Part shown: in pieces, positions 1 through 64,000 of the stretch
How positions within the stretch are numbered: position 1 is the stretch's first letter
How the letters are laid out: each line of letters starts with the position of its first letter
From: Candidatus Minusculum obligatum
Lineage (GTDB): Bacteria; Patescibacteriota; Minisyncoccia; Phycocordibacterales; Phycocordibacteraceae
Assembly: GCA_045401155.1 (NCBI GenBank)
Contig: CP174360.1
Location: 310,769-374,768, forward strand
Reading direction: 5' to 3'
DNA length: 64,000 nt
Notes under the pieces: model-generated
The model's database searches: none
The model's input: the letters and a program-made list of their open reading frames with translations, nothing else
What the model was told of the DNA's origin: nothing
Made by a program: the position numbers and the translations under genes

Positions 1-1
1 T

Positions 2-1609
2 GTCTCACCGTACGTAAAGCTAAAGAAAGCGGGGCGGTACTACAAAGGACTTTCTCCTTTTACCAAGGAGAAAACACCATCGTTCTTTGTATCTCCAGAT
101 CGGGGAACGTATCACTGCTTTTCAAGCAATCAGGGGGGGGACATCTTCACGTTCATTGAAAAGATGGAAGGAGTGGACTTTAAAGGTGCACTTAAGATTC
201 TTGCAGAGCGTGCTGGTGTAGAGATTGTCTATGAAGCACCCAAGAAAAAGGATGCGAGAGACAAACTCTATCAAGCAGTCGCTTTGGCTGAGCAGTTCTA
301 TAAAGAGCAGCTGCAGGGAAGTGCTCTTGCAAAGGAGTATGCCAAGAGTCGGAATATCACAGGAGAAACTGCACGCGATTGGGGGATTGGATATGCGCCA
401 GATGATTGGCGACAATTCCTCTCTTACGCTGAAGAGAAGGGAATAGATGTAAAAACTCTTCTTAGTGCGGGTCTCATAAAGGAGGCAGATGGCAAGAAAG
501 GAACGTATTACGATAGGTTTCGTAATCGCCTAATGTTTCCGATTCGTGATATTGCGGGGCGTGTGGTTGGATTTTCTGGCCGCACACTCGGCGATGATGC
601 TGCAAAGTACCTAAACTCACCTGAGACTGAGATCTACAAGAAATCAGAGCTCCTCTATGGTCTTGATATGGCAAAGCAGGAGATGCGATCTCGTGGTTAC
701 GTACTTGTGGTAGAGGGACAGATGGATTTGATTCTTGCGCATCAAGCAGGATTTACAAATACCATCGCACTCTCTGGTACCGCATTTACGCAGACGCAGA
801 TGAGTCTTGTGATGCGCTTTAGCAAGAATGTCATGCTCGCGCTTGATAGTGATAAGGCAGGTATAAGTTCTGCTGAGAAGTCAGCACTACTTGCGCTGTC
901 TCTTGGATGTAAGGTGAAGGTGGTACCGATGCCAGAGGGTGAAGATCCTGCTGACATTATTGGGAAAGATCCAAAGGTATTCACCGACATGGTGAAGAAG
1001 TCAGTGCACATTATTGATTTCTTAACCGCACACTATATCAAGAGTGCGCACGATACTCGGGCGGCACTGGCATTAGTTGAGGAGCACGTGCTCCCACTTG
1101 TGAAAGTGATTGTAAGTCCTATTGAGCGTGAACACTTTGTTAATGAGGTTGCGGAGATGCTTGGGGTATCAAATACCGCAGTATCTGAAGCACTTCAAAA
1201 TGTTAGTGTGACTCCTGTCGAAGTACAGGAAGTTAAAAAGGCAGTAGAGGAAACTCCTTCCGTTGATGTGTATATGGGTCGTCGCAGAATGGTGCTAAGT
1301 GCACTCCTAGGGGCGTATAAGGACCATGAGGCGATAGAAACTATTAAATGCACACTAGATGAGCTTGGAGGAGCTCTTCCGGTAGAGGAGAGGGTATACT
1401 TTGAAGTTGAAGAAGCATTTGGGGAATCTCCAAGTACTGAAGATATTGAAACGTACTGTACTGAATGTAAGAGAGAGCATGTAAAGAATGAACTTGCTTC
1501 ATATACGCACAAGATGCGTATTGCAGAGAAAGGAGGGGTTGAGAAGGATGTAGAGGAGTGTGCCAAAAAGGTACAAGAGCTCACCGAAATCCTTCGCACA
1601 TATTCATAA
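2..1609 (+). CDS. dnaG: DNA primase DnaG, 5'-truncated by window edge
   Basis: Frame is open from position 2. Zinc-finger-like stretch [24 protein letters not shown] motif [12 protein letters not shown]-terminal helicase-interaction region. Confidence 0.9.
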
Positions 1610-2883
1610 TGGCAACAAAGAAAACAACAACTAAAAAAGTGACTAAGAAAGGCGTGACCAAAACGTCTAAGACGACTGCTGCGCGTAAGACAGCAACTAA
1701 AAAGACCGCACCAAAGAAAACTGCGGCAAAAAAGACGGTAACAAAAACTACCGCAAAGAAAGCGCCTGCCAAGAAAGCTGCACCAAAGAAAAAGGCAGTA
1801 ACAGGGAAAGTGAAGAAGATGCAGGAGCAGGCAGAGGCGCTTGTTGATAAGGGGCGTTCACGAGGATACGTTACCTACAGCGAAATTTTAAAAGAGTTCC
1901 CAGATATTGAAAAAAACATTCCATTTCTTGAGGAAATGTATGAGCGATTCAATACTGTTGGTGTTGATGTGCTTGAGGGAGGAGGAATGCTTGAAAATGA
2001 TGCGGATGAGTATCTGCAGAATCGAAATGTATATCGAAAGGGAGAAGGTGGAGGATATGACTCTATCCAGATCTACCTTCGAGAAATTGGACAGTACCCA
2101 CTCCTAAATGCGGCGCAGGAGCGTGATCTTGCGAAGCGTATTGTAGAGGGAGATGAGGAAGCTAAGCATATCCTTGCACGAAGTAACCTTCGTCTTGTAG
2201 TTTCTATTGCAAAGAAGTATGCAAATAGAAGTCCAGATCTTACACTTCTTGATCTTATTCAGGAGGGAAATATCGGACTGTATAAGGCAGTAGAGAAGTT
2301 TGACTATACAAAGGGGTATAAGTTCTCTACATATGCGACATGGTGGATTCGTCAGGCGATTACACGAGCGCTTGCTGATCAGTCACGAACTATTCGTATT
2401 CCTGTGCATATGGTTGAGACTATCGCTAAGTACAAGCAGGTCTCACGACGGCTCTCGCAGGCTCTAGGACGTGATCCTATGCCAGAGGAGATTGCAGTTG
2501 AGATGAATGTAGAGGTGGAGAAAATCTATCAGATTGAGAAGATCAACCAGGATACACTTTCTCTTGAGAACCCAGTTGGTTCAGATGATGATGAGAAGTC
2601 TACACTTGGAGACTTTATCGCAGATGATCGTATGCCAACTCCAGATCAGGATACTTCAGAGCGCATTCTTTCAGAGCAGCTTGAAGATATTCTTGATGAC
2701 CTATCAGATAAGGAGCGTAAGATTCTTGAGATGCGTCATGGACTTCTAGATGGTGTGTACCACACACTTGAAGAGGTTGGAAAAGAGTTTGGTGTTACGC
2801 GAGAGCGTATTCGTCAGATTGAAGCAAAGGCTCTTGAGAAGATTCGATCTCATGAGAAGGCTCGACGATTGAAGAGCTACTAA
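1609..2883 (+). CDS. rpoD: RNA polymerase sigma-70 factor RpoD with N-terminal K/A/T-rich histone-H1-like tail
   Basis: Conserved regions 2-4: [34 protein letters not shown]. Start chosen at MATKK (1609) rather than ORF-track 1558, because 1558 would overlap dnaG. Confidence 0.9.
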
Positions 2884-2884
2884 C

Positions 2885-2918
2885 AAAAAGCCCCGCATGA
2901 GCGGGGCTTTTTGTTTTG
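2885..2918. terminator. Bidirectional rho-independent terminator
   Basis: aaaaagccccgc-atga-gcggggcttttt hairpin between convergent rpoD and a transporter gene. Confidence 0.8.
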
Positions 2919-2920
2919 TC

Positions 2921-4291
2921 TTAGTGACTTTCTACCATTTCTTGTTGAGGTGTGTGTGGTGATGCTTCTACGTACTCTGGTGTGAAGAGCGCGTATTGTC
3001 CAACCCATACTGCGATAGCAAGGAAGTATCCCACAAGTACAGGAGTGAATGCATACCGTGCATATTTACCAAAGGTAAGCTCTGGTACCATTCCTGCAGC
3101 AATAACTCCAGCCACAGATCCCACAAGAAGAAGAGATCCTCCTGTTCCTACCGTCACGGCAGTAAGCGCCCACAATGCAGGATTTTCAATGTGGATCAGG
3201 TCAATCGCAAGAGCGGTAAGTGGCACGTTATCAACGATAGCTGAGAGTAGTCCCATTACTGAGCTTCCAATTCCAAGGCGCATGATGCTTGGTGCTTCTC
3301 CAAACACAAGAAGAGATAGTGCATCAAGCAGCCCAAGTGCTCCAAGAGCTGAAACTGAGAGCAAGATTCCGATAAAGAACTTAATTGAAGCGATATCTGT
3401 TTTTTGCACAAGGCGCTCTAGGTTTGTTTGCTTTGTCTCAAAGTCTTGTTTTGAGTGGTGCTTAAAGTATTCAATAAACAGCCATGTGACTCCAAGACCA
3501 AAGAGAAGCCCTAGGTACGGAGGAAGGTGCGCTAGGTGGAAGATAACCGGTAGTGTAAAGCTTCCAAAAGCAAGAGTAATAACCGTCTTCTCTGGAGCAC
3601 ATAGGCGCACCTCTTCGCACTTTTCATTTCCACCACGATTTTTAGATAGGTGGTTACCAATCAAGAATGTTGCAACAAGTCCCATCGCAAGAGATGGAAG
3701 GAATCCCCAAGAGATAATCTGAATCGCTGAGAATTTATCAGCAAGCCACAGCATGATTGTTGTAACGTCTCCAATAGGACTCCATGCTCCACCAGCATTT
3801 GCCAGAATTACAATTCCGGTTACGGCAATAAGTAGACGCTCTTCAGCAAAGAATCGTCGTGCGATCTGCACCATAATGATCGTAACTGTCAGGTTATCGA
3901 GTACTGCAGAGAAAAAGAATGTAAGCGCTGCAATAAGGAAGAACTGTCCTCGGTCTCCGAGTCCCAGTTGTGTAATTTTTGCACGTACCACATCAAAGAA
4001 GCGGTAGTGGATCAAAACCTCAACCAGTGTCATTGCAGCAAGCAAGAAGGTGATAAGACCAAAGATCTCAGCACCGGCATGATTTAGAAGCTCTGTAATT
4101 GTATTCGAGTTAAGCCCAGAAAATGCAACGGTGGTCCAAAGGAGCGCCGCCATAAGGAGGGCAATACCAGACTTGTGAGTCTTTACGGTATGCTCAAGTG
4201 TAATAAATAGGTATCCAGCAATGAAAATCGCAACGGCAATAACTGAAAGGGATAACATAGTTGTTTTGTTAGAAAAATAAAGCACCGGCAA
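2921..4291 (-). CDS. Ion transporter of the ArsB/NhaD/CitMHS permease superfamily
   Basis: 456 aa, about 12 TM helices, duplicated-halves architecture typical of NhaD/ArsB permeases. Start may be the internal Met at 4258. Confidence 0.6.
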   Translation of the reverse strand: MPVLYFSNKTTMLSLSVIAVAIFIAGYLFITLEHTVKTHKSGIALLMAALLWTTVAFSGLNSNTITELLNHAGAEIFGLITFLLAAMTLVEVLIHYRFFDVVRAKITQLGLGDRGQFFLIAALTFFFSAVLDNLTVTIIMVQIARRFFAEERLLIAVTGIVILANAGGAWSPIGDVTTIMLWLADKFSAIQIISWGFLPSLAMGLVATFLIGNHLSKNRGGNEKCEEVRLCAPEKTVITLAFGSFTLPVIFHLAHLPPYLGLLFGLGVTWLFIEYFKHHSKQDFETKQTNLERLVQKTDIASIKFFIGILLSVSALGALGLLDALSLLVFGEAPSIMRLGIGSSVMGLLSAIVDNVPLTALAIDLIHIENPALWALTAVTVGTGGSLLLVGSVAGVIAAGMVPELTFGKYARYAFTPVLVGYFLAIAVWVGQYALFTPEYVEASPHTPQQEMVESH

Positions 4292-4380
4292 CCTCGCCGG
4301 AGTAATGAGGAAGATATCACATTTTTAGGCAAATAAAAGCGTTTTTGCACCTTCTGTGTACACGGTATACTGGGGTATAT

Positions 4381-7245
4381 ATGAATGCGTTTGAAGAGGC
4401 ATATGGGCGGTTAAATGAAGCTCAGAAAGAAGCGGTAGATACGATAGATGGACCCGTGATGGTTATCGCAGGTCCCGGGACAGGAAAGACCCAGATTCTA
4501 ACGCTTCGCATCGCAAATATTCTAAAGCAAACAGACACGCCAGCTTCTGCAATTTTGGCGCTTACCTATACAGAGGCGGGAGTGTCCGCTATGCGTGAGC
4601 GGCTTGCTTCTTTTATCGGCGGGGAAGCATATGCCGTTCGTATTCACACGTACCACTCATTTGCAGAGAGTTTGATTAGTGAGTATGGATCATACCTTCC
4701 ACGGCTTCGAGATGGGGTGTTGGTAGATGATGTAGATCAACGAGAAGTGCTAGAGCGAGCTTTTGATAGCGTGTCCGTACCGCTACTTACTACTCGTGCA
4801 AATCCATATCGTGCACTTTCTGAAGTGTCTCGATTTATAGATGAGGCAAAGCGAGAGCTTTACACGCCAGAGAAGTTGCGGGAAGAATATAAAGAAGATG
4901 AGGTGCGCATTAAGTCTCAAGGAGATTTTGTACATGAGAAGGGTGCACATAAAGGAAAGATAAAAGGTGAGTATGTGAAAGCGCTACAAAAGATTGAGAA
5001 AAATCTTCAGGCCACTGATGTGTTTGAGGCGTATGAAAAGATTTTACAAAAGGAGCAAAAGTATGATTTTCAAGATTTGTTGCTCGATGTGGTTTCTGCG
5101 CTTAAAGAGCATGAGGAGTTTAAGTTAATGCTTCAAGAGAGTTTCCATTATTTCCTTGCAGATGAGCATCAGGATGCCAATGCTACGCAGAATGAAATCT
5201 TGCTCTTACTTTCAGATTTCCATGAGAATCCAAATGTGTTTGTAGTGGGGGATGAGAAGCAGGCTATCTATCGGTTCCAGGGGGCAGACCTCGATACGTT
5301 TTTAACACTCAAGGAGCGGTATCCAGAATCAAAAGTTATTTTGCTTGATACTAATTACCGCTCTTCTCAAGAGGTGCTGGATGCAGCTCATACACTTATT
5401 GGGAAGGCTCCGATTCCAGATCCTTCTTTGCGGAAAGAGCTTACAGCGCACCATGGAAATAATGTAAAAGTTTCTTTGCTTGCTGCAGAAGATTATGAAA
5501 AAGAAATAAATGCAGTCATTTCATATATACAGGACAAGGTGGATTCAGGAGTTGCACTCGAGGATATAGCTGTGCTTGTTCGAAATAATAAGGATGCATT
5601 TCCTATTGCTAATGCGTGCTTTAGAGCGGGTATTCCATATGCGCTTCGAGCAAAAGAAAATGCGCTAGAGCACGCATTTTCTAAACTGTATATTCATCTT
5701 CTAAAGGGCATATGGGATTTTGATCCTGTATCACTTAGTCGAGCATTGTTTATTCCAGGAATCGTAGAGGATGCAACAGAGCGCCTTAGGGTGATTGAGG
5801 TACTGCGTAATAAAGAAGATCATGAGACTGTAGGGGTATTTAAAGAGTTGCATGAAGAAGTACATGCGCTTCCTGCAGTTAGGGCGATTCCACACATTCT
5901 TTCTAAATGTAATGTTATTTCAGGAGTCGCGTCTCGCTTTGATGCTGCAGAGCTCTATGTAGTGCTTGAGGCGCTGCTATCTGACATGGAGAAGTTCTCT
6001 GCGCTTCATCCTGGGGCGGATATCGGAGAGTATTTAGATCGACTTACACGCATTCAAAAGCATGAGCTATCAGTTGTTTCTTCAAAGAAGAAAACCACGG
6101 GTGTACAGATTCTAACTGCACATAGTGCAAAGGGTCTTGAGTTTCCATATGTTGTCATCCCATTTGCGACAGATCGCAGGTATGGAAGCAAGCGAGCAAG
6201 TGAATTATCCATTCCAGGATCATTTGAGGCAGAAGAGCATGATGAGCGGCGCCTTTTGTATGTGGCGCTTACGCGAGCAGAAAAAGAGGCGTGTATTACA
6301 TATGCAAAGAAAAATAGTATGGGGCGCAGTGAGACACCGTCTCGATTTATTTACGACATGGAGGAGCTGCTAGAAGATATGAATGTAAAAGAGATTAATC
6401 TGCCACTTCTTGCGGAAGAAAAAGAAATATCTCTTATTGATCCAGAGTTTATAAAAGAAAGACTACTTACACTTGGACTATCTGCTACAGCGTATGGAAA
6501 TTACAAAGCATCTCCATGGAAGTATTTCTTTAGGAATTTAATAAGATTGCCGGAAGGGAAGACAATCCCACTTATTTACGGGTCAGCAATTCATAGGGCA
6601 CTTGAGGAGGCAGGGAAACAAGCATTTAAAGGAGAAGAAATTTCTATTCCTGCAGTACTTTCTGTATTTGAAAATGAAATGCAAAAAGCTCCACTTACAG
6701 AGAAAGAAAAAGAAGAGCACATTCCTTCTGGAAAAGAGCTGCTTGAGGAGTATTTGGGGCAGGCAAGTTTTGCAAAAGAAGGTGCAGTTGAGTTTAGCGT
6801 GTCCGTGCCATTTGAAGTGCCAGGAGTAGGAGAAGTTTTGTTAAAGGGAAATCTAGATCGTATTGATGTAGTAGATGGTGGTGTCGTGGTGCTTGATTAT
6901 AAGACTGGCGCGCCAAAGAGTGAGAATCAGATACGAGGATTAACTGCAGAGGCGGATCCTTCATATTACGTGCAGCTTATGTTCTATGCACTTCTTCTAA
7001 AGCACGATCCACAAAAGCGCTATCACATGAAAGAAGGTGTACTTGAGTTTGTAGAGAAGAATCAGACAGGGAAGTATGTGTCTCGACGATTTGTGATTGA
7101 TGAGAAGGAGCTAGAGGAGTTTGAGGAAGAGTTAAAGAAAGATATTGCTGATATAGCAAACGGCGCACTAATAAGTGCGCCGCCAGCTGATGAGTATCTC
7201 GAATTAATTGAGATGCTTATGAAGAAGAAAGAATCTGATCAATAA
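4381..7245 (+). CDS. UvrD/PcrA-like helicase fused to C-terminal RecB-family PD-(D/E)xK nuclease (AddA-like)
   Basis: Walker A VIAGPGTGKTQ, DExx LADEHQD, helicase motifs VGDEKQAIYRFQGA and LTRAEKE. C-terminus carries GNLDRIDVVDGGVVVLDYKTG and YYVQLMFY (nuclease motifs). Start at MNAFEE preferred over ORF-track 4345. Confidence 0.8.
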   Translation: MNAFEEAYGRLNEAQKEAVDTIDGPVMVIAGPGTGKTQILTLRIANILKQTDTPASAILALTYTEAGVSAMRERLASFIGGEAYAVRIHTYHSFAESLISEYGSYLPRLRDGVLVDDVDQREVLERAFDSVSVPLLTTRANPYRALSEVSRFIDEAKRELYTPEKLREEYKEDEVRIKSQGDFVHEKGAHKGKIKGEYVKALQKIEKNLQATDVFEAYEKILQKEQKYDFQDLLLDVVSALKEHEEFKLMLQESFHYFLADEHQDANATQNEILLLLSDFHENPNVFVVGDEKQAIYRFQGADLDTFLTLKERYPESKVILLDTNYRSSQEVLDAAHTLIGKAPIPDPSLRKELTAHHGNNVKVSLLAAEDYEKEINAVISYIQDKVDSGVALEDIAVLVRNNKDAFPIANACFRAGIPYALRAKENALEHAFSKLYIHLLKGIWDFDPVSLSRALFIPGIVEDATERLRVIEVLRNKEDHETVGVFKELHEEVHALPAVRAIPHILSKCNVISGVASRFDAAELYVVLEALLSDMEKFSALHPGADIGEYLDRLTRIQKHELSVVSSKKKTTGVQILTAHSAKGLEFPYVVIPFATDRRYGSKRASELSIPGSFEAEEHDERRLLYVALTRAEKEACITYAKKNSMGRSETPSRFIYDMEELLEDMNVKEINLPLLAEEKEISLIDPEFIKERLLTLGLSATAYGNYKASPWKYFFRNLIRLPEGKTIPLIYGSAIHRALEEAGKQAFKGEEISIPAVLSVFENEMQKAPLTEKEKEEHIPSGKELLEEYLGQASFAKEGAVEFSVSVPFEVPGVGEVLLKGNLDRIDVVDGGVVVLDYKTGAPKSENQIRGLTAEADPSYYVQLMFYALLLKHDPQKRYHMKEGVLEFVEKNQTGKYVSRRFVIDEKELEEFEEELKKDIADIANGALISAPPADEYLELIEMLMKKKESDQ

Positions 7246-7906
7246 CTCCTTTCATTTGCTCATATGGTAGAGCGCTTGAGAAGCTTGCAGGATCCTGCCC
7301 TTCTACAAGAACAATGTTAAATGGTGTTCCTGTAGCTCCTGCTGCGATAGCAGTGTTAAACGACTCTTCAATTTTAGTCATAAGAGATCCGTCAGCAATA
7401 CATGCTTCAAAAGCCTGTGTATCTAGACCAATTTCCGCTGCGAACTCACTATATCGAGAAGGATCAGTTTGTTGATTTCCTGGGGCGTTCTCTAGCATAA
7501 CGTCAATGATGCTCCAGAATGACTCATTTCCTCCAACTTCTGCTGCACACTCAGCTGCTAGTGCGTGTCGTGCTGCGTTTGGATGAATGCTTGTAAGAGG
7601 GAAGTGTCGGTACACCCACGCCACGTCTCCAGATGGACCATATTCATCAATAATTTGCTTCATGGTCTCATGGAAGTTCTTACAGAATGGACAATCAATA
7701 TCTGAGTATTCAATGATTGTGATCTTTGCATTAGGGCTCCCAAGGATGTGATCATCCTCAGTTACAGGAAGCGCCACTGTTACATCAGCCTCCTGTTGAT
7801 TTTGAGGTGCAGATGGTGCATTTGAGCTATAAAATACCGCGCCAGCAATCAGAAGTCCTGCCACTACGATCGCTCCGGGAATTGCAATTTTTGCCATATC
7901 AATCAA
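7217..7906 (-). CDS. DsbA-like thiol:disulfide oxidoreductase, membrane-anchored
   Basis: N-terminal TM helix, CPFC active site, thioredoxin fold. Paralogous to 14882..15538 and 39255..39980. Confidence 0.8.
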   Translation of the reverse strand: MIDMAKIAIPGAIVVAGLLIAGAVFYSSNAPSAPQNQQEADVTVALPVTEDDHILGSPNAKITIIEYSDIDCPFCKNFHETMKQIIDEYGPSGDVAWVYRHFPLTSIHPNAARHALAAECAAEVGGNESFWSIIDVMLENAPGNQQTDPSRYSEFAAEIGLDTQAFEACIADGSLMTKIEESFNTAIAAGATGTPFNIVLVEGQDPASFSSALPYEQMKGVIDQILSSS

Positions 7907-7938
7907 TATTATCGTGCTATTATAGCCGTCAGTATATC

Positions 7939-8748
7939 ATGGAAGTTTTAGTTGCCATTATTCTCGGAATCGTGCAGGGATTGACTGAATTCCTACCTAT
8001 TTCATCTACCGGACACCTTGTTTTAGTACAGGAGTTTTTGGGTGTGGCAGATGTATACGGACTTTCATTTGATGCAATTTTGCACTTAGCTACCGCACTT
8101 GCGGTAGGAATCTATTTCTTTAAGGATTTTTTACGTATCGCGTATGCGTTTTTGTATCGCATTACAGGGCGTCCAGTAAACAAAGAAGATGAGAAGCTTT
8201 TGTGGCTTCTTGTGGTTGGTACGATTCCAGCTGCAGTTCTAGGATTCTTCCTAGAAGGGTATATGGAAACTGTGTTTAGAAGCGCAATCCTTGTTGCGTG
8301 GACACTTATTGTTGGTGCGCTCGTATTTCTTGCTGCGGAGTGGTTCTCTAAGCGATATATGGAGAAGGAAGAAGTACCAACCTTTGCGAAAGCAATTGGT
8401 ATTGGATTCTTTCAAGCGCTTGCGCTTATTCCGGGAATGAGTCGCTCAGGGATGACTATCTCAGGAGGGCTTTTCTTGGGTCTTTCTCGAGAAGCTGCAG
8501 CACGATTTGGATTTATGCTTTCACTTCCAATTATTTTAGGATCAGGAGGGAAGAAGTTTCTAGAACTACTTAATGCAGGAGCATTTGATACAGGAGCAAC
8601 AGCTATTATTTGGGGAAGTATTGCCGCATTTGTAAGTGGTCTTATTGCAATTCATTTCCTTCTAAGGTTTGTAAAGAATCATTCACTTACTGTATTCGCA
8701 GTGTATAGAATTATTTTGGCGGTAATTGTGTTGTGGTGGTTTGTTTGA
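7939..8748 (+). CDS. uppP: Undecaprenyl-diphosphatase UppP/BacA
   Basis: MEVLVAIILGIVQGLTEFLPISSTGHL and the SRSG motif. Start at 7939 rather than ORF-track 7807. Confidence 0.9.
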   Translation: MEVLVAIILGIVQGLTEFLPISSTGHLVLVQEFLGVADVYGLSFDAILHLATALAVGIYFFKDFLRIAYAFLYRITGRPVNKEDEKLLWLLVVGTIPAAVLGFFLEGYMETVFRSAILVAWTLIVGALVFLAAEWFSKRYMEKEEVPTFAKAIGIGFFQALALIPGMSRSGMTISGGLFLGLSREAAARFGFMLSLPIILGSGGKKFLELLNAGAFDTGATAIIWGSIAAFVSGLIAIHFLLRFVKNHSLTVFAVYRIILAVIVLWWFV

Positions 8749-8824
8749 CAAATACACAATAATTGTGGTATTTTATTGCGGGTTTTGACCCTTCACATTA
8801 ACATTGAAATGGGAGATTTCAATC

Positions 8825-9394
8825 ATGAGCAATGCTCAACAGGCAACTGTTCTGGACCAGATGCAGGCTGAACTGGCGGGGATCGATCTCGGTAACTACG
8901 AGATCAATCCGATGGAAGACGAGGGGTTCGATTCGAACCGCATGATTCACGTCGGTCCGGCGCCCGATCAGGTCAAGCGCCTGATCGTGTTGCGGTATCT
9001 TCTCGAGAAGCAACTCGACCAGGAAAAACGCTTTGGCCACAATGCGGTCGAGGTGTTGCGCAATCTCGGTGGCGACGTTGTCGCGACCGTTCGTGCGGTC
9101 AGGGCTATGAAAGATTTCACGGAAATCGATGAAGCTCTCCAGAACATTGCCGACGCGAACGAGCGGATCAATACGCTCTCGCGTAAGCTCGAGCTTCTGA
9201 ACATCCTGACCCAGGAAGAACTTTCTTGCCATTTCGGCGACAAGATTTCCCGGGTCAAGTTTCAGGGCGGTGAAGCCGCCCTCATGGTGATCCTGTCCGA
9301 CTGGACGGTCGCGACGATGAAGGATGCTGAACGCATTTTCGGTCGTCCTGCCGACGGCTTCATGGAAATGCTTCACGAGGCCATGGGCGGCTAG
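8825..9394 (+). CDS. Hypothetical protein encoded in GC-rich island 1 (foreign codon usage)
   Basis: RBS GGGAG 7 nt upstream of ATG 8825. About 57% GC with high GC3, against about 42% in flanks. Own GC-rich terminator. No family recognised. Confidence 0.6.
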   Translation: MSNAQQATVLDQMQAELAGIDLGNYEINPMEDEGFDSNRMIHVGPAPDQVKRLIVLRYLLEKQLDQEKRFGHNAVEVLRNLGGDVVATVRAVRAMKDFTEIDEALQNIADANERINTLSRKLELLNILTQEELSCHFGDKISRVKFQGGEAALMVILSDWTVATMKDAERIFGRPADGFMEMLHEAMGG

Positions 9395-9417
9395 GCGACC
9401 CACGTCGTCTCCAGAAC

Positions 9418-9458
9418 AAAAAGGTCCCACCAAGTCAGTCTTGGTGGGACCTTTTCTT
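9418..9458. terminator. Rho-independent terminator
   Basis: ggtcccaccaag-tcagt-cttggtgggacc followed by tttt. Confidence 0.8.
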
Positions 9459-10033
9459 TATAGTCCCAGAGTTTGCGTCACCGCGCCTCCATCAGCTTCT
9501 TCCCATGCAGATGTATCAATTTTAATATCCTTAATTTCATTAAGATCTTTCCACTTAATGATCTTATTCTCTTTAGCGTATTCAAAAATATCTTTTGTTA
9601 CTTTTACGTCTTGAAGACAGTACTCACGTACCTTGTCTACTTTTCCTTGCTGCCACCACTCAATAGCTTTAAGCCCATCAGCGCTCTTTCCTTCGCCAAG
9701 CGTTGCTTCAGCTAGGTTGTTGAGACGAATACGTCGTCCAAGAGACCGATGCACATCCTTAAGGAGGTCAATACTTTTAATGCTTGTTAAGTCTCCCGGA
9801 TAGTATTTATTGAGTAGGGGGATATCAAAGGTGTCTGAGTTAAACCCAACGATTGCGTCTGTTGCCTCAAGAAGCGGCCAGAAGTTCTGAAGTTCTTCCA
9901 CAGTGTAGCTGGTGTACTCATCAGTATTGCTGTCATATACGCCCAAGATCGCAATATCAAGCTCTGTTACGTTCTTCTCATTAATATACGGAAGCGTGTC
10001 CGTAGTTTCTATATCAAATACTATGTATCTCAT
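9458..10033 (-). CDS. DEDD-family 3'-5' exonuclease (DnaQ/oligoribonuclease-like)
   Basis: Exo I FDIETT, Exo II GFNSDTFDIPLL, Exo III YCLQD. 4-bp overlap with hisS. Confidence 0.75.
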   Translation of the reverse strand: MRYIVFDIETTDTLPYINEKNVTELDIAILGVYDSNTDEYTSYTVEELQNFWPLLEATDAIVGFNSDTFDIPLLNKYYPGDLTSIKSIDLLKDVHRSLGRRIRLNNLAEATLGEGKSADGLKAIEWWQQGKVDKVREYCLQDVKVTKDIFEYAKENKIIKWKDLNEIKDIKIDTSAWEEADGGAVTQTLGL

Positions 10034-11292
10034 AGTTCTTCGTACAGTAGGTCAATTAGATTTTCCTTTTTAGTTTCCACCTCTTCTCCTGTAGAAATGT
10101 TCTTTAGAGTAATAAGAGACCCCTCAGCCTCATCTTCTCCAAATACTACAAGATTTTGAATGCCTCGCTTCTCAGCATCTTTAATCTGCTTATCAAGCTT
10201 TCGATCAAGAATATTTACGATCACTGAGAGACCTTCATTTCGAAGTTCTTCTGCATACTTTTGTGCAGGTTCAATATTGCTCTCTTGTACCGTTGCGATA
10301 TACAGGTCAGGAGTGGTTAGTGTGTCAGGAAGTAGCTCGTGTGCCTCAAGGAAATCAATAAGACGCATATCACTTAGCGCAAATCCAATTGCAGGCATCT
10401 CATCATTTGAGAAAAGGTTTAGAAGGTTGTCATATCGTCCGCCACCAAGAAACGCTTTTTGGTTCTCGGGATCTGTATCAAAGAACTCAAACACAAAGCC
10501 AGTATAGTAATCAAAACCACGGATAAGTGTCGGGTCGTATACGGCATTTTCTACACCGCGTAACTTGAGATTTTTTATGAATTCTTGTGTTTTTTTAAAT
10601 TCTTTTTGAACCTCTTCATTCGTATTGTTTTCTAGATCTGCTAGGGGATCAGCCATGCCGTTAAAGATGTTTTCAAATTGAGCCTCATATTCACCCTTAT
10701 CCATCTTTGCCTTACGGTCTAGCAGGTGTAGATATGCTTTTTTATCATCATCTGACACTCCAGCAGCTTCACATGCTCGATCAAGTAATGCGCGATTGTT
10801 GATACGGATTGTGTACGCTTCATCTCCTACAGAGAAGGCGCGAAGGAGGTTTCGTGCCATGCTAATGATTTCAAGATCAGCTTCTCCTTCAGGAGCACCA
10901 AGAAGATCCACGTCTACTTGATAGAACTCTCGGCCGCGTCCTTTTTGTGGTCGTTCGTATCGAAAACGATTTCCAATTGAGTACCATCTAATTGGAAGAG
11001 GGAGTTCACGTCGTCGTCTTGCAACCATGCGTGCAAGAGTTGGTGTCATTTCAGGACGAAGAGTTACCTCACGATCTCCACGATCTGCAAATGTATATGT
11101 TTGTTCATTTACAATTTCTTCACTTGTTTTTGTTTTATAGAGCTCAGCGCGCTCAAGAGGAGAAGCGTCATATTCTTGGTATCCTGCACGTGAAAGTACA
11201 CCACGAATAGTGGCAAAGAGTGCTTGTTGGAGTGCCTTATCTTCAGGGTAGAAGTCTCGTACACCCTTATATGGGTCTGTATCTAATTTCAT
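10030..11292 (-). CDS. hisS: Histidyl-tRNA synthetase
   Basis: Class II motifs: RPEMT, RWYSIGNRFRYERPQKGRGREFYQVDVDL, C-terminal anticodon-binding domain. Confidence 0.9.
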   Translation of the reverse strand: MKLDTDPYKGVRDFYPEDKALQQALFATIRGVLSRAGYQEYDASPLERAELYKTKTSEEIVNEQTYTFADRGDREVTLRPEMTPTLARMVARRRRELPLPIRWYSIGNRFRYERPQKGRGREFYQVDVDLLGAPEGEADLEIISMARNLLRAFSVGDEAYTIRINNRALLDRACEAAGVSDDDKKAYLHLLDRKAKMDKGEYEAQFENIFNGMADPLADLENNTNEEVQKEFKKTQEFIKNLKLRGVENAVYDPTLIRGFDYYTGFVFEFFDTDPENQKAFLGGGRYDNLLNLFSNDEMPAIGFALSDMRLIDFLEAHELLPDTLTTPDLYIATVQESNIEPAQKYAEELRNEGLSVIVNILDRKLDKQIKDAEKRGIQNLVVFGEDEAEGSLITLKNISTGEEVETKKENLIDLLYEEL

Positions 11293-11310
11293 ATCTTTAT
11301 TCTACAAATC

Positions 11311-11850
11311 TTACACGCCATGTAAACTTCCTGGCTTTTCTTTTATTACATCCATAATTGCTCTTCGGATTGTTTGTGGGGATCCAACGGTCTGCATGAC
11401 TAGGTCGTGTTGGTGTCCGGCTGTTTCAATATGTACATCTCCAATACCAAAAAGGGTTGGAAAAAGACCATGTATATCTGTCTGTACATCTTGGATACGC
11501 TCAATACGAAAACTGTTTATTTGTCTTGAGAAAAACCCTCGCTGTAATATTCCGATAATTCTCTGGTCTGTAATAATCCAAGTGTCTAGGTAAAAATCAG
11601 TGAGCAGGTGTGTTGCGCCAAACCACAAGAAAAGTAGGAGTAGATTTGCACCTATAAGTACATACTCTTCTGGAAATGCGGGGAATGTAGCATACCCAAG
11701 TGGTGTCCAAATCTCTCCATTAATAAATGCACCTTGTAGTACAAGCGTTAGGTATGCTCCAAATACAAAAGGAAGCATTTGGAACACGAGTACCAAGGGG
11801 TGCCTTCGAATGGTTTTTATGTGCTTTTCTTGTGCGGAAAGTTTAAACAT
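11311..11850 (-). CDS. Membrane protein with bacterial PH-like (DUF304/YdbT-like) domain
   Basis: Two N-terminal TM helices followed by a roughly 100-aa soluble domain. Confidence 0.45.
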   Translation of the reverse strand: MFKLSAQEKHIKTIRRHPLVLVFQMLPFVFGAYLTLVLQGAFINGEIWTPLGYATFPAFPEEYVLIGANLLLLFLWFGATHLLTDFYLDTWIITDQRIIGILQRGFFSRQINSFRIERIQDVQTDIHGLFPTLFGIGDVHIETAGHQHDLVMQTVGSPQTIRRAIMDVIKEKPGSLHGV

Positions 11851-12067
11851 ATGAAAGGCTGCTTACGATTGATCCAATTAGAAATAGTGATACCCCGTAA
11901 TACAGTATAAGTACGATCACCATTCGGATAGGGTTTCGACTATACACTATCCAGTGATAGGTAATAGAGAAAGAGAAGATAATAAAGAAGATAAGCAGTA
12001 CTCCAGAGAGAATGGAAATAACCGGAAGTGTCTGTAGAAAGGTTATAAAAGATGGAAGATCACTCAT
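11843..12067 (-). CDS. Small membrane protein, hypothetical
   Basis: 74 aa, two TM helices, start overlaps the downstream gene. Confidence 0.35.
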   Translation of the reverse strand: MSDLPSFITFLQTLPVISILSGVLLIFFIIFSFSITYHWIVYSRNPIRMVIVLILYYGVSLFLIGSIVSSLSYV

Positions 12068-12792
12068 CCTTTATAGTGTGCCACGGTATAGCGTGATACA
12101 CCATACTGGTCTGTGCGATTCTCTGCGGAAAATGAGGCAGGGAAAAGTTCAAGGATTTCATCCTTTTGTTCTGTGTCGTGCTCTAGATAAAGTGCGCCTC
12201 CCACATGCAGATGCTCATGGAGCTCGTTGATAAGCGTTCGTATATATACGAGACCATCTTCTCCAGCAAAAAGTGCAATAAGTGGCTCAAAATTAATCAC
12301 ACCCTTAGGAAGATCTCGATCCTTTGGGATGTATGGCGGATTAGCAAGGATTACATCAAATGTTCCTTCTACGTTTTTAAAAATATCACTCTCAATAATT
12401 TCAACAGGATTTGAAATGTTGTTTGCTTCAATATTCTTTTTGATAGTTTCTAGGTGTTGCGGATCAAGCTCTGCAAATGTCACGTGATCTTGCGGACGTG
12501 CTTTTGCCCACGCAATACCGAGTGCGCCACTTCCAGCAAAAATATCTAAAACCTTTTTTGGAGACTCATCAGTTTCTTTAATTGCTTGTTCAAGCCAGTA
12601 CTCACTTTCTACACGGGGGATAAGTGGTTTTGAATCAAGGTAGATTGTTGTATTTAAAAACGGAGTATTTCCAATGACATATGCCAAAGGCTCACCATTG
12701 TCTAGGCGTTCTTTATCTTTTTCAAACTCGGCAGTTGGAGTTCCGTCGTACTTTTCTTGCAGCAATTGCTGCTCCTCTCTCGTATCTATCAT
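12064..12792 (-). CDS. prmC: Release-factor glutamine N5-methyltransferase PrmC/HemK
   Basis: SAM motif DIFAGSGALG and catalytic NPPY (ILANPPYIP). Confidence 0.85.
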   Translation of the reverse strand: MIDTREEQQLLQEKYDGTPTAEFEKDKERLDNGEPLAYVIGNTPFLNTTIYLDSKPLIPRVESEYWLEQAIKETDESPKKVLDIFAGSGALGIAWAKARPQDHVTFAELDPQHLETIKKNIEANNISNPVEIIESDIFKNVEGTFDVILANPPYIPKDRDLPKGVINFEPLIALFAGEDGLVYIRTLINELHEHLHVGGALYLEHDTEQKDEILELFPASFSAENRTDQYGVSRYTVAHYKG

Positions 12793-12902
12793 ATGAGTTG
12801 TCTCATCATATATATAAGAATTAGAAATGCAATCAAGAGGAGAAGGTAGGCTAAATGTTGGTAGGTCATGGACGCGCTATATATTGAGAGTATACTACCT
12901 GC

Positions 12903-13589
12903 ATGTTCGGGATACGAAAGAGATTCCTTGGTTTAGGAATCTTTCTCATTCTAATGCCAATTATTTGGTTTGTTTTAAAGGACGTCATTACACTTGAGAC
13001 GATCCACATGAAGCAGTCTCTGCTTAAGGCATATGTTGCAGAGCACCATATTCTTTCAGTTCTTATCTTTGGAGGTATTTATACGGTGTCTGCAGCACTT
13101 GCCTTTCCACTTGGGGGTATTTTTGTACTTTTAGCAGGATTCTTATTTGGTGCATTTATTGGGACAGTGGTTACCGTGCTTGCGGCAACATTGGGGGGAG
13201 TGATTATTTTCTTACTTACGCGGTATTTCTTTAAAGATTGGGTAGAGAAGCATTATGGAAAGTATCTAGCACCTATTGAAAAGGAGCTTGCAGAGCACCC
13301 AGCATCGTATCTCCTTTTCCTTCGGTTTATGCCAGTGGTTCCATACCTGGTTATTAATGTGGTGCCGGCTTTGGTAAATGTACGGTTCTCTACATTCTTG
13401 TGGACAAGTATTGTGGGGCTGCTTCCAGGAGCGTTTATCTTTGCCCTGGCAGGGAAGGAGCTCTCTCGTATTGCGAGTACGGGAGATGTTTTAACACCGT
13501 CTCTTATTATTTCTTTGTTGTTACTGGCGGGACTTTCGCTTGTTCCCCCAGTGTATAGAAAGTACGCGGCATATAAGAAAAAGCAATAA
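12903..13589 (+). CDS. DedA/TVP38 family membrane protein
   Basis: Typical DedA core: LAGFLFGAFIGTVV, FLRFMPVVPY. Confidence 0.75.
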   Translation: MFGIRKRFLGLGIFLILMPIIWFVLKDVITLETIHMKQSLLKAYVAEHHILSVLIFGGIYTVSAALAFPLGGIFVLLAGFLFGAFIGTVVTVLAATLGGVIIFLLTRYFFKDWVEKHYGKYLAPIEKELAEHPASYLLFLRFMPVVPYLVINVVPALVNVRFSTFLWTSIVGLLPGAFIFALAGKELSRIASTGDVLTPSLIISLLLLAGLSLVPPVYRKYAAYKKKQ

Positions 13590-13596
13590 ACGAAAA

Positions 13597-13621
13597 TCGC
13601 CCATCCCTAGTAGGGATGGGC
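13597..13621. terminator. GC-rich bidirectional terminator hairpin
   Basis: cgcccatccctagtagggatgggcg, at the edge of GC island 2. Confidence 0.7.
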
Positions 13622-13638
13622 GATGGTTTCCTTGGAGT

Positions 13639-13944
13639 TCAGTTGCCCCAGGTCATTTGGCCGAAAAGATTGCCGGTAGCCGTCATGCGACAGATGATGC
13701 CGCCCGCACGAGCACGATTTTCGGAGTCGTACGCAGTGAAGCCGCTAACGACTTCGGTCGTGATGCCATCGACGTGACACGCTTCGATGTCACCTTCGCG
13801 TGCTTCGTGAAGGCGCGTTTCCGCAGCATCGATGTAGTCGGCCGCAACAAGGTGATCTGCAAAGCTTTGCTGGGTGTTTTGTTGCTCTTGGCTGCCACAC
13901 CCACACAGGGTCGTGACCACGAGAATTGTAAGGATCATTTTCAT
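13639..13944 (-). CDS. Small secreted/lipoprotein-like hypothetical protein in GC-rich island 2
   Basis: RBS GGAG upstream of MKMILTILVVTTLCGCGSQ (signal peptide with Cys). About 58% GC against about 42% host. Start at 13944, not ORF-track 14106. Confidence 0.55.
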   Translation of the reverse strand: MKMILTILVVTTLCGCGSQEQQNTQQSFADHLVAADYIDAAETRLHEAREGDIEACHVDGITTEVVSGFTAYDSENRARAGGIICRMTATGNLFGQMTWGN

Positions 13945-14029
13945 CAGAACTTCTCCACTGGATTGATGACTTATGTTAATTATACTATAACATTGACATG
14001 TGTCAAGATATGGTGTATAGTGCGCATAT

Positions 14030-14296
14030 ATGAAAAGTAATCCAGCAGCAATTCGAGAGTGTCTGCAAGGGGATTGTAATGAAATCCTTAAGCAGAGTAT
14101 GCACATGATTGATGGAGATCGGGAGACCGCAACTCTAAATGTATGTGCGATTGATGTTGATGCGGTACTACAAGCTCCTCTAAAGAAAATTGATTATGGA
14201 CGTTTCGCTGAAGTGCCAAAAACAAATATGGTAATTCCACGAAGTCCAAAGGCAGTGAGCTCTCGAGGATTTGTGGCAACACTCTTCAACAAATAA
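14030..14296 (+). CDS. Hypothetical small protein
   Basis: 88-aa ORF in host-like composition, no clear RBS. Confidence 0.3.
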   Translation: MKSNPAAIRECLQGDCNEILKQSMHMIDGDRETATLNVCAIDVDAVLQAPLKKIDYGRFAEVPKTNMVIPRSPKAVSSRGFVATLFNK

Positions 14297-14338
14297 ACAT
14301 TTACACATAGCAAAGAATACGCATCACCTGATATACTT

Positions 14339-14803
14339 ATGGTGATGCGTATTCATTTTTGGCACACAGCATTTTCACTTCTATTTTTCGTACTTGCTAT
14401 TTTTGCAGTTGTTCATCTAGATAGAAGCGATCTTCTTCCAACATGGATTCCTGTATTTGATTTTATTTTGCTTGTGCTTGCTACATTCCGTCTTACACGA
14501 CTCTTTGTGTATGACAGTATTACAGCCTTTATTCGAGGGTGGTTTTATGGGCAGCCAAAAACATCATTTTTGGGGACCATGGGGACACTTATTAATTGTC
14601 CATGGTGCACAGGGCTTTGGTTTGCGCTCGTGCTTTCATACTTTTATTTCATCACACCGTACGCATGGTTCTTTATCCTATTCCTAGGTATTGCAGGTCT
14701 TGGAACACTAATGCAAATTCTTGTTAATTGGATTGGATGGAGTGCTGAAGGGGCAAAGAAATCTGTGCAGACAGGGGATGGTCCACATGTTTGCGGAGGA
14801 TAA
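14339..14803 (+). CDS. DUF1360-family membrane protein
   Basis: LTRLFVYDSITAFIR and CPWCTGLWFA motifs. Confidence 0.55.
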   Translation: MVMRIHFWHTAFSLLFFVLAIFAVVHLDRSDLLPTWIPVFDFILLVLATFRLTRLFVYDSITAFIRGWFYGQPKTSFLGTMGTLINCPWCTGLWFALVLSYFYFITPYAWFFILFLGIAGLGTLMQILVNWIGWSAEGAKKSVQTGDGPHVCGG

Positions 14804-14881
14804 ATAATATAAAAAACAGCCTCAAAGTGGGGTTGTTTTTGTATTAGCAGATATATCTACTTCCTGATATTCTATGTCTAT

Positions 14882-15538
14882 ATGAATCAGGGAATGTACG
14901 TAGCAGGAGCAATTATTGTTGGAGGGGGTCTTATTGCAGGATCTATTATTTACACAAACAATAATAATAATAATGGAGCTCCTCAGGAAGAGGAGGTGAG
15001 GGTTACGGAGGTGCGAGAGATTGGAGAAGGGGATCATACATATGGGAATCCTAATGCGCCGGTACAAATAATCGAATATTCAGATTTTGAATGTCCATTT
15101 TGTGCGCGATTCCACCCAACTCCAGAGCGTATCGTAGAGGAGTCAGATGGAGGCGTAGTTTGGGCGTACCGCCACTTCCCACTAAATATCCATAGAAATG
15201 CTCCATTTGCTGCAGAGGCATCAGAATGTGCTGCAAAGCTTGGAGGCAATAACGCATTTTGGTCATACTCAGAAGGTCTTTTTGAGAACCAAAATAGGCT
15301 AGGAGATGCCCTGTATCTTGAGCTTGCAGAAGTCGAAGGAATTGATGTAGAGGCATTTAACGCATGTCTTGCGAGCGATCGGCATATTGCAAAAGTAGAA
15401 GCTGAGTTTAATGAAGCTCTTGCGGCTGGTGCTCGGGGGACTCCGTACAATATAGTTATTGGTCCAGACGGGACACAGATCCCATTCTCTGGAGCGCTTC
15501 CATACGAGACTGTTCTGCAAATTATCGAGTCACTATAA
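14882..15538 (+). CDS. DsbA-like thiol:disulfide oxidoreductase
   Basis: TM anchor, Asn-rich linker, CPFC active site. Paralog of 7217..7906. Confidence 0.8.
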   Translation: MNQGMYVAGAIIVGGGLIAGSIIYTNNNNNNGAPQEEEVRVTEVREIGEGDHTYGNPNAPVQIIEYSDFECPFCARFHPTPERIVEESDGGVVWAYRHFPLNIHRNAPFAAEASECAAKLGGNNAFWSYSEGLFENQNRLGDALYLELAEVEGIDVEAFNACLASDRHIAKVEAEFNEALAAGARGTPYNIVIGPDGTQIPFSGALPYETVLQIIESL

Positions 15539-16302
15539 TGCTTGAGTTAGGGTTTATTTTCTCAGCATTTATTGCGGGGGTGCTTATGTTCTTGGCGCCT
15601 TGCACTTTGCCAATTATTCCTGCGTATCTTGGGTTTATTAGTGGCGTGTCACTAAAAGATTTTGAATCTCTTACAGGGGCGCAAAAAACTCGAGCGCGCA
15701 GAAAGATATTCTTTAACGGACTTGCGTTTGTGCTCGGGTTTACAATTGTATTTGTACTCTTTGGAGTTCTCGCAGGGCTGCTTGGAGAGTTCCTCGCGCC
15801 AGTGCGTATTTGGCTTTCTCGTATCGGGGGAGTAGCAATAATTTTCTTTGGGTTGTTTATGCTTGGCGTGTTCAATCTAAAGTTTTTAGATGCGCAGCGA
15901 AGATTTAAAACTCCGTCATTTTTAAAAGTGGGGAAGGAAAGTACGTCATTTTTTATTGGGGCACTTTTTGCCTTTGGGTGGACACCGTGTGTTGGGCCTA
16001 TTCTTGCAAGCATTTTGTTCCTTGCCTCAACTTCTGCTACAGCATTATATGGAGGATTTCTTTTGTTGGTGTTTTCTTTAGGACTTGCAATTCCATTTCT
16101 TCTCGTCGCGCTTGGTATTAGTTATGCAAGTAAGTTTATACAAAAGGAGAGTAAGTACTTAAAATTTGTTTCAGTTATTGCAGGAGTATTCTTGATTGGG
16201 ATAGGAATCTTGCTTGTGACAGACAATTTTGGACTTACGATTCAGTATGGATATAAGTTGTTTGAGTTTATACAGTACGAAAGGCTTCTAGATTACCTAT
16301 AG
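15538..16302 (+). CDS. ccdA: Cytochrome c biogenesis/thiol-disulfide transporter CcdA (DsbD TM domain)
   Basis: Two conserved Cys in TM segments (LAPCTLPIIP and WTPCVGPIL). Start overlaps the dsbA-like stop (ATAATG). Confidence 0.8.
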   Translation: MLELGFIFSAFIAGVLMFLAPCTLPIIPAYLGFISGVSLKDFESLTGAQKTRARRKIFFNGLAFVLGFTIVFVLFGVLAGLLGEFLAPVRIWLSRIGGVAIIFFGLFMLGVFNLKFLDAQRRFKTPSFLKVGKESTSFFIGALFAFGWTPCVGPILASILFLASTSATALYGGFLLLVFSLGLAIPFLLVALGISYASKFIQKESKYLKFVSVIAGVFLIGIGILLVTDNFGLTIQYGYKLFEFIQYERLLDYL

Positions 16303-16469
16303 ACAACACAAAAATAGGGAAGTCAAAGGCAGTTTCTTGTATATAAGTTGGCTCAACAGAGCCTTTTTATAAGTGCTTTAGTATGTAAAAAGTTTGACAG
16401 AAGTGTGGTATATGTATTATAATATGCTTGCATTAATCTAATACGGTACACTGTTACCTTAATAAATTT

Positions 16470-17030
16470 ATGATGCATATTGTTACTTCACTCGCTATTG
16501 CGAATTTTTTGTTTGGAGGAGCATTTGTTTCTCCAACCGCAGACGCGAACCTGAAATCAGCTGAGGAAGGATACTTCCTTGCGGCGCACATTCAAAAGGA
16601 ATATACCGTAAAGCTAACTGGCTACAACGCACTTGTTGCACAGACTGATGACGATCCATTCACTACTGCTAGTGGACTCTACTCTAATCCTGAGATTATT
16701 GTAGCGAAAAGTCGAGACCTCGACCTTCCATTTGGTACCGTGATTAAGATCGATGCATCAAATCGTGCTCTAAACGGAAGTTGTGGTGTCGAGGTAGTTT
16801 CTGATCTGATTGGGTATCGTGTTGTCGGAGATGTAACACATGCGCGTAAAACCTCTCAGATTGACGTACTCCTCGATCATACCAAGCCCGTTACCTTTAA
16901 CGGTAAGCAGATGAACCCAAGTATTATTCTTGGAATCTGTGACGGCGTAAAGATTACAGCAGTAGGACATATTGATCTTGCTGATGTGCCTGAAACGCAG
17001 GAAGAGCTCAAACAGATGATTGAAGGATAA
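16470..17030 (+). CDS. 3D-domain (MltA/YuiC-like) cell-wall-associated protein
   Basis: Signal/TM N-terminus; QTDDDPFTTASG, PFGTVIKID and DVLLDH motifs of the 3D double-psi barrel. Confidence 0.6.
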   Translation: MMHIVTSLAIANFLFGGAFVSPTADANLKSAEEGYFLAAHIQKEYTVKLTGYNALVAQTDDDPFTTASGLYSNPEIIVAKSRDLDLPFGTVIKIDASNRALNGSCGVEVVSDLIGYRVVGDVTHARKTSQIDVLLDHTKPVTFNGKQMNPSIILGICDGVKITAVGHIDLADVPETQEELKQMIEG

Positions 17031-17035
17031 AAACA

Positions 17036-17064
17036 AAAAGAGCACCGATACGGTGCTCTTTTTG
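17036..17064. terminator. Bidirectional terminator
   Basis: aaaaagagcaccg-atac-ggtgctcttttt between convergent genes. Confidence 0.8.
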
Positions 17065-17068
17065 TTAT

Positions 17069-17269
17069 TTATGCTCGGGATACATTCACGGCGTTTGGTC
17101 CCTTTGGTCCATCACCAATCTCAAATGTAACTTCCTCACCTTCCTTTAGGTCGTTGAATTCAACTCCGTTAAGCTCATTTGCGTGGAAGAAAAGATCCTT
17201 ATCTCCCTCATCTGGCTTAATGAATCCAAAGCCCTTGTCGGTAACACGAGCGATAGTTCCTTTATTCAT
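17069..17269 (-). CDS. cspA: Cold-shock protein
   Basis: GTIARVTDKGFGFIKPDEG: RNP1/RNP2 motifs. Confidence 0.9.
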   Translation of the reverse strand: MNKGTIARVTDKGFGFIKPDEGDKDLFFHANELNGVEFNDLKEGEEVTFEIGDGPKGPNAVNVSRA

Positions 17270-17369
17270 TTCTACTAGAGAAATTATCTACTAACTCAAA
17301 ACCTCGGTAGAAAAATTTCTCTCTCTCACCAGAATGCTTTGATGTGTGTACCATAGTACATTTGGTGGT

Positions 17370-18155
17370 TCACGTCAATCTAATTGGGATAAAGAAGGGG
17401 ATAGAAAGAATGGTTGTATATCTTCCAATTTTGTTTCGATGAATAGAGAGTGCGCATGCATTTGTGCCAAGGTGCCTTCCAATACGCTCTGCAAGAGACC
17501 GCATATATGCTCCTGATCCGCACGTCACTTTTATTGTAATAATTTGATAGTGCTGACGATTGTTCCAGAGTGTATTCATCCAAGTTTTTTTTATTTCTTC
17601 TTGCCGGAAATCTTTTCCAATAGTTTTTCGAGGGTCATCTGATATAGGAGCGTGTTTTAATAGGTGCTGTACTTTTTTATATAGTGTATTCGGGTCAATA
17701 AGTTTTGTTCTAAGCAGTTCAATACGATAAAAGGTTTCTTCGTGCGTTGGAATTTCTATATCTTTTAAGGTTCCTTCAAGTGCATGTAAAAATAAAGGCT
17801 TTCCATTAACTGGCTTTGAAGAGAAGTGTGGGTAAGGTAGCGTTTTTGTCCCAACTTCTTTTTTTAAGATGTCTTTTAAGATATTGTTGGATGCTCGCGT
17901 ATGTCTATTTGCATGTATTGGCATTCCTAATATATCTCCCGTATCAGTGCTGATATCTAAAAGCACTTCAACGACATACTCCTTATCAAGGTTTTGATAG
18001 TGTTCTTTTTTATATACATCTTTCCCTGAAAGAATTAAAAGCTCTCCCGTTGCCATTGGATCAAGGCGGCCTACATATGTTGCCTTATCTTTCGTTGTTC
18101 GTTGAAGTGCCTCAAGAGGTGTTTCTCCAAGTTTCTTATTAATTATTTTTTTCAT
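17370..18155 (-). CDS. truB: tRNA pseudouridine(55) synthase TruB
   Basis: GRLDPMATGELLIL catalytic motif. Start at MKKIINKK (18155). Confidence 0.8.
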   Translation of the reverse strand: MKKIINKKLGETPLEALQRTTKDKATYVGRLDPMATGELLILSGKDVYKKEHYQNLDKEYVVEVLLDISTDTGDILGMPIHANRHTRASNNILKDILKKEVGTKTLPYPHFSSKPVNGKPLFLHALEGTLKDIEIPTHEETFYRIELLRTKLIDPNTLYKKVQHLLKHAPISDDPRKTIGKDFRQEEIKKTWMNTLWNNRQHYQIITIKVTCGSGAYMRSLAERIGRHLGTNACALSIHRNKIGRYTTILSIPFFIPIRLT

Positions 18156-18673
18156 TAAAACTTTCTTGAATCGTATGCCCAGTGTAGGAGAGACTGTCGC
18201 TGCTTCTTCCTGCATGTTAGGTCTTTAGCTCTACAGTTTTGCATGACTTGAGAAGCATGTCTTCTGTAGGCAAACCATCGTTTAATTTGACGTTCATCAT
18301 CTTCATGTCTTCGCCCCATGTAATATCTGCAATACCACTGAAACCAGCCTCGAGGATCATCTTCATGCATCCATCCTTTTTCTCTCCAGACCTTTAAGGG
18401 TTGAGAAGCATTGATGCCAAAGAAGTTTAGATTCTTGTCTCGCTTTTTATTTATTGCAAGTTTTGCTTTTGTAAACCATTCTTTGGGAAACTCTTTTGCG
18501 CCGTCAGTCATGTATAGTCCTCCAAAGACACCAAGTTCAAGCATTTCTTTTGGTGTGAGTTGCGGTTTAAAGTCTTTGTGAAAATTTTTACCGACAGGCT
18601 CTGTTAGGTAGTACGTGTAATTTTGGAATACGTCTCGCACAACAACTTTTTTCTTCATACGTATAGTATACAA
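18155..18673 (-). CDS. Conserved hypothetical protein
   Basis: 172 aa, basic C-terminus, no recognised family. Confidence 0.45.
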   Translation of the reverse strand: MYTIRMKKKVVVRDVFQNYTYYLTEPVGKNFHKDFKPQLTPKEMLELGVFGGLYMTDGAKEFPKEWFTKAKLAINKKRDKNLNFFGINASQPLKVWREKGWMHEDDPRGWFQWYCRYYMGRRHEDDERQIKRWFAYRRHASQVMQNCRAKDLTCRKKQRQSLLHWAYDSRKF

Positions 18674-18698
18674 AAAAAGGCCTCACGGCCTATTTTTT

Positions 18699-18890
18699 TT
18701 ATTTACGCCCCATTTGCCAGCCGTTAAATGCCATAACGGCAGCAACAATTCCGATAACAAGACTTGCCCACAAAGGCACTTCAAAGTTTGAAATGGTCAA
18801 ATCCCATGATCGGAAGAATCGAATAAGGTGTAATACAGCTACGGCACTAAAGATGATCGATGCAATGTTAAAGAAATCTTTTCGCTTCAT
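18699..18890 (-). CDS. Small membrane protein
   Basis: 63 aa, two TM helices. Confidence 0.4.
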   Translation of the reverse strand: MKRKDFFNIASIIFSAVAVLHLIRFFRSWDLTISNFEVPLWASLVIGIVAAVMAFNGWQMGRK

Positions 18891-18970
18891 GTGTGTATTG
18901 TTACTTTTAAACGCTCTTATTATTTGAGTGTAGCAATAAAAAAGAGGGGGTTGCTCAAAACAAATCTTTT

Positions 18971-19399
18971 TTGTTGATATACTTTAAGCATATGACACTT
19001 ATTCAAATAGTATATCTATACCTTTTGACGGTCCCGGTCTTCTTTATTATAGACATGGTGTGGTTGGGACTTGTTGCAAAAAATTTCTATCAAAATCAAA
19101 TTGGATTTTTACTTGGTCCCGTTAACTGGACTGCTGCAATTGTTTTTTACCTCCTCTTTATAGTGGGGATTCTTGTGTTTGCAGTTCTTCCAGCTCTTGA
19201 TGGTGGAAATCTTATGAAGGCCGTATTGCTCGGCGCGTTCTTCGGCTTTGTTGCATATGCAACTTACGATCTTACAAATCTTGCAACAGTAAAAGACTGG
19301 CCATTTTTAATTGTGGTAGTGGACATGATTTGGGGTGCAGTACTTTCTAGCTCTGTTGCTGCTGTTAGTTATCTTATCGGCTCACGACTATTCCTATAA
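18971..19399 (+). CDS. Hypothetical membrane protein
   Basis: 142 aa, 4 TM helices, start-stop coupled with the next gene. Confidence 0.5.
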   Translation: MLIYFKHMTLIQIVYLYLLTVPVFFIIDMVWLGLVAKNFYQNQIGFLLGPVNWTAAIVFYLLFIVGILVFAVLPALDGGNLMKAVLLGAFFGFVAYATYDLTNLATVKDWPFLIVVVDMIWGAVLSSSVAAVSYLIGSRLFL

Positions 19400-20172
19400 T
19401 GGATATATATCAACTTCTTCTCATAACTGGTGGTGTCGTGTTTGTATACGTCACCATTTGGTTTATCGTTTCACTTTTATTAAAGCGTAATGACCTCGCG
19501 GACATTGCTTGGGGCCCAGGGATATTTCTTGTAGGTCTTGTTGGGTTCTTCTTTTCAGAAGGAGGATTATCTTTACTCGTGACGATACTTATGGGTATTT
19601 GGGCACTGCGCTTAGCTTCACGTATCGCAGCACGTAATTTAAAGAAAAAGGAAGATAAGAGATACATAGAATTAGCAAAGACGTGGGGGAGGTGGTTTTT
19701 GCTTCGGAGCTATCTTCAAGTGTTTCTGCTTCAAGGACTTCTGATGATCTTTGTTGGGTATCCGGCTCTTCATATTGCTGCATTTGGAAGTGAAATGTCA
19801 GTTTTGGTGTATGTAGGTCTGGGACTTTGGCTTGTCGGTTTCTTCTTCGAAGCAGTGGGAGACTATCAACTTGATCAATTCTTATCTAAAGAAGAAAATC
19901 GCGGCAAGATTATGCGTTATGGTCTTTGGAAATATACTCGCCACCCAAACTATTTTGGAGAAGTAACACAGTGGTGGGGGATATTTCTAATGGTGGTAAG
20001 TGCACCTTTTGGACTTGTGGCCTTTATAAGTCCTCTTATGATCACATATCTCATTCTTTTTGTTTCAGGGATTCCAATGCTTGAAAAGATGTTTGAAGGG
20101 AATCCTGAGTTTGAAGAATACAAAAAACGCACAAGTGCGTTTTTCCCATGGTTTAGAAAACCTGTCTCTTAG
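19399..20172 (+). CDS. DUF1295 / ICMT-like membrane methyltransferase-reductase family protein
   Basis: MRYGLWKYTRHPNYFGEVTQWWG motif. Confidence 0.6.
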   Translation: MDIYQLLLITGGVVFVYVTIWFIVSLLLKRNDLADIAWGPGIFLVGLVGFFFSEGGLSLLVTILMGIWALRLASRIAARNLKKKEDKRYIELAKTWGRWFLLRSYLQVFLLQGLLMIFVGYPALHIAAFGSEMSVLVYVGLGLWLVGFFFEAVGDYQLDQFLSKEENRGKIMRYGLWKYTRHPNYFGEVTQWWGIFLMVVSAPFGLVAFISPLMITYLILFVSGIPMLEKMFEGNPEFEEYKKRTSAFFPWFRKPVS

Positions 20173-20351
20173 AGACTTGGTGCGAAATGTCCGCCAAGGA
20201 AGTATGGCCAAAGGATAAGTGCAAGTAATCCGTTAAAGAAATTTAACTGCAAAAATCCAATGGTAAATAGCCATGCCGCAAACCAAAATCCTTCAAAGAA
20301 GTAATGTGTAATTTTTATATTCTGCATACGTATATAGTGTAGCATCAGGTG

Positions 20352-21041
20352 CTACATGGGCACTTCAAAGAAGAGGATTTCCACGTAGTCTTCTGGCATT
20401 ACTATAATCTCCTCGCCCAAGATTCCAAGTGCGTCTTTTCCACTAAGAGCTGTTCCATTTACACGCGCCTTTCCTTTTATTGCAAAAACATACACGCCAT
20501 GGTCAGGTTTTTCTTTTTTGTAAGAGATTTCTTTGTTTCCAGAGAAAGATGAGATAAATGCATCTTGGTGGATTTTTAGTGGGGCGCCACTTTCCATGCT
20601 TCCAATAAGTTGTGTGATGGCGTTTTCTTGCGTAGGTATCTTTTTTTGATCATATCGAGGAGCTACATTTTTTGTATTTGGCTCAATCCAAATTTGGAAG
20701 AGGGAAAGTGGTACATCCTCATCATTCATCTCTGCATGTAATACGCCTGTTCCTGCCGACATAACTTGGATTTCTCCCTTACTAATAGATATGTCTTTAT
20801 TACCCATATTGTCTGAGTGAGTAATTCTTCCACTTTTGACGATGGTGATAATTTCCATGTCTTTGTGTCCATGCATCGGAAATCCCGAATGTGGTGCAAT
20901 AAGATCATCATTTATCACACGAAGTGCTCCGAATCCCATTTTTTCAGGATTAAACCAATTTGCAAAAGAAAAACTATATCGTGTCTTAAGCCAGTCTAAG
21001 TTTGCTGCACCTCTTTCCTCTGCTTTATGTAGTATCTGCAT
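20352..21041 (-). CDS. Pirin-family cupin protein
   Basis: HSGFPMHGHKDMEIITIV and later cupin His residues. Start at MQILHK. Confidence 0.75.
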   Translation of the reverse strand: MQILHKAEERGAANLDWLKTRYSFSFANWFNPEKMGFGALRVINDDLIAPHSGFPMHGHKDMEIITIVKSGRITHSDNMGNKDISISKGEIQVMSAGTGVLHAEMNDEDVPLSLFQIWIEPNTKNVAPRYDQKKIPTQENAITQLIGSMESGAPLKIHQDAFISSFSGNKEISYKKEKPDHGVYVFAIKGKARVNGTALSGKDALGILGEEIIVMPEDYVEILFFEVPM

Positions 21042-21088
21042 ATTGCTTGAGAGTATAACAAAATGCCTCACAGATGTGAGGCATTTTG

Positions 21089-21655
21089 TTATAGAGAGAT
21101 ATTTATCTCAGCTCCTTTTCTAAGTTCCTGGATTACGGTTCCAAGGTACTGCTGCATTTTTTGTTGCCCAAGCTCCATTTTGATTTGCTCCTTAATTTTA
21201 TCGAACTCAGGAACTCCTTCTTTGTCTTTTAGGTGTGCATCGTAAAGCTTTTGTGCCTCCTCATCTGTTGCAGTAAGATCTTGTCCTTCAAAGATTTCTT
21301 TGTAGTACTGATCAATAGTTCGCTGTCGAGAAATCGTATTTTTAAGACTTTCTTCAGTCAGGCTCATTGCTTCAAGTTGCTTCTTGAATGTATCTGCATC
21401 AGGGAATTTTGCTACGATTGCATCAAATTCTTTCTCTACATCCTCGTCTTTTACGTCGTATCCCTTATCCTTTGCTGCGGCAAAAATAAGGGCGTCGTTT
21501 ACAAGTTGCTGGGCAACCATCTCCTCAAACTTTTTATAAGATTCCTCATCAGTTTTCTCTGGTGTTGGAATATTTGGATTCTGTGATAGTTGTGCAATTT
21601 GAGCATCAAGCTCCTCTCTTGTAATTTCTGTTCCGTTTACGGTTGCAATAGTCAT
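21089..21655 (-). CDS. SurA N-terminal-domain-like chaperone / PPIase-associated protein
   Basis: Helical SurA_N-like architecture, terminator hairpin downstream at 21061-21086. Confidence 0.45.
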   Translation of the reverse strand: MTIATVNGTEITREELDAQIAQLSQNPNIPTPEKTDEESYKKFEEMVAQQLVNDALIFAAAKDKGYDVKDEDVEKEFDAIVAKFPDADTFKKQLEAMSLTEESLKNTISRQRTIDQYYKEIFEGQDLTATDEEAQKLYDAHLKDKEGVPEFDKIKEQIKMELGQQKMQQYLGTVIQELRKGAEINISL

Positions 21656-21686
21656 AGTTTGGACAGGCTATCATGTATAGGATTTC

Positions 21687-22271
21687 GTGCAATTAAGATT
21701 CTTTTTGATGCTACAATTTTTTTATATGAAACAAATCGCAATTCTAATAGGAGCACTCATTATTATAGGTGGAGGCATTTGGCTTTTCTCTGGAGAGAAA
21801 AAAGAAGAAGTTACTGAGGAGGTGCAAGAAGAAGAGGTGGTAGAAGAGGAAGAAGTAACTGGAGTATTTATTCCAGGAGAAGAGGAGGAAAAGAAATCTT
21901 TCCCAGATTCTTGGGGACAATATGCAAGTGCGGTTAATAAGGAGGGGTGGTACTTTACGGTTCGACACCCACAGGGTACTGCAGTGAATCGTCTTGATGA
22001 TGATTCACACGTTATCTCTCACATAGGCTGGAATATCTCAGTACAGTTTGACGGAGGGGGTGGATTTAACGTAGAAGATATTGTTGGAGAGGTTGAGCAG
22101 ACAGATTTCAATGGGTATGCAGCACTCTCATATATGGTAGACGGAGAAAATAAACTTCTCTTTGGTCTTGGGTCTCGAGCGCCCGTGGTTGAAGTTGCGT
22201 ATACGACAGGGGAAAATTACACAGAAGTTGTAAGCCTAATACTAAGTTCACTCGTGTTTAAGGAAGGGTAA
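21687..22271 (+). CDS. Membrane-anchored hypothetical protein with acidic linker
   Basis: TM helix, then an E-rich segment and a beta-rich domain. Confidence 0.45.
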   Translation: MQLRFFLMLQFFYMKQIAILIGALIIIGGGIWLFSGEKKEEVTEEVQEEEVVEEEEVTGVFIPGEEEEKKSFPDSWGQYASAVNKEGWYFTVRHPQGTAVNRLDDDSHVISHIGWNISVQFDGGGGFNVEDIVGEVEQTDFNGYAALSYMVDGENKLLFGLGSRAPVVEVAYTTGENYTEVVSLILSSLVFKEG

Positions 22272-22294
22272 TCGAGGCGTGATACTATGCCTGC

Positions 22295-23941
22295 ATGAGA
22301 CAGGCAGATGCTCTCAATATTCTAAAGGCGGGAAGAAATGTATACCTTACGGGAGCCGCGGGGAGCGGTAAGACGTATGTGTTAAATCAATATATTTCAT
22401 ATCTAAAGGATAGAGGTATTTCTGTTGCAATTACTGCCTCTACAGGTATTGCGGCAACACATATAGGAGGAGTCACTATTCATTCTTGGAGTGGCATGGG
22501 TATAAAAGAGACGTTGTCTGAGGCTGATATAGATCAGATGGTGCAAAAAGAGCATCTTTTTAAGCGATACGAAAAAACGAAGGTGCTTATAATTGATGAA
22601 GTGTCGATGATGCATCCGGAAATGTTTGATGCACTCGATCGGTTGGCTCGCGCAATGAAAATGGTAGATGCGCCGTTTGGAGGTATACAGATCGTACTCT
22701 CGGGTGACTTTTTTCAGTTACCACCTGTTACCAAAAATGCTCGGGCTCGGTATATAGATAGTTCTCGTGCTTGGAAGACTATGAATGTCAAGGTCTGTTA
22801 CTTAGAGGAGCAGCATCGCCAAGAGAGTGGATCTTTGGGGAATATCTTATCTGAGATTAGGGATGGAGAGATTTCATATAGTAGCCAAGAGATATTTGAG
22901 GAACTTTTAGAAAATAAACAGAGATTAAATGGTGAGCCGACACGTTTGTATACACATAATGCAGATGTTGATGCGATAAATGAAAAGGAGCTTGAGAAGC
23001 TTCCGGGAGAACTTCATTCATATGAAATGGATTCAAGTGGGAAGGCAAATTTGGTTACGGGGTTGTCTAAGAGTATTTTGGCGCCGCAGTATTTAAACCT
23101 TAAAAAAGATGCAATTGTGATGTTTGTAAAAAACTCTTTTGAAGAAGGATATGTAAATGGCACGTTAGGAAAAGTAATAGATTTTGAAGATGGACTTCCC
23201 GTTGTTGAGACATATGAGGGAAAGAAAATAACTGTGACCATTGCAAAGTGGGAGATAGAGGATGAAGGAAAGATACTAGCGTCTGTGTCACAGCTCCCTA
23301 TACGTCTTGCCTGGGCTATTACGATTCACAAAAGTCAGGGCATGAGCCTTGACGCAGCTGAAGTAGATCTTTCAAAGTCATTTGTGCCAGGGCAAGGGTA
23401 CGTAGCACTTTCTCGATTGCGTAGTATAGAAGGGCTTACGCTTCTTGGGCTTAACCGCATGGCGCTTCAAGTGGACCCTCATGTTATTGAGCTTAATAAG
23501 TGGCTTCAGTCAGAGTCTTCAAAATGGCGTAAGAGAATAGAATCTTTTTCAAAAGAAGAGTTTAAAAAAATGCATGAAGAGTTTGTGGAGTGCTGTGAAG
23601 GCACAAATGACGAAAAAGAAATTGCAAAAAATCAGGCAGTAAAGGAGGTAGGCGTACTTGAGGATATTGTTCCATCACATCACAAGACACGCATCCTTTT
23701 AGATGAAGAGATGAGTTTAGAAGATATGGCAAAAGAACGAAAAGTTACAAAAGCAACCATCATTTCTCATTTAGAAAAGTTACAAAGCGAAGGAGAAGGT
23801 GATTTTGCGTATTTAAAACCAAAGAATCTCGCTGCAATGAAGAAAGGCTTTTCAAAGGAGAAAAAGCTTTCAGATGCGCATAAAAAGTTAAAAGGGAAGT
23901 ATACGTATGAAGAGTTGCGTTTAGCTAGGTTATTTTTGTAA
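22295..23941 (+). CDS. PIF1-family ATP-dependent DNA helicase with C-terminal HTH
   Basis: Walker A GAAGSGKT, DE box IIDEVSM, ITIHKSQGMSLD motif. Confidence 0.8.
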   Translation: MRQADALNILKAGRNVYLTGAAGSGKTYVLNQYISYLKDRGISVAITASTGIAATHIGGVTIHSWSGMGIKETLSEADIDQMVQKEHLFKRYEKTKVLIIDEVSMMHPEMFDALDRLARAMKMVDAPFGGIQIVLSGDFFQLPPVTKNARARYIDSSRAWKTMNVKVCYLEEQHRQESGSLGNILSEIRDGEISYSSQEIFEELLENKQRLNGEPTRLYTHNADVDAINEKELEKLPGELHSYEMDSSGKANLVTGLSKSILAPQYLNLKKDAIVMFVKNSFEEGYVNGTLGKVIDFEDGLPVVETYEGKKITVTIAKWEIEDEGKILASVSQLPIRLAWAITIHKSQGMSLDAAEVDLSKSFVPGQGYVALSRLRSIEGLTLLGLNRMALQVDPHVIELNKWLQSESSKWRKRIESFSKEEFKKMHEEFVECCEGTNDEKEIAKNQAVKEVGVLEDIVPSHHKTRILLDEEMSLEDMAKERKVTKATIISHLEKLQSEGEGDFAYLKPKNLAAMKKGFSKEKKLSDAHKKLKGKYTYEELRLARLFL

Positions 23942-23975
23942 TAATTTTATAGAGACAGTATAGGTAAGATATACT

Positions 23976-25148
23976 ATGCAGATGGAAGAGTTCTATCCAT
24001 TTTTTCTAATTATTTTTGTCGGAGTATTTTTTTCTATGGTGTTCCGGCGAATGCATGTGCCGTGGGTAGTAGGTCTTATTCTAGGAGGTTTGTTTGTAGG
24101 GCCTACAGTTTTAGGGCTTGTAGGGCCCACACCGGCTGCGAGTTTTATTGCACAGATTGGTTTGATGTTCTTAATGTTTATCGCCGGTCTTGAGGCACGC
24201 CCATCAAACTTTAAAGATTTTCAATTTAAGTTATTTACGCTCGCTCTTATTAATGGCCTTGTCCCATTTGCAATAGGATTTGGTCTGACGCTGTATTTTG
24301 GGTACGACATAATTGCAGCGCTTCTTGTTGGCATTATCTTTATTTCTTCTTCTATCGCTATTGTTATACCTGCACTTGAGCGCACTGGTCTTATTCACAC
24401 GCGGTTGGGGCAGTCAGTGATTATGACAAGTGTGATTCAGGATATTGGAAGTCTTATTTTGCTCTCAATTGTTCTTCAGAACATTGATCCAGTTACAACA
24501 CTACCGCTATACATCTTTTACCCGCTTGTATTTGCTGCACTCATTGTATTTCGATTACTTATCCCTGCAGTCCATAAACTTCTTACGCTTGGTATTGATA
24601 GATCAAAGGATGTGTTTCAACAAGATTTTCGAGTGGCGTTTCTTATTCTTTTGGGGACGGTGATTGTGTTTGAGTTTCTTGGACTACACTCTATTGTTGC
24701 TGCATTCTTTGCAGGATTTGTTCTCTCTGGAGCACTTAAGGATAGTGGATGTAAGCTTCGAGAAAATATTCATACGGTAAGTTATGGAGTATTTATCCCC
24801 GCGTTCTTTATTTTGGTTGGGATAGAGACCGATATATCTATTTTGGCAACAAGTGAAAAGGCTCTTATTCTAGCTGGGGCACTTATTGCGGGCTCTGTTC
24901 TTTCCAAGTTTATAAGTGGATGGGTCGGCGCACGCATGGTTGGATTTACTGGAAACCAATCTTTGTTGTTTGCTGTTTCTTCTATCCCACAGCTTTCTAC
25001 GACGCTTGCTGTTGCGTTTACTGCTCTATCGTTGGGAATTATTGATGAGTCTCTTCTTGCTGCAATGGTGGCACTAAGTATTTTGACGGTTGTTGTGAGT
25101 CCTACACTTATGCGTCTTTTTGAGAAAAAGATTCATGATGCAGTGTAG
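23976..25148 (+). CDS. Cation:proton antiporter (CPA/Na+-H+ exchanger family)
   Basis: 390 aa, about 11 TM helices, Kef/NhaP-like. Confidence 0.7.
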   Translation: MQMEEFYPFFLIIFVGVFFSMVFRRMHVPWVVGLILGGLFVGPTVLGLVGPTPAASFIAQIGLMFLMFIAGLEARPSNFKDFQFKLFTLALINGLVPFAIGFGLTLYFGYDIIAALLVGIIFISSSIAIVIPALERTGLIHTRLGQSVIMTSVIQDIGSLILLSIVLQNIDPVTTLPLYIFYPLVFAALIVFRLLIPAVHKLLTLGIDRSKDVFQQDFRVAFLILLGTVIVFEFLGLHSIVAAFFAGFVLSGALKDSGCKLRENIHTVSYGVFIPAFFILVGIETDISILATSEKALILAGALIAGSVLSKFISGWVGARMVGFTGNQSLLFAVSSIPQLSTTLAVAFTALSLGIIDESLLAAMVALSILTVVVSPTLMRLFEKKIHDAV

Positions 25149-25223
25149 TTGTTTGGAGTATTAAAAAACATCTTTCTATATAAGGCTATCTTTGCTTGCT
25201 CCGTATGGTGCGAGATGTTCGAA

Positions 25224-26192
25224 CTATTCCATTTCAGACTTAATTTTTCTCAACCTATCAGTAAGGGAGTCCCATTGCCTGCGAAGTAGTGGGGCAGGGG
25301 CACCTGAGCCGTAATTAACTGAGTCTGCAAGTGCTTGAGCGTATTCATCTCGCTTACCAGCAAAGAAACGTTTGCTTGGGTTAAAGCTTTCAACTATTTC
25401 AAAATCAACGAAATGAGGCCACCTTCTCTTGTTGATAGGAATGTTTCCATCTTCAAAGAAAGTTCCTTTTTCTCCTTCAAGAATCATGTAATAGGGTTCC
25501 TTTATTTTTGTCAGATACCATGCAGAAACATCTAGAGGGAGTTTTGGGTTTGCGCTTACTCCCATTCCTTCTTTTGCATACCCAAGTATAAATAGACAGT
25601 AGTCTCCTTGTTGAATATCAAGAATATTTCTTAGGGCTTTTTCATTCTGCGTGTATGCCCAGAATGGTGAGTTCGGAGATGCTGTCAACATTCGCTCGAA
25701 GTTTTTATGAGATGTTCCTCGTAGAAACACAATCCAATATTGTGAAGAAGAAGAAAGGTCTTTGCTTTTTGCCTGATAAATAAGAGATTCTCGGGCAAGT
25801 TTTGAAACATTCTCCTGCATCCATGAAGTAAAGTCATCCTCATTAATAGTTACGTGAGGAACTAGTCCGTCGTTTTCTTTTTCACCAAACGACACAAGAA
25901 AACCTTCATTTTCTTGCAAATAAGAGAGTTGATTGTTCTTTGTTAAATCCTTTGCTGACCATTTTACTTCAACAGGAATGCCGCGATCGTAGTCTTTAAA
26001 GTAGATTGTGAGATCTGCTCTATAACCTGACTCTTTGTGAGTTTCTTCTGGTGCTATTAGATTTATCTTCTTACCATGAAATTTTTCAGGCAAAAGACCG
26101 TCTCTTACTTTTTTAGTTCCAAAATAATAACGTTCGAATAAGTATCGATGAATCAGTTTTTCATTGAAAGCATTCCTATTAATTTTTTTCAT
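25224..26192 (-). CDS. PD-(D/E)xK nuclease-like protein with C-terminal EVE/PUA-like domain (cassette gene)
   Basis: RADLTIYFKDYDRGIPVEVKW (D...EVK motif). The C-terminal beta-rich domain is speculative. Flanked by direct repeats that end in GCTCCG. Confidence 0.45.
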   Translation of the reverse strand: MKKINRNAFNEKLIHRYLFERYYFGTKKVRDGLLPEKFHGKKINLIAPEETHKESGYRADLTIYFKDYDRGIPVEVKWSAKDLTKNNQLSYLQENEGFLVSFGEKENDGLVPHVTINEDDFTSWMQENVSKLARESLIYQAKSKDLSSSSQYWIVFLRGTSHKNFERMLTASPNSPFWAYTQNEKALRNILDIQQGDYCLFILGYAKEGMGVSANPKLPLDVSAWYLTKIKEPYYMILEGEKGTFFEDGNIPINKRRWPHFVDFEIVESFNPSKRFFAGKRDEYAQALADSVNYGSGAPAPLLRRQWDSLTDRLRKIKSEME

Positions 26193-26300
26193 TTATTCCG
26201 ATTGTACCAAAAGGTTCGAACTCCTGCTCAGGGTATCAAAAAAGAGCCCTAAAAATAAGGCTCTTTTTGCTGGCTCCGTGTGGTGCGAGATGCTCGAACC

Positions 26301-26825
26301 TTAGTTGGGTAGTTTTTCAATAATCTCCGCGACCACATCATCTGATGGTTTGTTTGTGTGTATGGTGATGTTACCGTATTTCTTATACTGCTCAAAACGT
26401 TCTAAGAATTTTTTCTTTTCCCTTTTCTTGTCTAGACCATTCCATCGTTTTAATTGTCTTTCTGCAATCATTTCTACGTCTTGTTCCGGATTAGGAGAAG
26501 GAAGGAAAAGTATAGAATAACCAGTAGCTAGAATCTCTTCATTTTGCTTTATAACTTCTGGTAAATGTGTATGAACAAGAAAGCCAGATGATGTGGCGAG
26601 TACGGCTGGTTCTGAGATAGTTTCGGAAAGAAGTTTGGTAAGTTCTGAATTTTTCTCACAGTACTTATCGTATCCTTTGGTATCTATATAAGTTCCTATG
26701 TTTTCAATTTGAGTACAAAATTCTGAATCTACATCTATAAACGTGTATCCAAGTTTTTGTGCAAGTAGATTCCCGATTGTTGTCTTACCAACGCTGGCTG
26801 GTCCGATAAGAAGAATTAGTTTCAT
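26301..26825 (-). CDS. Shikimate-kinase-like P-loop NTP kinase, paralog 1 (cassette gene)
   Basis: MKLILLIGPASVGKTTIGNLLAQKLGYTFIDVDSEF. About 40% identical to 27801..28313. Start at MKLILL (26825) preferred over ORF-track 26885, which would read through the terminator hairpin. Confidence 0.65.
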   Translation of the reverse strand: MKLILLIGPASVGKTTIGNLLAQKLGYTFIDVDSEFCTQIENIGTYIDTKGYDKYCEKNSELTKLLSETISEPAVLATSSGFLVHTHLPEVIKQNEEILATGYSILFLPSPNPEQDVEMIAERQLKRWNGLDKKREKKKFLERFEQYKKYGNITIHTNKPSDDVVAEIIEKLPN

Positions 26826-26902
26826 TTTCTCTAGGATACCAAGGTTCGGAAATCCTCTACAGGGTATTAAAAAATAGCCCGTCAAATAAGGCTATTTTTG
26901 CT

Positions 26903-27162
26903 GGCTCCGTATATATGATGAAATCCGAATGTATTTCAGACGGAGTCTGAAATGAACGGCGAGAGCGCGTGGTACCTCGCACGTAAACCTCCGCAAGGTG
27001 ATTTCCTACTAGCTCCCGCACCCGCACGCCTCGCTGTACTCGCCGTGCACAAATAGAATCCTTCTTTGCACTTTTATCCTTTCCCGCGCCCCCATTTTTT
27101 GGGAAATAGGGAAAAGAAGTTTCTATTTGCCTTCTGCTTCGCGCAGAAGGGGTGCTTGTGCC
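26903..27162 (+). repeat. Core GGCTCCG + Y repeat, copy A (internally diverged)
   Basis: Shares 5' (TATATATGATGAAATCCGAATGTATTTCAGACGGAGTCTGAAATGAACGG) and 3' (TTTCCCGCGCCCCCATTTTTTGGGAAA...CCTTCTGC..GCAGAAGG) segments with copies at 28360, 30015 and 41075(rc). Confidence 0.85.
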
Positions 27163-27217
27163 TCGTATATAAAAGTGTTGCCCCACCTGGGAGGGTGGGG
27201 CAAGACGCTTCTCGTTA

Positions 27218-27427
27218 TCACGCACTTTCAGTCTCCCGAACGTGTTCGTTCATGGGACAGTTCTCCCGATGAACCAAGTTGTTGTTTCGGTTCAGCGGGG
27301 GAACGTCGTGCGGATAGCCAAGATGTGTGGGTCCTGTGTCGATGCCGGTAGCGCTGCAGCACAAGCAGCGGTAGCTTGACGGCTCATCGACGATTGCAGA
27401 CCGTACAGGGACAGGGACGGTTTTCAT
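27218..27427 (-). CDS. Hypothetical 69-aa protein, GC-rich island 3, gene B
   Basis: RBS GGAGAG, then spacing, then ATG. GC-rich. Followed by hairpin ttgccccacc-tggga-ggtggggcaa at 27178-27203. Confidence 0.45.
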   Translation of the reverse strand: MKTVPVPVRSAIVDEPSSYRCLCCSATGIDTGPTHLGYPHDVPPLNRNNNLVHRENCPMNEHVRETESA

Positions 27428-27448
27428 ATTTTCTCTCCGATCCAGAGG

Positions 27449-27745
27449 TTATCGCTTGTCAGTTCTGATGCCGTGGCTTGCTCGACAGGTGAGAAAGCAT
27501 AGGTTTCGAACTGCATCTTCCGGTAGTCTGCTCCAGCCCGTGAAGACGATATCTTCTTCGTGAGCCTGAAACATTGCGAGAAATCCCTCGCCATCATCAC
27601 CGCGCCGTCTCCGCGCACGGTGTTTCCTGACGATAATTTCTCCGTATCTTCCATTGACCATCTTTCGAAGCCAACGTTGTCTGCGCCTATGGCTTTGGGG
27701 TTTCATCCCTGCGCCATGAGCGAGAGCAAGGAATACATCCGGCAT
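27449..27745 (-). CDS. Hypothetical basic 98-aa protein, GC-rich island 3, gene A
   Basis: Strong RBS GGAGGG 5 nt before ATG. Arg-rich segment HRRRQRWLRK...RKHRARRRRG. About 55% GC. Confidence 0.5.
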   Translation of the reverse strand: MPDVFLALAHGAGMKPQSHRRRQRWLRKMVNGRYGEIIVRKHRARRRRGDDGEGFLAMFQAHEEDIVFTGWSRLPEDAVRNLCFLTCRASHGIRTDKR

Positions 27746-27800
27746 ATTGCCCTCCAGTTGGTGGTAAAAACTCTGTTTAGAAAGTAGTACAAATATTACC

Positions 27801-28313
27801 TCATGTCAATTTTTGGATGATTTCTTCAACTATGGTTTCTTTGTCTTTGCTTGGGTCAATTTGTATGTCTCCGTACTGTTTATATTTTGCATGTCTATCT
27901 AGAAACTTTTGTTTTTCTTTCTCAAAATCCAGATTCCACCGTTTTATCTGTCGAGCTGCTATTTGATCTGCAAATGATTCAGGAGGGAGTAGGAGTATAG
28001 ATACTCCATATTCTTTTAGAAGCTTTAAATGCTTTTGTACAAGATGTGGCGACTTCTCGTGTACAAGAAAACCTGAAGGAGTTGCAAAGATTATGTCTTT
28101 TGGATTTTCCTTTGTAAGTTTGAGAGCAAGTTCGGAGTTTGCTTCACAATAACTCTCATAACCATATTCTTTTAAATATTCTGATATTGGAGCAATTTGT
28201 GTACAGAATTCTTCGTCTATATCAATAAAGTTCTTATCAAGTCTCTTTGCGAGGCTGGTTCCAGCTGTTGTTTTTCCAACACTTGCAGGTCCGATCAGGA
28301 AGAGATTGTTCAT
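27801..28313 (-). CDS. Shikimate-kinase-like P-loop NTP kinase, paralog 2 (cassette gene)
   Basis: MNNLFLIGPASVGKTTAGTSLAKRLDKNFIDIDEEF. Same architecture as paralog 1. Confidence 0.65.
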   Translation of the reverse strand: MNNLFLIGPASVGKTTAGTSLAKRLDKNFIDIDEEFCTQIAPISEYLKEYGYESYCEANSELALKLTKENPKDIIFATPSGFLVHEKSPHLVQKHLKLLKEYGVSILLLPPESFADQIAARQIKRWNLDFEKEKQKFLDRHAKYKQYGDIQIDPSKDKETIVEEIIQKLT

Positions 28314-28359
28314 TAAAAAAAGTATAGCAAAACCTCCCAAAAGGAGGCCTGTACTGCCT

Positions 28360-28616
28360 GGCTCCGTATATATGATGAAATCCGAATGTATTTCAGACGG
28401 AGTCTGAAATGAACGGCGAGAGCCGGTGGTACATCAGACATACACCTCCGCGAGGTGATCTCCACATACTTTCCGCACCGCACGACTCGCTCCGCTCGCC
28501 GTGCACAAATAGAATCCTTCTTTGCACTTTTATCCTTTCCCGCGCCCCCATTTTTTGGGAAATAAGGAGAAAGAAGTCTCTATTTGCCTTCTGCTCCACA
28601 GAAGGGGTGCTTGTGC
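28360..28616 (+). repeat. Core GGCTCCG + Y repeat, copy B
   Basis: Nearly identical to copy C. 35-bp palindrome at 28382-28416. Confidence 0.85.
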
Positions 28617-28852
28617 TTAATCTTAGATATAGATATTGCTTATATTAATGCGGTTAATTTAGATAAAGCTCTCAAGTTTGGTTTGAAATGGGAACTTGAT
28701 TATAAGAGATTTTATACTTAGCTTAGTGATAAGTATAAAATTGAACAAACACACCTTTTTATTTGGCTATGGCAGAGTACTTTTACACATCAAGCCTTAC
28801 TGCAGAGAAAGCGGAAATGGTGTAGGGAAGTAAGTTGCTGTTACAGGAACAG

Positions 28853-29821
28853 TTATTCGTCATCTCCATCCTCATCCTCTTGCTCGTCTTCATCCTCATC
28901 TTCTGTTTCGTTATCTTCATCGTCCTTATTATCTTCATTTTCCTCATCCCCGTTCTCCAGTTCTTCTTCAAGCTTCTCTACAGTTTCCTCAATATCTTCG
29001 AGCACCTCATCTGCTTGTTCTGCAAGGTTCTCTGCCTCTTTGTAGTCACCTGCATCAAATGCATTTTGTGCTTGTGAGATTAGGTTATTAAATTGGAAAA
29101 AAGCACTTACTGGAAGTGTTACACCATCTTTAGTTGCTTCGTCTATTATTTCTTGCTTTTCTTCTAGCGCTTCTTCAATCTCTCCCTCCGCTTCATCGCT
29201 ATCTTCCATCTCTTCTTCAAGTTTCTCTTCCTCGGCCTCTAACTCATCTTCGAGTTCCTCTTCTTTTAATTCCAAAAGCTCAAGTTGGGCTTTTACTTGT
29301 CCAAGTTCTTCCGCGATTATTTCTGCCTGTGTGGTGTCGCCAGCCTGATAGGCTTCTCGTAATGCTCGTTTAAGCTCATCCTCTTGTGTCTCAAGCATTT
29401 CTTCTTGTTCATCGAAACTCGCTTTTAGCGCGGATTTTGTTTCGTTATAATTATCGTCAAGTTCTTTGGCAAGCTTGCTTACATCTTTTCCTTTGCCTTT
29501 TTCCTTTACAACAATTTCCGCCGCATCACCAAGGTGTTTCTGTAATCGCGCTTCAGCAACTGCCAATCCTTCTGCTTCCACACCTTTTGTTTCCAACACA
29601 ATCTTAATTTCTGCTATTCGCTCGGCGGCAAAAGCTATTTGGAGGTGAGCCTTGCCTTCTTGGCTGAAAGTAAAGAACTCTTGAAGAGCTTCGCCTAATT
29701 TATCAACAAAGTAGAAAGGGTTTTCCGGTGTAAGTCCTGCGCTTGGTAGTGTCTGTTCATTTTGAGCAAAAGCTAAAAATGGAACAAAAAGTAGTGAAAG
29801 GATAATTGCTTTAATTTTCAT
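28853..29821 (-). CDS. Secreted poly-acidic coiled-coil protein (cassette gene)
   Basis: Signal peptide MKIKAIILSLLFVPFLAFAQ. Highly E/D-rich, with a poly-D/E C-terminus. Confidence 0.6.
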   Translation of the reverse strand: MKIKAIILSLLFVPFLAFAQNEQTLPSAGLTPENPFYFVDKLGEALQEFFTFSQEGKAHLQIAFAAERIAEIKIVLETKGVEAEGLAVAEARLQKHLGDAAEIVVKEKGKGKDVSKLAKELDDNYNETKSALKASFDEQEEMLETQEDELKRALREAYQAGDTTQAEIIAEELGQVKAQLELLELKEEELEDELEAEEEKLEEEMEDSDEAEGEIEEALEEKQEIIDEATKDGVTLPVSAFFQFNNLISQAQNAFDAGDYKEAENLAEQADEVLEDIEETVEKLEEELENGDEENEDNKDDEDNETEDEDEDEQEDEDGDDE

Positions 29822-29910
29822 TGTTATTGTATTAAAATTTAATAATTGTATGAATGGTAGACTAATTACAGTATATCACTAAGTCTATAGCTTAAATCTT
29901 GTTTTTTGGT

Positions 29911-30270
29911 GGACAAACGAGTGTCCTTTTTCTTCAAAACCCCCTGGGAAATCCTTGCAAATTTCCCCCTTCAGAATTTGGGAAATCTCCCAAAATCTGA
30001 ACTCTGTACTATCCGGCTCCGTATATATGATGAAATCCGAATGTATTTCAGACGGAGTCTGAAATGAACGGCGAGAGCCGGTGGTACATCAGACATACAC
30101 CTCCGCGAGGTGATCTCCACATACTTTCCGCACCGCACGACTCGCTCCGCTCGCCGTGCACAAATAGAATCCTTCTTTGCACTTTTATCCTTTCCCGCGC
30201 CCCCATTTTTTGGGAAACAAGGAGAAAGAAGTTTCTATTTGCCTTCTGCTTCGCAGAAGGGTGCTTGTAC
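29911..30270 (+). repeat. Intact X-core-Y unit, copy C (direct orientation)
   Basis: X has three hairpins (ggaca..tgtcc; gggaaat..atttccc; attttgg..ccaaaat). Core GGCTCCG is at 30015-30021. Y follows, with its palindrome at 30037-30071. Confidence 0.85.
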
Positions 30271-30390
30271 CTCCAGGTATGTGTCTACTTCCTCTAGAGA
30301 AGCAAAATGCACTTTCCAGAGCCTCTAGCGAGGCTTCCAAACGCTTCAATTACACCAATTGAAGCGTTTGAGGGGAAAGTGCGTTAGAAG

Positions 30391-30813
30391 CTAGATTTTA
30401 GTGTAAAAAACGGATTTTCCAGTGTTTCCAACTTGTTTTATCTTGTTTTGCTTCTCTAGGATATTGAAATAGCGGAATGCTGTTGTTCTTGAGATTCTGA
30501 GTAGTTTTTGTGCATCTTTGTTTGTTATTTGTTCTTGTGTGTCGAAAAGAGACATAATTTTGTCTAACTTCTTCTGTTTTCGTGTTTGGATTGCTGCGCG
30601 TGCTTTTGCAAGGAGTGTTTGTATGAAAGGTTGAGAAGGTTGTGTTGGTTGTGGAGTGGGTAGGGGAGTTTGGGTTGGTTCTTGTGTAGGTGTAGGTTCT
30701 TCAGTTTGAGGTTCAGATGCTTCTGGTGTTGTTTCAGATCCCTCTGGTTGTGGAGGGGTAGAGAGAACAGTTTCTTCAATTTGCAGTTCTTCTGTGAGAG
30801 GTTCTTCTTCCAT
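30391..30813 (-). CDS. Pro/Thr-rich protein with C-terminal winged-HTH (HTH_24-like)
   Basis: C-terminus ITNKDAQKLLRISRTTAFRYFNILEKQNKIKQVGNTGKSVFYTKI. Paralogous C-terminus in 31530..31811. Confidence 0.55.
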   Translation of the reverse strand: MEEEPLTEELQIEETVLSTPPQPEGSETTPEASEPQTEEPTPTQEPTQTPLPTPQPTQPSQPFIQTLLAKARAAIQTRKQKKLDKIMSLFDTQEQITNKDAQKLLRISRTTAFRYFNILEKQNKIKQVGNTGKSVFYTKI

Positions 30814-30814
30814 A

Positions 30815-31489
30815 TTAGATTTCTTTTATAAGTTTTTCAATAATATCTTCTTCTGGGTATCCTTCTACAAAACTAAAGCCTGTTCCAATTTCCCACAGAA
30901 ATGATGACAGCATTCTATTGTCACGTGCTGTTACTTCCATATTCTCAATAGAATAGATCATTCGCGAAAGACCAGAATATACATTATAAAGTCTTTCATC
31001 TTTTACTTCTAAAGTGTTAAATACAACGCTCATAAAATCCCTAAATACCAGAAGCTCAATAAGAATTTGTCTTACAAAAACTTCACCATCATCAGCTTCC
31101 ATTTTGTTTCTGACACGATCCCAGCGTGTTTCGCCAGTATTCAATTCTTCCTTAAAGAATCTACGAAAATTATCTCGCTTGGATGTTTCTTCAATCCTTT
31201 CTGCATTTATCAGTTCTTCTTGTGTTCCTAATAAGATGCGAGTTAAATCCTCCCTAAATTTCCCGTAGTGTTTTTTGAGATTTTTTCGAAGTGTTTGGCG
31301 GTGTCTTCTTTCCGGTTCTTTTCCAAGTTGATAAAAGGTGATGGCAATTAGAATGGAAACAATCAACTGTAATATCAAATCGGAATAGTTTATAAATAAA
31401 TAGGGCAGATCTTTAAAAAATATAAGCACGAGAGCGAGAAATAAAACATGTGCTGCGTACAAAAGGTTATTATCTTTTACAAGATTCAT
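30815..31489 (-). CDS. Membrane protein, partner of the wHTH protein
   Basis: Two TM helices and a cytoplasmic domain. 1-nt intergenic gap to the downstream gene. Confidence 0.5.
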   Translation of the reverse strand: MNLVKDNNLLYAAHVLFLALVLIFFKDLPYLFINYSDLILQLIVSILIAITFYQLGKEPERRHRQTLRKNLKKHYGKFREDLTRILLGTQEELINAERIEETSKRDNFRRFFKEELNTGETRWDRVRNKMEADDGEVFVRQILIELLVFRDFMSVVFNTLEVKDERLYNVYSGLSRMIYSIENMEVTARDNRMLSSFLWEIGTGFSFVEGYPEEDIIEKLIKEI

Positions 31490-31529
31490 TATAAAAACAG
31501 TATACCAAACGGCTCAATGCATTGAGCCG

Positions 31530-31811
31530 TTAAATTTTTTTGTAGTAAACGTGTTTTCCTGTTGTTCCTATCTGCTTTATTTCTCCTTCATTCTCTAATT
31601 CTTGGAGATATCTGGTTGCAGTTGCATCTGATACATTAAGAAGCTTTTCAATGTCATTGTTTTGTATTTTCTGGGCAGTTTTTAGGTGTTCAAGAATTTG
31701 CTCTTTTCTTTTTGTTTTCTGAGAGAGGGGGAGAGTGACTTGTCTTCGTGCAAGGTAAAAGCCGATAATTATTCCAGCAAATGCAATAAGAATAAAGGTA
31801 AGTATATTCAT
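31530..31811 (-). CDS. TM-anchored winged-HTH protein
   Basis: N-terminal TM helix. [34 protein letters not shown]. Confidence 0.55.
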
Positions 31812-31834
31812 TAGTTAGATTTTAGCACCTGTGC

Positions 31835-32812
31835 TCAAGTTCCAAGATCTTTTTTCGACTTTTTTGGGCAAGACCTTGAAAAATTACTTGTATGTATGTT
31901 TCCTGTTGATTCCTCCATGATAGTCATCTTAAACATTTTCTTTTCTTTGTTTAGATCTCCCCAAGGTATTTTGTCTTCTACTGTTTGAACAAGGACTCCT
32001 CTCAGTCCGCCAGGAAATTTTTCTTTAGACGCGACTTCTCCAAGAAGGAAAATAATAATTTCTCTTGAAAAGTAGAAAAACTTTATGGGATAAAATTTAA
32101 AAGCATCAGCAGCATTTTTCTTAAGAATAAGTGGGAAATAAGGTATCAATTTTTCAAATTTATTAGTGTGATATTCAATCGAATCTATTTTAAAGATTCC
32201 ATGTTCAACATCATTTCTTGCTTTTACAAATTCAGTTAACCACTCTTTTTTATTTTTTTGTATGAACTCCTCTAGTCTTCGCGCTTCATTTTTATCTGTA
32301 AATTTTGAAGAAAGGTTGCTCAACTTAGTTTCAAACTTTTTATGATCGTCTTTTCCAAAAAGAAACTCTATATTAAATCCTAAGTCACGAGAAAGTTTAC
32401 AAAGTGCATCTTTAACAATATCTCCATCTACAAATAAGTGCCTTGTATAGAAAGAGCAAATATGATCAAAATCCTTTACTTGCCACGTGTTGTTATTTTT
32501 TGTTACTCCAATACCCTCCTTCAGGTCGAATGTGTGTTTTTTGTAATCTTCCATGGCTCGTTCAGAGAGGGAAAATAGATCAAGTAATGATTCGTATAAT
32601 TTATTAAGATTCTCTGTCTCAATACATAAGTTTTGTAGTATTCCATTTATTTCAAAAAGGAAAGTGGTATGTATATCGTTAAAATTTCTTGGCGCCTCCT
32701 TAATCAAAGGTCCTTTTCTTGGGTACGGCTTACAGCAATTTTTAAATTTCACTCCACTGCCACACGGACATTTCGAATTAATTGTGAATCTATTTTCTTT
32801 TTTGGAAGCCAT
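31835..32812 (-). CDS. SEC-C motif (CPCGSGxKFKNCC) domain protein
   Basis: N-terminal SecA-C-terminal-like zinc motif CPCGSGVKFKNCC. Remainder unrecognised. Confidence 0.5.
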   Translation of the reverse strand: MASKKENRFTINSKCPCGSGVKFKNCCKPYPRKGPLIKEAPRNFNDIHTTFLFEINGILQNLCIETENLNKLYESLLDLFSLSERAMEDYKKHTFDLKEGIGVTKNNNTWQVKDFDHICSFYTRHLFVDGDIVKDALCKLSRDLGFNIEFLFGKDDHKKFETKLSNLSSKFTDKNEARRLEEFIQKNKKEWLTEFVKARNDVEHGIFKIDSIEYHTNKFEKLIPYFPLILKKNAADAFKFYPIKFFYFSREIIIFLLGEVASKEKFPGGLRGVLVQTVEDKIPWGDLNKEKKMFKMTIMEESTGNIHTSNFSRSCPKKSKKDLGT

Positions 32813-32884
32813 TATTCGTGTGTCACGTTTTAAATTCTCTGCTGTCTACCACATCTGTTTTTTGGTCTATTTTATTGAATGTTT

Positions 32885-33271
32885 CTAAGCAAGGGCATCA
32901 ATGCTTTGTTTGAGTTGTTTTTCTACATCTTGAGCAACATCTTTAAGTATATCTGATTCAACCATACTCATTGCGGCAGAAGGAAGGATAGAAGAAACAT
33001 ATGTATTCTTGTTTTGTTCGTACACAATCACATTACAAGGAAGAAGGAGTCCTATTTCTTTTTCTGCTGAGAGTGCTTTGTGCGCAAATGCAGGATTACA
33101 CGCGCCAAGAATTGTGTAGCGATCATAATCAACACCAATTTTTTCTTTCATGGTTTTTTGTACATCAATAGTTGTAAGTACTCCAAAACCATTATCAGCA
33201 AGTGATTTTTTCACAGCACCAATTGCCTCATCAAAAGGAAGGGACGTCTTTACGGTGTGACTGTATTTCAT
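32885..33271 (-). CDS. DUF302-family protein
   Basis: GLLLPCNVIVYEQ motif. Confidence 0.6.
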   Translation of the reverse strand: MKYSHTVKTSLPFDEAIGAVKKSLADNGFGVLTTIDVQKTMKEKIGVDYDRYTILGACNPAFAHKALSAEKEIGLLLPCNVIVYEQNKNTYVSSILPSAAMSMVESDILKDVAQDVEKQLKQSIDALA

Positions 33272-33507
33272 GCAAGTTTATTGTATGTCACTGCAAATAG
33301 ATAGAAAGCAATAAATGACATAACTGCAGCCTCAATCATTCCTGTTAGTGTTCCAATAACAGTGGGGGAATAGAAGAGGTGCATTTCTTGCATTGCTGAA
33401 ACGGCAATCGTATAAATTCCTAGAGAGTTAAAGATGGTTAGAATGAGCATAATAAGTGCAGAAACAATTCCTGCTGCATACCCAAGTGCTTTTGCGTGTA
33501 ATTTCAT
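33268..33507 (-). CDS. Small membrane protein
   Basis: 79 aa, 2-3 TM helices, 4-bp overlap with the DUF302 gene. Confidence 0.45.
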   Translation of the reverse strand: MKLHAKALGYAAGIVSALIMLILTIFNSLGIYTIAVSAMQEMHLFYSPTVIGTLTGMIEAAVMSFIAFYLFAVTYNKLA

Positions 33508-33552
33508 AGTAGAAAAAATTTACTTTAATAAAATAGGGGATAAAGAATTGAC

Positions 33553-33580
33553 GTATAGTACCCCCTAGGGGTATTATACC
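33553..33580. promoter_or_regulatory. Putative CsoR/RcnR-type operator within a TTGACG-N18-TATTAT promoter
   Basis: GTATAGTACCCCCTAGGGGTATTATAC: G/C tract flanked by an AT-rich inverted repeat, located in the divergent promoter region directly upstream of the csoR-like gene. Confidence 0.6.
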
Positions 33581-33585
33581 TGCTA

Positions 33586-33858
33586 ATGAAGAAAGATATC
33601 AAGAAGAGAGTTGTGCACAGGTTGAAAATCATCGAGGGGCAAGTAAAAGGTTTGCAAAGAATGGCAGAAGAAGAAGAGTATTGTATTAGCATCATTACTC
33701 AAGTTTCAGCAATGAGACAAGCACTTTCTTCTGTAGAAGACTTAATGCTTGAAAATCACTTACTTACACACGTGGTAAGCCAAATGAAGAGTGAGAAAGG
33801 TCAAAAGAAAGCAGTGGAGGAGATGTTGTCCATTTATAAACTTTCAAAGAAAAAGTAG
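33586..33858 (+). CDS. CsoR/RcnR/FrmR-family metal- or persulfide-sensing repressor
   Basis: DUF156 fold with YC at residues 32-33 and NHLLTH (His58, His62). Fingerprint is x-C-H-H. Confidence 0.7.
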   Translation: MKKDIKKRVVHRLKIIEGQVKGLQRMAEEEEYCISIITQVSAMRQALSSVEDLMLENHLLTHVVSQMKSEKGQKKAVEEMLSIYKLSKKK

Positions 33859-33862
33859 ATAT

Positions 33863-34690
33863 ATGAATGTAAAAATACTTGGAATTGGAGCTTTTGTCGC
33901 ATTACTCATTGCTGGCTTTGTGTTGGTGCAAGGTGGTGTTCCAGAATCTAAAATGGTTGAAGAGCATAGTGATTCTCTAGAATCATACGAAATGAGTCCT
34001 TCACAAGCTGTTAGCCGAATGCAAAGCAAAGATGATGTTGTGGTTCTTGATGTTCGAACAATTCAAGAATATGAAGAAATTCACCTTCAAAATGCTCTCT
34101 TGCTCCCCGTGCAGGAACTTTCTCAAGCTTCACTTGATGCGATTGGTCTTTCTGACAAAGATCAGGAAATAATTCTCTATTGCAGGAGTGGTGCTCGGAG
34201 TAAGACGGCTTTCGATATCATGAATTCTCTTGGGTATACAAACATAAAGAGTGTTGCAGGGGGAATGGTTCATTGGCAAGAAGATAATTACCCGCTTACA
34301 GAGGTGGGAAAGTTCAATGAATCAAAGAATATTCAGGAAAGTGAGGAAAATACAACAGGTCCAAAGATAAGTATCGATCGTAAATTACATGATTTTGGAG
34401 AGATTCCTCAATTTGCAGGTGTAGTACAGACAATGTTTACCGTTACAAATTTGGGGACAGAAACTCTTATTGTTGGCGATATTACAACCAGTTGTAGCTG
34501 TACGTCAGCAACACTGTCTTCATATTCTATTGGGGCAGGAGAGAGCGCTGAACTTACCGTTCTCTTTGATCCTGATTTACATGAAGAGCCAGAGGGTGTG
34601 TTTACGCGAACGGTATTTATCCCAAGTAATGACGTGAACACTCCAGAAGCAGAAGTTGCAGTACAAGTCGATATATTAGAAGGAGTTTAA
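33863..34690 (+). CDS. Membrane-anchored rhodanese-domain protein with C-terminal DUF1573 (SCxCT) domain
   Basis: TM helix. Rhodanese fold with active-site CRSGARS. C-terminal TSCSCTS motif. Confidence 0.65.
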   Translation: MNVKILGIGAFVALLIAGFVLVQGGVPESKMVEEHSDSLESYEMSPSQAVSRMQSKDDVVVLDVRTIQEYEEIHLQNALLLPVQELSQASLDAIGLSDKDQEIILYCRSGARSKTAFDIMNSLGYTNIKSVAGGMVHWQEDNYPLTEVGKFNESKNIQESEENTTGPKISIDRKLHDFGEIPQFAGVVQTMFTVTNLGTETLIVGDITTSCSCTSATLSSYSIGAGESAELTVLFDPDLHEEPEGVFTRTVFIPSNDVNTPEAEVAVQVDILEGV

Positions 34691-34701
34691 AATTAGATAA
34701 T

Positions 34702-35172
34702 ATGAACAATTACATTATAGGAGCACTAGTTATTGCAGGAGCACTTATTGCAGGAGCAATATTCTTTGTGGGTGGAGGTCCTGTTATAGAAAAGGTTGTG
34801 GCATCGGAGATTACTCTTGAGGCAAATGAGTATGATTTTGGCGATATTGACATTTTTGGTGGAAAGGTAAAAACAACTTTCCCTATCACAAATACTGGAA
34901 ATGCTGATGTGACAGTATTGTCTGGAGTTACAAGTTGTATCTGTACGGAAGGAGAAATAGATTCACTTTCCTTTGGTATGCATGGAAGTGATGGCGAGAC
35001 AGTAATACCGGCAGGAGAGACAAGGGAGTTGGTTGCAATATATGACCCATTAGCACACGGTCCTGATGGAGTTGGGAAAATAAAACGACAGTTGCAACTA
35101 AAAACAAATTCTTCAGTAACTGAGTACATCGATGTAAGTTTTACAGGAAATGTAGTAAAGAATGCTGAGTAA
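34702..35172 (+). CDS. DUF1573-domain protein
   Basis: TM anchor, TSCICTEGE motif. Confidence 0.55.
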   Translation: MNNYIIGALVIAGALIAGAIFFVGGGPVIEKVVASEITLEANEYDFGDIDIFGGKVKTTFPITNTGNADVTVLSGVTSCICTEGEIDSLSFGMHGSDGETVIPAGETRELVAIYDPLAHGPDGVGKIKRQLQLKTNSSVTEYIDVSFTGNVVKNAE

Positions 35173-35186
35173 CAAATAATATTCTC

Positions 35187-36140
35187 ATGGATAAAGTAAA
35201 AATAGCACTTGTAGGTATTGCATTCATTCTCTTGTCAATCATGCTTGTAGGAGGATTTAGTTTGCTAACTTCTCCTACTATGGTTCCAGGATTTTCTTTG
35301 GCATTTTTGGCAGGGATATCAATGATTGTGCTTCCGTGTACTTTTCCTCTTGTGTTTATCATTGTTCCTCTTGCGCTCTCAAAACAAAGCGTGAAAAAAG
35401 GAATCGTTATGGCGCTTCTTTTTGGTCTTGGTCTTACCGTTACATTTACGCTATATGGTCTAGCACTTGGATGGCTTGGTGGTTTTGTCGGATTGTACAA
35501 AGTTGTCAGTGCAATGCTTCTTATTGGGGGTATAGCAGCACTTTTCTTTGGATTGGCAGAGCTTGGCTTAGTAAACTTCTCTTTGCCATTTCGAAAAACT
35601 ATTCTTCCACAGTCGCTCCAGCAAAAGAATGACTACATACGGAGCTTCTTTCTAGGTTTCTTCTTGGGAAACGCCGGAGTTGGTTGCCCAAATCCAGCTT
35701 TCTATATTCTTTTTGGATATGTAGCTACACTTGGAGATCCTATTACTGGAGCATCTCTTGGAGCATTACATGGAATAGGGAGAATGGCTCCACTTCTATT
35801 TCTAGTAGTTCTTGCAATTCTTGGAATAAATATGATGGAAAAGGTGAGTACATATCAGGAAAGAGTGAAGCGCTGGGTTGCATGGTCGCTTGTCGTACTT
35901 GGGGCATTCATACTTAATTACGGACTTTTTGGCATGGCATGGTTTGAAAAATCAGGTATTCATGAAGCATGGAATCAGTTCCTTCTTGCGGTGGTTCCAA
36001 AAATTGCAGAGTCGGCAGAGCTTGAGTCAGCACTCCAGCTTCCACAAGGTGTTGGTGGTGTTATGCCTTGGATAGTTCTTGGTGCGGTTATAAGTGGAGT
36101 AATTGTATGGAGTGCAGTTAAGGCACGAAATAGTAAATAA
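35187..36140 (+). CDS. CcdA/DsbD-family thiol-disulfide transmembrane electron-transfer protein
   Basis: Conserved Cys in TM helices (LPCTFPLV and GVGCPNPAF). Confidence 0.65.
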   Translation: MDKVKIALVGIAFILLSIMLVGGFSLLTSPTMVPGFSLAFLAGISMIVLPCTFPLVFIIVPLALSKQSVKKGIVMALLFGLGLTVTFTLYGLALGWLGGFVGLYKVVSAMLLIGGIAALFFGLAELGLVNFSLPFRKTILPQSLQQKNDYIRSFFLGFFLGNAGVGCPNPAFYILFGYVATLGDPITGASLGALHGIGRMAPLLFLVVLAILGINMMEKVSTYQERVKRWVAWSLVVLGAFILNYGLFGMAWFEKSGIHEAWNQFLLAVVPKIAESAELESALQLPQGVGGVMPWIVLGAVISGVIVWSAVKARNSK

Positions 36141-36142
36141 TT

Positions 36143-36289
36143 ATGACTAACTTTATACAAATAGCATATGCACATGGAGGAGAGGAGGTTGAAACTGTAA
36201 CAACTCTTGATTTCTCAGGGCCACTTATTGCTCTGGGAATGATTGTCGCAGCAATTATTATTGCAAAAGTTATTTCTAAGAAAAAATAA
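36143..36289 (+). CDS. 48-aa small membrane protein (not in ORF track)
   Basis: MTNFIQIAYAHGGEEVETVTTLDFSGPLIALGMIVAAIIIAKVISKKK, tightly packed between ccdA-like and trx-like genes. Confidence 0.35.
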   Translation: MTNFIQIAYAHGGEEVETVTTLDFSGPLIALGMIVAAIIIAKVISKKK

Positions 36290-36290
36290 C

Positions 36291-36548
36291 ATGATTAAAG
36301 TAACGCTTGTTCGTCCAGAAGGGTGTCATCATTGTAAGGAGGTTAAAAATACGCTTGAGGGAATGAGAGATGAATTTCCTGATATTTCAATTGAAGAAAT
36401 TGATATGGTTACACCTGAAGGAAGGGAGCTTGTTCAAAAATATCGCATTCTATCAAGTCCGGGGATTTTAATTAATGATGAATTCTTTGCTTTTGGTGGC
36501 GCTACTGAGGAGCAGTTTAGAAAAAAGTTTAACGAAATTAATGGCTAG
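36291..36548 (+). CDS. Small thioredoxin/glutaredoxin-fold protein (CHHC active site)
   Basis: MIKVTLVRPEGCHHCKEVK. Start at ATG 36291 rather than ORF-track TTG 36243. Confidence 0.6.
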   Translation: MIKVTLVRPEGCHHCKEVKNTLEGMRDEFPDISIEEIDMVTPEGRELVQKYRILSSPGILINDEFFAFGGATEEQFRKKFNEING

Positions 36549-36562
36549 GCCCGATAAAGAAA

Positions 36563-37276
36563 ATGTTATTGGGAATTAAAAGTAAAAAAGTTGCACTCTT
36601 GCGCCACTTAGCAATGGCTATCGTTGGAGGACTGCTTGTATATTTGGTTTGGTCACTTAATGGTACGTGGAGTCCAGACATGCGATTGTGGAAAGCTTTT
36701 GGCGGAGCATCTTTTTTCCTCCTCTGGTTTGCTGTTGTTATTGGACCATTAGCGAAACTTCTTCCATCATTTAACTTAATGCTCGCATATCGTCGCGAGG
36801 CAGGAGTTTGGTTTTTTATCATCGCATTGGTGCATGGGTACCTCATTCTTGATGGCTGGGTGCGGTGGAATGTATGGGAATTTTTCGGCTATCAATACTT
36901 TACTGAAGTAGAGATGTATTTACGAGTTGAGCCTGGGTTTGGATTAGCAAGTTTACTTGGATTTGTTGCTCTCATGTTTGCTCTTGCGCTTGCTGCAACA
37001 TCTTTTGATTGGGCAGTTAATCTTCTAGGTATTACTTCTTGGAAATGGTTGCATATGTTTGCGTACGTTGTGTTTTATTTGGCAGCAATGCATGTTGTAT
37101 ATTTTGCTTTTATTCACTACACACCTTCGTTTAATAGGCTTGCAATGGGGCTTCCAACAGATTATCCAGATAACCCATTGAAATATTATTATCTCAACGC
37201 ACTTTTGAGTGTGTTTGTTTTGCAGACATCTGCTTTTATTGCAACGGTACGTAAAAATAAAAGAGCAAGCTGGTAG
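36563..37276 (+). CDS. Ferric-reductase-like transmembrane heme-binding component (MsrQ/YedZ-like)
   Basis: 6 TM helices with paired His (ALVHGY, AAMHVVYFAFIHY). Confidence 0.5.
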   Translation: MLLGIKSKKVALLRHLAMAIVGGLLVYLVWSLNGTWSPDMRLWKAFGGASFFLLWFAVVIGPLAKLLPSFNLMLAYRREAGVWFFIIALVHGYLILDGWVRWNVWEFFGYQYFTEVEMYLRVEPGFGLASLLGFVALMFALALAATSFDWAVNLLGITSWKWLHMFAYVVFYLAAMHVVYFAFIHYTPSFNRLAMGLPTDYPDNPLKYYYLNALLSVFVLQTSAFIATVRKNKRASW

Positions 37277-37279
37277 CGT

Positions 37280-37960
37280 ATGGTATTTGAAACAACAATT
37301 AAAGGACGTAAAAAAGTTGCAAAAGGTACTTGCGAAATAACTTTCAAAAGACCCGAGAAATTTGTATTTAAAGCAGGGCAATATATACAAATTGCCATAC
37401 CAGAATTACTCAAGTCAGATTTAAGGGGTAATTCACGACTATTCTCTGTCACTTCATCTCCGGATGATATAGAAAATATCCGCGTAGTTTTTAGAGTCTC
37501 TAATAGTGGGTTTAAACAAACACTGGTAAGCATGCCAGTTGGTGCAACGGTACATATTGAACAGGCTGCTGGAAGTTTTGTTTTACCGCAATCACCAAAA
37601 CAGCAACAAATTTTTGTTGCTGGCGGTGTTGGCATCTCTCCATTTATGAGTTACTTCAATCAAAAGAACACTCCATTTGAGAATGGACAGATCATTCTTT
37701 TTTATGGAAATCAAAACGAAGAAAGTGCCGCATACATTGCTGAGCTTCGCTCTTTTGCAAAGAGGTATCAATCTTTTTCACTACAAGAGCTGTATGAAAG
37801 ACCTTCCTCTGAATTCTTTAGGAGAAATGCGCAAATGTATAAAAATGCCGCATGGTGGGTGGTTGGGCCACCGGCAATGGTTGGAGTTGTTGTAAACGGA
37901 CTTCAATTAGGAGGTGTGGACCAAAATAATATTATAACTGAACCCTTTGAAGGATATTAG
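37280..37960 (+). CDS. FNR-like FAD/NAD(P)H oxidoreductase domain protein
   Basis: RLFSVTS (RxYS FAD motif), GGVGISPF (NAD motif). Confidence 0.6.
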   Translation: MVFETTIKGRKKVAKGTCEITFKRPEKFVFKAGQYIQIAIPELLKSDLRGNSRLFSVTSSPDDIENIRVVFRVSNSGFKQTLVSMPVGATVHIEQAAGSFVLPQSPKQQQIFVAGGVGISPFMSYFNQKNTPFENGQIILFYGNQNEESAAYIAELRSFAKRYQSFSLQELYERPSSEFFRRNAQMYKNAAWWVVGPPAMVGVVVNGLQLGGVDQNNIITEPFEGY

Positions 37961-37964
37961 ATAT

Positions 37965-38735
37965 ATGAAAAATACTTTAGGATTAATTGTTTTTATTCTC
38001 GTGCTTGTTGCACTAACTGCAATATTTTTTCTGAATGGCAGAAATACAGAAGTAACACCCGATGAAACATTTTCTATATCTGCTCAGGATATCAAAGACC
38101 AAATTACCATTGATCGTGTTGTTATGGACCAGCCAGGATTTATTGTGGCACGAGAAATTATAGATGGAAAACCGGGGCAGATAGTGGAAGTAAGTAAGTA
38201 TTTAAAGGTGGGTGAAAATGTTGATGTTGTTATAGGTCTTGCACAACCATTAATTGAGGGGGTTGGTGTGAGCAGTGATCAATTTGATCAAGAAATTGTT
38301 GTTGCTGTGTATTATGATGATGGAGATAAGGGGTTTAATCCGTCTCTTGATTCTCTTGCGTATCGTGCAGGAGAAGTGCTCGCACGGTTTGTCAAAACAG
38401 GAATAATGGCGCCTGAGTCAGCAGTGGTGCCAAACACTAAGGGTGAAAATATTGATGTTGCTCAAATAGTTACCTATACAGACAGTGGGTTTATTCCTCG
38501 GAACAGTGAAATTTCTCCTGGTGATACTGTTCGATTTATTAATAAGAGCAGTAATCAAATGTGGGTTGCTTCAAATGGGCACCCAGCGCATATGATACTT
38601 CCAACATTTGATCAGTTCAGTGCTTCTTCATATGGTGAAAGTTATGAATACACTTTTGAAAAAGAGGGGGTGTGGGAGTATCACGATCACATAAATGCTA
38701 GCCAGGTTGGTGTCATATTAGTTCATTCAAATTAA
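37965..38735 (+). CDS. Secreted hypothetical protein with C-terminal cupredoxin-like beta domain
   Basis: TM/signal N-terminus. C-terminal His residues (NGHPAH, YHDH), no Cys. Confidence 0.45.
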   Translation: MKNTLGLIVFILVLVALTAIFFLNGRNTEVTPDETFSISAQDIKDQITIDRVVMDQPGFIVAREIIDGKPGQIVEVSKYLKVGENVDVVIGLAQPLIEGVGVSSDQFDQEIVVAVYYDDGDKGFNPSLDSLAYRAGEVLARFVKTGIMAPESAVVPNTKGENIDVAQIVTYTDSGFIPRNSEISPGDTVRFINKSSNQMWVASNGHPAHMILPTFDQFSASSYGESYEYTFEKEGVWEYHDHINASQVGVILVHSN

Positions 38736-38740
38736 ATTAC

Positions 38741-39211
38741 ATGCAAAATACAATAAATATTTGGGGAGTGTCTGCCATTATTGGCATAACTATTCTATTG
38801 ATTGGTGGCGTCGCGCTATTGCCAAAATCTCCTGCGGGAGGGGGAGACGCTGTTGCTGCGGGACTCCATTGGCATCCCGAATTACAAATTTTTGTTGATG
38901 GAGAGAAGCAGCAAATTCCAGCAAATATAGGACTTGGTGGTGGCGGACATCAGCCAATACATACGCATACAGAAGACGTTGGGCAAGGAGTTCTTCACTT
39001 TGAATTTGGAGGAGTTGCCTATACAGGAGATCTCCGTTTGGGAAACTTCTTCCGTATTTGGGGAAATAAAGATATACAAACAGCGTTTGGCGTACTTGAA
39101 CAAATGATAGTAAATGGAGAAGAAAGCAGTGAATTTGGAGAATATGTTGTGCAAAGTGAAGACAAAATAGAGCTCCACTACAAGACTTTATTGCAGGGAG
39201 AGGTTATGTAG
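38741..39211 (+). CDS. His-rich putative metal-binding secreted protein
   Basis: TM anchor. LHWHPELQIFVDGEKQQIP, HQPIHTHTED, LHFEF. Confidence 0.45.
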   Translation: MQNTINIWGVSAIIGITILLIGGVALLPKSPAGGGDAVAAGLHWHPELQIFVDGEKQQIPANIGLGGGGHQPIHTHTEDVGQGVLHFEFGGVAYTGDLRLGNFFRIWGNKDIQTAFGVLEQMIVNGEESSEFGEYVVQSEDKIELHYKTLLQGEVM

Positions 39212-39254
39212 GCATGTTACTATTACTTAAATAAAAAAATAAAATATTGTTACT

Positions 39255-39980
39255 ATGGAAGAAAAAAAGAAAGAAGGGATGAATTTGGCAGTTCCGGGTG
39301 CGATTATGTTTGCTGGAATACTTATCGCTGGTGCACTAGTGTTCTCTTCACTGCAAAGCAGTGGGGGACAGCAAGTAGCTGAAGAGGCTCCACAAGACGC
39401 AGGGTCTCTTGACGCAATGGATCCAGTGTCAGAAAAAGATCACGTTCGAGGGAATCCAAATGCTCCAGTTATGATTGTTGAGTATTCAGACTATGAATGT
39501 CCTTTCTGTAAGCGCTTCCATGAGACCCTGAACCAGGTTATGGATACATATGGTGCTGAAGGAAAAGTTGCGTGGGTATATCGGCACTTTCCTCTTGACC
39601 AACTCCATCCAGTAAAAGCTCGGCAAGAAGCCGCAGCAGCAGAATGTGTTGCTGAAATTGGTGGAGATGACATGTTTTGGAGGTTCTCAGATAGATTCTT
39701 TGAACTTACGCCATCTAACAATCAAACCGACCTCACTGTGGTTCTTCCACAAATTTATTCTGAGTTAGGTCTTTCGCAGGCAAAGGTGGATGAGTGTGTT
39801 GCAAGTGGAAGGTATGATGATCATATTCAAGCTGAGTTTGAAAATGCTGTGGCAACTGGAGGTCGTGGTACGCCGTGGAGTATTCTGATAGCTGCAGACG
39901 GTACAAAGTACCCACTCTCTGGCGCACAACCTCTTAGTGCTATAAATCAGCTTATTGAACTTGGATTAGGAAACAACTAG
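39255..39980 (+). CDS. DsbA-like thiol:disulfide oxidoreductase, paralog 3
   Basis: TM anchor, CPFC, same architecture as the other two paralogs. Confidence 0.8.
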   Translation: MEEKKKEGMNLAVPGAIMFAGILIAGALVFSSLQSSGGQQVAEEAPQDAGSLDAMDPVSEKDHVRGNPNAPVMIVEYSDYECPFCKRFHETLNQVMDTYGAEGKVAWVYRHFPLDQLHPVKARQEAAAAECVAEIGGDDMFWRFSDRFFELTPSNNQTDLTVVLPQIYSELGLSQAKVDECVASGRYDDHIQAEFENAVATGGRGTPWSILIAADGTKYPLSGAQPLSAINQLIELGLGNN

Positions 39981-39984
39981 TCTT

Positions 39985-40506
39985 ATGGAGAAGCAAAGAA
40001 TATTCGCATATATTCTTATTGGAGCCATCATTTCTTTCATTGTTTTTTCTCTTGCTGTATTTCTTCCAAACCTTACTCTTGTATGGACGATAGCAAATTC
40101 TCCTGCTTTGTTAGGTGAAAAATTTGCACTGCTTGTGAGTTTATATGGTGCTATTGGAACAAACTTTACATTTCTTGCAGCGGGGTACACCATTTTGATG
40201 TCTCTCTTGTTTGGCTTAAATGTCGCACTGCTGATTTATCTTGTGCGTAGCAGGAGTGTTGGTGCTGTTGGTAAAAATGCCGCAGTTAGTATAGGGGGTC
40301 TTATAAGTGGAATACTGGGTGTTGGGTGTGCTGCTTGCGGCACATTTATTCTCTCAGCAATGCTTGGGCTTGTGGGTGCAGCGGGACTACTCGCGCTATT
40401 GCCACTTGGTGGAGAAGAGTTTGGAATAGTGGGAGTTATTTTGCTTGCCTATACAACATATGCACTGATCAAAAAAATTCGTGAACCAAATGTTTGCAGT
40501 GTTTAG
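39985..40506 (+). CDS. Membrane protein with intramembrane CAAC motif
   Basis: 4 TM helices, GVGCAACGTF in TM3. Possible DsbB/VKOR-analogous role is speculative. Confidence 0.45.
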   Translation: MEKQRIFAYILIGAIISFIVFSLAVFLPNLTLVWTIANSPALLGEKFALLVSLYGAIGTNFTFLAAGYTILMSLLFGLNVALLIYLVRSRSVGAVGKNAAVSIGGLISGILGVGCAACGTFILSAMLGLVGAAGLLALLPLGGEEFGIVGVILLAYTTYALIKKIREPNVCSV

Positions 40507-40515
40507 ATAATTAGT

Positions 40516-41001
40516 ATGGATATACTCATTATATTTCTTGGAAGCTATTTGCATTTCTTCATTATTGCAACAGCTTTATTAAGTGTTATTTTTGCATCTT
40601 CAAAAATACGTCTAGAATACATCTCTTTCTTAATTTTTGTTGGGCTGCTTGCTTATTTGTTAGGAGAGTTAGTTGGTATGGTTGTATATAATCCGCGACC
40701 TTTTGTTGTCTTGGATGTTGTTCCACTTATTCCTCATGATCCAACGAACGGATTTCCTTCTACGCATGCACTTGTTTCTATAAGCATTGCTTTTGCTGTG
40801 TTTATCTTTAACAAGAAACTTGGATTTATACTTTTCTTGTTTGGAATACTTGTTGGTGTTGGTCGTATTTTTGCTCAAATACACAGTGTTGAAGATGTTC
40901 TTGGGAGCATTGTTGTGTCGCTTGTAGCAGTATGTGCGGGGCTATTTGTTAAAAAGGTTTTTAGAAAACTCAAGGAGCAGAAGATTCTCATGAAATTTTA
41001 A
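40516..41001 (+). CDS. PAP2-superfamily phosphatase
   Basis: PAP2 motifs RPF, PSTH, GRIFAQIHSVEDV. Confidence 0.7.
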   Translation: MDILIIFLGSYLHFFIIATALLSVIFASSKIRLEYISFLIFVGLLAYLLGELVGMVVYNPRPFVVLDVVPLIPHDPTNGFPSTHALVSISIAFAVFIFNKKLGFILFLFGILVGVGRIFAQIHSVEDVLGSIVVSLVAVCAGLFVKKVFRKLKEQKILMKF

Positions 41002-41034
41002 TCTCTCTATGTAGAAATAGTGCAGTATAATATT

Positions 41035-41058
41035 AACGGCTCAGGCGGGTGAGCCGTT
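41035..41058. terminator. Terminator hairpin
   Basis: aacggctca-ggcggg-tgagccgtt. Confidence 0.6.
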
Positions 41059-41074
41059 TGGGAGAAAAAATCGC

Positions 41075-41392
41075 GCACAAATAGAAGTCCGTCATTTGCC
41101 CTTTCCCAAAAAATGGGGGCGCGGGAAAGGATAAAAGTGCAAAGAAGGATTCTATTTGTGCACGGCGAGCGGAGCGAGTCGTGCGGTGCGGAAAGTATGT
41201 GGAGATCACCTCGCGGAGGTGTATGTCTGATGTACCACCGGCTCTCGCCGTTCATTTCAGACTCCGTCTGAAATACATTCGGATTTCATCATATATACGG
41301 AGCCGGATAGTACAGAGTTCAGATTTTGGGAGATTTCCAAAATTCTGAAGGGGGAAATTCGCAAGGATTTCCCAGGGGGTTTTGAAGGAAGC
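41075..41392 (-). repeat. Y-core-X unit, copy D (inverted relative to copy C)
   Basis: Reverse complement matches Y over about 205 bp (palindrome at 41248-41282), core at 41298-41304, and X over about 90 bp. Confidence 0.85.
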
Positions 41393-41410
41393 AATATAGA
41401 CCAAAAGCTT

Positions 41411-42904
41411 ATGAGATTCTTTTTATACATACGCAAATCAACCGATGAGGATGATAGGCAGATATTGTCGCTTGAAGCGCAAGAATTTGAATTGAAGCAG
41501 TTGGCTTCGCAAGAGCAAATAGAGATAGTAGAGGTGTTTCGAGAGTCACAGACTGCAAAAGAACCAGGGCGGAAAGTTTTTAATGAAATGCTCTTGCGAA
41601 TAGAGAATGGGGAAGTTGATGGAATTCTATCGTGGCATCCGGATAGATTGGCACGCAATAGTGTAGATGGCGGACGTATTATTTATTTAGTGGATGCGGG
41701 GAAGATACAATTCCTCAAATTCCCAACATTCTGGTTTGAGCCAACGCCTCAAGGCAAATTCATGCTGAACATTGCTTTTGGTCAGTCGAAATATTTTGTT
41801 GATAATCTTTCAGAGAATACTCGTCGTGGACTTCGTCAAAAATTGCGCCGTGGCGAATGGCCGGGACCAGCACCCATTGGCTATCTAAACGATAAGTTAG
41901 GTCACACTATTGTGCTGGATCCCGAGCGTGCGCCACTTCTGCAGAAGTTGTTTGAGAAATATGCAGAGGGGAATTATTCTCTGAAAGATTTACAAAATAT
42001 TGCAAAGTCTATTGGCTTGTTTAGTAGGGGAGGAAAGGTGTTATCTGTTTCGCTTATTCAAAACATCCTCTCCAATCCTTTTTATTATGGAGTTATGAGA
42101 TATGGAGGAGAATTGTATGAAGCAAAACACGAGCCTTTGATTTCTAAGAAACTGTTTGATTCCATTCAGAAGATAATGGCTAGCAAGTCGAGACCTCGCA
42201 AACATGGAGAGGTAGAGTATCCACTGCGTGGATTATTTGAGTGTGGCGAGTGCTCGTGCGCCATTACTTCTGAAATGCAAAAAGGACATCATTATTATCG
42301 CTGCACGAAAAAGCGTGGCGCTTGCTCGCAAAAATATCTTCGAGAAGAGCTTTTGGTTGAGCAGGTTGATGATGTCCTTTCAAACGTTTCTATACCTGAT
42401 TCGTGGGCAGAGGAGATGCTCGTGAGATTGGATGAGGAGAAGGAGTCTGAGGAGAGAGAAACTTCTCTGTATGCTCAAAAATTAAGAGACGATATTGCAT
42501 CTTTTGATCTCAAGCTTGATGCACTTCTAGATACTTATTTAGAGAAAAGTATTTCAAAAGAGGAGTATCAGAGCAAAAAGCAAAAACTGTTAGATCAAAA
42601 GATAGATTTGCAGGAGAAATTAGACTCAATTTCGCATACAGGAAGTTTCTGGCTCGAACCGATGCGAAACTTAATTTTAGATAGTAAACAAGCCAAATAT
42701 ATTGCTTCACAAAAATCTCTCTTCGAGAAGAGAGATTTTTGCAAAAAGGTTGGCTCGAACCTTGTTTTAGTGGACAAACGAGTGTCCTTTTTCTTCAAAA
42801 CCCCCTGGGAAATCCTTGCGAATTTCCCCCTTCAGAATTTTGGAAATCTCCCAAAATCTGAACTCTGTACTATCCGGCTCCGCGGACAGGATTCGAACCT
42901 GTGA
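41411..42904 (+). CDS. Large serine recombinase (resolvase-domain integrase)
   Basis: N-terminal YIRKSTDEDDRQILSLEAQ with catalytic Ser. Recombinase domain, zinc ribbon CGECSCA...YYRC, coiled coil. ORF runs through repeat X and stops inside the tRNA 3' end. Confidence 0.85.
   Translation: MRFFLYIRKSTDEDDRQILSLEAQEFELKQLASQEQIEIVEVFRESQTAKEPGRKVFNEMLLRIENGEVDGILSWHPDRLARNSVDGGRIIYLVDAGKIQFLKFPTFWFEPTPQGKFMLNIAFGQSKYFVDNLSENTRRGLRQKLRRGEWPGPAPIGYLNDKLGHTIVLDPERAPLLQKLFEKYAEGNYSLKDLQNIAKSIGLFSRGGKVLSVSLIQNILSNPFYYGVMRYGGELYEAKHEPLISKKLFDSIQKIMASKSRPRKHGEVEYPLRGLFECGECSCAITSEMQKGHHYYRCTKKRGACSQKYLREELLVEQVDDVLSNVSIPDSWAEEMLVRLDEEKESEERETSLYAQKLRDDIASFDLKLDALLDTYLEKSISKEEYQSKKQKLLDQKIDLQEKLDSISHTGSFWLEPMRNLILDSKQAKYIASQKSLFEKRDFCKKVGSNLVLVDKRVSFFFKTPWEILANFPLQNFGNLPKSELCTIRLRGQDSNL
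42772..42890 (+). repeat. X repeat + core GGCTCCG, copy R, abutting the tRNA 3' end
   Basis: Identical to X in copy C. Inverted relative to X in copy D, so the recombinase gene is bracketed by roughly 100-bp inverted repeats. Confidence 0.85.
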
Positions 42905-43495
42905 CCTGCCGGTTACGCTTGATCCCACTATTTCTAGGGGTGCGGACTATATCATCACCCATCTTGCGATTAGGGTGGAAGGCGCTTCCCAAAGCTTTCG
43001 CTCCAGTACTCCCGTAAGGGATAGTCTCTGAACCTTCCTCGTGAGAGGCTTGGCTGCTGATTACCTGCAACATTACTTGCTAAGGCTTCCAGCAATTCAC
43101 CTTCTTTTCAACCTAAGTTTCCTTAGGAGGCTGCGTGGTGCCTGCGTGCAGTTCTGCGTGGCAATTTGCGCAAACAAGAATACATTTATCAAGTTCTTTT
43201 TGGATTTTCTCCCAAGAACGAGTTAGTCCTCTTGCTGATAATCCAAAATCTTTTTGCTTTGGATCTTTGTGATGAAAGGCAAGCGCTTGCTTACATTTTT
43301 TATATCCACAAATTTTGCATTTACCACCTCCGTATTCAAGAGCTTTGTTGCGAAGTTCCTTTCGTCGCTTTGCAACTGCCTTGCGGAGATATTCTGCACG
43401 GTCAGCGTATGTTCTTTTATCTGGCATACACATATGTAGTATACCAGAGGAACATGCGTTCACAGCCGGATGCTCTACCGCTGAGCTACCGCGGA
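42886..43495 (-). tRNA. tRNA (Asn-GUU if spliced by group I rules; His-GUG if co-linear) split by a ~538-nt anticodon-loop intron
   Basis: Exon 1 (43495..43462) is TCCGCGGTAGCTCAGCGGTAGAGCATCCGGCTGT. Exon 2 (42923..42886) is TAACCGGCAGGTCACAGGTTCGAATCCTGTCCGCGGAG. Acceptor stem is 7/7, D-arm and T-arm (GGTTCGAATCC) are canonical, discriminator is G. Confidence 0.75.
43113..43433 (-). CDS. Intron-encoded HNH homing endonuclease
   Basis: CKICGYKKCKQALAFHHKDPKQKD...CANCHAELH (HNH with two zinc knuckles). Lies wholly inside the tRNA intron. ORF-track N-terminal extension to 43571 rejected. Confidence 0.75.
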   Translation of the reverse strand: MCMPDKRTYADRAEYLRKAVAKRRKELRNKALEYGGGKCKICGYKKCKQALAFHHKDPKQKDFGLSARGLTRSWEKIQKELDKCILVCANCHAELHAGTTQPPKET

Positions 43496-43594
43496 ATATA
43501 AATACGCTCATGTGAAGCGTGAAGGCATTGTACCCAAAAAGGGTCATTTTGCAATGTGATATACTCACCAAATAGTAAGTAATGAATGTAATTT

Positions 43595-43837
43595 ATGATG
43601 ACGCTTTACGTGAAAACAGGATGTCCATTTTGCAAGAAAGTACGAGACTGTGTTGCAGAGATGGGTATTCAAGACATGATTGAAGAGAAGAATGTTGCGG
43701 ATGATGGAGTTGTAGATGAGTTGATTGAAAAAGGAGGGAAGAAGCAGGTTCCATACCTTATTGATGCAGAGAAGGGTGTAGAGATGTATGAGTCAGATGA
43801 TATCTGTAATTATCTGAAGGAGAATTACGGAAACTAG
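43595..43837 (+). CDS. Glutaredoxin/NrdH-like redoxin
   Basis: TLYVKTGCPFCKKV active site. Confidence 0.75.
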   Translation: MMTLYVKTGCPFCKKVRDCVAEMGIQDMIEEKNVADDGVVDELIEKGGKKQVPYLIDAEKGVEMYESDDICNYLKENYGN

Positions 43838-43842
43838 TACAT

Positions 43843-44064
43843 ATGTACGTAAAAGTTCGTGCCAAACCGGATGCGAAGAAGGAGTTGATCATTGAGATGG
43901 ATCGGTACGAACTTGCAATACATGTAAAGGAGCCGGCCAGGCAAAATATGGCAAATAGGCGTATTATTGAGATATTGGCGGAACGGTATGCTGTTCCAGC
44001 TCGGAGCATACAAATGCTCTCAGGATTCCGTTCCCCAAATAAAGTATTTTCAATTGATCCATGA
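43843..44064 (+). CDS. DUF167 (YggU-like) protein
   Basis: KVRAKPDAKKELI...VKEPARQNMANRRIIEILA. Confidence 0.6.
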   Translation: MYVKVRAKPDAKKELIIEMDRYELAIHVKEPARQNMANRRIIEILAERYAVPARSIQMLSGFRSPNKVFSIDP

Positions 44065-44426
44065 ATATCTTATTTAAGGGAACAAATTACACTATTACTC
44101 CAGAGATTGAGTCTCTGTGTACCTCAAAGATTACTTCTGCAACAAGAATGCTTGGTGCAGATCAGGAAAAAGCCCTAACTGAGGTTGAGTTAGAGCTTGT
44201 GGAAGAGCGCAAAAACAACAACGCAGTATATCGGGCCGAGGTAAATGTCTCACTTGATGGAAAGTTGTATCGTGCAGAGAGTACTCGTCGTTCAATGCAA
44301 AATGCTATTAGCGACGTAAAGAAAGAGCTCTCAAATGAGATTCGAAGAGACAGGGGGAAGGACAAGTCTCTTATGAAGCAGGGAGGTCGCGCAGTGAAAT
44401 CATTCTTGCGGGGCTTCGGGCGGTAG
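44061..44426 (+). CDS. hpf: Ribosome hibernation promoting factor / RaiA
   Basis: Typical HPF fold sequence TPEIESLCTSKI...YRAEVNVSLDGKLYRAES. Confidence 0.8.
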   Translation: MNILFKGTNYTITPEIESLCTSKITSATRMLGADQEKALTEVELELVEERKNNNAVYRAEVNVSLDGKLYRAESTRRSMQNAISDVKKELSNEIRRDRGKDKSLMKQGGRAVKSFLRGFGR

Positions 44427-45254
44427 AGGAAGAGTAAGTTCGCGATAGCGAACTTCTTTTTTACCCTCAGGAGTAACTTTTGTTGGAAGAAACACGCCTT
44501 TGTAGAAGGTTGCGTCATTTATTTTTATTCGTGTCCCATCTTGTGCAAAGAAGAATGTTCCAGGCCATGGGTGATATGCGCAGAATTTTAGGAAGTTCTG
44601 ATATGCGTCATTTTTAAAATCAATTTCTCCATCCCCTTTCTTTATTTTTGAAGTAAATGTTGCCTGCTCATGATCTTGTTCTTCGGGGGTGACTTCTTCT
44701 TTTACGGTTTTTTGCATTGCCTCAGCAAGTAATTCTCCTCCAAAAGCTGCAAGTACTGTGGTAAGTTCATTTTTTCGTATTGGCCAGGCAGGAAGCTCCT
44801 TGATCTTTTGAAATACAATCGGTCCGTGATCAAGCTCTTCATCCATTTGCATGATCGTTACCCCAACCTTTTTTTCATCTTCTAGAATTTGTCCTTCGAT
44901 AGGAGAGGCTCCACGGTACTTTGGAAGCATTGAAGGGTGTACATTAAGCGTTCCATATTTTGGAAGTTCGATAAGCTCTTTTTTAAGAATCTTTCCATAT
45001 GCTGCAACAACAAACATGTCGAAGTTTTTTTGTAGCTCCTCTGGAATTTCTTTAAGAGATTCTGGTTGAATATATGGGATACCTTTTTCCTCTGCGTATA
45101 CCTTTACGGCAGGAGGCGTCATCTCCATACCGCGTCCAGCTTTTTTGTCTGGTGCAGTAACAATAAGGGAGGGGGCAAGTCCTCGCTCTTCAAGCTCCTC
45201 AAGGATTCGTACGGCAAATGGAGGAGTGCCAAAGTATGCAAAATTAACGCTCAT
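44400..45254 (-). CDS. fmt: Methionyl-tRNA formyltransferase
   Basis: FGTPPFAV, NVHPSMLPKYRGASPI. Confidence 0.85.
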   Translation of the reverse strand: MSVNFAYFGTPPFAVRILEELEERGLAPSLIVTAPDKKAGRGMEMTPPAVKVYAEEKGIPYIQPESLKEIPEELQKNFDMFVVAAYGKILKKELIELPKYGTLNVHPSMLPKYRGASPIEGQILEDEKKVGVTIMQMDEELDHGPIVFQKIKELPAWPIRKNELTTVLAAFGGELLAEAMQKTVKEEVTPEEQDHEQATFTSKIKKGDGEIDFKNDAYQNFLKFCAYHPWPGTFFFAQDGTRIKINDATFYKGVFLPTKVTPEGKKEVRYRELTLPLPPEAPQE

Positions 45255-45750
45255 GTTGTTCTAGGTTTTCTGCATGATCAATAAACAAAATACCATCTAA
45301 ATGATCAATTTCATGCTGATATGCCTGCGCCAGGATTCCGCCTCCGCCACGAGTAAACCAGTTCCCATCAGCATCTTGTGCTTTTACAGTCGCGCGCTCG
45401 TATCTTTTTGTTGTCCCAAAAATCCCATCCACAGAAAGGCAGCCTTCAGGCATCTCAGTCTTCTTTCGAGATGTCTTAACAATAGTTGGATTTATAAAAA
45501 CACCAACCTCTGGCTCTGCTTCTTTTTCTTCTTGAGGAGGGAGCATTCGATCATATCGCACAATAAAAATACGATATGGAATTGCAATTTGTGGTGCAGC
45601 GAGTGCCACGCCATATTCTTTTGCATTAAGAGATGCTTCCATTTGGGCAAGCATGTCCTTTAGTTTGTCAGATCCAAAAAGGTCTGCGGGAACCTCTTTT
45701 GCAGTTTCTCGCAGCACCTCGTCTTCGCCTTCTTGTACAATCGGCTTCAT
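45244..45750 (-). CDS. def: Peptide deformylase
   Basis: EGCLSV and QHEIDHLDG motifs. def-fmt operon. Confidence 0.9.
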   Translation of the reverse strand: MKPIVQEGEDEVLRETAKEVPADLFGSDKLKDMLAQMEASLNAKEYGVALAAPQIAIPYRIFIVRYDRMLPPQEEKEAEPEVGVFINPTIVKTSRKKTEMPEGCLSVDGIFGTTKRYERATVKAQDADGNWFTRGGGGILAQAYQHEIDHLDGILFIDHAENLEQHER

Positions 45751-45762
45751 ATTTTGAGTATA

Positions 45763-46045
45763 AACAAAAAAGCCACCTATGCATAGGTGGCAAAAGGGCC
45801 AGGTGAGGTGACCAGAGAACTCGCGCTACCAAGGCGAGGGTTCAAAGGAAGCACGTGCTTCTGGCCACCTCGGGGCGCACAGGAGAAGTATATCATAGAA
45901 GAAAGGGCGGAAAACGTTGTGGAGGGCACACAGCGTTTTCCGCCCAGAGGCGAGCGCATCAGGCTCAGTCACGAAACCTTTGCGCTCGCGCGGTGCCCGT
46001 CTGCGGGGGGAGATTGCAAACGGGCGGCCTGGATCCATACTACGC
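45763..46045 (-). ncRNA. GC-rich structured RNA candidate ending in an intrinsic terminator (identity unresolved)
   Basis: About 58% GC over about 285 nt with no credible ORF. Minus strand ends with GCCACCTATGCATAGGTGGC + T6 at 45763-45791. Long internal stems such as ggcggaaaacg/cgttttccgcc. Confidence 0.45.
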
Positions 46046-46065
46046 CTTTAGGTTAGAATTGCAAT

Positions 46066-46353
46066 ATGGAGCACATTGGCGCAAATCTTCCAGAATTTAA
46101 ACAAGAAAAAACACGTAAGACAGAGCGGGGAGAGCTTATGGTGTATTTTTGTGCGAAATTAAATGCTTCAAGAGAAAAAGATGGATTAAAACCTCTTTCT
46201 ATGGGGCGTATGGGTATGCTTTTGCAGGGTATCCCTACGAAAGACCTCTATTATTTAAAAAGTATTTGTGAACAAGCAAAACACTTTTCTAAAAAGTTTT
46301 GGTGGGAAATTAATCCAAAAAATCACGACGGGAAGCAATTTGGACAGAAGTAA
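46066..46353 (+). CDS. Hypothetical protein
   Basis: 95-aa basic protein upstream of murA. Confidence 0.4.
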   Translation: MEHIGANLPEFKQEKTRKTERGELMVYFCAKLNASREKDGLKPLSMGRMGMLLQGIPTKDLYYLKSICEQAKHFSKKFWWEINPKNHDGKQFGQK

Positions 46354-46374
46354 AATACTGCGTACAATGGGTGT

Positions 46375-47670
46375 ATGAATTCGCGCGAAAAACTTATTGT
46401 AAAAGGATTAAACGGAAGAAAAACTCTAGAAGGTGAAGTAACAATTAATGGGGCAAAAAATGCTGCGCTACCTCTTATGGCAGCAGCAATGCTTGCAGAT
46501 GATCCATTTGAAATAAAGGATCTTCCAAATATTAGGGACGTGATTGCAATGAAAGAACTGCTCTCAGGACTTGGTGCGGAAGTATCTCAAAAGGGGAAAG
46601 TGACATCTATTACACCTGCTAAAAAATCAAAAGGAGAACTTGTGGAAGATGTGGCAAAGCGACTGCGTGCATCAATTATTCTCACAGGTCCAATTCTTTC
46701 TCGATATGGGAAGGTTGTATTCCCGCACCCAGGAGGATGCGTGCTTGGATCACGGCCTATTGACCTGTTTTTGGATGCGTATGAAAAGATGGGGGCAACC
46801 GTAGAACACTCAGGGGAGGCATACATTATTTCTGCTCCAAGAGGAGGACTTAAGGGTGCTGATATTTTCTTTAAGACCATGAGTGTTACGGCAACTGAAG
46901 CGCTCATGTTTGCTGCGGTATTTGCAAAAGGAAAGACGGTGCTACATAACGCTGCAATGGAGCCAGAGATTCCATTCCTTGCAGAGTGTTTAAATGCTGC
47001 AGGAGCTAAGATTGAAGGGGCTGGTACACCAACCATTACTATTACGCCTGTAAAGAAAATAAAGCAAAAGAAAGCTTGTCCTGTGCTCCCGGATCGTATT
47101 GAAGCAGGAAGTTTCCTTATTTTGGGTTCACTCTTGGCAAAGAACTTAACTATTAAAAATGTAGTGCCAGAGCATCTACAGATTGTCACTGAACTTTTGA
47201 AAGAGTCTGGTGTTCCAATTGAAGTTGGAAAAAATAGTATTTCAATTGTAAACAATACAAAACCTAACACTTCATTTAAGGCAATTAGCTTTAGGACACA
47301 TGAGTATCCTGGATTTCCCACAGATCTTCAGGCGCCAATGGTAGTCTTCCTCACACAGGTAAAAGGAGAAAGCACGGTTCTAGAGACAGTGTTTGATAAC
47401 CGGTTTAATTTTGTGCAAGACCTTATTCGTATGGGTGCTCGTGTATCTGTGTGGAATCCACATCAGGTTACGGTCTACGGACCATCTAAATTAAAGGCGC
47501 GAAATCTAACAGGTCCAGATATTCGAGCAGGTCTTGCGTACATTATTGCTGCGCTTCTGGCATCAGGGGTAGGTGAGATTGATAATGTCCATCTTATTGA
47601 TCGAGGATACGCAGATATTGAAGGGCGATTATCTGCACTAGGTGCAAATATTACACGAGTAAATTCATGA
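46375..47670 (+). CDS. murA: UDP-N-acetylglucosamine 1-carboxyvinyltransferase
   Basis: Full-length EPSP-synthase-fold match. N-terminus LIVKGLNGRKTLEGEVTINGAKNAALP. Confidence 0.9.
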   Translation: MNSREKLIVKGLNGRKTLEGEVTINGAKNAALPLMAAAMLADDPFEIKDLPNIRDVIAMKELLSGLGAEVSQKGKVTSITPAKKSKGELVEDVAKRLRASIILTGPILSRYGKVVFPHPGGCVLGSRPIDLFLDAYEKMGATVEHSGEAYIISAPRGGLKGADIFFKTMSVTATEALMFAAVFAKGKTVLHNAAMEPEIPFLAECLNAAGAKIEGAGTPTITITPVKKIKQKKACPVLPDRIEAGSFLILGSLLAKNLTIKNVVPEHLQIVTELLKESGVPIEVGKNSISIVNNTKPNTSFKAISFRTHEYPGFPTDLQAPMVVFLTQVKGESTVLETVFDNRFNFVQDLIRMGARVSVWNPHQVTVYGPSKLKARNLTGPDIRAGLAYIIAALLASGVGEIDNVHLIDRGYADIEGRLSALGANITRVNS

Positions 47671-48680
47671 GCTACTTCTCGCCAAAGTTAGGAATTGATC
47701 TTGGAACCACAAACATTCTTGTGTATGTACCAGGAAAGGGAGTGGTGTTAAATGAGCCATCTGTTGTTGCAGTATCAGAGCAGAGCAATAAGGTGCTTGC
47801 GATTGGTGCTGAGGCAAAGGAAATGATTGGACGTACGCCAGATGATATTGTTGCGTACCGACCAATGAAAGACGGTGTGATTGCTGATTATCGTGTGACT
47901 GAAGCCATGCTCCGATACTACATGCGTAAGGCGCTTGGCCAGTGGAATTTCTTTAAACCAAACGTGATGATCTCAGTTCCCGCAGGTGTCACGGGCACAG
48001 AGCGTCGCGCTGTTGTAGAAGCTGCGGTTCGTGCAGGAGCTAAGAACGCATACGTGGTGAAGGAGCCAATCTTGGCTGCTATTGGTGCAGGTATTCCTAT
48101 TCAAGAGCCATATGGTCACATGATCGTAGATGCTGGCGGAGGAACCATTGATGCCGCCGTAATTTCTCTTGGAGGAATTGTATGTGCTAATTCAGTAAAG
48201 TGTTCTGGAAATAAACTAGATCATGCAATCATCGATTTTTGTAAGAAAAAATATAACCTTGCTATTGGAGATAAGATGGCTGAGATGATAAAGATTAAAA
48301 TAGGCGCTGCGCTTCCTATGCAGGAGCCACTTGTAATGGAGGTTCGAGGTAGAGACCTGGTATCGGGTCTTCCGCGCACGGTGGAGCTCACAACTAATGA
48401 TGTAGTTGAGGCTCTAAGCAAAGAGCTTCGAGAAATGATTCGTGCAATTAGAACGGTGCTTGAGCAAACCCCTCCAGAGCTTGCGTCAGATATTATTGAT
48501 CGGGGAATTATTATGACAGGAGGGACATCACAGCTGCGTAATTTTCCAGAGCTTGTATATAGAAAGACAGGAGTTAAGGCGCGTCTTGCAAGTGATGCGT
48601 ACTACTGTGTGGTGAAGGGGACCGGTATTGCACTTAAACATTTGGATACATATCAAAGAAGTATTATTTCGAAGCGGTAA
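47667..48680 (+). CDS. mreB: Actin-like rod-shape protein MreB, paralog 1
   Basis: LGIDLGTTNILVYV, DAGGGTID. Confidence 0.85.
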   Translation: MSYFSPKLGIDLGTTNILVYVPGKGVVLNEPSVVAVSEQSNKVLAIGAEAKEMIGRTPDDIVAYRPMKDGVIADYRVTEAMLRYYMRKALGQWNFFKPNVMISVPAGVTGTERRAVVEAAVRAGAKNAYVVKEPILAAIGAGIPIQEPYGHMIVDAGGGTIDAAVISLGGIVCANSVKCSGNKLDHAIIDFCKKKYNLAIGDKMAEMIKIKIGAALPMQEPLVMEVRGRDLVSGLPRTVELTTNDVVEALSKELREMIRAIRTVLEQTPPELASDIIDRGIIMTGGTSQLRNFPELVYRKTGVKARLASDAYYCVVKGTGIALKHLDTYQRSIISKR

Positions 48681-48685
48681 AAGGA

Positions 48686-48711
48686 AAAGGGCGGGTCCAA
48701 AGACTCGCCCT
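48686..48711. terminator. Bidirectional terminator
   Basis: aagggcgggtc-caaa-gactcgccctt. Confidence 0.7.
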
Positions 48712-48738
48712 TTCGTATTGCTTTGCTTACGACCTGTT

Positions 48739-49434
48739 TTACCAGGTGCGGCTCACGCTCGCTCCGTAGGTCACGTGATGTGCTTCCGGTCCGGAGGGAT
48801 TGAATCCACCGACAGAAAGCGTGAGTGACCAGTTCTCGAAAGACCGTGTCGTCGAAGCTTCCCATCGTGGAGACGTGTAGTCCGAATCGGTACTGTGCGT
48901 GACGCCCAGAAGCATATTGGTGCTCCAGCTCTCACTGACCGTATGATTCCAGCTCGCGGCGGTGCGCCACAAGTTGGTTTCAATCAGGCCGGTGAGTTGA
49001 TCAGCGCCGAGCATCAGGTTGATGCTGTTGTTGGCGTCGATCTCGATCGTGTCACTCACCGTGGCGCGGAATCGGATGATGTCCGTGCCGGTAAAGTCGA
49101 GGTCGCCGACATTGGGAGTCGGAATATCGAACAACGAGATCGAGGCACTGCAGGAAAGGTTCCCGCACGCGCCTGCCCAGCCGACAGTGTAGTCAACCTC
49201 ACGGCCCTGGACATTTCCATCGAGCGCTTCAGAGCGCCAGTAGTCAAGGAAGAATCCATTCCCGTAGGAGGTAGTGATGCCGCCTTGAAGAACGGGTTCG
49301 TCGTATTGGGTGAAGCCGAACTCCGAGAAGGAGTAATCCGACTTCACACCGACGTAGATCGTGAGTTCTTGAGCGCTCGCTGTCGAGCCAAGAAGCGCAA
49401 CAGCAGCAAGCATGGTAAGGATCGTTTTCATCAC
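48739..49434 (-). CDS. Proteobacterial-type outer-membrane beta-barrel protein (TIGR02001/MipA-like) in GC-rich island 4
   Basis: Signal peptide. LTIYVGVKSDYSFSEF...GFFLDYWRSE. Alternating amphipathic strands, C-terminal W. About 58% GC. Confidence 0.6.
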   Translation of the reverse strand: MMKTILTMLAAVALLGSTASAQELTIYVGVKSDYSFSEFGFTQYDEPVLQGGITTSYGNGFFLDYWRSEALDGNVQGREVDYTVGWAGACGNLSCSASISLFDIPTPNVGDLDFTGTDIIRFRATVSDTIEIDANNSINLMLGADQLTGLIETNLWRTAASWNHTVSESWSTNMLLGVTHSTDSDYTSPRWEASTTRSFENWSLTLSVGGFNPSGPEAHHVTYGASVSRTW

Positions 49435-49516
49435 ATCCCCCTTTCTATATGGTCTGATGAATTGTTAATATTATAACATAAAATACATAAAAATCAATAT
49501 ATAGTAGAATGGTCAT

Positions 49517-50137
49517 ATGCATCACGCACTACTATACATACAGCCTTTTAATACGTGTGAAGAGTGTATTTCTTCACTACAAAAAGAACTTTCTGTAGAT
49601 GCTGCAGATACACGTGTATTTAAGAATGAAAAGTTTTTAGTAGATGATGCACGAGATCTCGTGCGCGCTATTTCAATGACACCAATGGTCGGGGAGAAAA
49701 CTCTTACTGTTGTGGCTGCAGAAAAAATAGATAGAGAGGCACAAAACGCGCTTTTGAAAGTCGCGGAAGAGCCACCAGTATTTGCACACATTGCACTCAT
49801 GCTTCCGAGTGAAGATATGGTGCTTCCCACACTTCTTTCACGGTTTGTGCGTGTAGATAGTAATAATGTAAAGCAAGACCTTTCCTTAGCTAAAGAGTTT
49901 TTGGCAGGATCTACTGCTTCTCGACAGAAATTAACTACAAAGATAGTGAAAGATAAAGATCACGCTGCTGCTAAGAAGCTAATACATGAATGTGAAGTTA
50001 TTTTAGGGAAAAATGTAGAAGAATATAAAGAGCATCTTTCTGATCTTGTGGCATTTCATCAGTATATTGAGCAGCGAGGTGCGAGTATTAAATTTATGCT
50101 TGAGCACATGGCCCTATCTCTTCCACAAGTAAAGTAG
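49517..50137 (+). CDS. holB: DNA polymerase III delta-prime-like protein lacking the N-terminal P-loop module
   Basis: LLKVAEEPPVFAHIAL (delta-prime LLKTLEEPP motif), but no Walker A. Confidence 0.55.
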   Translation: MHHALLYIQPFNTCEECISSLQKELSVDAADTRVFKNEKFLVDDARDLVRAISMTPMVGEKTLTVVAAEKIDREAQNALLKVAEEPPVFAHIALMLPSEDMVLPTLLSRFVRVDSNNVKQDLSLAKEFLAGSTASRQKLTTKIVKDKDHAAAKKLIHECEVILGKNVEEYKEHLSDLVAFHQYIEQRGASIKFMLEHMALSLPQVK

Positions 50138-50159
50138 ATCATGCTACAATCATCTCACT

Positions 50160-50699
50160 ATGGATGAACTCAAAACAAATATTGAAGAGACAAAGAAATG
50201 GCTTGTTAAAGAGCTTTCAGGTGTACGTACAGGGCGTGCAGCTCCGCAGCTCCTTGAGAATGTGCGTGTAGAAGCATATGGAGTAGCAACACCTTTATCA
50301 CAGGTCGCAACAGTTGGTGTAGAAGACGCAAAAACACTCGTAGTATCCCCATGGGATAAAGATCATATTAAGGGTATCGAGAAGGCAATTTCAGATGCTG
50401 ATCTTGGTGTGTCCACACAGGCAGGAGATGTAAGCGTACGTGTGATGTTTCCAGATCTTACACAAGAGCGACGAGACATGTTGCTAAAATTGGTTGGAGA
50501 CCGTCTTGAGCAAGCAAAAGTTACGCTTCGTGGTGCTCGAAATGAGGCGATTGATGTATATGAAAAACAAGAAAAGGACGGAGAGATAAGCGAAGATGCA
50601 CTATTTAAAGCAAAAGAAGATATTCAAAAGCTTATTGAGGCAGGGACTAAGGAGCTTGAGGCATTAGCAGAGAAGAAGCGAGAAGAAGTTAAATCATAA
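50160..50699 (+). CDS. frr: Ribosome recycling factor
   Basis: Full-length RRF match. Confidence 0.9.
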   Translation: MDELKTNIEETKKWLVKELSGVRTGRAAPQLLENVRVEAYGVATPLSQVATVGVEDAKTLVVSPWDKDHIKGIEKAISDADLGVSTQAGDVSVRVMFPDLTQERRDMLLKLVGDRLEQAKVTLRGARNEAIDVYEKQEKDGEISEDALFKAKEDIQKLIEAGTKELEALAEKKREEVKS

Positions 50700-51784
50700 T
50701 GGGAGTCCTACTTTTTATTGTTGTTCTTGTTGCGCTTATTGTTGTTCATGAATTTGGGCACTTTATTGCAGCAAAGATCTCAAAGATGCGTGTTGATGAA
50801 TTTGGTTTGGGATATCCGCCAAAGCTTTTTGGTAAGAAGATAGGAGAGACTGAGTACACGCTAAATGCGCTTCCATTTGGAGGGTTTGTAAAAATCCACG
50901 GAGAAGATATGGATATGGTAGAGGAAGATCATGCGCGTGCATTTGCAAGTCGTCCACGAATTTTACAGGCTTTTGTGCTAATTGCAGGAGTCGCAATGAA
51001 TGTACTTGTTGCATGGATTCTTCTAGTTGGAGTGTTGGCATCAGGAGCTCCTCGTGCACTTACACCAGAGCAGGTTCCATTGGCTGAGAATGTAGCACTC
51101 ACTGTTACATATGTAGTGCCTGGAACTCCAGCAGATGAAGCGGGACTCTCAGCAGGAGACGTACTTACCAATGGGGTATATGGAGAGGTGTCATTCTCTG
51201 GGACAGATGTAGATTCATTTGTGTCATTTGTGGGAGGCGCTGTGGGGGAAGAAGTTTCACTTACATTTTTAAGAAATGGAGAAGAACAAATGATTTCAAT
51301 TGTTCCTGAAGAGGGAATTGTAGAGGGGCAAGGTGCTGTTGGCGTGGGGCTCGCACAGATTGGAGAAATATCAGTGCCGTTACAGCAAACATTTGTTGAA
51401 TCATTTGTAGTTACGGGGACGCTTCTAAAAGACATTACGATCGGTATTGTTACGTTCTTGTATCAGGCATTTACATTCTCTGCGGACTTCTCTCAAGTTG
51501 CAGGGCCAGTTGGTATTGCAGGAGTGGTAGCTGATGCGGGAGAGAATGGCATCATTCCACTTCTTTCGCTTACCGCGCTTATTTCTCTTAATCTTGCAGT
51601 GATTAATATGCTTCCAGTGCCAGCACTTGATGGGGGGCGGCTGCTGTTTGTTGCAATCGAGTCTATTATAAGGCGGCCTCTTCCAAAACAGTTTGCGCAG
51701 ACTGCAAATGCAATTGGATTTTTATTGCTCATTCTTTTGATGATTGTGGTTACGGTAAGTGATATAGGAAAGCTTTTGGGGTAA
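50699..51784 (+). CDS. rseP: RIP site-2 metalloprotease RseP
   Basis: HEFGHF (HExxH), PDZ domain, C-terminal LDGG. Confidence 0.85.
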   Translation: MGVLLFIVVLVALIVVHEFGHFIAAKISKMRVDEFGLGYPPKLFGKKIGETEYTLNALPFGGFVKIHGEDMDMVEEDHARAFASRPRILQAFVLIAGVAMNVLVAWILLVGVLASGAPRALTPEQVPLAENVALTVTYVVPGTPADEAGLSAGDVLTNGVYGEVSFSGTDVDSFVSFVGGAVGEEVSLTFLRNGEEQMISIVPEEGIVEGQGAVGVGLAQIGEISVPLQQTFVESFVVTGTLLKDITIGIVTFLYQAFTFSADFSQVAGPVGIAGVVADAGENGIIPLLSLTALISLNLAVINMLPVPALDGGRLLFVAIESIIRRPLPKQFAQTANAIGFLLLILLMIVVTVSDIGKLLG

Positions 51785-51832
51785 ATAATAGGTATTTGCT
51801 CATATATCTTTACTCCCATATAATGAGTGCTA

Positions 51833-53068
51833 ATGCGACAAAGTACTCTAATTTCAAAGACACGTAAGGAAGCCCCAAAAGACGAGGAAGCAAAGAATGC
51901 ACAGCTACTTATTCGTGCAGGATATGTACACAAGGAGATGGCGGGAGCGTACACCTTCTTACCTCTAGGGTGGCGCGTACTACAAAATATTGAGCGGATT
52001 ATCCGTGAAGAAATGGATAAGGTTGGTGGACAGGAACTACACCTTACTGCACTTCAAAATAAAGAGATTTGGGAAGAGAGTAATCGGTGGAGTGATGAAG
52101 TTGTTGATGTGTGGTTTAAGGCACAGCTTAAGGCAGGTGGTGAGGTTGGGTTTGCGCCAACGCATGAGGAGCCGCTTACAAATCTTCTGACAGATCACAT
52201 TTCAAGCTACAAGGATCTTCCTCGGTACGCGTATCAAATTCAAACAAAGTTTAGAAACGAACTTCGCGCAAAGAGTGGATTGCTTCGTGGACGAGAGTTT
52301 CGAATGAAAGACCTTTATTCATTCTCAAAGAATGAAGAAGAGCATGAAGTTTTTTATGAAAAGATGAAAGAAGCGTATATGAATGTATTCACGCGTCTTG
52401 GTATTGGAGACCGTACGTTTATTACCTTTGCGTCAGGAGGAAGTTTTGCAGAGTTCTCACATGAGTTTCAGATGGTTACAGAGGCTGGAGAGGATACCAT
52501 CTACCTAGATGAAGATAAGAAGGTTGCGGTAAATGATGAAGTGTATACAGATGAGGTGCTTGAGAAGCTTTCTCTTTCTAAAGATTCACTAAAGGAGGTG
52601 CGGGCATCTGAGGTTGGAAATATCTTTTCTCTAGGAACTCGTTTTTCTTTACCACTTAAGCTTATGTATAAGGATGAAAGTGGAGAAGCAAAGCCTGTTG
52701 TGATGGGTTCATACGGCATTGGCTCATCTCGTCTTGTGGGAGCTATTGCAGAGGCATTGGGGGATGAGAAGGGGCTTGTGTGGCCAAAGGAGATTTCTCC
52801 ATTTGATATCCATCTTGTACAGCTACAAGATGAAGTCTCTGCGGAAGCTGAGAAAATGTACAATACGCTTATCGAAAAAGGATACAGTGTGCTTTGGGAT
52901 GATAGGGATAAGGGTGCTGGAGAGAAGTTCGCAGATGCTGATCTTATTGGTATCAGTAAGCGTGTTGTGGTGAGTAAGCGAGGAGTCGAAAATGGGGTGT
53001 ATGAGGTTGTAGATCGAGTTACGGGAGAAACTGCCGAAATGAAAGAGGAGGAAGTATGGACTATTTAA
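51833..53068 (+). CDS. proS: Prolyl-tRNA synthetase, reduced form without INS editing domain
   Basis: Class II core motifs. About 410 aa. Confidence 0.8.
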   Translation: MRQSTLISKTRKEAPKDEEAKNAQLLIRAGYVHKEMAGAYTFLPLGWRVLQNIERIIREEMDKVGGQELHLTALQNKEIWEESNRWSDEVVDVWFKAQLKAGGEVGFAPTHEEPLTNLLTDHISSYKDLPRYAYQIQTKFRNELRAKSGLLRGREFRMKDLYSFSKNEEEHEVFYEKMKEAYMNVFTRLGIGDRTFITFASGGSFAEFSHEFQMVTEAGEDTIYLDEDKKVAVNDEVYTDEVLEKLSLSKDSLKEVRASEVGNIFSLGTRFSLPLKLMYKDESGEAKPVVMGSYGIGSSRLVGAIAEALGDEKGLVWPKEISPFDIHLVQLQDEVSAEAEKMYNTLIEKGYSVLWDDRDKGAGEKFADADLIGISKRVVVSKRGVENGVYEVVDRVTGETAEMKEEEVWTI

Positions 53069-54117
53069 AAAAAGCATTTAACGGACTGTTTGGAAACGAC
53101 ATTGGAATAGACTTGGGTACTGCAAACACCTTGGTATATGTTCGTGGTAAGGGGATTTTAATAAATGAACCATCTGTAGTTGCAGTAAATGAGAAGACCG
53201 GGCAGGTGGTAGCAGTTGGTGTTGAGGCGCGTAATATGATCGGGCGCACACCGCCACATATTAAGGCTATTAGACCATTGCAAGATGGTGTTATTTCAGA
53301 CTTTGAGGTGGCAGAAGAAATGCTTGCATATTTTATTGATAAGGCACAAGGAGATGGTCGGAGACTCTTTGGTCCACGTGTGGTAATTGGTATTCCATCT
53401 GGCATTACCAATGTGGAGAGTCGTGCGGTACGTGATGCTGCAATTAATGCGGGTGCACGAGAAGTGCATATTGTAGAGGAGCCGATGGCAGGAGCAATTG
53501 GCGCAAAGCTTCCTATACGAGATCCTGTTGGAACCATGGTGATTGATATTGGTGGAGGAACCACAGACATTGCCATGATTTCTCTTGGAGGGATTGTTGC
53601 CTCAAAGCAAAGCACAATTGCAGGAGATACATTTAATCGAGATATTGTCGATTACATTCGAGATGAGTTTAAGATGATCATAGGAGACAAGACTGCTGAA
53701 GATCTTAAAGTAAAGGTTACAAGTCTTGTTCCTACAGAAGAAGCGCTTTCTATGACTGTTCGTGGGCGAGATATTTTGACTGGACTTCCACGGGAAGTAG
53801 TTATTACGGATACGCACATTAGGAGCGCGCTCGGGCCTTCTATTGAGAGCTTGATGGAGGTGATTCGAGAAGTGGTGGAGGTAACGCCTCCTGAGGTGTT
53901 GGGGGATATTATGCAGCGCGGGGCCTATGTGTTTGGGGGTGGCGCGTGTGTACGCGGGCTTCCAAAGATGTTGCAGAGTGTGCTTGGCGTGCCCGTGCAT
54001 GTTGTTGAGGAGCCACTTACTGCGGTAGTACGAGGTACTGGTATCATTACAGAGAACGTAAAAGAGTATAAGGATATTGTATTAGCACATGAAGAAGACT
54101 TGGCGCCGAAAACATAG
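53056..54117 (+). CDS. mreB: MreB, paralog 2
   Basis: IGIDLGTANTLVYV. Followed by mreC and mreD. Confidence 0.85.
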   Translation: MDYLKKAFNGLFGNDIGIDLGTANTLVYVRGKGILINEPSVVAVNEKTGQVVAVGVEARNMIGRTPPHIKAIRPLQDGVISDFEVAEEMLAYFIDKAQGDGRRLFGPRVVIGIPSGITNVESRAVRDAAINAGAREVHIVEEPMAGAIGAKLPIRDPVGTMVIDIGGGTTDIAMISLGGIVASKQSTIAGDTFNRDIVDYIRDEFKMIIGDKTAEDLKVKVTSLVPTEEALSMTVRGRDILTGLPREVVITDTHIRSALGPSIESLMEVIREVVEVTPPEVLGDIMQRGAYVFGGGACVRGLPKMLQSVLGVPVHVVEEPLTAVVRGTGIITENVKEYKDIVLAHEEDLAPKT

Positions 54118-54883
54118 TCCAATTTCTATCCCGCCGTTTTTTATAATTACGGGATTAGTATTTTTAATAGGATGGGGGACTGTCTCAGCTCTTTCTCATA
54201 CACGACCAGGCTTTTTGGAAAGTATTTTTGCAAAAAGTACGGTGGTGCAAACAAGTACCGCAAGTGCAAGTCAAAGCTTCTTTTCTTTTTTTAAAGACAA
54301 AAGTGATTTAGAAGCAAAAATTAAACGTTTAGAAGATAACGAATTGGCATTGCAATTGCAGCTACAAATTAGTTCATATACAGAAGAAGAGAACAAAGAC
54401 CTTCGAGAGCTTCTAGGGTATCAAAAGGATGATGGAGTGCTTGGAAGCGTGCTTGCGTGGCCACCAAAGACAGCGTATGACACGCTATTGCTTGAGGTTG
54501 GCAAGCCTGTATCTGTTGGAGATTTAGTATTGGGACGAGGAGTTGCGCCTATTGGTACGATAGAGCGTATAGAAGGGTCATATGCGTATGTGCGCCTATT
54601 TACGCACGGAGGTGCAGAAGTACAGGTACGCGTGGGTTCTGAGTACATTCCACTTACTATGGTTGGAATGGGTGGGGGTGCTGCGGTTATTAATGCACCT
54701 AAAGATATTAGTGTGACCACGGGAGATTCTGTATTTTTCCCATATAGTGGAAATACAATTATGGGACGAGTGGGTGCAATTGAAACAGATTCACAATCAC
54801 CAAATCAAAAGCTGTGGTTAGCATTTCCAAAGCACTTTTATGCATATACGTGGGTGAGTGTAGTTCCATATCAAAATATATGA
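54089..54883 (+). CDS. mreC: Rod shape-determining protein MreC
   Basis: TM helix, coiled coil, beta domains. Position after mreB. Confidence 0.7.
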   Translation: MKKTWRRKHSPISIPPFFIITGLVFLIGWGTVSALSHTRPGFLESIFAKSTVVQTSTASASQSFFSFFKDKSDLEAKIKRLEDNELALQLQLQISSYTEEENKDLRELLGYQKDDGVLGSVLAWPPKTAYDTLLLEVGKPVSVGDLVLGRGVAPIGTIERIEGSYAYVRLFTHGGAEVQVRVGSEYIPLTMVGMGGGAAVINAPKDISVTTGDSVFFPYSGNTIMGRVGAIETDSQSPNQKLWLAFPKHFYAYTWVSVVPYQNI

Positions 54884-55122
54884 AGTATGTAGGGGCAGGT
54901 GTTGTAATGGCATTAGGATTTCTTTTTTTGCCATGGTGGGCAACTTATCTTTTAGGAGTGCTCATGCTTATTTTTGTACCAGGCTATGTGCCTCTTGTAT
55001 TTATTATTCTTTTAGATTTTTTCTCATTGCCGCAAGAATTCCCGTACGCATCAGTTATATTTCTAATCTTTATGGGGGTAGGTTACGTCATTAAGGACAG
55101 AATGTTTGATGGTGTAGTATAG
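54880..55122 (+). CDS. mreD: MreD-like small membrane protein
   Basis: ATGA start/stop coupling with mreC. 3 TM helices. Start at 54880, not ORF-track 54814. Confidence 0.55.
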   Translation: MKYVGAGVVMALGFLFLPWWATYLLGVLMLIFVPGYVPLVFIILLDFFSLPQEFPYASVIFLIFMGVGYVIKDRMFDGVV

Positions 55123-55128
55123 GAGTGT

Positions 55129-56817
55129 ATGGCACGTGGGAGAATTACACGGAGGGTAGATTTTGAAATTGAACCAGATGAGGTGCTTTTGGATGCATCC
55201 AATCTTCCACATTTTGATACAAATCAATTTCAGGGACGCATTATTGCTCCCATCGAGAAACGATCACTTGTGACGTTTGGGATTGGAGCTGCACTCGTAT
55301 TTATTATCTTGATAGGAGAACTCTTTAGTCTGCAGGTATCACATGGAGAAGAGCACGCACTACGGAGTGAGAGTAATAGGCTAGAGCAATCTATTTTATT
55401 TGCAACACGAGGCGTTGTCTTTGATCGAAATGGGGAAGAGCTCATCTCAAATGTAGATGATGGTGAGACGTTTAGCGCAAGAGAGTACAGGTCTCCTGGG
55501 TTTGGTCATTTACTCGGATATGTCACATATCCCAAAAAAGACTCCGCAGGATTTTACTTTTCAACAGAGATTGAAGGAGTTTCTGGCCTGGAGGCTGTGT
55601 TAGATGAAAGACTGCAGGGGGAAAATGGCTTAGTGTTAGTTGAAAGTACTGCCCGTGGAGAGGTTCGTTCTAGTGAGGCTGTGCTAAAGCCAATTAATGG
55701 AGAGAATGTGACGCTTAGTATTGATGCACGTATACAAGAGAGTCTGTACACACATATAAAAACATTGGCAGATCAAATTCCGTTTCGAGGAGGTGCAGGT
55801 ATCATAATGGATATACATACGGGGGAGGTTTTAGCTCTCACAAACTATCCGGAATATGACCCAAATGTTCTTGCCGCGGGGGATGATAGGGATACGATTG
55901 TCTCATATCAAAATGATTCTCGTAAACCATATCTAAACAGAGCAATTTCAGGACTCTTTGCGCCTGGGTCTGTGGTAAAACCGTTTGTGGCAATTGCGGC
56001 ACTTGAAGAAAATGTTGTAGACATTACAGATACGTTTTTGAGCACAGGTCAGATTAGTATCCCAAATCCATATTTTCCAGATCAACCAACTATTTTCAGG
56101 GACTGGAAGGCACACGGGTATGTAAATGTGGTGCGCGCGCTTGCAGTTTCTTCAAACGTATACTTTTACATTGTGGGAGGAGGGTATAACGGCCAAGAAG
56201 GTCTTGGAATCGATCGACTCGCGTCTTGGTTCTCTAAGTTTGAGTTTAATAAACCAACCGGGATTGGGCTTAATAACGAAGCAACAGGATTTATTCCAAC
56301 GCCAGCTTGGAAAAAAGAAACATTTGGAGAGGATTGGAGAATTGGAGACACATACTATACGGCTATTGGGCAGTACGCAGTACAGACAACTCCAATTGCA
56401 ATGGTCCGTGCGGTTGCTGCAATTGCAAATGGTGGAGATTTAGTCACGCCAACAGTACTCAAGGGAGAAATCGGTCCCAAGAAGCACATTTCATTTAGTG
56501 AAGAGACACGACAGATTGTTATTTCTGGAATGAAGGAGGTGGTAAATAATTCAGAAGTTGGTACTGCACGAGGTGTAAAAAACAATCATGTGTCAGTTGC
56601 AGCAAAGACAGGAACTGCACAGGTTGGAAATAATAACTCCCTTCACAATGCATGGATTGAAGGGTATTTCCCAGTAGAAAACCCCAAATATGCCTTTGTG
56701 GTAGTTATGGAGCGGGGGCCAAGCAGTAACTTAATTGGTGCGGTGTCAGTGATGCGAAATGTGTTGGAAGATATAGCGATTTCAGCACCTGAGTATTTCA
56801 CAGTTGACGGAGAGTAA
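55129..56817 (+). CDS. mrdA: Penicillin-binding protein 2 (elongasome transpeptidase)
   Basis: SVVKP (SxxK), SxN, KTGTAQ. Confidence 0.85.
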   Translation: MARGRITRRVDFEIEPDEVLLDASNLPHFDTNQFQGRIIAPIEKRSLVTFGIGAALVFIILIGELFSLQVSHGEEHALRSESNRLEQSILFATRGVVFDRNGEELISNVDDGETFSAREYRSPGFGHLLGYVTYPKKDSAGFYFSTEIEGVSGLEAVLDERLQGENGLVLVESTARGEVRSSEAVLKPINGENVTLSIDARIQESLYTHIKTLADQIPFRGGAGIIMDIHTGEVLALTNYPEYDPNVLAAGDDRDTIVSYQNDSRKPYLNRAISGLFAPGSVVKPFVAIAALEENVVDITDTFLSTGQISIPNPYFPDQPTIFRDWKAHGYVNVVRALAVSSNVYFYIVGGGYNGQEGLGIDRLASWFSKFEFNKPTGIGLNNEATGFIPTPAWKKETFGEDWRIGDTYYTAIGQYAVQTTPIAMVRAVAAIANGGDLVTPTVLKGEIGPKKHISFSEETRQIVISGMKEVVNNSEVGTARGVKNNHVSVAAKTGTAQVGNNNSLHNAWIEGYFPVENPKYAFVVVMERGPSSNLIGAVSVMRNVLEDIAISAPEYFTVDGE

Positions 56818-56843
56818 ATGATGCGTAGAATAGTGGGAACTTC

Positions 56844-57311
56844 ATGTCAGGAGAAGACACAGTACTAACACGAGAAAAGTTTGATGAGCTAGTTAAAGAG
56901 CTTGATCATCTTAAAACAACACGTCGCACAGAGATTGCGGAGTCTTTAGAGTATGCACGTTCTCTAGGAGATCTTTCAGAGAATGCTGAGTACCAGGAAG
57001 CACGAGAACTACAAGCTGCAACAGAAGAGCGAATTCGAAAGCTAGAAGACATCATCAAGCGCGCAAAGATTGTCTCACACAAGAAGGGAGACGAGATTGA
57101 TTTCGGGTCAGTGGTGACTATCAAGAAGGTAGATGATGATCAAAAGCATGAGTATACGATCGTAGGTAGTGAAGAGGCAGATATGCGAGAGCGTAAGATC
57201 TCACATGTATCTCCGCTAGGATCAGCAATGATGGGGAAGAAGAAGGGAGATGAGTTTACATTCGAAACTCCAAACGGAAAACAACAGTATAAAATTGTTT
57301 CAGTAAAATAA
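56844..57311 (+). CDS. greA: Transcription elongation factor GreA
   Basis: Conserved acidic tip LGDLSENAEY plus FKBP-like C-terminal domain. Confidence 0.9.
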   Translation: MSGEDTVLTREKFDELVKELDHLKTTRRTEIAESLEYARSLGDLSENAEYQEARELQAATEERIRKLEDIIKRAKIVSHKKGDEIDFGSVVTIKKVDDDQKHEYTIVGSEEADMRERKISHVSPLGSAMMGKKKGDEFTFETPNGKQQYKIVSVK

Positions 57312-57332
57312 GCCCAATAGAGGGCTTTTTTA
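57309..57332. terminator. Terminator
   Basis: agcccaatagagggct + T6. Confidence 0.75.
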
Positions 57333-57360
57333 CTTGTTAAATTCACAAAGCCGTCGTAGG

Positions 57361-58935
57361 ATGGCTTATATGTTTTGGGCAGATAAAATTGCAGAAGAAA
57401 TAAAGAAAGAACGTAGGAACGGTCCACTGATCGTTCGAGATGAGAAGACGTTAAGTGGTCGTGTGCATATTGGATCTATGCGTGGTGTTGCAATTCATGG
57501 AGCGGTAGCTGAAGCGCTCACTGAGCATGGAGTTGAAAATGAGTACCACTATGAACTCAATGACTTTGACCCCATGGATGGACTTCCATCGTATCTAGAC
57601 GAGGAAGAATACAAAGAGCATATGGGGAAGCCGCTTAAGGATGTTCCTGCTCCAGATGGAAAAGCAAAAAACTTTGCAGAGTATTTTGGAAATGAATTTC
57701 AAGAAGTAATTAAAAAGTCCGGGTATACACCAAAGTTTTATCGAGCTTCGGAGCTGTATAAGTCTGGAAAAATGGATCCATACATCAAGCTTGCGCTTGA
57801 GAATCCGGAAAAGATTCGAGAAATCTATAAAAAGGTTTCAGGATCAGAAAAGTCAGATGACTGGCTGCCTTTAAATGTAGTGTGTGAGAAGTGTGGGAAG
57901 ATCGGAACCACAAAAGTTTCTCATTTTGATGGAGAGCAAGTTACCTACACGTGCCAAGAAAACGGAGTTGAGTGGGCGAAGGGTTGTGGGCACGAGGGAA
58001 AGGTTTCTCCATTTGGAGGAAACGCAAAGCTGCCATGGAAGCCTGAATGGGCAGCTAAGTGGGGTGCAATGAATGTCTCTGTTGAGGGGGCTGGAAAAGA
58101 TCACTCTACTCGTGGAGGGTCTCGAGATGTAGCAAATCACATTGCTCGTGAAGTGTTTGATATTACACCGCCATTTGATGTGCCGTATGAGTTTTTCTTG
58201 GTTGGAGGAAAGAAAATGAGCTCTTCTAAAGGTGCCGGATCTTCATCTAAAGATATTGCAGATTTATTTCCGCAAGAGGTATTTCGTCTAGCGCTTATTG
58301 GAAAAGATATTAATAAGCAGATTAACTTTGATCCTGAAGGGGAGACCGTACCAGTTTTGTACGATCAGTATGATTCTATTGCTACGTCATACTTTGCAAA
58401 AGAAGATACAGATTATGTACGCCTTTTTGAGATGTGTCAGCTTCCAGAGAATCGAAAAGATATTAAGGAGCGATATTATCCACGCTTCTCTCAGGTTGCA
58501 TTTATGTCTCAGATGCCGCATGTGGATCTTGAGGTTGAGGTAAAAGAAATGAAAGAATCAGATCTTACAGACCTTGATAAAGAAGTTTTGGAGGAACGAC
58601 TCTCATACGTAAGACATTGGCTAGATACATATGCACCAGAGCGGTATAAGTTTGAGATTCAAGAAGAGATGCCAAAGGTTGAACTATCTGATCTTCAGAA
58701 GACTGCACTGTCTAAACTAAAAGAGTTTATTGCTTCTCATGATGAGATTGATGGACAGATGATGCATACGAATCTTCACGATATTAAGGAAAATGTAGGA
58801 ATAGAGCCAAAAGAATTCTTTAGTGCTATTTACAGTATTATTTTAGGGAAAGAGAGTGGACCAAAGGCTGGTTGGTTCTTATCTGTGCTTGATCGAGAGT
58901 TTCTTCTTAGAAGACTGGAAGAGGCAGTTAAATAA
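57361..58935 (+). CDS. lysK: Class I lysyl-tRNA synthetase (LysK type)
   Basis: HIGS (HIGH) and KMSSSKG (KMSKS) motifs. Start at MAYMFWAD. Confidence 0.85.
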   Translation: MAYMFWADKIAEEIKKERRNGPLIVRDEKTLSGRVHIGSMRGVAIHGAVAEALTEHGVENEYHYELNDFDPMDGLPSYLDEEEYKEHMGKPLKDVPAPDGKAKNFAEYFGNEFQEVIKKSGYTPKFYRASELYKSGKMDPYIKLALENPEKIREIYKKVSGSEKSDDWLPLNVVCEKCGKIGTTKVSHFDGEQVTYTCQENGVEWAKGCGHEGKVSPFGGNAKLPWKPEWAAKWGAMNVSVEGAGKDHSTRGGSRDVANHIAREVFDITPPFDVPYEFFLVGGKKMSSSKGAGSSSKDIADLFPQEVFRLALIGKDINKQINFDPEGETVPVLYDQYDSIATSYFAKEDTDYVRLFEMCQLPENRKDIKERYYPRFSQVAFMSQMPHVDLEVEVKEMKESDLTDLDKEVLEERLSYVRHWLDTYAPERYKFEIQEEMPKVELSDLQKTALSKLKEFIASHDEIDGQMMHTNLHDIKENVGIEPKEFFSAIYSIILGKESGPKAGWFLSVLDREFLLRRLEEAVK

Positions 58936-58938
58936 AAG

Positions 58939-58969
58939 AAGGCCCGCACGCTTAAAGCATTTTGGGCCT
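58939..58969. terminator. Bidirectional terminator
   Basis: aggccc...gggcct hairpin between convergent genes. Confidence 0.5.
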
Positions 58970-59559
58970 CCTGTAGGTGATTGGTCTAGCATGAGCTTTC
59001 CCAACGATTCCGTGAATTGTAAAGTCATCGTTTACTCGGATCCACGTTGCTCGTGGATTTTCCGTATAAAGATATTCCATAAGCCAGTATTTGTCTGAGG
59101 GCAAGATGGTTGCGGTTACCTCGTTGCCTTCAAACTCTGTCTTGGTGATCATGTGTCTTCCATCAGCGCGGTACCAGTCAAATCGGTCATGTTCTCCGCG
59201 AGGATGGATGATCGGGAACGAACCCAATCTCTTATAAAGCTTCCATCGAAAGACGTGGAGCTTCACGTCTTCTTTTTTTGGTTGCTTATAATCACATAGC
59301 CGCAGTAGAAGAGCCGACTTTTTGCCGGAAGTTTTCCGCACTCTTCTTTGCATTCGCGTTGTGCCGCTGCAGTGATTTTCTCTTTGTGTTCGATTTTTCC
59401 ACCCAGACCATTAAGAAAAGGTCCATCAAGGTCTTCAAAAGGTCCTTTGAGATTGGTGGTAAGACCAAGTGCAACAAAGAGATGTGAGGTTGATCCATTC
59501 ATCCCATTGCTGGGATATATCTCCCTACATACAGGGAGAATAACTACCATATGTCGCAT
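58952..59559 (-). pseudogene. NUDIX hydrolase interrupted by a frameshift in an A7/T7 homopolymer
   Basis: Nudix box GGKIEHKEKITAAAQRECKEECG lies in the upstream ORF (59263..59559). The remainder continues in another frame (58952..59353). The two overlap at the T7 run 59273-59279. Confidence 0.6.
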
Positions 59560-59695
59560 GGCTTCCTCCCGTGTTTCTGTTAAGAATGTACCTTATTTTT
59601 TAAAACAAGGCTAATTTTCCATATCCACATGCCAAAAATACAAAGTGGGGGAAAGTGTCATATAATTACATGTATGTGGGGGAATGTGGTGAATT

Positions 59696-60130
59696 ATGTT
59701 AATCGGAGAGTACACACACGCAGTTGATGCAAAAAATCGCTTTGCTTTGCCGGCAAAATTTCGTAAAGAATTTGGATCAAAGGTAATCGTGACTCGTGGA
59801 CTCGACCGTTGTCTGTTCATCTATTCTCCCAAGGCTTGGGAAAAGATTGTTGCTCGTATGAGTGATCTCTCAATCGGCCAAGCAAGCACACGAGGGTTTA
59901 ATCGTTTTTTGCTCTCAGGTGCAGTTGAAGTAGATCTAGATTCACAAGGCCGTATCTTGATCCCGGATTTCTTGAAGGGCTTTGCAAATCTAGATAACAA
60001 GGTGGTATTGGCAGGAGTGCATGATCGAGTGGAGGTGTGGAATGAGAGTGAATGGGAAACCTATAAAGCAGGAATTGAACAACATGCAGACGAACTCGCA
60101 GAGAAACTCGGAGAGATTGGCATCCTCTAA
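59696..60130 (+). CDS. mraZ: Transcriptional regulator MraZ
   Basis: Duplicated DxxxR motifs (DAKNRFALP, DSQGRILIP). Confidence 0.85.
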   Translation: MLIGEYTHAVDAKNRFALPAKFRKEFGSKVIVTRGLDRCLFIYSPKAWEKIVARMSDLSIGQASTRGFNRFLLSGAVEVDLDSQGRILIPDFLKGFANLDNKVVLAGVHDRVEVWNESEWETYKAGIEQHADELAEKLGEIGIL

Positions 60131-61016
60131 TCACCACACATCTGTTCTTTTACAGGAGGTTCTTGAAGCTTTAAATGTTTCTCCAGACTCCATTGTTGTA
60201 GATGGGACCGTTGGTGGAGCAGGGCACCTAAAGGAAATTGCTCAAAAGCTATCAAAGGAAGGAACGTTGATTGGTATTGATGCTGATCCTGCAGCGCTCA
60301 TTCGCGCAAAAGAAAAGCTTTCCAATGTTGATGCAAACGTGTTGCTTATTGAAGGAAATTTCAGAGATCTTAGAGATCATCTGGAGAGTAAAGATATCAA
60401 TGAGGTGACGCATGTGTTGCTTGATCTTGGATGGAGTGGGTTTCAACTCACTGCAGGGCGAGGTTTTTCATTCCTTACAGATGAGCCGCTTCTGATGACA
60501 TATGGCATTCCAACAGAAGAGACGCTTACTGCAAAAGATCTTGTAAATGATCTTGGTGAAGAGCAGTTAGCGGACATTATTTTTGCCTATGGAGAGGAGC
60601 GATTCGCTCGGCGTATTGCAAGGGGAATTGTTGCGTCTCGATCTGAAAAGGAAATTGAGACCACAAAGCAGCTTGCAGATATTGTGAAAAGCTCTGTGCC
60701 TATATGGTACAAGCACCGCAAGGCGCATCCTGCAACAAAAACATTTCAGGCACTACGTATTGCGGTAAATGATGAATTGGATGCACTACGTGATGCGATG
60801 AAGGGTGCGATGAAGCTTTTAAAGAAGGATGGAAGAATCGCAATAATCACATTTCACAGTATCGAGGACCGAATTGTAAAAAGATTCTTTGAGGGGCTTC
60901 AAAGAGATGGTGAGGGAACATTGCTTAGCAAAAAGCCAATTGCGCCATCTGAAAAAGAGATTAAAGAAAACCCACGGGCACGAAGTGCAAAATTACGAGT
61001 ATTTATAAAATCATGA
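60084..61016 (+). CDS. rsmH: 16S rRNA m4C1402 methyltransferase RsmH
   Basis: HTSVLLQEVLEAL, DGTVGGAGH. Start overlaps the mraZ end. Confidence 0.85.
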   Translation: MQTNSQRNSERLASSNHHTSVLLQEVLEALNVSPDSIVVDGTVGGAGHLKEIAQKLSKEGTLIGIDADPAALIRAKEKLSNVDANVLLIEGNFRDLRDHLESKDINEVTHVLLDLGWSGFQLTAGRGFSFLTDEPLLMTYGIPTEETLTAKDLVNDLGEEQLADIIFAYGEERFARRIARGIVASRSEKEIETTKQLADIVKSSVPIWYKHRKAHPATKTFQALRIAVNDELDALRDAMKGAMKLLKKDGRIAIITFHSIEDRIVKRFFEGLQRDGEGTLLSKKPIAPSEKEIKENPRARSAKLRVFIKS

Positions 61017-61330
61017 AAAAAGTACTAGCCATTACACATCCAGTTGAGAAAAAGGTAGTCACCTCACTACTCGTGGCATTTTTGGTACTTGTACTTGCGT
61101 ACACATACTTAATTGCGGCAACCGTATTTCATGTTACTGCACGAAAAAATATCGAATATCAAAGCCAGGTTCTTGCGGCACACGTTGCAGATCTTGAAGC
61201 AGAGTTTCTAAAAGAGAGCAGTAAAATTGCAAAGGAAGCGCAGCACAGCTTTGCGCTTTCACCTGTAAAGGAAAAACGTTTTGTACGAATCGCTCCAGGG
61301 CGTACACTAACGTTATATGACGAGAGCTAA
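61013..61330 (+). CDS. ftsL: FtsL-like division protein
   Basis: Single TM plus coiled coil, positioned between rsmH and ftsI. Confidence 0.6.
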   Translation: MKKVLAITHPVEKKVVTSLLVAFLVLVLAYTYLIAATVFHVTARKNIEYQSQVLAAHVADLEAEFLKESSKIAKEAQHSFALSPVKEKRFVRIAPGRTLTLYDES

Positions 61331-63044
61331 ACTCCGCGGAAGACTCCGGATTATAAGCGGCCTCATATTTCTCATTGTGGCTGTTTTTTTAGTGCGACTG
61401 TATGTAGTGCAGATCGTGTATGGGGAAGAGTTTCGTATTCGCGCTGAGCGTCAGTATGTAAGTGCGCTTGTGGCGCCATTTGATAGAGGAAGTATTTTCT
61501 ATACACGAAAGGATGGGGGGCAAATTTCAGCTGCAACACTCGCAAGCGGATTTACACTTGCGATAAATCCTCGTGATATTGGAGATCCTGACATTGCGTA
61601 CGCAAGGCTTTCAGAATTTGTAGAGATTACAGAAGACGCATTCTTGCATAGGGCAAATAAGATTGATGATCCATATGAAGAAATTTTGCACGAAGTTCCA
61701 CAAGAGATTGGGCAGCAGATAGCAGAAGCAGATATTCCAGGAGTTATTCTTGTCCGTGATAGATGGCGCTATTATCCAGGAGACAATCGAGCAGCACATA
61801 CTATTGGGTTTGTTGCGTACGATGAAGATAAGCTTGAGGGACGCTATGGACTTGAGCGTTACTACGAAGAGGTTTTAAGTAGAGAGAGTAAGAGTTTATA
61901 TGTGAATTTTTTTGCAGAGGTATTCGCGAATCTCGGAAGCATTATTTTTGATAGGGAAAGCGCAAGCGAAGGGCACTTAGTGACAACGCTTGAGCCGACT
62001 GTGCAGGGGCAGCTTGAGAATGTCTTGCTTGGTATTCAAGAAGAGTGGGGAAGTAATGAATCTGCAGGGATCATTATTAATCCTAAGACAGGTGCTATTT
62101 ACGCAATGGCATCTGTTCCGTCTTTTGATCTAAACCGTTTTGAAGAAGCATCTTCTGCTCGGTATCGAAATCCTCTAGTTGAGAACGTGTACGAGTTCGG
62201 GTCAATTTTTAAACCAATTACTGTTACAGCAGGAATTGATAGTGGAGCAATTACAGAAAACACAACCTATTTTGATAGAGGAAAAATCATAATTGATGGC
62301 GCAACGGTTTCAAACTTTGATGGAAAAGGTCGTGGAGAGGTGTTGGTGCAAGAGATACTTAGTCAGTCTCTAAATACCGGAGTTGCCTTTGTGGTGCAGG
62401 AGATGGGTATTCCTTCATTTAAAAAATATCTAAAGAATCTTCGTGTTGGAGAGGAGGTCGGCATCGATCTTCCAAATGAAGTTAAGGGACTCACAAGCAA
62501 CCTTGAGTCGCCTCGAGAGCTTGAGTATGTAACCGCGTCATTTGGGCAGGGAATTGCGCTTACGCCGATTGGAATGGTCCGTGCGCTTTCTGCAGTTGCA
62601 AATGGCGGCGTGTTAGTGCAGCCGCATATTGGGAAGGAGATACGCCATCCCTCAGGGCTTATTACAAAACTTGGGTGGGGGCTTGATGAGAGGGTCTTTA
62701 AAGAGTCTTCATCTCAAACGGTTTCTCGTATGCTTACAAAGGTAGTAGACGAAGCATTGCTTGGTGGTACGGTGAAAATTGACTCAATGAGTGTTGCTGC
62801 CAAGACTGGAACTGCGCAGATCGCATCACCTGATGGTGGGTATTACGATGACCGATACCTTCATTCTTTCTTTGGGTACTTCCCATCATATGACCCAGAG
62901 TTTTTGATCTTTTTATACACTGTAGAGCCAAAGGAAGTGCGCTATGCATCTCAAACACTCACTAATCCTTTTATTGACCTTGTCAGTTTCCTTACAAATT
63001 ATTACGATGTAGAGCCAGACCGTTTGTATGAAAACATTCCTTAA
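61317..63044 (+). CDS. ftsI: Septal transpeptidase (PBP3/FtsI-like)
   Basis: SIFKP, SxN, KTGTAQ. Confidence 0.85.
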   Translation: MTRAKLRGRLRIISGLIFLIVAVFLVRLYVVQIVYGEEFRIRAERQYVSALVAPFDRGSIFYTRKDGGQISAATLASGFTLAINPRDIGDPDIAYARLSEFVEITEDAFLHRANKIDDPYEEILHEVPQEIGQQIAEADIPGVILVRDRWRYYPGDNRAAHTIGFVAYDEDKLEGRYGLERYYEEVLSRESKSLYVNFFAEVFANLGSIIFDRESASEGHLVTTLEPTVQGQLENVLLGIQEEWGSNESAGIIINPKTGAIYAMASVPSFDLNRFEEASSARYRNPLVENVYEFGSIFKPITVTAGIDSGAITENTTYFDRGKIIIDGATVSNFDGKGRGEVLVQEILSQSLNTGVAFVVQEMGIPSFKKYLKNLRVGEEVGIDLPNEVKGLTSNLESPRELEYVTASFGQGIALTPIGMVRALSAVANGGVLVQPHIGKEIRHPSGLITKLGWGLDERVFKESSSQTVSRMLTKVVDEALLGGTVKIDSMSVAAKTGTAQIASPDGGYYDDRYLHSFFGYFPSYDPEFLIFLYTVEPKEVRYASQTLTNPFIDLVSFLTNYYDVEPDRLYENIP

Positions 63045-64000
63045 ATCCCTGATTGTTCCCGTTATTACGCTGCAAGCGAAGATGGTTTTGAAAAAGTACA
63101 AACCTACTATTGTGGTTGTTACTGGGAGCGTAGGAAAAACATCAATGAAGGATGCTGTCGCAGAGGTTCTCTCGCGACAGTTTTTTGTTCGTAAGAGTCA
63201 AAAGAGTTTTAATTCAGAGACAGGGGTGCCTCTTACTATTTTGGGATGTGAGAATCCTTGGAATAATCATTTTCTTTGGCTCAAAGTAATGTTTGAAGGA
63301 CTGCTTCTTATTTTTACAAAAAACCACTATCCAAAAATGCTTGTGCTCGAGGTTGGTGCGGACAAGCCGGGAGATGTAAGTGGCATGATGGAGTGGATCA
63401 CACCTTCTGTGGTGGTAGTTACAAAGCTCCCAAGTATTCCAGTGCATGTAGAGGCCTACGCATCTCCAGATCAGACGCGAGAGGAGGAATTCTCTCCAGC
63501 ACATGCACTTGGAAGTGAGGGAACACTAATTTATAGCAAGGATGATGAGTTTGCAGATGAACTTGCTAGGGGAGTGAACGCAAATATCATGACGTACGGC
63601 TTCTCAGACAAATCTGATGTTCGGGGAGAATATCAAGGTCTTGTGTATGAAGGAAATACTCCAAAGGGGCTTACAGCAGATATTTTAAGAGATGATAAAA
63701 AAGAGTGCGTGGTTGTAAATGGCGCAGCAGGGAAGCACCAGCTGTATCCAGCGCTTGGAGCATTTGCAGTAGGACTGACGTTTGATATGACGCCTTCTGA
63801 GATTTGCGCAGGTCTTGCCTCATATGTGCCTCCACAAGGTCGTATGCGTATCCATGAGGGTATTAAGAACACGCTTTTGATAGATGACTCATATAATGCG
63901 TCTCCTGTTGCCATGATCGCTGCTCTTGAGACATTTGCAGATATTGATGTGTCAGGAGATAAAATCGTTGTGTTAGGAGATATGCTTGAGCTTGGAACAT
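63028..64000 (+). CDS. murF: Mur ligase (MurF-like), 3'-truncated at window end
   Basis: TGSVGKTS P-loop, LIDDSYNASP. Not in ORF track because there is no stop within the window. Confidence 0.7.
   Translation, partial: MKTFLKSLIVPVITLQAKMVLKKYKPTIVVVTGSVGKTSMKDAVAEVLSRQFFVRKSQKSFNSETGVPLTILGCENPWNNHFLWLKVMFEGLLLIFTKNHYPKMLVLEVGADKPGDVSGMMEWITPSVVVVTKLPSIPVHVEAYASPDQTREEEFSPAHALGSEGTLIYSKDDEFADELARGVNANIMTYGFSDKSDVRGEYQGLVYEGNTPKGLTADILRDDKKECVVVNGAAGKHQLYPALGAFAVGLTFDMTPSEICAGLASYVPPQGRMRIHEGIKNTLLIDDSYNASPVAMIAALETFADIDVSGDKIVVLGDMLELGT

Follow-up and report, generated by a model that had tools for sequence, protein, structure and literature searches.

A probable copper-responsive CsoR operon for envelope protection in Candidatus Minusculum obligatum

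The window analysed here, a stretch of 64,000 nucleotides from Candidatus Minusculum obligatum, an uncultivated, ultra-small member of the Patescibacteria, carries an operon of 13 tightly packed plus-strand genes in which csoR is followed by 12 others, with intergenic gaps of at most 43 nt. The first gene (33586..33858) codes for a 90-aa CsoR-family repressor (Pfam PF02583, 84.2 bits). It is preceded by a sigma-70-like promoter on the same strand (33548..33577, consensus score 10/12) that consists of TTGACG (33548-33553), an 18-nt spacer and TATTAT (33572-33577). Because the −10 hexamer ends 8 nt ahead of the csoR ATG, the operon mRNA is probably leaderless. Within this promoter lies a 12-3-12 inverted repeat, GTATAGTACCCC-CTA-GGGGTATTATAC (33553..33579, assigned to neither strand), whose arms are complementary at 11 of 12 positions and which occupies the whole spacer and overlaps the −10 hexamer. 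A G/C-tract dyad in a TTGACG-N18-TATTAT promoter just 5′ of a CsoR-family gene had been reported in a first-pass annotation of the same DNA, and this arrangement is confirmed, although the string given for it, ATACCCCCTAGGGGTAT, contains one wrong base, an A at position 33558 where the sequence has G.

We regard the repeat as a candidate CsoR operator on the basis of its conservation and its match to the published CsoR box of C. glutamicum, ATACCCCnnnGGGGTAT (PMC5057107). A sister assembly (L001) carries a perfect dyad, AATACCCCCTAGGGGTATT. The window contains a single copy of the 15-nt core, and matches with up to three mismatches number four, compared with a mean of 0.48 in shuffled sequence, two of the four being the same operator palindrome counted once per strand. 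The earlier reading was to be refuted if the dyad were not conserved upstream of homologous operons. The dyad holds its place in the promoter in at least 75 of the 80 homologous loci that make up our csoR-seeded set from across Patescibacteria: the strict pattern ATACCCC-N2-4-GGGGTAT is found at the equivalent position in 75, and degenerate versions in most of the five that this pattern misses. In 60 of the 80 loci the dyad is preceded by TTGAC at a distance of no more than 14 nt, and 48 of these 60 place a −10-like hexamer, made from the right dyad arm, after a 17-18 nt spacer; this hexamer ends 6-9 nt ahead of the ATG in 69 of 76 homologous loci. An independent set of 53 loci, seeded with the haem protein described below, includes csoR in 19, and the strict dyad is present in 12 of these, with a GACCCCC...GGGGTAT variant recognizable by eye in five of the remaining seven. 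Overall, the strict pattern gives 81 sites in 1.08 Mb, where by our estimate fewer than one is expected, and additional copies precede P1B ATPase and CcdA genes.

The repressor has the fingerprint x-C-H-H, formed by C33, H58 and H62, with Y32 and E79 as second shell, and all five residues are invariant among 22 homologues. The protein contains only one Cys, and its conserved N-terminus, MKK(D/E)(I/V)KK in these homologues, has no His. Its nearest solved structures are the Cu-CsoRs 4m1p, 4adz and 2hh7. The first-pass annotation correctly recognized the family and the fingerprint downstream of the dyad, but took x-C-H-H to indicate a Ni/Co or persulfide sensor rather than a copper sensor. Several observations speak against this assignment. 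The CstR motif is x-C-x-C and its chemistry requires two Cys (PMC8643695), the N-terminal His of RcnR is absent here, copper genes neighbour this csoR clade, and x-C-H-H is the motif of the Cu-sensing Thermus thermophilus CsoR group (PMC8643695), although the T. thermophilus protein reportedly responds to several metals (PMC5057107). Judged by its sequence, the regulator is an ordinary copper-type CsoR repressor.

Several of the 12 genes that follow code for predicted thiol-redox proteins. The first (33863..34690) codes for a membrane-anchored fusion of rhodanese and DUF1573 with one N-terminal TM-like segment; its rhodanese loop (C107-RSGAR) and its DUF1573 motif (C211-S-C213) are conserved in 13 such fusions, and fusions are found near csoR in 27 of the 80 loci. 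Next is a membrane-anchored, stand-alone DUF1573 protein (34702..35172) with C79-I-C81, which matches NCBIfam OS_HP2 and whose CxC is shared by 80% or more of 26 homologues; DUF1573 selenoproteins that carry a UGC motif are also known (PMC9312934). A CcdA/DsbD-type transmembrane thiol-electron transporter (35187..36140; Pfam DsbD_TM, 37.7 bits) has C51 and C167, both conserved in 27 homologues, and is present in 24 of the 80 csoR neighbourhoods. A thioredoxin-fold protein of 85 aa (36291..36548), which has C12-H-H-C15 and lacks a TM segment, is presumed to be the cytoplasmic electron donor to CcdA. Its homologues conserve the CxxC, with His as the first x in at least 80%, and its gene is just 3′ of that for CcdA in every locus that has both (11 loci, by tblastn). 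The 48-aa ORF between the two (36143..36289), with one C-terminal TM segment, is weakly supported as a gene, given tblastn matches in L001 (94%) and L003 (41%) only; in L003 the ORF at this position is 77 aa. Further downstream, a membrane-anchored DsbA-like thiol oxidoreductase (39255..39980; Pfam Thioredoxin_4 and DSBA) has C82-P-F-C85, a CxxC conserved among its homologues, and its constant neighbour is the gene for CAAC173 (39985..40506), a polytopic membrane protein in which a TM helix contains the invariant G-C115-x-x-C118-G and C171 is nearly invariant.

Between these two groups lies a haem/flavoprotein block. The first of its proteins is an MsrQ/YedZ-like haem-b membrane protein (36563..37276; Pfam Ferric_reduct, 32.8 bits) with H91, H164, H177 and H185 conserved in 44 homologues, and the second is a cytoplasmic FNR/Fre-like FAD/NAD(P)H flavoprotein (37280..37960; Pfam NAD_binding_1, FAD_binding_6 and FAD_binding_8). 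Their matches to NCBIfam MsrQ (7e-9) and Fre (5e-15), respectively, are below the cut-offs. The ninth gene of the operon (37965..38735, with 37965 probably its start) codes for a membrane-anchored protein that joins a Pfam DUF7282 domain to a Cys-less, cupredoxin-like C-terminal domain, which has weak plastocyanin/pseudoazurin matches and conserves H206, H209, H240 and H242 (numbering from 37965). It is followed by His156 (38741..39211), a membrane-anchored protein of no known family with invariant H43-W-H45, H74-T-H76 and H86-x-E88. The two His-rich proteins were first described as secreted. Each of them, like the DUF1573 and DsbA proteins, has one N-terminal hydrophobic segment and is more likely anchored in the membrane than free. 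The extracytoplasmic placement of the operon proteins is predicted from hydropathy only.

The last operon gene codes for a PAP2-family membrane phosphatase (40516..41001; Pfam PAP2, 54.8 bits) that recurs in 7 of the 80 csoR-related and 5 of the 53 haem-seeded loci. On its 3′ side is a plus-strand hairpin, AACGGCTCA-N6-TGAGCCGTT (41035..41058), a possible terminator. An identical hairpin stem is present at 31508-31531, 3′ of the last minus-strand gene. The earlier domain calls are borne out by Pfam for Rhodanese plus DUF1573, DUF1573, DsbD_TM (CcdA), Thioredoxin_3 (C-H-H-C), Ferric_reduct, the FAD/NAD-binding FNR-like protein, DsbA and PAP2, and no Pfam family was found for the CAAC protein or His156. 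On the minus strand, two divergent genes (33507-32885) share the control region and are part of the unit: a 79-aa two-TM protein, TM79 (33268..33507), whose start is 52 nt from the operator, and a DUF302 protein (32885..33271; Pfam DUF302, 87 bits). Homologues of TM79 are divergent from csoR or immediately downstream of it in 13 of the 80 loci, and DUF302 is near csoR in 16, mostly divergent. The minus-strand promoter of this pair is a consensus match only.

The first-pass annotation had also named a lack of co-localization in other genomes as grounds for refutation, but the genes recur together as modules. The commonest neighbour in the csoR clade is a P1B ATPase gene, which follows csoR in the same orientation in 49 of the 80 loci, and multicopper oxidase, DUF411 and DUF305 are also recurrent. 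Of 52 such ATPases, 31 have CPH and 11 have CPC as their TM4 motif, and 47 carry YNxxxxP; following the standard subtype classification, we take these to be copper-type rather than Co/Ni signatures. In the 53 haem-seeded loci, the FNR gene is immediately downstream of the haem gene in 42, and a DUF7282/cupredoxin-like homologue is within ~2 kb of it in 34. CAAC genes are present in 23 of the 53, DsbA in 20, csoR in 19, and P1B ATPase and multicopper oxidase in 13 each. The CsoRs beside these haem modules are of the classical C-H-C type in 13 of the 19 cases and C-H-H in five, nearly all with the same operator type, and one locus (L086) has the order PAP2-csoR-DUF7282-haem-FNR-P1B-c6-DUF411-MCO. 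The gene combination is not an isolated case and represents one rearrangement of modules found repeatedly across Patescibacteria. The claim that it is undescribed stands insofar as no published account of it was found in the literature searched, whereas its parts have known analogues (CsoR/cop, Cu-induced Scs and MsrQ/Fre). The accessory modules are new to that literature, and several of their proteins come from uncharacterized families that recur beside copper-export genes in related genomes.

Neither the operon nor the rest of the 64-kb window contains a copper exporter, chaperone or oxidase, and we therefore infer copper as the signal from the loci of relatives. The absence of an efflux ATPase within 64 kb is unusual for such an operon, since most relatives have these modules on either side of a copper-exporting P1B ATPase; compared with L003, which otherwise has the same gene order, the haem/flavoprotein block occupies the place of the P1B ATPase.

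From these sequence comparisons, we consider it likely that the locus is a copper-responsive, autoregulated CsoR operon for envelope protection. At low copper, CsoR bound to the dyad would block csoR and its 12 companions, because the dyad fills the spacer and −10 element of the operon's only strong promoter, and it may also shut off the TM79-DUF302 pair. This expectation draws on conservation and the known CsoR mechanism. Cu(I) bound by C33, H58 and H62 would release the repressor, Y32 and E79 serving as the allosteric second shell. As their domains, conserved residues and gene adjacency suggest, the induced proteins may then guard the surface of this bacterium, which has a single membrane, against thiol and redox damage driven by copper. 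In one branch, electrons from the C-H-H-C thioredoxin would pass through CcdA to the membrane-anchored DUF1573 CxC proteins, including the rhodanese fusion, which may reduce or isomerize copper-oxidized thiols or bind Cu(I). In another, the DsbA-like and CAAC proteins would form a second thiol-exchange pair. In a third, the haem protein and flavoprotein would move NAD(P)H electrons outward; the cupredoxin-like protein with its His site is the likely acceptor, and the multi-His protein His156 would also take part. Which substrate the DUF1573 proteins act on, in which direction the DsbA/CAAC pair works and where the haem/FNR electrons go are guesses based on gene adjacency. Of the original proposal of a metal- or sulfide-responsive envelope redox module, CsoR-family control and the extracytoplasmic thiol-redox and metal proteins are retained, and non-copper sensing is not.

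Two other interpretations strike us as improbable to a similar degree. The first is a persulfide or reactive-sulfur operon of the cst type, in which sulfane sulfur would be the signal sensed by the regulator and the rhodanese, the DUF302 protein and the thiol relay would serve to detoxify sulfide species at the cell surface. A rhodanese with a conserved active-site loop is indeed the first gene after the regulator, DUF302 is divergent, and His156 homologues are sometimes rhodanese fusions; moreover, a CsoR-family regulator with rhodaneses and DUF302, typical CstR companions, constitutes a described sulfur module (PMC6305408), and CstR operators such as the S. mitis site ATATACCCTTATGGGGTATAT are similar (PMC8643695). 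Yet the second of the two Cys that CstR requires (PMC8643695) is here an invariant His, no persulfide dioxygenase, SQR, CoA-persulfide reductase or TauE is present among the annotated recurrent neighbour clusters, and copper ATPases and multicopper oxidases are the commonest neighbours. The second is general repair of envelope damage by HOCl or ROS, with derepression upon oxidation of the regulator's single Cys and copper as one oxidant among several. The haem/flavoprotein pair resembles HOCl-induced MsrPQ (PMC12525009), the Trx/CcdA/DsbA set is generic thiol repair, and the window copy has no copper exporter. Against this, Pfam reveals no MsrP-type molybdoenzyme or other Msr in the operon, the regulator retains complete Cu-site and second-shell residues, and operons under classical C-H-C CsoRs in other lineages combine the same modules with P1B ATPase, MCO and DUF411.

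Less probable still is copper acquisition or cuproprotein maturation, in which a surface cupric reductase supplies Cu(I) to binding proteins and has no role in defence. Ferric_reduct/FNR pairs are the metal reducers of eukaryotic FRE systems, and the operon combines His- and Cys-rich surface proteins with the lack of an exporter, but CsoR-type repressors activate genes at high copper, which is the wrong logic for uptake, and relatives place the same genes in operons with exporters and oxidases. The least probable is a Ni/Co-responsive RcnR-like regulon, for which the shared C-H-H portion of the fingerprint and a weak NCBIfam RcnR match (36 bits, cut-off 138) are outweighed by an N-terminal W position without His in a conserved His-free N-terminus, a sequence nearer to Cu-CsoRs than to FrmR or InrS, neighbouring ATPases with CPH/CPC and YNxxxxP, and an invariant Tyr/Glu second shell typical of Cu sensors.

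Among known systems, the locus resembles the CsoR-controlled cop/cso operons of M. tuberculosis, B. subtilis, C. glutamicum and T. thermophilus (the C-H-H variant TTHA1719), with which it shares the protein family, autoregulation, a Cys-His core with Tyr/Glu second shell, a G/C-tract inverted-repeat operator overlapping the promoter (PMC8643695, PMC5057107) and, in relatives, a copper P1B ATPase as first structural gene. Unlike classical CsoR, the Z ligand is His instead of Cys, and 12 envelope redox genes stand in place of copZ and copA. The regulator is nearer in sequence to Geobacillus and Streptomyces CsoRs than to that of T. thermophilus, whose published operator is a different G/C-rich sequence (PMC10318464).

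The Scs system (ScsABCD) of Salmonella, Proteus and Caulobacter likewise consists of copper-induced envelope thiol oxidoreductases, and in it Dsb/thioredoxin-fold partners receive electrons from a membrane transporter of the DsbD superfamily to counter copper-driven thiol damage (PMC10907172, PMC3322552). This likeness is one of superfamilies and domains only (DsbD_TM, DsbA/thioredoxin folds). Scs is a proteobacterial periplasmic system that is not known to be controlled by CsoR. The transporter here is a minimal CcdA with DUF1573 CxC proteins and the rhodanese as presumed clients, and DsbA has an unrelated protein, the CAAC membrane protein, as its partner.

With MsrPQ and Fre, a two-component NOX-like electron export system, the operon shares the pairing of a haem membrane protein with a cytoplasmic protein that is separate from it and resembles NAD(P)H flavin reductases (PMC12525009). 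The haem protein is of the Ferric_reduct/YedZ type and conserves three His, one in TM3 and two as H-x12-H in TM5. The differences are that MsrP is absent, the conserved neighbour is the DUF7282 and Cys-less cupredoxin-like protein, the flavoprotein gene is fixed immediately 3′ of the haem gene, and both proteins score far below the NCBIfam cut-offs. Finally, CstR-controlled cst operons also combine a CsoR-family repressor, a similar operator and a rhodanese (PMC8643695, PMC6305408), with DUF302 as a companion in actinobacterial modules (PMC6305408). In contrast, the regulator described here has a single Cys and no dithiol, PDO, SQR and CoAPR are absent from its operon, and its rhodanese is predicted to be membrane-anchored outside the cell, fused to DUF1573.

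The island at positions 33553-41001 is organised around a control region (33508-33585) that lies between a divergent gene pair and csoR (33586-33858). On the plus strand, this region carries the promoter elements TTGACG (33548-33553) and TATTAT (33572-33577) with an 18-nt spacer, wherein the inverted repeat GTATAGTACCCC-CTA-GGGGTATTATAC (33553-33579) fills the spacer and the -10 element. The first-pass annotation had recognised this dyad, although the string it gave was wrong by one base (position 33558 is G), and the arms are complementary at 11 of 12 positions. The dyad core occurs only once in the window. The window belongs to a Patescibacteria (CPR) genome. Its repressor shares 100% identity with a protein of 'Patescibacteria group bacterium UBA2103', and a sister assembly (locus L001) carries a perfect version of the dyad.

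Thirteen plus-strand genes separated by gaps of at most 43 nt lie 3' of the control region, and Pfam searches agreed with every domain that had been named from the sequence. From the regulator to CcdA, these are the CsoR family (PF02583), a rhodanese joined to DUF1573, a second DUF1573 protein and CcdA (DsbD_TM), and the remaining genes include those for a small C-H-H-C thioredoxin, a Ferric_reduct haem protein, an FNR-like flavoprotein, and DUF7282, DsbA and PAP2 proteins. A hydropathy scan places one N-terminal membrane segment in each of the rhodanese-DUF1573, DUF1573, DUF7282, multi-His (38741-39211, hereafter His156) and DsbA proteins, and none in the repressor, thioredoxin or flavoprotein. 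Exact look-up of the rhodanese-DUF1573 protein returned no record, probably because its start has been called differently. The divergent minus-strand pair, encoding a 79-aa protein with two transmembrane (TM) segments (TM79) and a DUF302 protein, begins 52 nt from the dyad.

The conservation of this arrangement was assessed among 80 genomic loci, drawn from numerous Patescibacteria lineages, that encode repressor relatives with 54-98% identity. The original reading had been staked on the dyad being kept upstream of homologous genes, and ATACCCC-N2-4-GGGGTAT is indeed present 23-29 nt 5' of the start codon in 75 of the 80 loci. Degenerate dyads can be seen by eye in four or five of the remaining loci, and at locus L059 the dyad lies farther upstream, before a small ORF. 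In 60 of the 80 loci, a TTGAC sequence occurs no more than 14 nt upstream of the dyad; in 48 of these 60, it is spaced 17-18 nt from a -10-like hexamer (TATTAT, TATCAT, TATAAT and similar), the first three bases of which form the end of the right dyad arm. Given this geometry, a bound repressor must occlude RNA polymerase. The end of the hexamer is only 6-9 nt from the csoR ATG in 69 of 76 loci, where a ribosome-binding site would not fit, and therefore csoR is probably translated from a leaderless mRNA throughout the clade. Across 1.08 Mb, 81 sites match the strict operator pattern (fewer than one is expected by chance, by our own estimate), and those located elsewhere than csoR precede P1B ATPase genes (L056, L071), CcdA (L021) and the gene for a small membrane protein.

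A G/C-tract inverted repeat that overlaps the regulated promoter, as found here, is the arrangement expected for a Cu-sensing CsoR, and the published CsoR box of C. glutamicum, ATACCCCnnnGGGGTAT, matches the dyad of the window (PMC5057107). On these comparisons, we judge the dyad to be a real operator, and one that is ordinary for the CsoR family. However, the persulfide-sensing CstR proteins bind a very similar site (PMC8643695), and thus the dyad alone cannot identify the effector.

The repressor scores 84.2 bits against PF02583 (cut-off 22.8), which places it in the CsoR/RcnR superfamily, and residues C33, H58, H62, Y32 and E79 are invariant among 22 diverse homologues. The classical x-C-H-C triad of CsoR (Cys-His-Cys at positions X, Y and Z) is absent, but the classical second shell, with a Tyr directly before the Cys and a Glu in helix 3, is present as Y32 and E79. 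On an alignment with numbering counted by hand, E79 aligns with E81 of Mycobacterium tuberculosis CsoR, and we take Y32 and E79 to correspond to the Tyr35/Glu81 second shell of that protein, through which Cu(I) binding leads to release of the DNA. The resulting x-C-H-H pattern has no conserved N-terminal ligand (many homologues have Arg in place of His11), as in the Thermus thermophilus type, and a family-wide analysis assigned x-C-H-H to the Cu-sensing T. thermophilus CsoR group, SSN cluster 17 (PMC8643695). The solved relatives that are closest by sequence are the Cu-CsoRs of Geobacillus, Streptomyces and Mycobacterium; the match to T. thermophilus CsoR (3aai, E=8e-8) is weaker than that to Geobacillus CsoR (4m1p, 6e-13).

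These features contradict the first-pass annotation, which had taken x-C-H-H to be RcnR-like (Ni/Co) or CstR-like (persulfide): an N-terminal His is both absent and unconserved, there is a single Cys, and the motif is published for a Cu-sensing group. RcnR proteins have an H-C-H-H pattern in which the N-terminal His (His3) completes a six-coordinate Ni/Co site, and we rejected this identity given that the N-terminus here is MKKDIKK, with no conserved His. The formaldehyde sensor FrmR requires Pro2 beside its sensing Cys, and it too was rejected, since residue 2 is Lys and the NCBIfam FrmR model scores 41 bits against a cut-off of 133. CstR is defined by x-C-x-C, wherein two conserved Cys residues form the sensing dithiol (PMC8643695), whereas our repressor has one Cys in the whole protein and a His at the second of these positions.

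For 79 loci plus the window, all ORFs between -6 kb and +10 kb relative to csoR were clustered, and the commonest clusters were annotated. The partner found most often with csoR is a P1B ATPase (about 700 aa; 49/80 loci), which is always on the same strand and is usually the next gene. Of 52 such ATPases, 31 have CPH and 11 have CPC as their TM4 motif, YNxxxxP occurs in 47 and MSxST in 25, and the N-termini are His-rich; under the standard scheme of P1B subtypes, we take such features to mark copper pumps of the CopB and CopA types. Next come clusters of DUF1573 (25/80), CcdA (24), DsbA (19), the membrane protein with a CAAC motif (13), TM79 (13), DUF302 (12), His156 (12), the small thioredoxin (10), multicopper oxidase (8), DUF305 (8), DUF411 (7), AhpC/Redoxin (7), PAP2 (6), DUF7282 (5) and the FNR-like protein (3). 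Three recurrent clusters, all unannotated, have no member in the window, namely a Cys-rich protein of about 315 aa (20/80), a membrane protein of about 140 aa encoded 3' of the ATPase (c6; 15/80) and a Met-rich secreted protein (11/80). A Cys-rich family of about 210 aa that recurs in copper islands is likewise missing from the window.

At locus L003, the gene order is csoR, rhodanese-DUF1573, DUF1573, CcdA, a small TM ORF, thioredoxin, P1B ATPase, DsbA and CAAC. The order in the window is the same, but a block comprising the haem, FNR-like, DUF7282-cupredoxin and His156 genes replaces the ATPase, and PAP2 is added at the end. No P1B ATPase or multicopper oxidase could be detected within the 64 kb of the window, and its csoR has no copper exporter linked to it over that distance, whereas such linkage is seen at 49 of the 80 clade loci.

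A metagenome scan seeded with the haem membrane protein yielded 53 loci, many of which are short, so that all counts are lower bounds. The FNR-like gene is directly downstream in at least 42 of the 53, and a DUF7282/cupredoxin-like gene is adjacent in at least 34. Also found are CAAC (at least 23), DsbA (at least 20), csoR (at least 19), P1B ATPase and multicopper oxidase (at least 13 each), DUF411 (at least 8) and DUF305 (at least 7). The commonest module order is DsbA-CAAC-DUF7282-haem-FNR, and L086 has the order PAP2-csoR-DUF7282-haem-FNR-P1B-c6-DUF411-MCO. The genes co-localise as modules from both the csoR and the haem seeds, whereas their dispersal would have counted against the first-pass annotation.

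Among the 19 csoR genes located beside haem/FNR modules, 13 encode C-H-C (L086, L090, L092, L094, L102, L103, L106, L113, L117, L119, L121, L124 and L133), five encode C-H-H (L081, L089, L097, L108 and L129) and one has a Tyr replacing the His. Nearly all of these C-H-C and C-H-H loci have the same operator type, and we regard the alternation as a natural ligand swap within one regulon. That His can take the place of Cys as third ligand while the associated copper gene set stays conserved is our strongest reason to think that the C-H-H form has kept its copper sensing, and the repressor of the window is accordingly predicted to be a copper sensor.

In one rival reading, which we consider unlikely, the operon responds to persulfide in the manner of CstR. 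Rhodanese and DUF302 proteins accompany CsoR-family regulators in sulfur modules (PMC6305408), but the single Cys of the repressor and the copper neighbourhood both argue against this reading. Proposals that the operon serves Ni/Co, generic oxidative-stress or copper-uptake functions are weaker still.

In the proposed reducing branch, the CRSGAR loop of rhodanese is invariant in 13 fusions. Conservation also extends to the DUF1573 CxC, to both CcdA Cys residues and to the CxxC of the thioredoxin, which reads C-H-x-C in at least 80%. The CcdA protein belongs to the DsbD/CcdA superfamily (DsbD_TM 37.7 bits, cut-off 27.1; C51 and C167 conserved), and the thioredoxin, which has no membrane segment, is read as its cytoplasmic donor. 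DUF1573 is also known as a selenoprotein with UGC at the CxC position (PMC9312934, PMC13188914), which marks this domain as redox-active or metal-binding. Rhodanese and CcdA show weak similarity to TsoB, a rhodanese/DsbD fusion selenoprotein (NCBIfam). The fusion partner of rhodanese in this group is DUF1573 in some proteins and His156 in others, the latter being 256-263 aa long in close relatives such as UBA2163 (P0123-P0126).

The haem protein has conserved His residues at His91 in TM3 and at H164-x12-H177 in TM5, an arrangement that is the MsrQ/YedZ pattern and differs from the four-His pattern of NOX; a fourth conserved His, H185, comes after TM5. Bacterial NOX enzymes have four haem-ligand His residues for two haems and a fused dehydrogenase domain; a bis-haem NOX was rejected on the basis of the His pattern and because the flavoprotein is encoded by a separate gene. 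The best NCBIfam matches of the haem and flavoprotein pair are MsrQ and Fre, both far under their cut-offs. An MsrQ equivalog was rejected as well (35.5 bits, cut-off 130), and none of the operon genes encodes a molybdoenzyme domain.

The constant neighbour of the haem/FNR pair is the DUF7282 protein (gene 9, 37965-38735), the C-terminal domain of which gives weak matches to plastocyanin and pseudoazurin (E ~1e-3). Type-1 cupredoxins bind copper through His...Cys-His-Met, and this class was rejected given that the domain lacks Cys and instead conserves H206, H209, H240 and H242 (H-P-x-H ... Y-H-D-H). In the 156-aa His156 protein, which we term a multi-His beta-grasp protein, HWH, HTH and HxE are invariant. 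Neither His156 nor the 173-aa CAAC membrane protein (CAAC173, 39985-40506) has a family match in Pfam, NCBIfam or the PDB, where sequence searches were empty even at E=10, and fold matches of CAAC173 are to generic helical bundles only. Midway along a TM helix, CAAC173 has an invariant G-C-x-x-C-G, and its C-terminal Cys is nearly invariant; by the positive-inside rule, the CxxC would be intramembrane and the C-terminal Cys cytoplasmic. This placement fits a relay of thiols or electrons to its constant neighbour DsbA, similar to ScsB-ScsC, at least as well as it fits a DsbB-like oxidant. A DsbB/VKOR identity was rejected, as both sequence and fold signals are missing.

Several observations concern the surroundings of the island. 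Hairpins at 31508-31531 and 41035-41058, one at each outer end of the divergent genes, have an identical 9-bp stem, AACGGCTCA/TGAGCCGTT, and different loops (two in the window versus 0.01 expected). We rejected mobile-element ends because similar AAACGGC...GCCGTTT hairpins lie upstream of csoR elsewhere (L041, L056); given that similar ones occur in other Patescibacteria loci, the pair are probably ordinary terminators typical of the lineage. The space between DUF302 and the left hairpin (31530-32812) holds two more minus-strand genes that do not recur in related loci: one product is 325 aa long and has a SEC-C motif plus a weak HEPN (Apea-like) match, and the other is a membrane-anchored winged-helix protein of 93 aa. 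The G+C content falls to 0.35 around the control region and the divergent genes (32001-34000), versus 0.38-0.42 in the island and 0.42-0.47 farther out, a dip that is compatible with an acquired island. Shikimate-kinase-like paralogues (Pfam SKI, E ~1e-17 each) are located 1 kb apart on the minus strand at 26301-26885 and 27801-28340.

On the other side, a GC-rich non-coding stretch (41060-41297) between the PAP2 gene and the left arm of an inverted repeat gave only a chance-level match in Rfam. The 93-nt repeat (41298-41390 and 42790-42882, 99% complementary) flanks a large serine recombinase gene (41411-42904), and the whole may be capable of inverting or moving as a unit. Within the right arm lies the coding sequence for the C-terminus of the recombinase; this arm starts at the 3' end of a split tRNA gene (42876-43494, minus strand; D-arm GCTCAGCGGTAGAGC, T-arm ACAGGTTCGAATCCTGT), which is interrupted by a group I intron (Rfam RF00028, 71.6 bits, 42924-43197) with an HNH endonuclease ORF (43113-43571). 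ARAGORN reported zero tRNAs across the 64-kb window, presumably owing to this intron. Among related loci, 8 of the 80 and 5 of the 53 also have a large serine recombinase no more than 10 kb from the copper island; the sister strain L081 differs 3' of PAP2, with a 75% identical recombinase 2.7 kb farther away.

The locus anatomy, operator and promoter geometry, ligand pattern, co-localisation of modules and copper neighbours of the clade are computational observations, and with these in mind we propose the following mechanism. Apo-CsoR would repress the operon, and possibly the divergent pair too, until Cu(I) bound at C33/H58/H62 frees it from DNA. The induced proteins would then shield exposed thiols and handle surface copper through two thiol-exchange branches and a path that exports electrons from NAD(P)H to His-site copper-binding proteins. 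The haem-b/FNR/gene 9 block, often with His156 nearby, may be an NAD(P)H-driven extracytoplasmic copper redox enzyme that could change or trap the oxidation state of surface copper and so stand in for an efflux ATPase. The DUF1573 CxC domains would be CcdA-dependent surface thiol reductases or Cu(I) binders, and CAAC would represent a new, minimal kind of membrane protein that partners DsbA-like proteins. That the block is a novel copper redox enzyme and that DUF1573 CxC and CAAC both constitute new classes is, as a joint reading, tentative and somewhat unlikely to hold in full.

Patescibacteria (CPR) form a very large and almost uncultivated branch with tiny genomes and a single membrane that faces the environment directly. 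Their sharing of a well-defined CsoR regulon with a fixed operator makes the regulon predictable genome by genome, and ties at least five uncharacterised families (DUF1573 CxC, His156, CAAC173, DUF7282-cupredoxin and the MsrQ/Fre-like pair) to copper stress. Given that the proteins are small and could be produced in other hosts, the predicted thiol relay and the predicted transmembrane electron path to a His-site cupredoxin are both testable.

In the literature searched, we found no description of a CsoR regulon in Patescibacteria, of the linkage of these accessory modules to copper islands, or of a role in copper resistance for the haem/cupredoxin pairing. The concept of envelope thiol systems induced by copper is established in the case of Scs (PMC10907172, PMC3322552), and the haem/FNR pair parallels the MsrQ/Fre two-component system (PMC12525009), although MsrP is missing here. 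The regulator and its operator are of known, textbook kinds, and the interest of the island lies in its uncharacterised families and ATPase-free design rather than in the dyad or the ligand fingerprint.

Follow-up and report, generated by a model that had tools for sequence, protein, structure and literature searches.

The 64-kb stretch of DNA analyzed here (the window) carries on its minus strand a split tRNA-Asn gene of which both halves, the intervening sequence, and an ORF within that sequence are all present (Table 1). The intervening sequence is a group I intron that lies between anticodon nucleotides 35 and 36, with G as its first nucleotide and ωG as its last. CCA is not encoded; CCG comes after the discriminator base G73. 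A preliminary description of this DNA had proposed a tRNA gene whose anticodon loop is interrupted by a group I intron with an HNH endonuclease gene inside it, and the two halves, the match to a group I intron model, and the intact ORF with its family-invariant residues bear this out; its measurements need adjusting, as the intron is 546 nt long and not ∼538 nt, and the proposed lower bound of 42886 leaves off the last 8 nt of the tRNA, which ends at 42878. Converging on the tRNA, and overlapping its 3′ end with its last 27 nt, is a large serine recombinase gene, the mark of a mobile element that has inserted beside the tRNA; it is context rather than a part of the intron. The window comes from a MAG whose organism belongs to the Patescibacteria, given that a hypothetical protein of Patescibacteria group bacterium UBA2103 matches the intron ORF product with 100% identity and that the locus shares its synteny: fmt, S30AE, glutaredoxin, and the tRNA occur together in loci of Nomurabacteria, Kaiserbacteria, and Paceibacterota, and the arrangement is kept, with synteny, in dozens of species.

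Table 1. Features of the split tRNA-Asn locus, listed in the direction of tRNA transcription (positions are those of the window; pairing and compensatory changes refer to the alignment of homologous introns)
Feature	Positions	Strand	Remarks
5′ exon of tRNA-Asn(GUU)	43462..43495	−	TCCGCGG...GGCTGT; identical to uninterrupted gene of L098; acceptor 5′ strand, D-arm, anticodon stem 5′ strand, loop C32 U33 G34 U35
Group I intron, 546 nt, IA-like	42916..43461	−	RF00028 match, junction comparison over 83 loci, covariation
P1 5′ strand	43461..43467	−	exon GGCUGU plus first intron nucleotide G; U35 (43462) in U·G wobble
Extended −10-like box TGGTATACT	43438..43446	−	10 nt upstream of ORF ATG
HNH endonuclease ORF, 104 aa	43113..43427	−	intact; MPDKRTYADR...TQPPKET, then stop
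P1 3′ strand, internal guide sequence CGCAGCC	43129..43135	−	overlaps ORF codons T-Q-P
P2 hairpin CCUAAG-GAAA-CUUAGG	43112..43127	−	6/6 pairs compensatory; 97.8% of cells paired
Core domain	42978..43104	−	P3 to P7.2
P3	43104-43098 with 42984-42978	−	93% paired
P4	43094-43089 with 43060-43055	−	99.7% paired
P5	43086-43083 with 43066-43063	−	
P6 and P6a	43054-43032	−	
J6/7 and P7 5′ strand	43031-43022	−	
P7.1	43021-43010	−	93.5% paired; 4/4 pairs compensatory; P7.1/P7.2 gapped in 10 to 16 of 53 sequences, by pair
P7.2	43006-42989	−	76% paired; outer 4 pairs, 4/4 compensatory; gapped as given for P7.1
3′ part of intron	42916..42977	−	P8, P7 3′ strand, P9, terminal ...AAGCG ending in ωG (42916)
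P8	42977-42956	−	
P7 3′ strand UAGUC	42949-42945	−	
P9	42940-42924	−	
3′ exon	42878..42915	−	TAACCGGC...CCGCGGA plus G73; U36 A37 A38, anticodon stem 3′ strand, variable loop, T-arm, acceptor 3′ strand, discriminator G73 (42878)
Large serine recombinase gene	41411..42904	+	Pfam Resolvase, Recombinase, and Zn_ribbon_recom domains

Default ARAGORN reports 0 tRNA genes in the 64-kb window, and its intron mode reports exactly one, the split tRNA, compared to 0 in 20 shuffled windows (1.28 Mb in total); neither mode finds a second tRNA-Asn gene within the window. Joined in silico at CUGU/...G/UAA, the exons form a perfect cloverleaf with the loop CUGUUAA, which ARAGORN calls tRNA-Asn(GTT). An uninterrupted tRNA-Asn gene on a metagenome contig (L098) has exactly this spliced sequence (100% identity). 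In annotated E. coli genomes, the product matches only tRNA-Asn genes over its full length, and it has the U1-A72 pair and the G73 of E. coli tRNA-Asn. The junction that yields asparagine is also the sole one common to the homologs—CTGT/...G/TAA is available in 83 of 89 split-tRNA loci—and it sets the U·G wobble of P1 at the splice site, next to a pair that covaries. By this comparison of sequences, the gene is a tRNA-Asn(GUU) after splicing, with its intron between positions 35 and 36, which agrees with the CTGTTAA loop that the group I splice rules had suggested in the preliminary description. The co-linear alternative mentioned there, CTGTGAA (His), finds no support, as it needs a shifted junction, violates the U−1 rule, and conflicts with the homologs.

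Another alternative is the junction chosen by ARAGORN itself, whose intron mode reports Thr(cgt) i(33,546), a tRNA-Thr(CGU) interrupted between positions 33 and 34; at this junction, too, a U precedes the intron and a G ends it. However, syntenic orthologs would then bear UGU, CGU, or AGU anticodons, the shift by two nucleotides would leave the intron without a terminal G in about 40 loci, and the splice site would fall two pairs inside P1 instead of at the U·G wobble. The identity of the exons to a natural tRNA-Asn(GTT) gene and the E. coli-like U1-A72 and G73 also argue against threonine, and the same ARAGORN miscall has been documented by Nakagawa et al., with the 35/36 junction of a homolog sequenced (PMC13011429). 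We consider the threonine reading, judged on these sequence features, effectively refuted and its residual probability very small.

The Rfam group I intron model RF00028, proposed as a check in the preliminary description, matches positions 43197-42924 of the minus strand with 71.6 bits (E = 3e-16), well above the gathering score of 50 bits, and all nine homologous loci tested match it at 65 to 80 bits. In an alignment of 53 homologous introns, 92.7% of the cells in P2 to P9 plus P7.1/P7.2 are paired, and compensatory changes are found in 41 of 53 pairs; with the 3′ partners slid as a control, paired cells drop to 33 to 46%. The covariation score of 0.541 compares with at most 0.11 for the slid partners and was reached by 0 of 500 shuffles. 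P7 (GACUA/UAGUC) and ωG are invariant in 53/53 sequences, and P7 is for this reason uninformative for covariation. Subgroup IA is characterized by additional helices, P7.1 and P7.2, located between P7 and the P3 3′ strand, and the intron is IA-like as judged from its predicted fold, which has both. At the 5′ splice site, the GCAG of the guide sequence is invariant in 81 loci, and the pair between intron position +1 and guide position −1 is G-C in 38, A-U in 13, C-G in 3, and G·U in 2 cases (62 distinct contexts). Rfam itself puts P1 at 43197-43171, within the ORF; this placement was not adopted, as the Rfam alignment has nothing in P2 there and the actual position of the guide sequence and P2 is 43135-43112. 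An extension of P1 further into the exon (positions 30 and 31 versus guide positions 5 and 6) was also discarded, with no covariation and a C fixed opposite G, A, or C. Inspection by eye revealed no P10 pairing of the 3′ exon with sequence 5′ of the guide.

Because the exon end and the first intron G pair with CGCAGCC, the HNH ORF comes to lie within the P1 loop. It shares its final codons with the internal guide sequence and P2, and its stop codon TAG (43115-43113) lies inside the 3′ strand of P2. The protein carries every residue that is invariant in its family, namely, C37, C40, H52, H53, C86, N88, C89, H90, and H94 in 24 homologs, which include two CxxC pairs, an HH, an N, and an H, in keeping with the catalytic His, Asn, and His and the zinc-binding Cys pairs of an HNH (ββα-metal) motif. 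It matches PHROG families of HNH endonucleases (best E = 8e-29); its score against Pfam HNH (PF01844), 19.8 bits, falls just short of the 21.4-bit cut-off, and several homologs at 70 to 85% identity have a precomputed PF01844 match. A sequence search of the PDB gave no significant match (best E = 0.011), nor did Foldseek with an AlphaFold model (pLDDT 82), where the weak fold matches were almost all HNH nucleases. The family is widespread, with 1803 homologous protein clusters, a relative in at least 586 species genomes, and homologs 69 to 85% identical across many Patescibacteria lineages. It is also under strong purifying selection: the median pN is 0.245 versus a pS of 0.834, which is saturated, and dN/dS is ∼0.1. 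In nine related loci, the HNH gene is found outside but directly beside an ORF-less tRNA-Asn intron, in two orientations. The box TGGTATACT upstream of the ORF is a putative promoter of the endonuclease gene itself. A TGnTAyAmT-like box occurs in 49 of 83 distinct upstream regions, compared to 3.9% of control segments, and is kept also by the free-standing gene copies; a consensus scan found no −35 element. On the L098 contig mentioned above, an allele that lacks the intron has the sequence of the spliced exons and constitutes a potential target of the putative endonuclease.

We are highly confident that this locus is a tRNA-Asn(GUU) gene in which U35 and U36 are separated by an IA-type group I intron of 546 nt, predicted to be self-splicing, which carries an HNH gene that probably serves homing. 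The intron boundaries, the covarying ribozyme fold, the integrity of the ORF and the selection on it, and the intron-less allele are the observations behind this reading. From the conservation of the intron and the in vitro splicing of a homolog, we infer that it is spliced in the source organism; the activity and target of the endonuclease and the use of the putative promoter are inferred as well. The precursor would be transcribed from the whole split gene. Its P1 would form when the exon end GGCUGU and the G that begins the intron pair with CGCAGCC, ∼330 nt downstream, with the U35·G wobble falling on the splice site. The pocket of the invariant P7 would bind a free guanosine, which would then attack after U35; the terminal G (42916) would take the place of the guanosine, and ligation of the exons would create the CUGUUAA anticodon loop. 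Since a P10 pairing is not evident, the anticodon stem itself would keep the two exons together. The C-terminal codons of the HNH gene double as guide sequence and P2, and the gene would probably be expressed from its own extended −10 promoter with a leader that is very short or missing. The analogy of other intron-borne HNH enzymes suggests that the protein cuts or nicks intron-less tRNA-Asn genes, and repair of the cut would copy intron and ORF into them.

Could the two halves instead be leftovers of an att duplication, produced by site-specific integration, with an insert that is not spliced and a tRNA that is dead? The tRNA 3′ end is indeed an insertion hot spot adjoined by a serine recombinase, and pseudo copies of the tRNA 3′ end occur in the window. 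Yet the halves are not duplicates of each other but jointly make up one complete tRNA, with neither overlap nor gap, and the insert folds into a group I structure with full covariation, in an arrangement that dozens of species have kept in synteny. Furthermore, the window, 64 kb of a contig of ∼579 kb, yielded no other tRNA-Asn gene. The preliminary description had itself named an intact contiguous copy elsewhere, combined with a lack of group I structure, as the sign of such remnants; the contiguous copy was found only in another organism, and the intervening region has the structure. We therefore regard att remnants as highly implausible.

A further alternative accepts that the intron splices and assigns to the HNH protein a host-level or intron-level role, for example, in assisting splicing, in regulation, or in defense, either in place of homing or in addition to it. 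For the gene of a selfish endonuclease, the ORF is under remarkably strong and lasting selection, as seen from pN and pS and from the identity of homologs across Patescibacteria lineages, and the gene persists as a free-standing copy beside ORF-less introns. On the other hand, the nuclease and zinc-binding residues are all invariant, as would be expected if the nuclease is active, alleles without the intron are available as potential targets, and frequent cycles of re-invasion could equally maintain the ORF. HNH intron proteins are not known to have a maturase-type function, which also counts against such a role. On balance, we think it unlikely and favor homing as the probable function. As a tentative suggestion that we rate as less probable than its negation, the HNH gene might be a long-lived, selection-maintained element that moves between the P1 loop and a free-standing site beside the tRNA. 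If so, the Patescibacteria would offer a natural series of stages of an endonuclease invading an intron, or of collaborative homing, in cellular genomes, all of it on a single-copy essential tRNA gene whose 3′ end recurrently receives serine-recombinase elements.

The Patescibacteria class of tRNA-Asn 35/36 introns has been described by Nakagawa, Amikura, Omae & Suzuki (mSystems 2026; PMC13011429; preprint 10.1101/2025.07.03.662931) and was first detected as "Asn.4Ug" by tFind (Williams 2020, 10.1101/2020.01.27.920355, as cited in PMC13011429). That work demonstrated guanosine-dependent self-splicing in vitro for the tRNA-Asn intron of GCA_016700035.1, with sequencing of the ligated exons (PMC13011429). 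It also placed nearly all tRNA introns of Patescibacteria in IA with subgroup-specific covariance models, found HNH genes in four tRNA-Asn 35/36 introns, and reported both that ARAGORN miscalls these genes as tRNA-Thr 33/34 and that default tRNA finders miss the class, in which the interrupted tRNA-Asn gene is typically the sole copy (PMC13011429). The window intron resembles this class in phylum, tRNA, insertion point, the rule of U−1 and ωG, the IA-type fold with P7.1, and the presence of an HNH (PF01844-type) gene, which there occurs in the long versions. The split tRNA-Asn gene with its HNH intron is confirmed as a real instance of this class, published in 2025-2026. As judged by term searches, the main text of that paper (PMC13011429) contains no account of an ORF in the P1 loop or of its overlap with guide sequence and P2, of an internal promoter-like box (only a T7 promoter is mentioned), of free-standing HNH copies or selection on the ORF, or of recombinase elements at the tRNA 3′ end, and it does not name UBA2103.

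Other bacterial introns share parts of this arrangement. The cyanobacterial tRNA-fMet(CAU) intron (Bonocora & Shub 2001), as presented in the papers that cite it (PMC3984707, PMC13011429), is likewise a group I intron of a bacterial anticodon loop, and its homing endonuclease, I-Ssp6803I, is aimed at the anticodon region of the intron-less gene; it differs in its insertion point (33/34), its PD-(D/E)XK rather than HNH endonuclease, and its cyanobacterial host. In the cyanobacterial and plastid tRNA-Leu(UAA) introns and the Azoarcus tRNA-Ile intron, the exons are also held by the anticodon stem, but these introns belong to IC3, are inserted at 34/35 and 36/37, and usually lack an ORF; unlike them, the window intron has P7.1 and P7.2, which makes it IA-like. 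Among the HNH endonucleases of phage IA introns are I-HmuI and I-TevIII. The same pairing of ribozyme and enzyme, the latter often nicking, is represented by I-PfoP3I of cyanophage Pf-WMP3 (PMC3428280), although the phage introns reside in protein-coding genes of the phage and encode larger proteins with separate DNA-binding domains, whereas the window protein is a minimal HNH of 104 aa in a cellular tRNA gene. Finally, collaborative or trans homing is known for F-CphI with psbA (PMC6083498) and mobE with I-TevIII (PMC2790892; reviewed in PMC3984707). The nine related loci with the same HNH gene directly beside an ORF-less tRNA-Asn intron are reminiscent of it; those phage systems have experimental support, whereas the likeness here is seen in cellular genome sequences alone, with the window representing the intron-resident form.

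For annotation, it matters that default finders report no tRNA-Asn here and that intron-aware ones say tRNA-Thr. A gene missed or miscalled in this way would lead to wrong inferences about completeness and decoding for such MAGs, unless the 35/36 junction is applied. The locus also illustrates how an apparently single-copy, essential tRNA would rely on ribozyme self-splicing in minimal-genome organisms; because this reliance is already the point of the 2026 paper, the locus adds an instance and not a concept. Beyond that, it gives modest, testable clues to the association of endonuclease genes with introns: an ORF in the P1 loop that shares nucleotides with guide sequence and P2 and belongs to a widespread family under purifying selection, its free-standing occurrence beside ORF-less introns, and serine-recombinase elements repeatedly located just past the tRNA.

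With regard to these elements, the preliminary description had seen the tRNA 3′ end as the att core of a cassette array, a claim for which the support is partial. The convergent recombinase adjoins the tRNA not just here but also in at least 15 of 67 other related loci, and in a strain pair of another species (L094 and L095) the content diverges 3 nt past discriminator G73. As for the array itself, the repeats and the tRNA share only the 7 nt CGGAGCC (3 nt of the acceptor stem, G73, and CC), no recombinase or integrase was detected by Pfam in the repeat array, and the 258-nt repeats of the 25-30 kb array had no Rfam match and no blastn match in 98 loci. As an att core, GGCTCCG occurs 7 times, with 3.2 occurrences expected, and 7 were reached in 3 of 100 shuffles, so that this count alone is not significant. 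The window also contains a 118-nt repeat, whose two copies (29904-30021 and 42765-42882) are 97% identical.

Our data support the reading of this locus as a predicted self-splicing group I intron of subgroup IA, inserted in a tRNA-Asn(GUU) gene, with a putative gene for an HNH homing endonuclease in the P1 loop. The preliminary description had claimed a tRNA gene at 42886-43495, split by an intron of about 538 nt with a complete HNH open reading frame (ORF), and had read its CTGTTAA loop as tRNA-Asn(GUU). Both halves are present, and joining them as CTGT/TAA gives one flawless cloverleaf that ARAGORN calls tRNA-Asn(GTT); the split gene with its intervening ORF is thus borne out, whereas the lower bound stops 8 nt short of the tRNA end and the distance between the halves, read on the minus strand, is 546 nt. 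Two of the checks proposed there, an intron-aware tRNA search and the group I model (RF00028), both recover the feature. ARAGORN in default mode finds zero tRNAs across the whole 64 kb window; in intron mode it finds exactly one gene, this split tRNA, called as Thr, and no tRNA in 1.28 Mb of shuffled window sequence. The rule that the exon ends in U and the intron in G leaves two junctions in the window, Asn-GUU (CUGU/...G/UAA) and Thr-CGU (CU/...G/CGUAA), of which ARAGORN chooses the second. Across orthologous genes, the Thr junction would yield UGU, CGU or AGU, and in ~40 loci it leaves no terminal G at the intron end; 83 of the 89 split-tRNA loci permit the Asn junction. An uninterrupted tRNA-Asn(GTT) in a metagenome contig (L098 among the fetched loci) equals the spliced product over all 72 nt, and in annotated E. 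coli genomes that product has full-length matches only to tRNA-Asn genes (76.7% identity). Because the junction across homologs, the P1 pairing with its covariation, the intron-less allele and the annotated relatives point the same way, the isotype is Asn, as the CTGTTAA loop had indicated, with the intron at 35/36. Six loci with the HNH gene (L019, L027, L034, L056, L061, and L073) give no clean CTGT/...G/TAA in the automatic parse and are called His, Leu or Thr by ARAGORN; these may have ARAGORN "ghost" exons or another host tRNA. In L033, ARAGORN intron mode also reports another candidate split tRNA (Phe-GAA, intron of 271 nt) at 758-1124, immediately upstream of the split tRNA-Asn.

Features of the split tRNA-Asn locus and its surroundings (window positions)
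Feature	Position	Strand	Description
5' exon	43495-43462	minus	TCCGCGG-TA-GCTC-AGCGGTA-GAGC-A-TCCGG-CTGT: acceptor strand, D-arm, anticodon stem, four loop nt
Putative endonuclease promoter	43446-43438	minus	extended -10-like box, TGGTATACT-type, 10 nt ahead of the ORF's ATG
HNH endonuclease ORF	43427-43113	minus	104 aa
3' exon	42915-42878	minus	TAA-CCGGC-AGGTC-ACAGG-TTCGAAT-CCTGT-CCGCGGA-G
Large serine recombinase	41411-42904	plus	497 aa; Resolvase, Recombinase, zinc-ribbon domains
118-nt repeat	29904-30021, 42765-42882		97% identical; brackets ~12.9 kb
67-nt repeat	25158-25224, 26233-26299, 26864-26930		two copies, minus: T-loop-like GGTTCGAGCATCTCGCACCACA-CGGAGCC, then terminator-like hairpin
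258-nt unit, three copies	26892-27149, 28349-28606, 30004-30261	minus	97% and 67% identical to reference copy

The Rfam Intron_gpI model matches 43197-42924 on the minus strand at 71.6 bits (gathering score 50; E = 3e-16), and the same match was obtained in nine of nine homologous loci tested (65-80 bits). Its alignment places P1 wrongly: the real guide is a GCAG motif that lies, in every locus, just 5' of a covarying GNRA-capped hairpin, 5-27 nt past the splice site in ORF-less relatives and ~305-350 nt past it in ORF-containing introns. In the window, GGCUGU/G (43467-43461) and CGCAGCC (43135-43129) form the P1 helix, with U35.G falling at the splice site. Covariation of the neighbouring pair fixes the register of P1: of 62 distinct contexts, 38 have G-C, 13 A-U, 3 C-G and 2 G.U where the intron's first nucleotide meets the base just 5' of the guide G. 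For the core, 53 distinct introns were aligned from the guide sequence through the 3' exon; RNAalifold found P2, P4, P5, P6, P6a, P8, and P9, with compensatory changes in 30 of 35 pairs, and P3, the P7 pseudoknot, P7.1 and the outer pairs of P7.2 were added by hand. With the hand-added helices included, standard pairs fill 92.7% of 2686 cells, compared to 33-46% after shifting the 3' partners by 1-3 columns; both sides change in 41 of the 53 pairs, and the covariation score is 0.541, compared to at most 0.11 with shifted partners, the observed values being reached by 0 of 500 shuffles. P7 (GACUA/UAGUC), AGAGACUA, AUAGUCC and the terminal G are invariant in this alignment. Between P7 and the 3' strand of P3 lie two hairpins, P7.1 and P7.2, which are the hallmark of subgroup IA; the predicted fold agrees with the published classification.

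The window locus belongs to a class of tRNA-Asn introns that has already been published. In a survey of 95 complete Patescibacteria genomes, Nakagawa et al. (mSystems 2026, PMC13011429; preprint July 2025) reported group I introns at 35/36 in 15 tRNA-Asn(GUU) and 3 tRNA-Asp genes, assigned nearly all Patescibacteria tRNA introns to subgroup IA, found HNH (PF01844) genes in four tRNA-Asn introns and demonstrated self-splicing in vitro, with ligated exons sequenced and an omega-G mutant as control. The interrupted genes escape standard tools, ARAGORN and tFind miscalling Thr(UGU) 33/34 (PMC13011429), and, according to the same authors, an "Asn.4Ug" class was already in Williams' tFind preprint (2020). 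All testable defining features of the class match those of the window locus. The main text of PMC13011429 has nothing on the bacterium UBA2103 or on recombinases, nor does it treat an internal guide sequence, leaderless messages, purifying selection or free-standing copies; the sole promoter that it names is the T7 promoter of the assay constructs.

The completeness of the HNH ORF, also part of the preliminary description, holds as well. Among 24 homologs, neither the two CxxC pairs nor the HH...N...H residues vary, PHROG HNH-endonuclease families match down to E = 8e-29, and Pfam HNH scores 19.8 bits, just short of the 21.4-bit cut-off. An AlphaFold model of the protein (pLDDT 82) has no significant PDB neighbours, and its top weak PDB matches are nearly all HNH nucleases (Cap5, T4 endonuclease VII, Cas9 HNH, and Gme nickase). 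The ORF fills the P1 loop, its final codons ACG CAG CCT (T-Q-P) being the guide sequence and its stop codon lying inside the 3' strand of P2. Among 65 distinct sequences, pN has a median of 0.245, whereas pS is saturated (median 0.834), and dN/dS is ~0.1 where computable; judged by these substitution patterns, the HNH gene is maintained and not decaying. In L002, L004, L017, L020, L024, L030, L060 and other loci, the endonuclease frame runs far beyond P2 into P3-P6, with proteins of 118-145 aa and an overlap of 50-100 nt between coding sequence and catalytic RNA.

The extended -10-like box recurs as TGGTATACT or TGCTATAAT at the equivalent position, ~10 nt ahead of the start codon, among L001-L093; 49 of 83 distinct upstream regions have a comparable box, compared to 3.9% of control segments, and it is also kept by free-standing copies of the HNH gene. 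No -35 element was found by consensus scan, and no ribosome-binding site is visible. This arrangement suggests that the HNH gene may have its own promoter and an almost leaderless message.

The HNH gene lies outside the intron in nine fetched loci, and every tRNA intron next to such a free-standing gene is ORF-less. In L006/L007 (one place from two assemblies), L015, L022, and L025, the gene is divergent, ~100 nt from the tRNA-Asn 5' end, and the introns measure 232-344 nt; in L047, L069, L079, L085, and L088, it stands directly upstream of tRNA-Asn on the same strand, ending in the tRNA's first nucleotides (L079 and L088) or 30-60 nt upstream of it (L047, L069, and L085). These loci are not duplications, since each has a single 5' half and a single 3' half. 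In L047 and L085, the free-standing protein finishes with ...GITKIP..., compared to ...GITQLP... in the intron-resident ones, whose Q-L codons are the guide sequence. Phage systems that combine a free-standing endonuclease with an intron (review PMC3984707; F-CphI, PMC6083498; mobE, PMC2790892) have a similar arrangement to these nine loci. Two leads most merit follow-up: the series of free-standing and intron-resident endonucleases, and the recombinase hot spot.

The preliminary description also took the tRNA 3' end for the att core of a cassette array. That integrative elements converge on this tRNA is supported, because (i) the recombinase gene in the window is convergent with the tRNA and extends over the final 27 nt of it; (ii) a strain pair, L094 and L095, is 100% identical over 10,551 nt and diverges 3 nt past the tRNA G73, with serine recombinases on the L095 side; and (iii) of the 67 loci with enough downstream sequence, at least 15 have a homologous recombinase converging on the tRNA end. 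The role as att core of the array itself (25-30 kb) is plausible but unproven: the array shares 7 nt with the tRNA end, encodes two shikimate-kinase-like proteins and one DUF5667 protein but no recombinase, and the 7-mer count by itself is not significant. Within the 118-nt repeat, 111 nt come from the 3' end of the recombinase coding sequence, so the copy at 29904-30021 is probably what is left of an earlier, related element; locus L059 conserves the C-terminal residues of the recombinase (the tblastn alignment also reaches into the tRNA 3' end there). No more than the final 7 nt of the repeat (in tRNA sense CGGAGCC, made up of 3 acceptor-stem nt, G73, and CC) are part of the tRNA end or its immediate trailer. 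CGGAGCC or CGGAGCA closes five other units at 25-30 kb. Two of these look like decayed tRNA 3'-end copies plus terminator, because a T-loop-like GGTTCGA precedes the 7-mer and terminator hairpins follow it; two copies of the 67-nt repeat have the same look, and each stands directly after a gene. In the other three, the 7-mer closes the 258-nt repeat, every copy of which finishes with ...CATCATATATA-CGGAGCC, thus with the 7-mer of the tRNA end; this unit has no Rfam match and no common long ORF, and blastn against the 98 fetched loci gave no match. Between the 118-nt repeat copies (30262-41400) lies a redox/disulfide-handling gene set (rhodanese with DUF1573, DsbD-like membrane protein, ferric-reductase-like, and DsbA/thioredoxin-like protein), possibly the cargo of the recombinase element.

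The protein encoded in the intron matches, at 100% identity, one annotated as hypothetical in "Patescibacteria group bacterium UBA2103." Its homologs fall into 1803 clusters at E <= 1e-3, the best 120 being 69-85% identical, and a relative is encoded in at least 586 stretches of the species-representative genomes scanned; 13 loci were fetched via homologous proteins and 80 from these genomes. The gene order fmt, S30AE, (PF1765-like), glutaredoxin and split tRNA recurs in many loci and is also that of the window (fmt at 44400-45254, glutaredoxin-like gene at 43595-43837). Seven loci with the same HNH gene (L036, L043, L049, L058, L061, L083, and L092) bear record titles naming Gammaproteobacteria, Heliobacteriaceae, Pyrinomonadaceae, Omnitrophica, Deltaproteobacteria, or Bdellovibrionales, and all except L061 admit the tRNA-Asn 35/36 junction; they could be mis-binned or mislabelled Patescibacteria contigs, or could reflect transfer beyond the phylum.

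Follow-up and report, generated by a model that had tools for sequence, protein, structure and literature searches.

Directly upstream of def, within the 64-kb stretch of DNA analysed here (the window), lies a GC-rich segment at 45763-46045, and the question it raises is whether it encodes a structured RNA and, if so, whether that RNA is a gene in its own right, a leader of def, or a divergent form of a housekeeping RNA. The segment is bounded by def on the minus strand and by orf95, an open reading frame (ORF) of 95 amino acids on the plus strand with murA and then mreB downstream of it. GC content is 0.57-0.64 across 45800-46049, compared to about 0.42 for the whole window. The minimum free energy (MFE) of the minus strand is -133.2 kcal/mol, against -93.2 +/- 5.1 kcal/mol for dinucleotide shuffles (z = -7.8), and that of the plus strand is -135.2 kcal/mol (z = -6.4 against dinucleotide shuffles). 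The MFE and centroid folds both contain four adjacent long hairpins followed by a terminator. The initial annotation had described a GC-rich structured segment with long complementary stems, and this description is confirmed by the composition, by folds that lie far beyond the shuffles on both strands, and by the terminator. It had also reported no credible ORF. ORFs of 89, 81, 70 and 60 amino acids are present across the segment, but a tblastx comparison with 46 homologous intergenic regions gave chance matches alone; none of these ORFs is conserved, and those of 70-89 amino acids should be treated as spurious in annotation. We consider the segment most likely to be a stand-alone small RNA (sRNA) gene on the minus strand with C-rich-loop hairpins, probably encoding an accessory trans-acting regulator of an undescribed family. 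We have considerable confidence that the segment is a structured RNA gene of its own and neither a leader of def nor a housekeeping RNA, and a structured minus-strand RNA ending in an intrinsic terminator fits the option of an independent RNA gene that had been raised from the sequence. The features of the locus, read from the sequence and the folds, are as follows.

46066-46353, plus strand: orf95, ORF of 95 amino acids bounding the segment, with murA and then mreB after it
46059-46064, minus strand: predicted -35 box TTGCAA (sequence reading), abutting the start codon of the divergent orf95
46037-46042, minus strand: predicted -10 box TAGTAT, 16 nt from the -35 box, the same arrangement being seen in cluster relatives
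45995-46025, minus strand: hairpin H1, 10-bp stem, apical loop AAUCUCCCCCC (MFE fold)
45951-45988, minus strand: hairpin H2 (CGAGCGCA...UGCGCUCG), loop without a C-run (MFE fold)
45905-45945, minus strand: hairpin H3, stem of 12 perfect and 4 further pairs, apical GUGUGCCCUCCACAAC containing CCUCC (MFE fold)
45872-45904, minus strand: mostly unpaired linker, its 5' end A+U-rich (UUUCUUCUAUGAUAUACUUCUCCUGUGCGCCCC)
45805-45871, minus strand: hairpin H4 (5' GAGGUGGCCAGA... / ...UCUGGUCACCUC 3'), the family-conserved hairpin (10-member alignment)
45792-45804, minus strand: G-poor single-stranded linker ACCUGGCCCUUUU preceding the terminator, which together with the end of H4 reads UCACCUCACCU
45766-45791, minus strand: intrinsic terminator, 8-bp stem (5 G-C pairs), 4-nt loop, U6
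45750-45765, minus strand: def promoter, TG at 45766-45765, -10 box TATACT at 45762-45757, 6 nt to the ATG at 45750
45244-45750, minus strand: def (Pfam Pep_deformylase, E = 1.6e-41), bounding the segment

The predicted RNA is approximately 265 nt in length and runs roughly from 46030 to 45766 on the minus strand, with a predicted transcription start at about 46030 +/- 2. Its putative promoter matches the consensus at 8 of 12 positions, which is under the threshold of the promoter-scanning tool, and it was not reported by that scan. The terminator is formed by the stem GCCACCTATGCATAGGTGGC at 45791-45772 and T6 at 45771-45766 on the minus strand. An intrinsic terminator ahead of def had been noted earlier and is borne out, although the distance of 12 nt then given has to be corrected, the ATG (45750) lying 15 nt past T6 and 21 nt past the stem. 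Hairpins H1 to H3 are near-perfect palindromes, and the loops of the element in the window are AAUCUCCCCCC, CGUGACU and UGCCCUC. Neither blastn of the element against the loci of relatives nor an all-against-all blastn gave alignable homologues of H1-H3, and their structure is therefore a thermodynamic prediction. A first hairpin with a C-rich loop is also found at the H1 position in relatives, as are tails of the form CACC(N)CC, similar to the linker of the window, in relatives of the same cluster; no homologue of H2 was found among the relatives.

For H4, covariation was analyzed over 14 lower-stem pairs in an alignment (A2) of 10 members. Of the alignment cells, 84.6% are paired, compared to 33-49% when the partner strand is slid by 1-3 columns. 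Both sides have changed in 8 of the 14 pairs, and the covariation score was reached by none of 500 shuffles. Ten cells are G-U or U-G pairs, which are valid on the minus strand alone and become A-C mismatches on the plus strand. Double changes were also observed in a second cluster, at 10 of 35 pairs. A covariance model of this 3' module (R1) gave one match in the window, at H4, and beyond its seed it recovered L105, L009 (E = 2e-5), the first of two units at L108 (E = 1e-3), and a remnant at L101, the L-numbers here and below designating related loci.

Several asymmetries distinguish the two strands. A T-run follows the hairpin on the minus strand alone, and in 31 of 46 elements the fold of the def strand is the more stable one. 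For 52 elements the summed MFE was -5572 kcal/mol, against -4194 +/- 43 kcal/mol for dinucleotide shuffles. CCCC occurred 71 times in the predicted hairpin loops of these 52 elements, against 13 +/- 4.8 in the shuffles, an excess that is due in part to the scarcity of G. On the RNA strand, CCCCC was counted 55 times and GGGGG twice, with similar disparities for CCTCC and GGAGG (40 against 9) and for CCCTC and GAGGG (41 against 11). Typical loops of the family are AAUCUCCCCCC (H1 of the window), AACCCCUCC, ACUUCCCCCC, UUCCCCCCUU and UGUUCCCUCCUCCCCUU. We also defined a strict C-loop hairpin as a contiguous stem of 7 or more bp with a loop of no more than 16 nt holding a run of four or more C residues. 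Only two such hairpins were found on both strands of the 64-kb window, one of them being H1, and across 84 loci their density in the 460 nt preceding def was 12 times that of the remaining sequence.

To relate the element to other genomes, we gathered loci in three ways: species-representative genomes searched with the def protein gave 16 Patescibacteria/Paceibacteria-type MAG loci, an alignment of orf95 retrieved 80 of 481 matching metagenome loci, and look-ups of close def homologues added ten more. An exact look-up of the def protein of the window in an index of assemblies gave no record. Within these related loci orf95 and def are neighbours almost everywhere, in either divergent or tandem orientation. 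The gap between them is bimodal, measuring 0-85 nt or about 130-460 nt, and the long gaps hold GC-rich, hairpin-rich sequence. In approximately 110 related Patescibacteria loci a recurring unit stands directly upstream of def; it consists of a promoter of the sigma-70 type, GC-rich hairpins that vary in number, and a terminator, the last of these being detected in the same position in 44 of 52 elements. Predicted RNA lengths range from approximately 100 to approximately 400 nt. At L011-L013 the upstream gene is a different one and the element is still found directly upstream of def. Sequence is alignable within small clusters only, as determined by all-against-all blastn, and blastn of the window element against the loci of relatives revealed similarity in the flanks only. 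The cluster of the window comprises L001, L002, L021, L024, L025, L102-L106, L108 and L110, which have in common the promoter, the hairpin before the terminator (H4), and the terminator. Promoters in this cluster have the form TTGCAA/TTGCAT/TTGCTT, a spacing of 16 or 17 nt, and TAnnAT (e.g. TACTAT/TATAGT); distant members have TTGACA-17-TAnnAT, with 34 of 52 passing a strict regular expression and others recognised by eye. A motif absent from the element of the window, (A/G)GGUAUAA(A/U), recurs in elements of distant clusters (L007, L008, L010, L014, L030, L067, L077, L083, L093 and L094), often within a hairpin loop and with ACCCC after it.

The variable part of the element changes rapidly. 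L102, the def of which is 83% identical, has quite different hairpins and two terminated units, and two terminated units are likewise found at L025. At L108 two complete units of promoter, hairpins and terminator stand in tandem, the promoter block being duplicated as well. The duplicated sRNA units of L108 (255-713) have since diverged in their hairpins, and duplications are seen also in L025 and in L102 (1132-1500). L101, the def of which is 98% identical, is without approximately 185 nt of the GC-rich hairpins; still present at this locus are the flanks, the H4 3' strand (TTGGTCACCTCACCTG), an identical terminator and the def promoter, and the sRNA -10 box is degraded to CATCAT. The element is thus dispensable, being mostly missing in a strain with so similar a def, and it is fast-evolving but does not resemble a mobile element. 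A mobile element of the MITE or REP-like type was considered and rejected: a repeat finder gave no extra copies in the 64-kb window, the covariance model of the 3' module found a single copy there, no direct repeats were found at the boundaries of the indel relative to L101, and phage and plasmid collections held no match to the element. These data suggest a lineage-specific, modular family in Patescibacteria (class Paceibacteria-like) in which the turnover of hairpins and of whole units, by gain, duplication and loss, is probably fast. What most likely persists is the location ahead of def, together with one hairpin and the C-richness of the loops. If the family is real, it would show the speed at which an RNA gene can change at one fixed locus through the addition, duplication and loss of hairpins.

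The proximity of the terminator to def had led to the proposal that the segment might act as a leader or attenuator of def-fmt. The arrangement of the def promoter argues against this. Whether or not they carry the element, nearly all loci have a TATAGT/TATACT box ahead of the def ATG, usually preceded by TGn; the distance from the -10 box to the ATG is 6-8 nt in most loci and up to 17 nt in a few. The exact sequence TGnTATACT is present at def in L001 and L002, and in the window one extra T lies between TG and the -10 box. This layout is, judged by its sequence, the signature of a leaderless or very-short-leader mRNA transcribed from an extended -10 promoter. Similar layouts occur across the window: of its 63 ORFs, 26 are preceded by a TAnnnT box at 5-9 nt from the ATG and 10 have a motif like that of Shine-Dalgarno (SD) sites, so that the genome looks largely leaderless. 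At several unrelated genes of the window (e.g. upstream of 20352-21041, 27801-28313 and 30815-31489) a terminator hairpin and T-run are fused to the TGnTATACT box of the next gene, with 6-8 nt and then the ATG. The tight spacing between terminator and def is consequently that of a normal gene boundary, and for annotation the terminator adjoining def is an ordinary gene end, not an attenuator. Because the ATG of def is preceded at 6 nt by a separate -10 box, also in relatives that are without the element, the element is not a leader of def.

Comparison with known RNA families was performed with Rfam 15, both at the gathering score and at E <= 10 over 45600-46200. There was no match in this interval at the gathering score, and at E <= 10 only chance microRNA- and snoRNA-like matches on palindromes, the palindrome of H3 being one such microRNA-like match. 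At the element position of 20 member loci Rfam likewise found nothing, the only matches in these loci being tRNAs and group I introns elsewhere. ARAGORN detected neither a tRNA nor a tmRNA. The initial annotation had pointed to RNase P, SRP, 6S and tmRNA as families to compare; none matched the segment, which is therefore not one of these RNAs. The weak resemblance to RNase P CR-IV that had been seen is on the plus strand, with RF00010 and RF00011 giving no match at the gathering score in the window or at E <= 10 in 45600-46200, and the conserved core of RNase P RNA (P4 pseudoknot, CR-I to CR-V) is not recognised by the Rfam covariance models. The SRP-like string GGUUCAAAGGAAGCA also proved to be on the plus strand and not the RNA strand, and neither SRP model (RF00169, RF01854), with the domain IV/helix 8 and GNRA-type tetraloop that characterise this RNA, matched. 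For 6S RNA (RF00013) there is no Rfam match, the fold has four adjacent hairpins in place of a single rod with a central bubble, and approximately 185 nt are missing in the strain with a 98% identical def. A tmRNA (RF00023), with its tRNA-like domain and tag frame, was found by neither ARAGORN nor Rfam. Riboswitches and T-boxes were rejected because Rfam gave no match in the segment or in the 20 member loci.

Three accounts of what the segment is can be weighed against an independent sRNA gene. According to the first of these, transcription from the upstream promoter would under some condition read through the terminator and drive def, making the segment a cis-acting leader or attenuator of def-fmt. 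The element is indeed directly upstream of def and on the same strand in every member, and initiation on a read-through transcript could be aided by the sequence rich in A and U that separates the terminator from the ATG. Within the window, moreover, an antiterminator could form between AGGUGGC, the 5' strand of H4, and GCCACCU, the 5' arm of the terminator. We dropped this antiterminator idea because the pairing exists in the sequence of the window alone, being absent from L001, L002 and L021. The -10 box that def retains at 6-8 nt from its ATG whether or not the element is present, the identical fusions of terminator and promoter at unrelated genes, the loss of the element from many relatives and most of it from a near-identical strain, and the lack of a riboswitch or T-box match in the segment and 20 member loci all weigh against read-through control, which we regard as quite improbable. 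A housekeeping RNA (RNase P, SRP, 6S or tmRNA) so divergent that the Rfam models miss it is more improbable still: although in size and in GC contrast the segment is like the stable RNAs of AT-rich genomes, and none of these four RNAs was found elsewhere within the 64-kb window, there is nothing at E <= 10 or in the 20 member loci, ARAGORN reports no tmRNA, and several adjacent hairpins do not make a 6S-type rod. Nor would one expect a housekeeping RNA to vary about fourfold in length, to be duplicated as a unit in some genomes and absent from many, or to be some 185 nt shorter in a strain with a 98% identical def. An RNA of the plus strand, acting as a 5' UTR or regulator of orf95-murA-mreB, is equally remote. 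The plus strand does fold about as well (-135 kcal/mol, z = -6.4), but the -10 box of orf95 (TAGAAT, 46054-46059) lies 6 nt before its ATG, the G-U cells of H4 become A-C mismatches when read on this strand, and the T-run is exclusive to the minus strand. In many relatives, furthermore, orf95 is upstream on the same strand as def, and the element is for this reason downstream of orf95 there.

Two further accounts, and a more speculative one, concern function. The repeated C-rich loops could serve as a sponge or scaffold that titrates an RNA-binding protein instead of pairing with mRNA. The element shows features typical of sponge RNAs, namely a hairpin number that varies, units duplicated in tandem, rapid sequence turnover and loops of conserved composition, and targets of the SD type are scarce; we nevertheless found no candidate C-binding protein, and the neighbouring orf95 is without a recognisable RNA-binding fold and equally present in loci that are without the element. 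Titration of a protein seems unlikely, though not negligible. Neutral or selfish accretion of GC-rich palindromes, e.g. by template switching or small insertions and with no RNA function, would account for the approximately 185 nt absent in a near-identical strain, for the near-perfect palindromes H1-H3 that have no homologues, and for element lengths from approximately 100 to approximately 400 nt. It does not account for a promoter and terminator conserved around the variable part, for the compensatory changes and strand-specific G-U pairs of H4, or for the strong and strand-specific asymmetry of C- and G-runs, and the element is present in one copy in the window and has no match in phage or plasmid collections. 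A neutral gap of 300 nt would also be unusual, these genomes being very compact, and we judge accretion to be distinctly unlikely. Lastly, it is conceivable, though improbable, that the RNAs are decoys of the 16S rRNA 3' tail in a lineage largely past Shine-Dalgarno initiation. Such an RNA would soak up the few SD-led mRNAs, or factors acting on the 16S 3' end, and would in this way tune how much translation is leaderless and how much is SD-led, while hairpins would come and go over the time in which strains diverge. Read together with the tail, the H4 3' strand is CUGGUCACCUCACCU in the window (45801-45815, minus strand), UUGGUCACCUUCCCUU in L001 and GGGUCACCCUCUUA in L051, and the loops repeat CCUCC. 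In the window, L001, L051 and L063 this sequence resembles the bacterial 16S 3' end GGAUCACCUCCUUA, a resemblance that could be due to chance; the 16S end is used here as a general comparison, the 16S gene of the host being located outside the 64-kb window.

For the favoured reading, a stand-alone trans-acting sRNA, the closest parallels are bacterial sRNAs that expose C-rich loops. The 6C sRNA binds several mRNAs at G-rich sites by means of apical C-rich loops and without a chaperone (PMC6486639). It resembles the element in its stable stems and apical C-rich loops, but it is short, well conserved, and has a fixed architecture of two C-loops, whereas the element of the window is approximately 265 nt, poorly conserved and variable in its hairpins. 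The 6C model (RF01066; two hairpins with loops of at least 6 C) gave no match at E <= 10, a C6 loop being present in H1 only. Many leaderless mRNAs are also used by the Actinobacteria, the group that hosts 6C. The sRNA sX13 of Xanthomonas is Hfq-independent and has three stable stems with apical C-rich loops; repression by sX13 requires its 4C/5C loop motifs as well as G-rich motifs in the target (PMC3771888). The stable stems with C-rich apical loops recur in the window element, but sequence and locus are unrelated (sX13 adjoins polA), and the G-rich motifs at ribosome-binding sites that sX13 targets are rare in this genome.

The cuckoo/CcsR RNAs of Alphaproteobacteria (RSs0680, SmelC397 and others) contain 2-4 modular, adjacent hairpins with CCUCCUCCC loops, and have highly variable stems with many compensatory changes in a neighbourhood that is kept and in which a small conserved protein gene adjoins (PMC4615179). 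Their covariance models perform poorly because the sequence is not conserved beyond close relatives. The family described here shares with them the modular hairpins, variable stems, C-rich loops of anti-SD type, preserved neighbourhood and small conserved protein gene. It differs in having no homology or Rfam match to them, in its phylum and in a host that is largely leaderless and SD-poor, in its neighbours (orf95/def here, a DUF1127 gene for cuckoo), and in its looser loops, which contain C4-C7 runs, CCUCC or CCCUCC in place of the fixed CCUCCUCCC, H2 having no motif at all. Membership in cuckoo/CcsR was rejected, as CCUCCUCCC is not found in every hairpin loop and the exact motif appears in a few relatives only (L104, L010). 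Sponge RNAs such as CsrB and RsmZ have many hairpins with repeated GGA loops for CsrA, a variable number of units, and their own promoter and terminator. The family is like them in its many hairpins, repeated loop motif, variable unit number, predicted promoter and own terminator, but GGA loops are opposite in composition, and the RNA strand of the present elements shows a strong depletion of GGAGG and GGGGG. With no model match, a looser loop motif and a different phylum, the element is not a member of 6C, sX13 or cuckoo; by analogy it is best filed as a new family of a known kind of sRNA, one that would work as those RNAs do.

Because its anatomy matches the design of 6C, sX13 and cuckoo, we propose that the RNA acts in trans through pairing of its loops. 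Transcription, trans action and targets are here what we infer from sequence. Transcription would begin at the sRNA's own sigma-70-type promoter, overlapping the start of the divergent orf95, and would stop at the intrinsic terminator, directly ahead of the leaderless promoter of def. H1 and H3 would present a C-run or CCUCC in their apical loops, and a G-poor, CACC-rich tail would precede the terminator. The exposed C-rich loops would then pair with G-rich stretches of other RNAs by chaperone-free G-C 'kissing' contacts, the resulting role of the RNA being that of an accessory post-transcriptional regulator. Base pairing by C-loops is offered as a tentative mechanism, drawn from the analogous sRNAs. 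The ribosome-binding site, which is the usual target of C-loop sRNAs, would be mostly absent, given that SD motifs precede so few ORFs, and runs of five G are frequent inside coding regions. Because runs of five or more G are so common there, target prediction is unspecific and no specific target can be named. Since the predicted sRNA -35 box adjoins the start codon of orf95 and shares sequence with the -10 region of that gene (46054-46059), in the divergent arrangement the two promoters may compete; such competition would not be general, since many relatives have the tandem arrangement.

A literature search found no regulatory sRNA of Patescibacteria (CPR) or Parcubacteria, and the family is a first candidate of this kind for CPR bacteria, with unusual evolutionary dynamics. 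The sub-megabase genomes of Patescibacteria leave little non-coding DNA. If the family is real, it would provide a first handle on post-transcriptional control in this group, and would be a further, independent case of a design that joins stable stems to C-rich loops, here in a genome where Shine-Dalgarno sites are few, raising the question of what C-loops target where ribosome-binding sites are not G-rich.

The neighbouring orf95 encodes a conserved orphan protein with an invariant FSKKFWWE..P motif and no Pfam family, and its gene adjoins def or murA in 481 or more metagenome stretches. Its AlphaFold model is confident (pLDDT 85) and all-helical with five helices, and a search for this fold in the PDB gave no match (best E = 4). 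A role as a partner RNA-binding protein was rejected on the basis of the lack of a PDB or Pfam match and the occurrence of orf95 in loci without the element.

Other GC-rich spots of the window, at 9.0, 13.5, 27.0-27.6 and 48.6-49.4 kb, were considered as possible sister RNAs. Those at 27.0-27.6 and 48.6-49.4 kb turned out to be protein-coding or repeat-associated DNA, not similar elements. The region at 48739-49476 (GC 0.51-0.58) has long overlapping ORFs on both strands, that on the minus strand having a weak match to Gcw_chp (E = 2e-5) and a strong SD-like site (GGGGGA) of a kind that is rare here. A family of repeats of approximately 290 nt with 97-99% identity is found at 28349-28606, 29929-30261, 41102-41390 (inverted) and 42765-42882, along with a more diverged copy (67-95%) at 26892-27149. 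These repeats flank a large serine recombinase gene (41411-42904), the GC-rich stretch at 27000-27600, and two shikimate-kinase-like paralogues (26301-26885 and 27801-28340), an arrangement that could represent an integrated element or recombination cassette. A tRNA-Asn(GUU) at 42876-43495 on the minus strand, missed by ARAGORN, has its anticodon loop split by a group I intron of approximately 550 nt, which was recognised by Rfam (RF00028, 42924-43197) and carries an HNH endonuclease ORF (43113-43571). The tRNA-Asn is intact in L001, L002, L004, L010, L011 and L026, and a syntenic group I intron is present in L007, L009 and L014.
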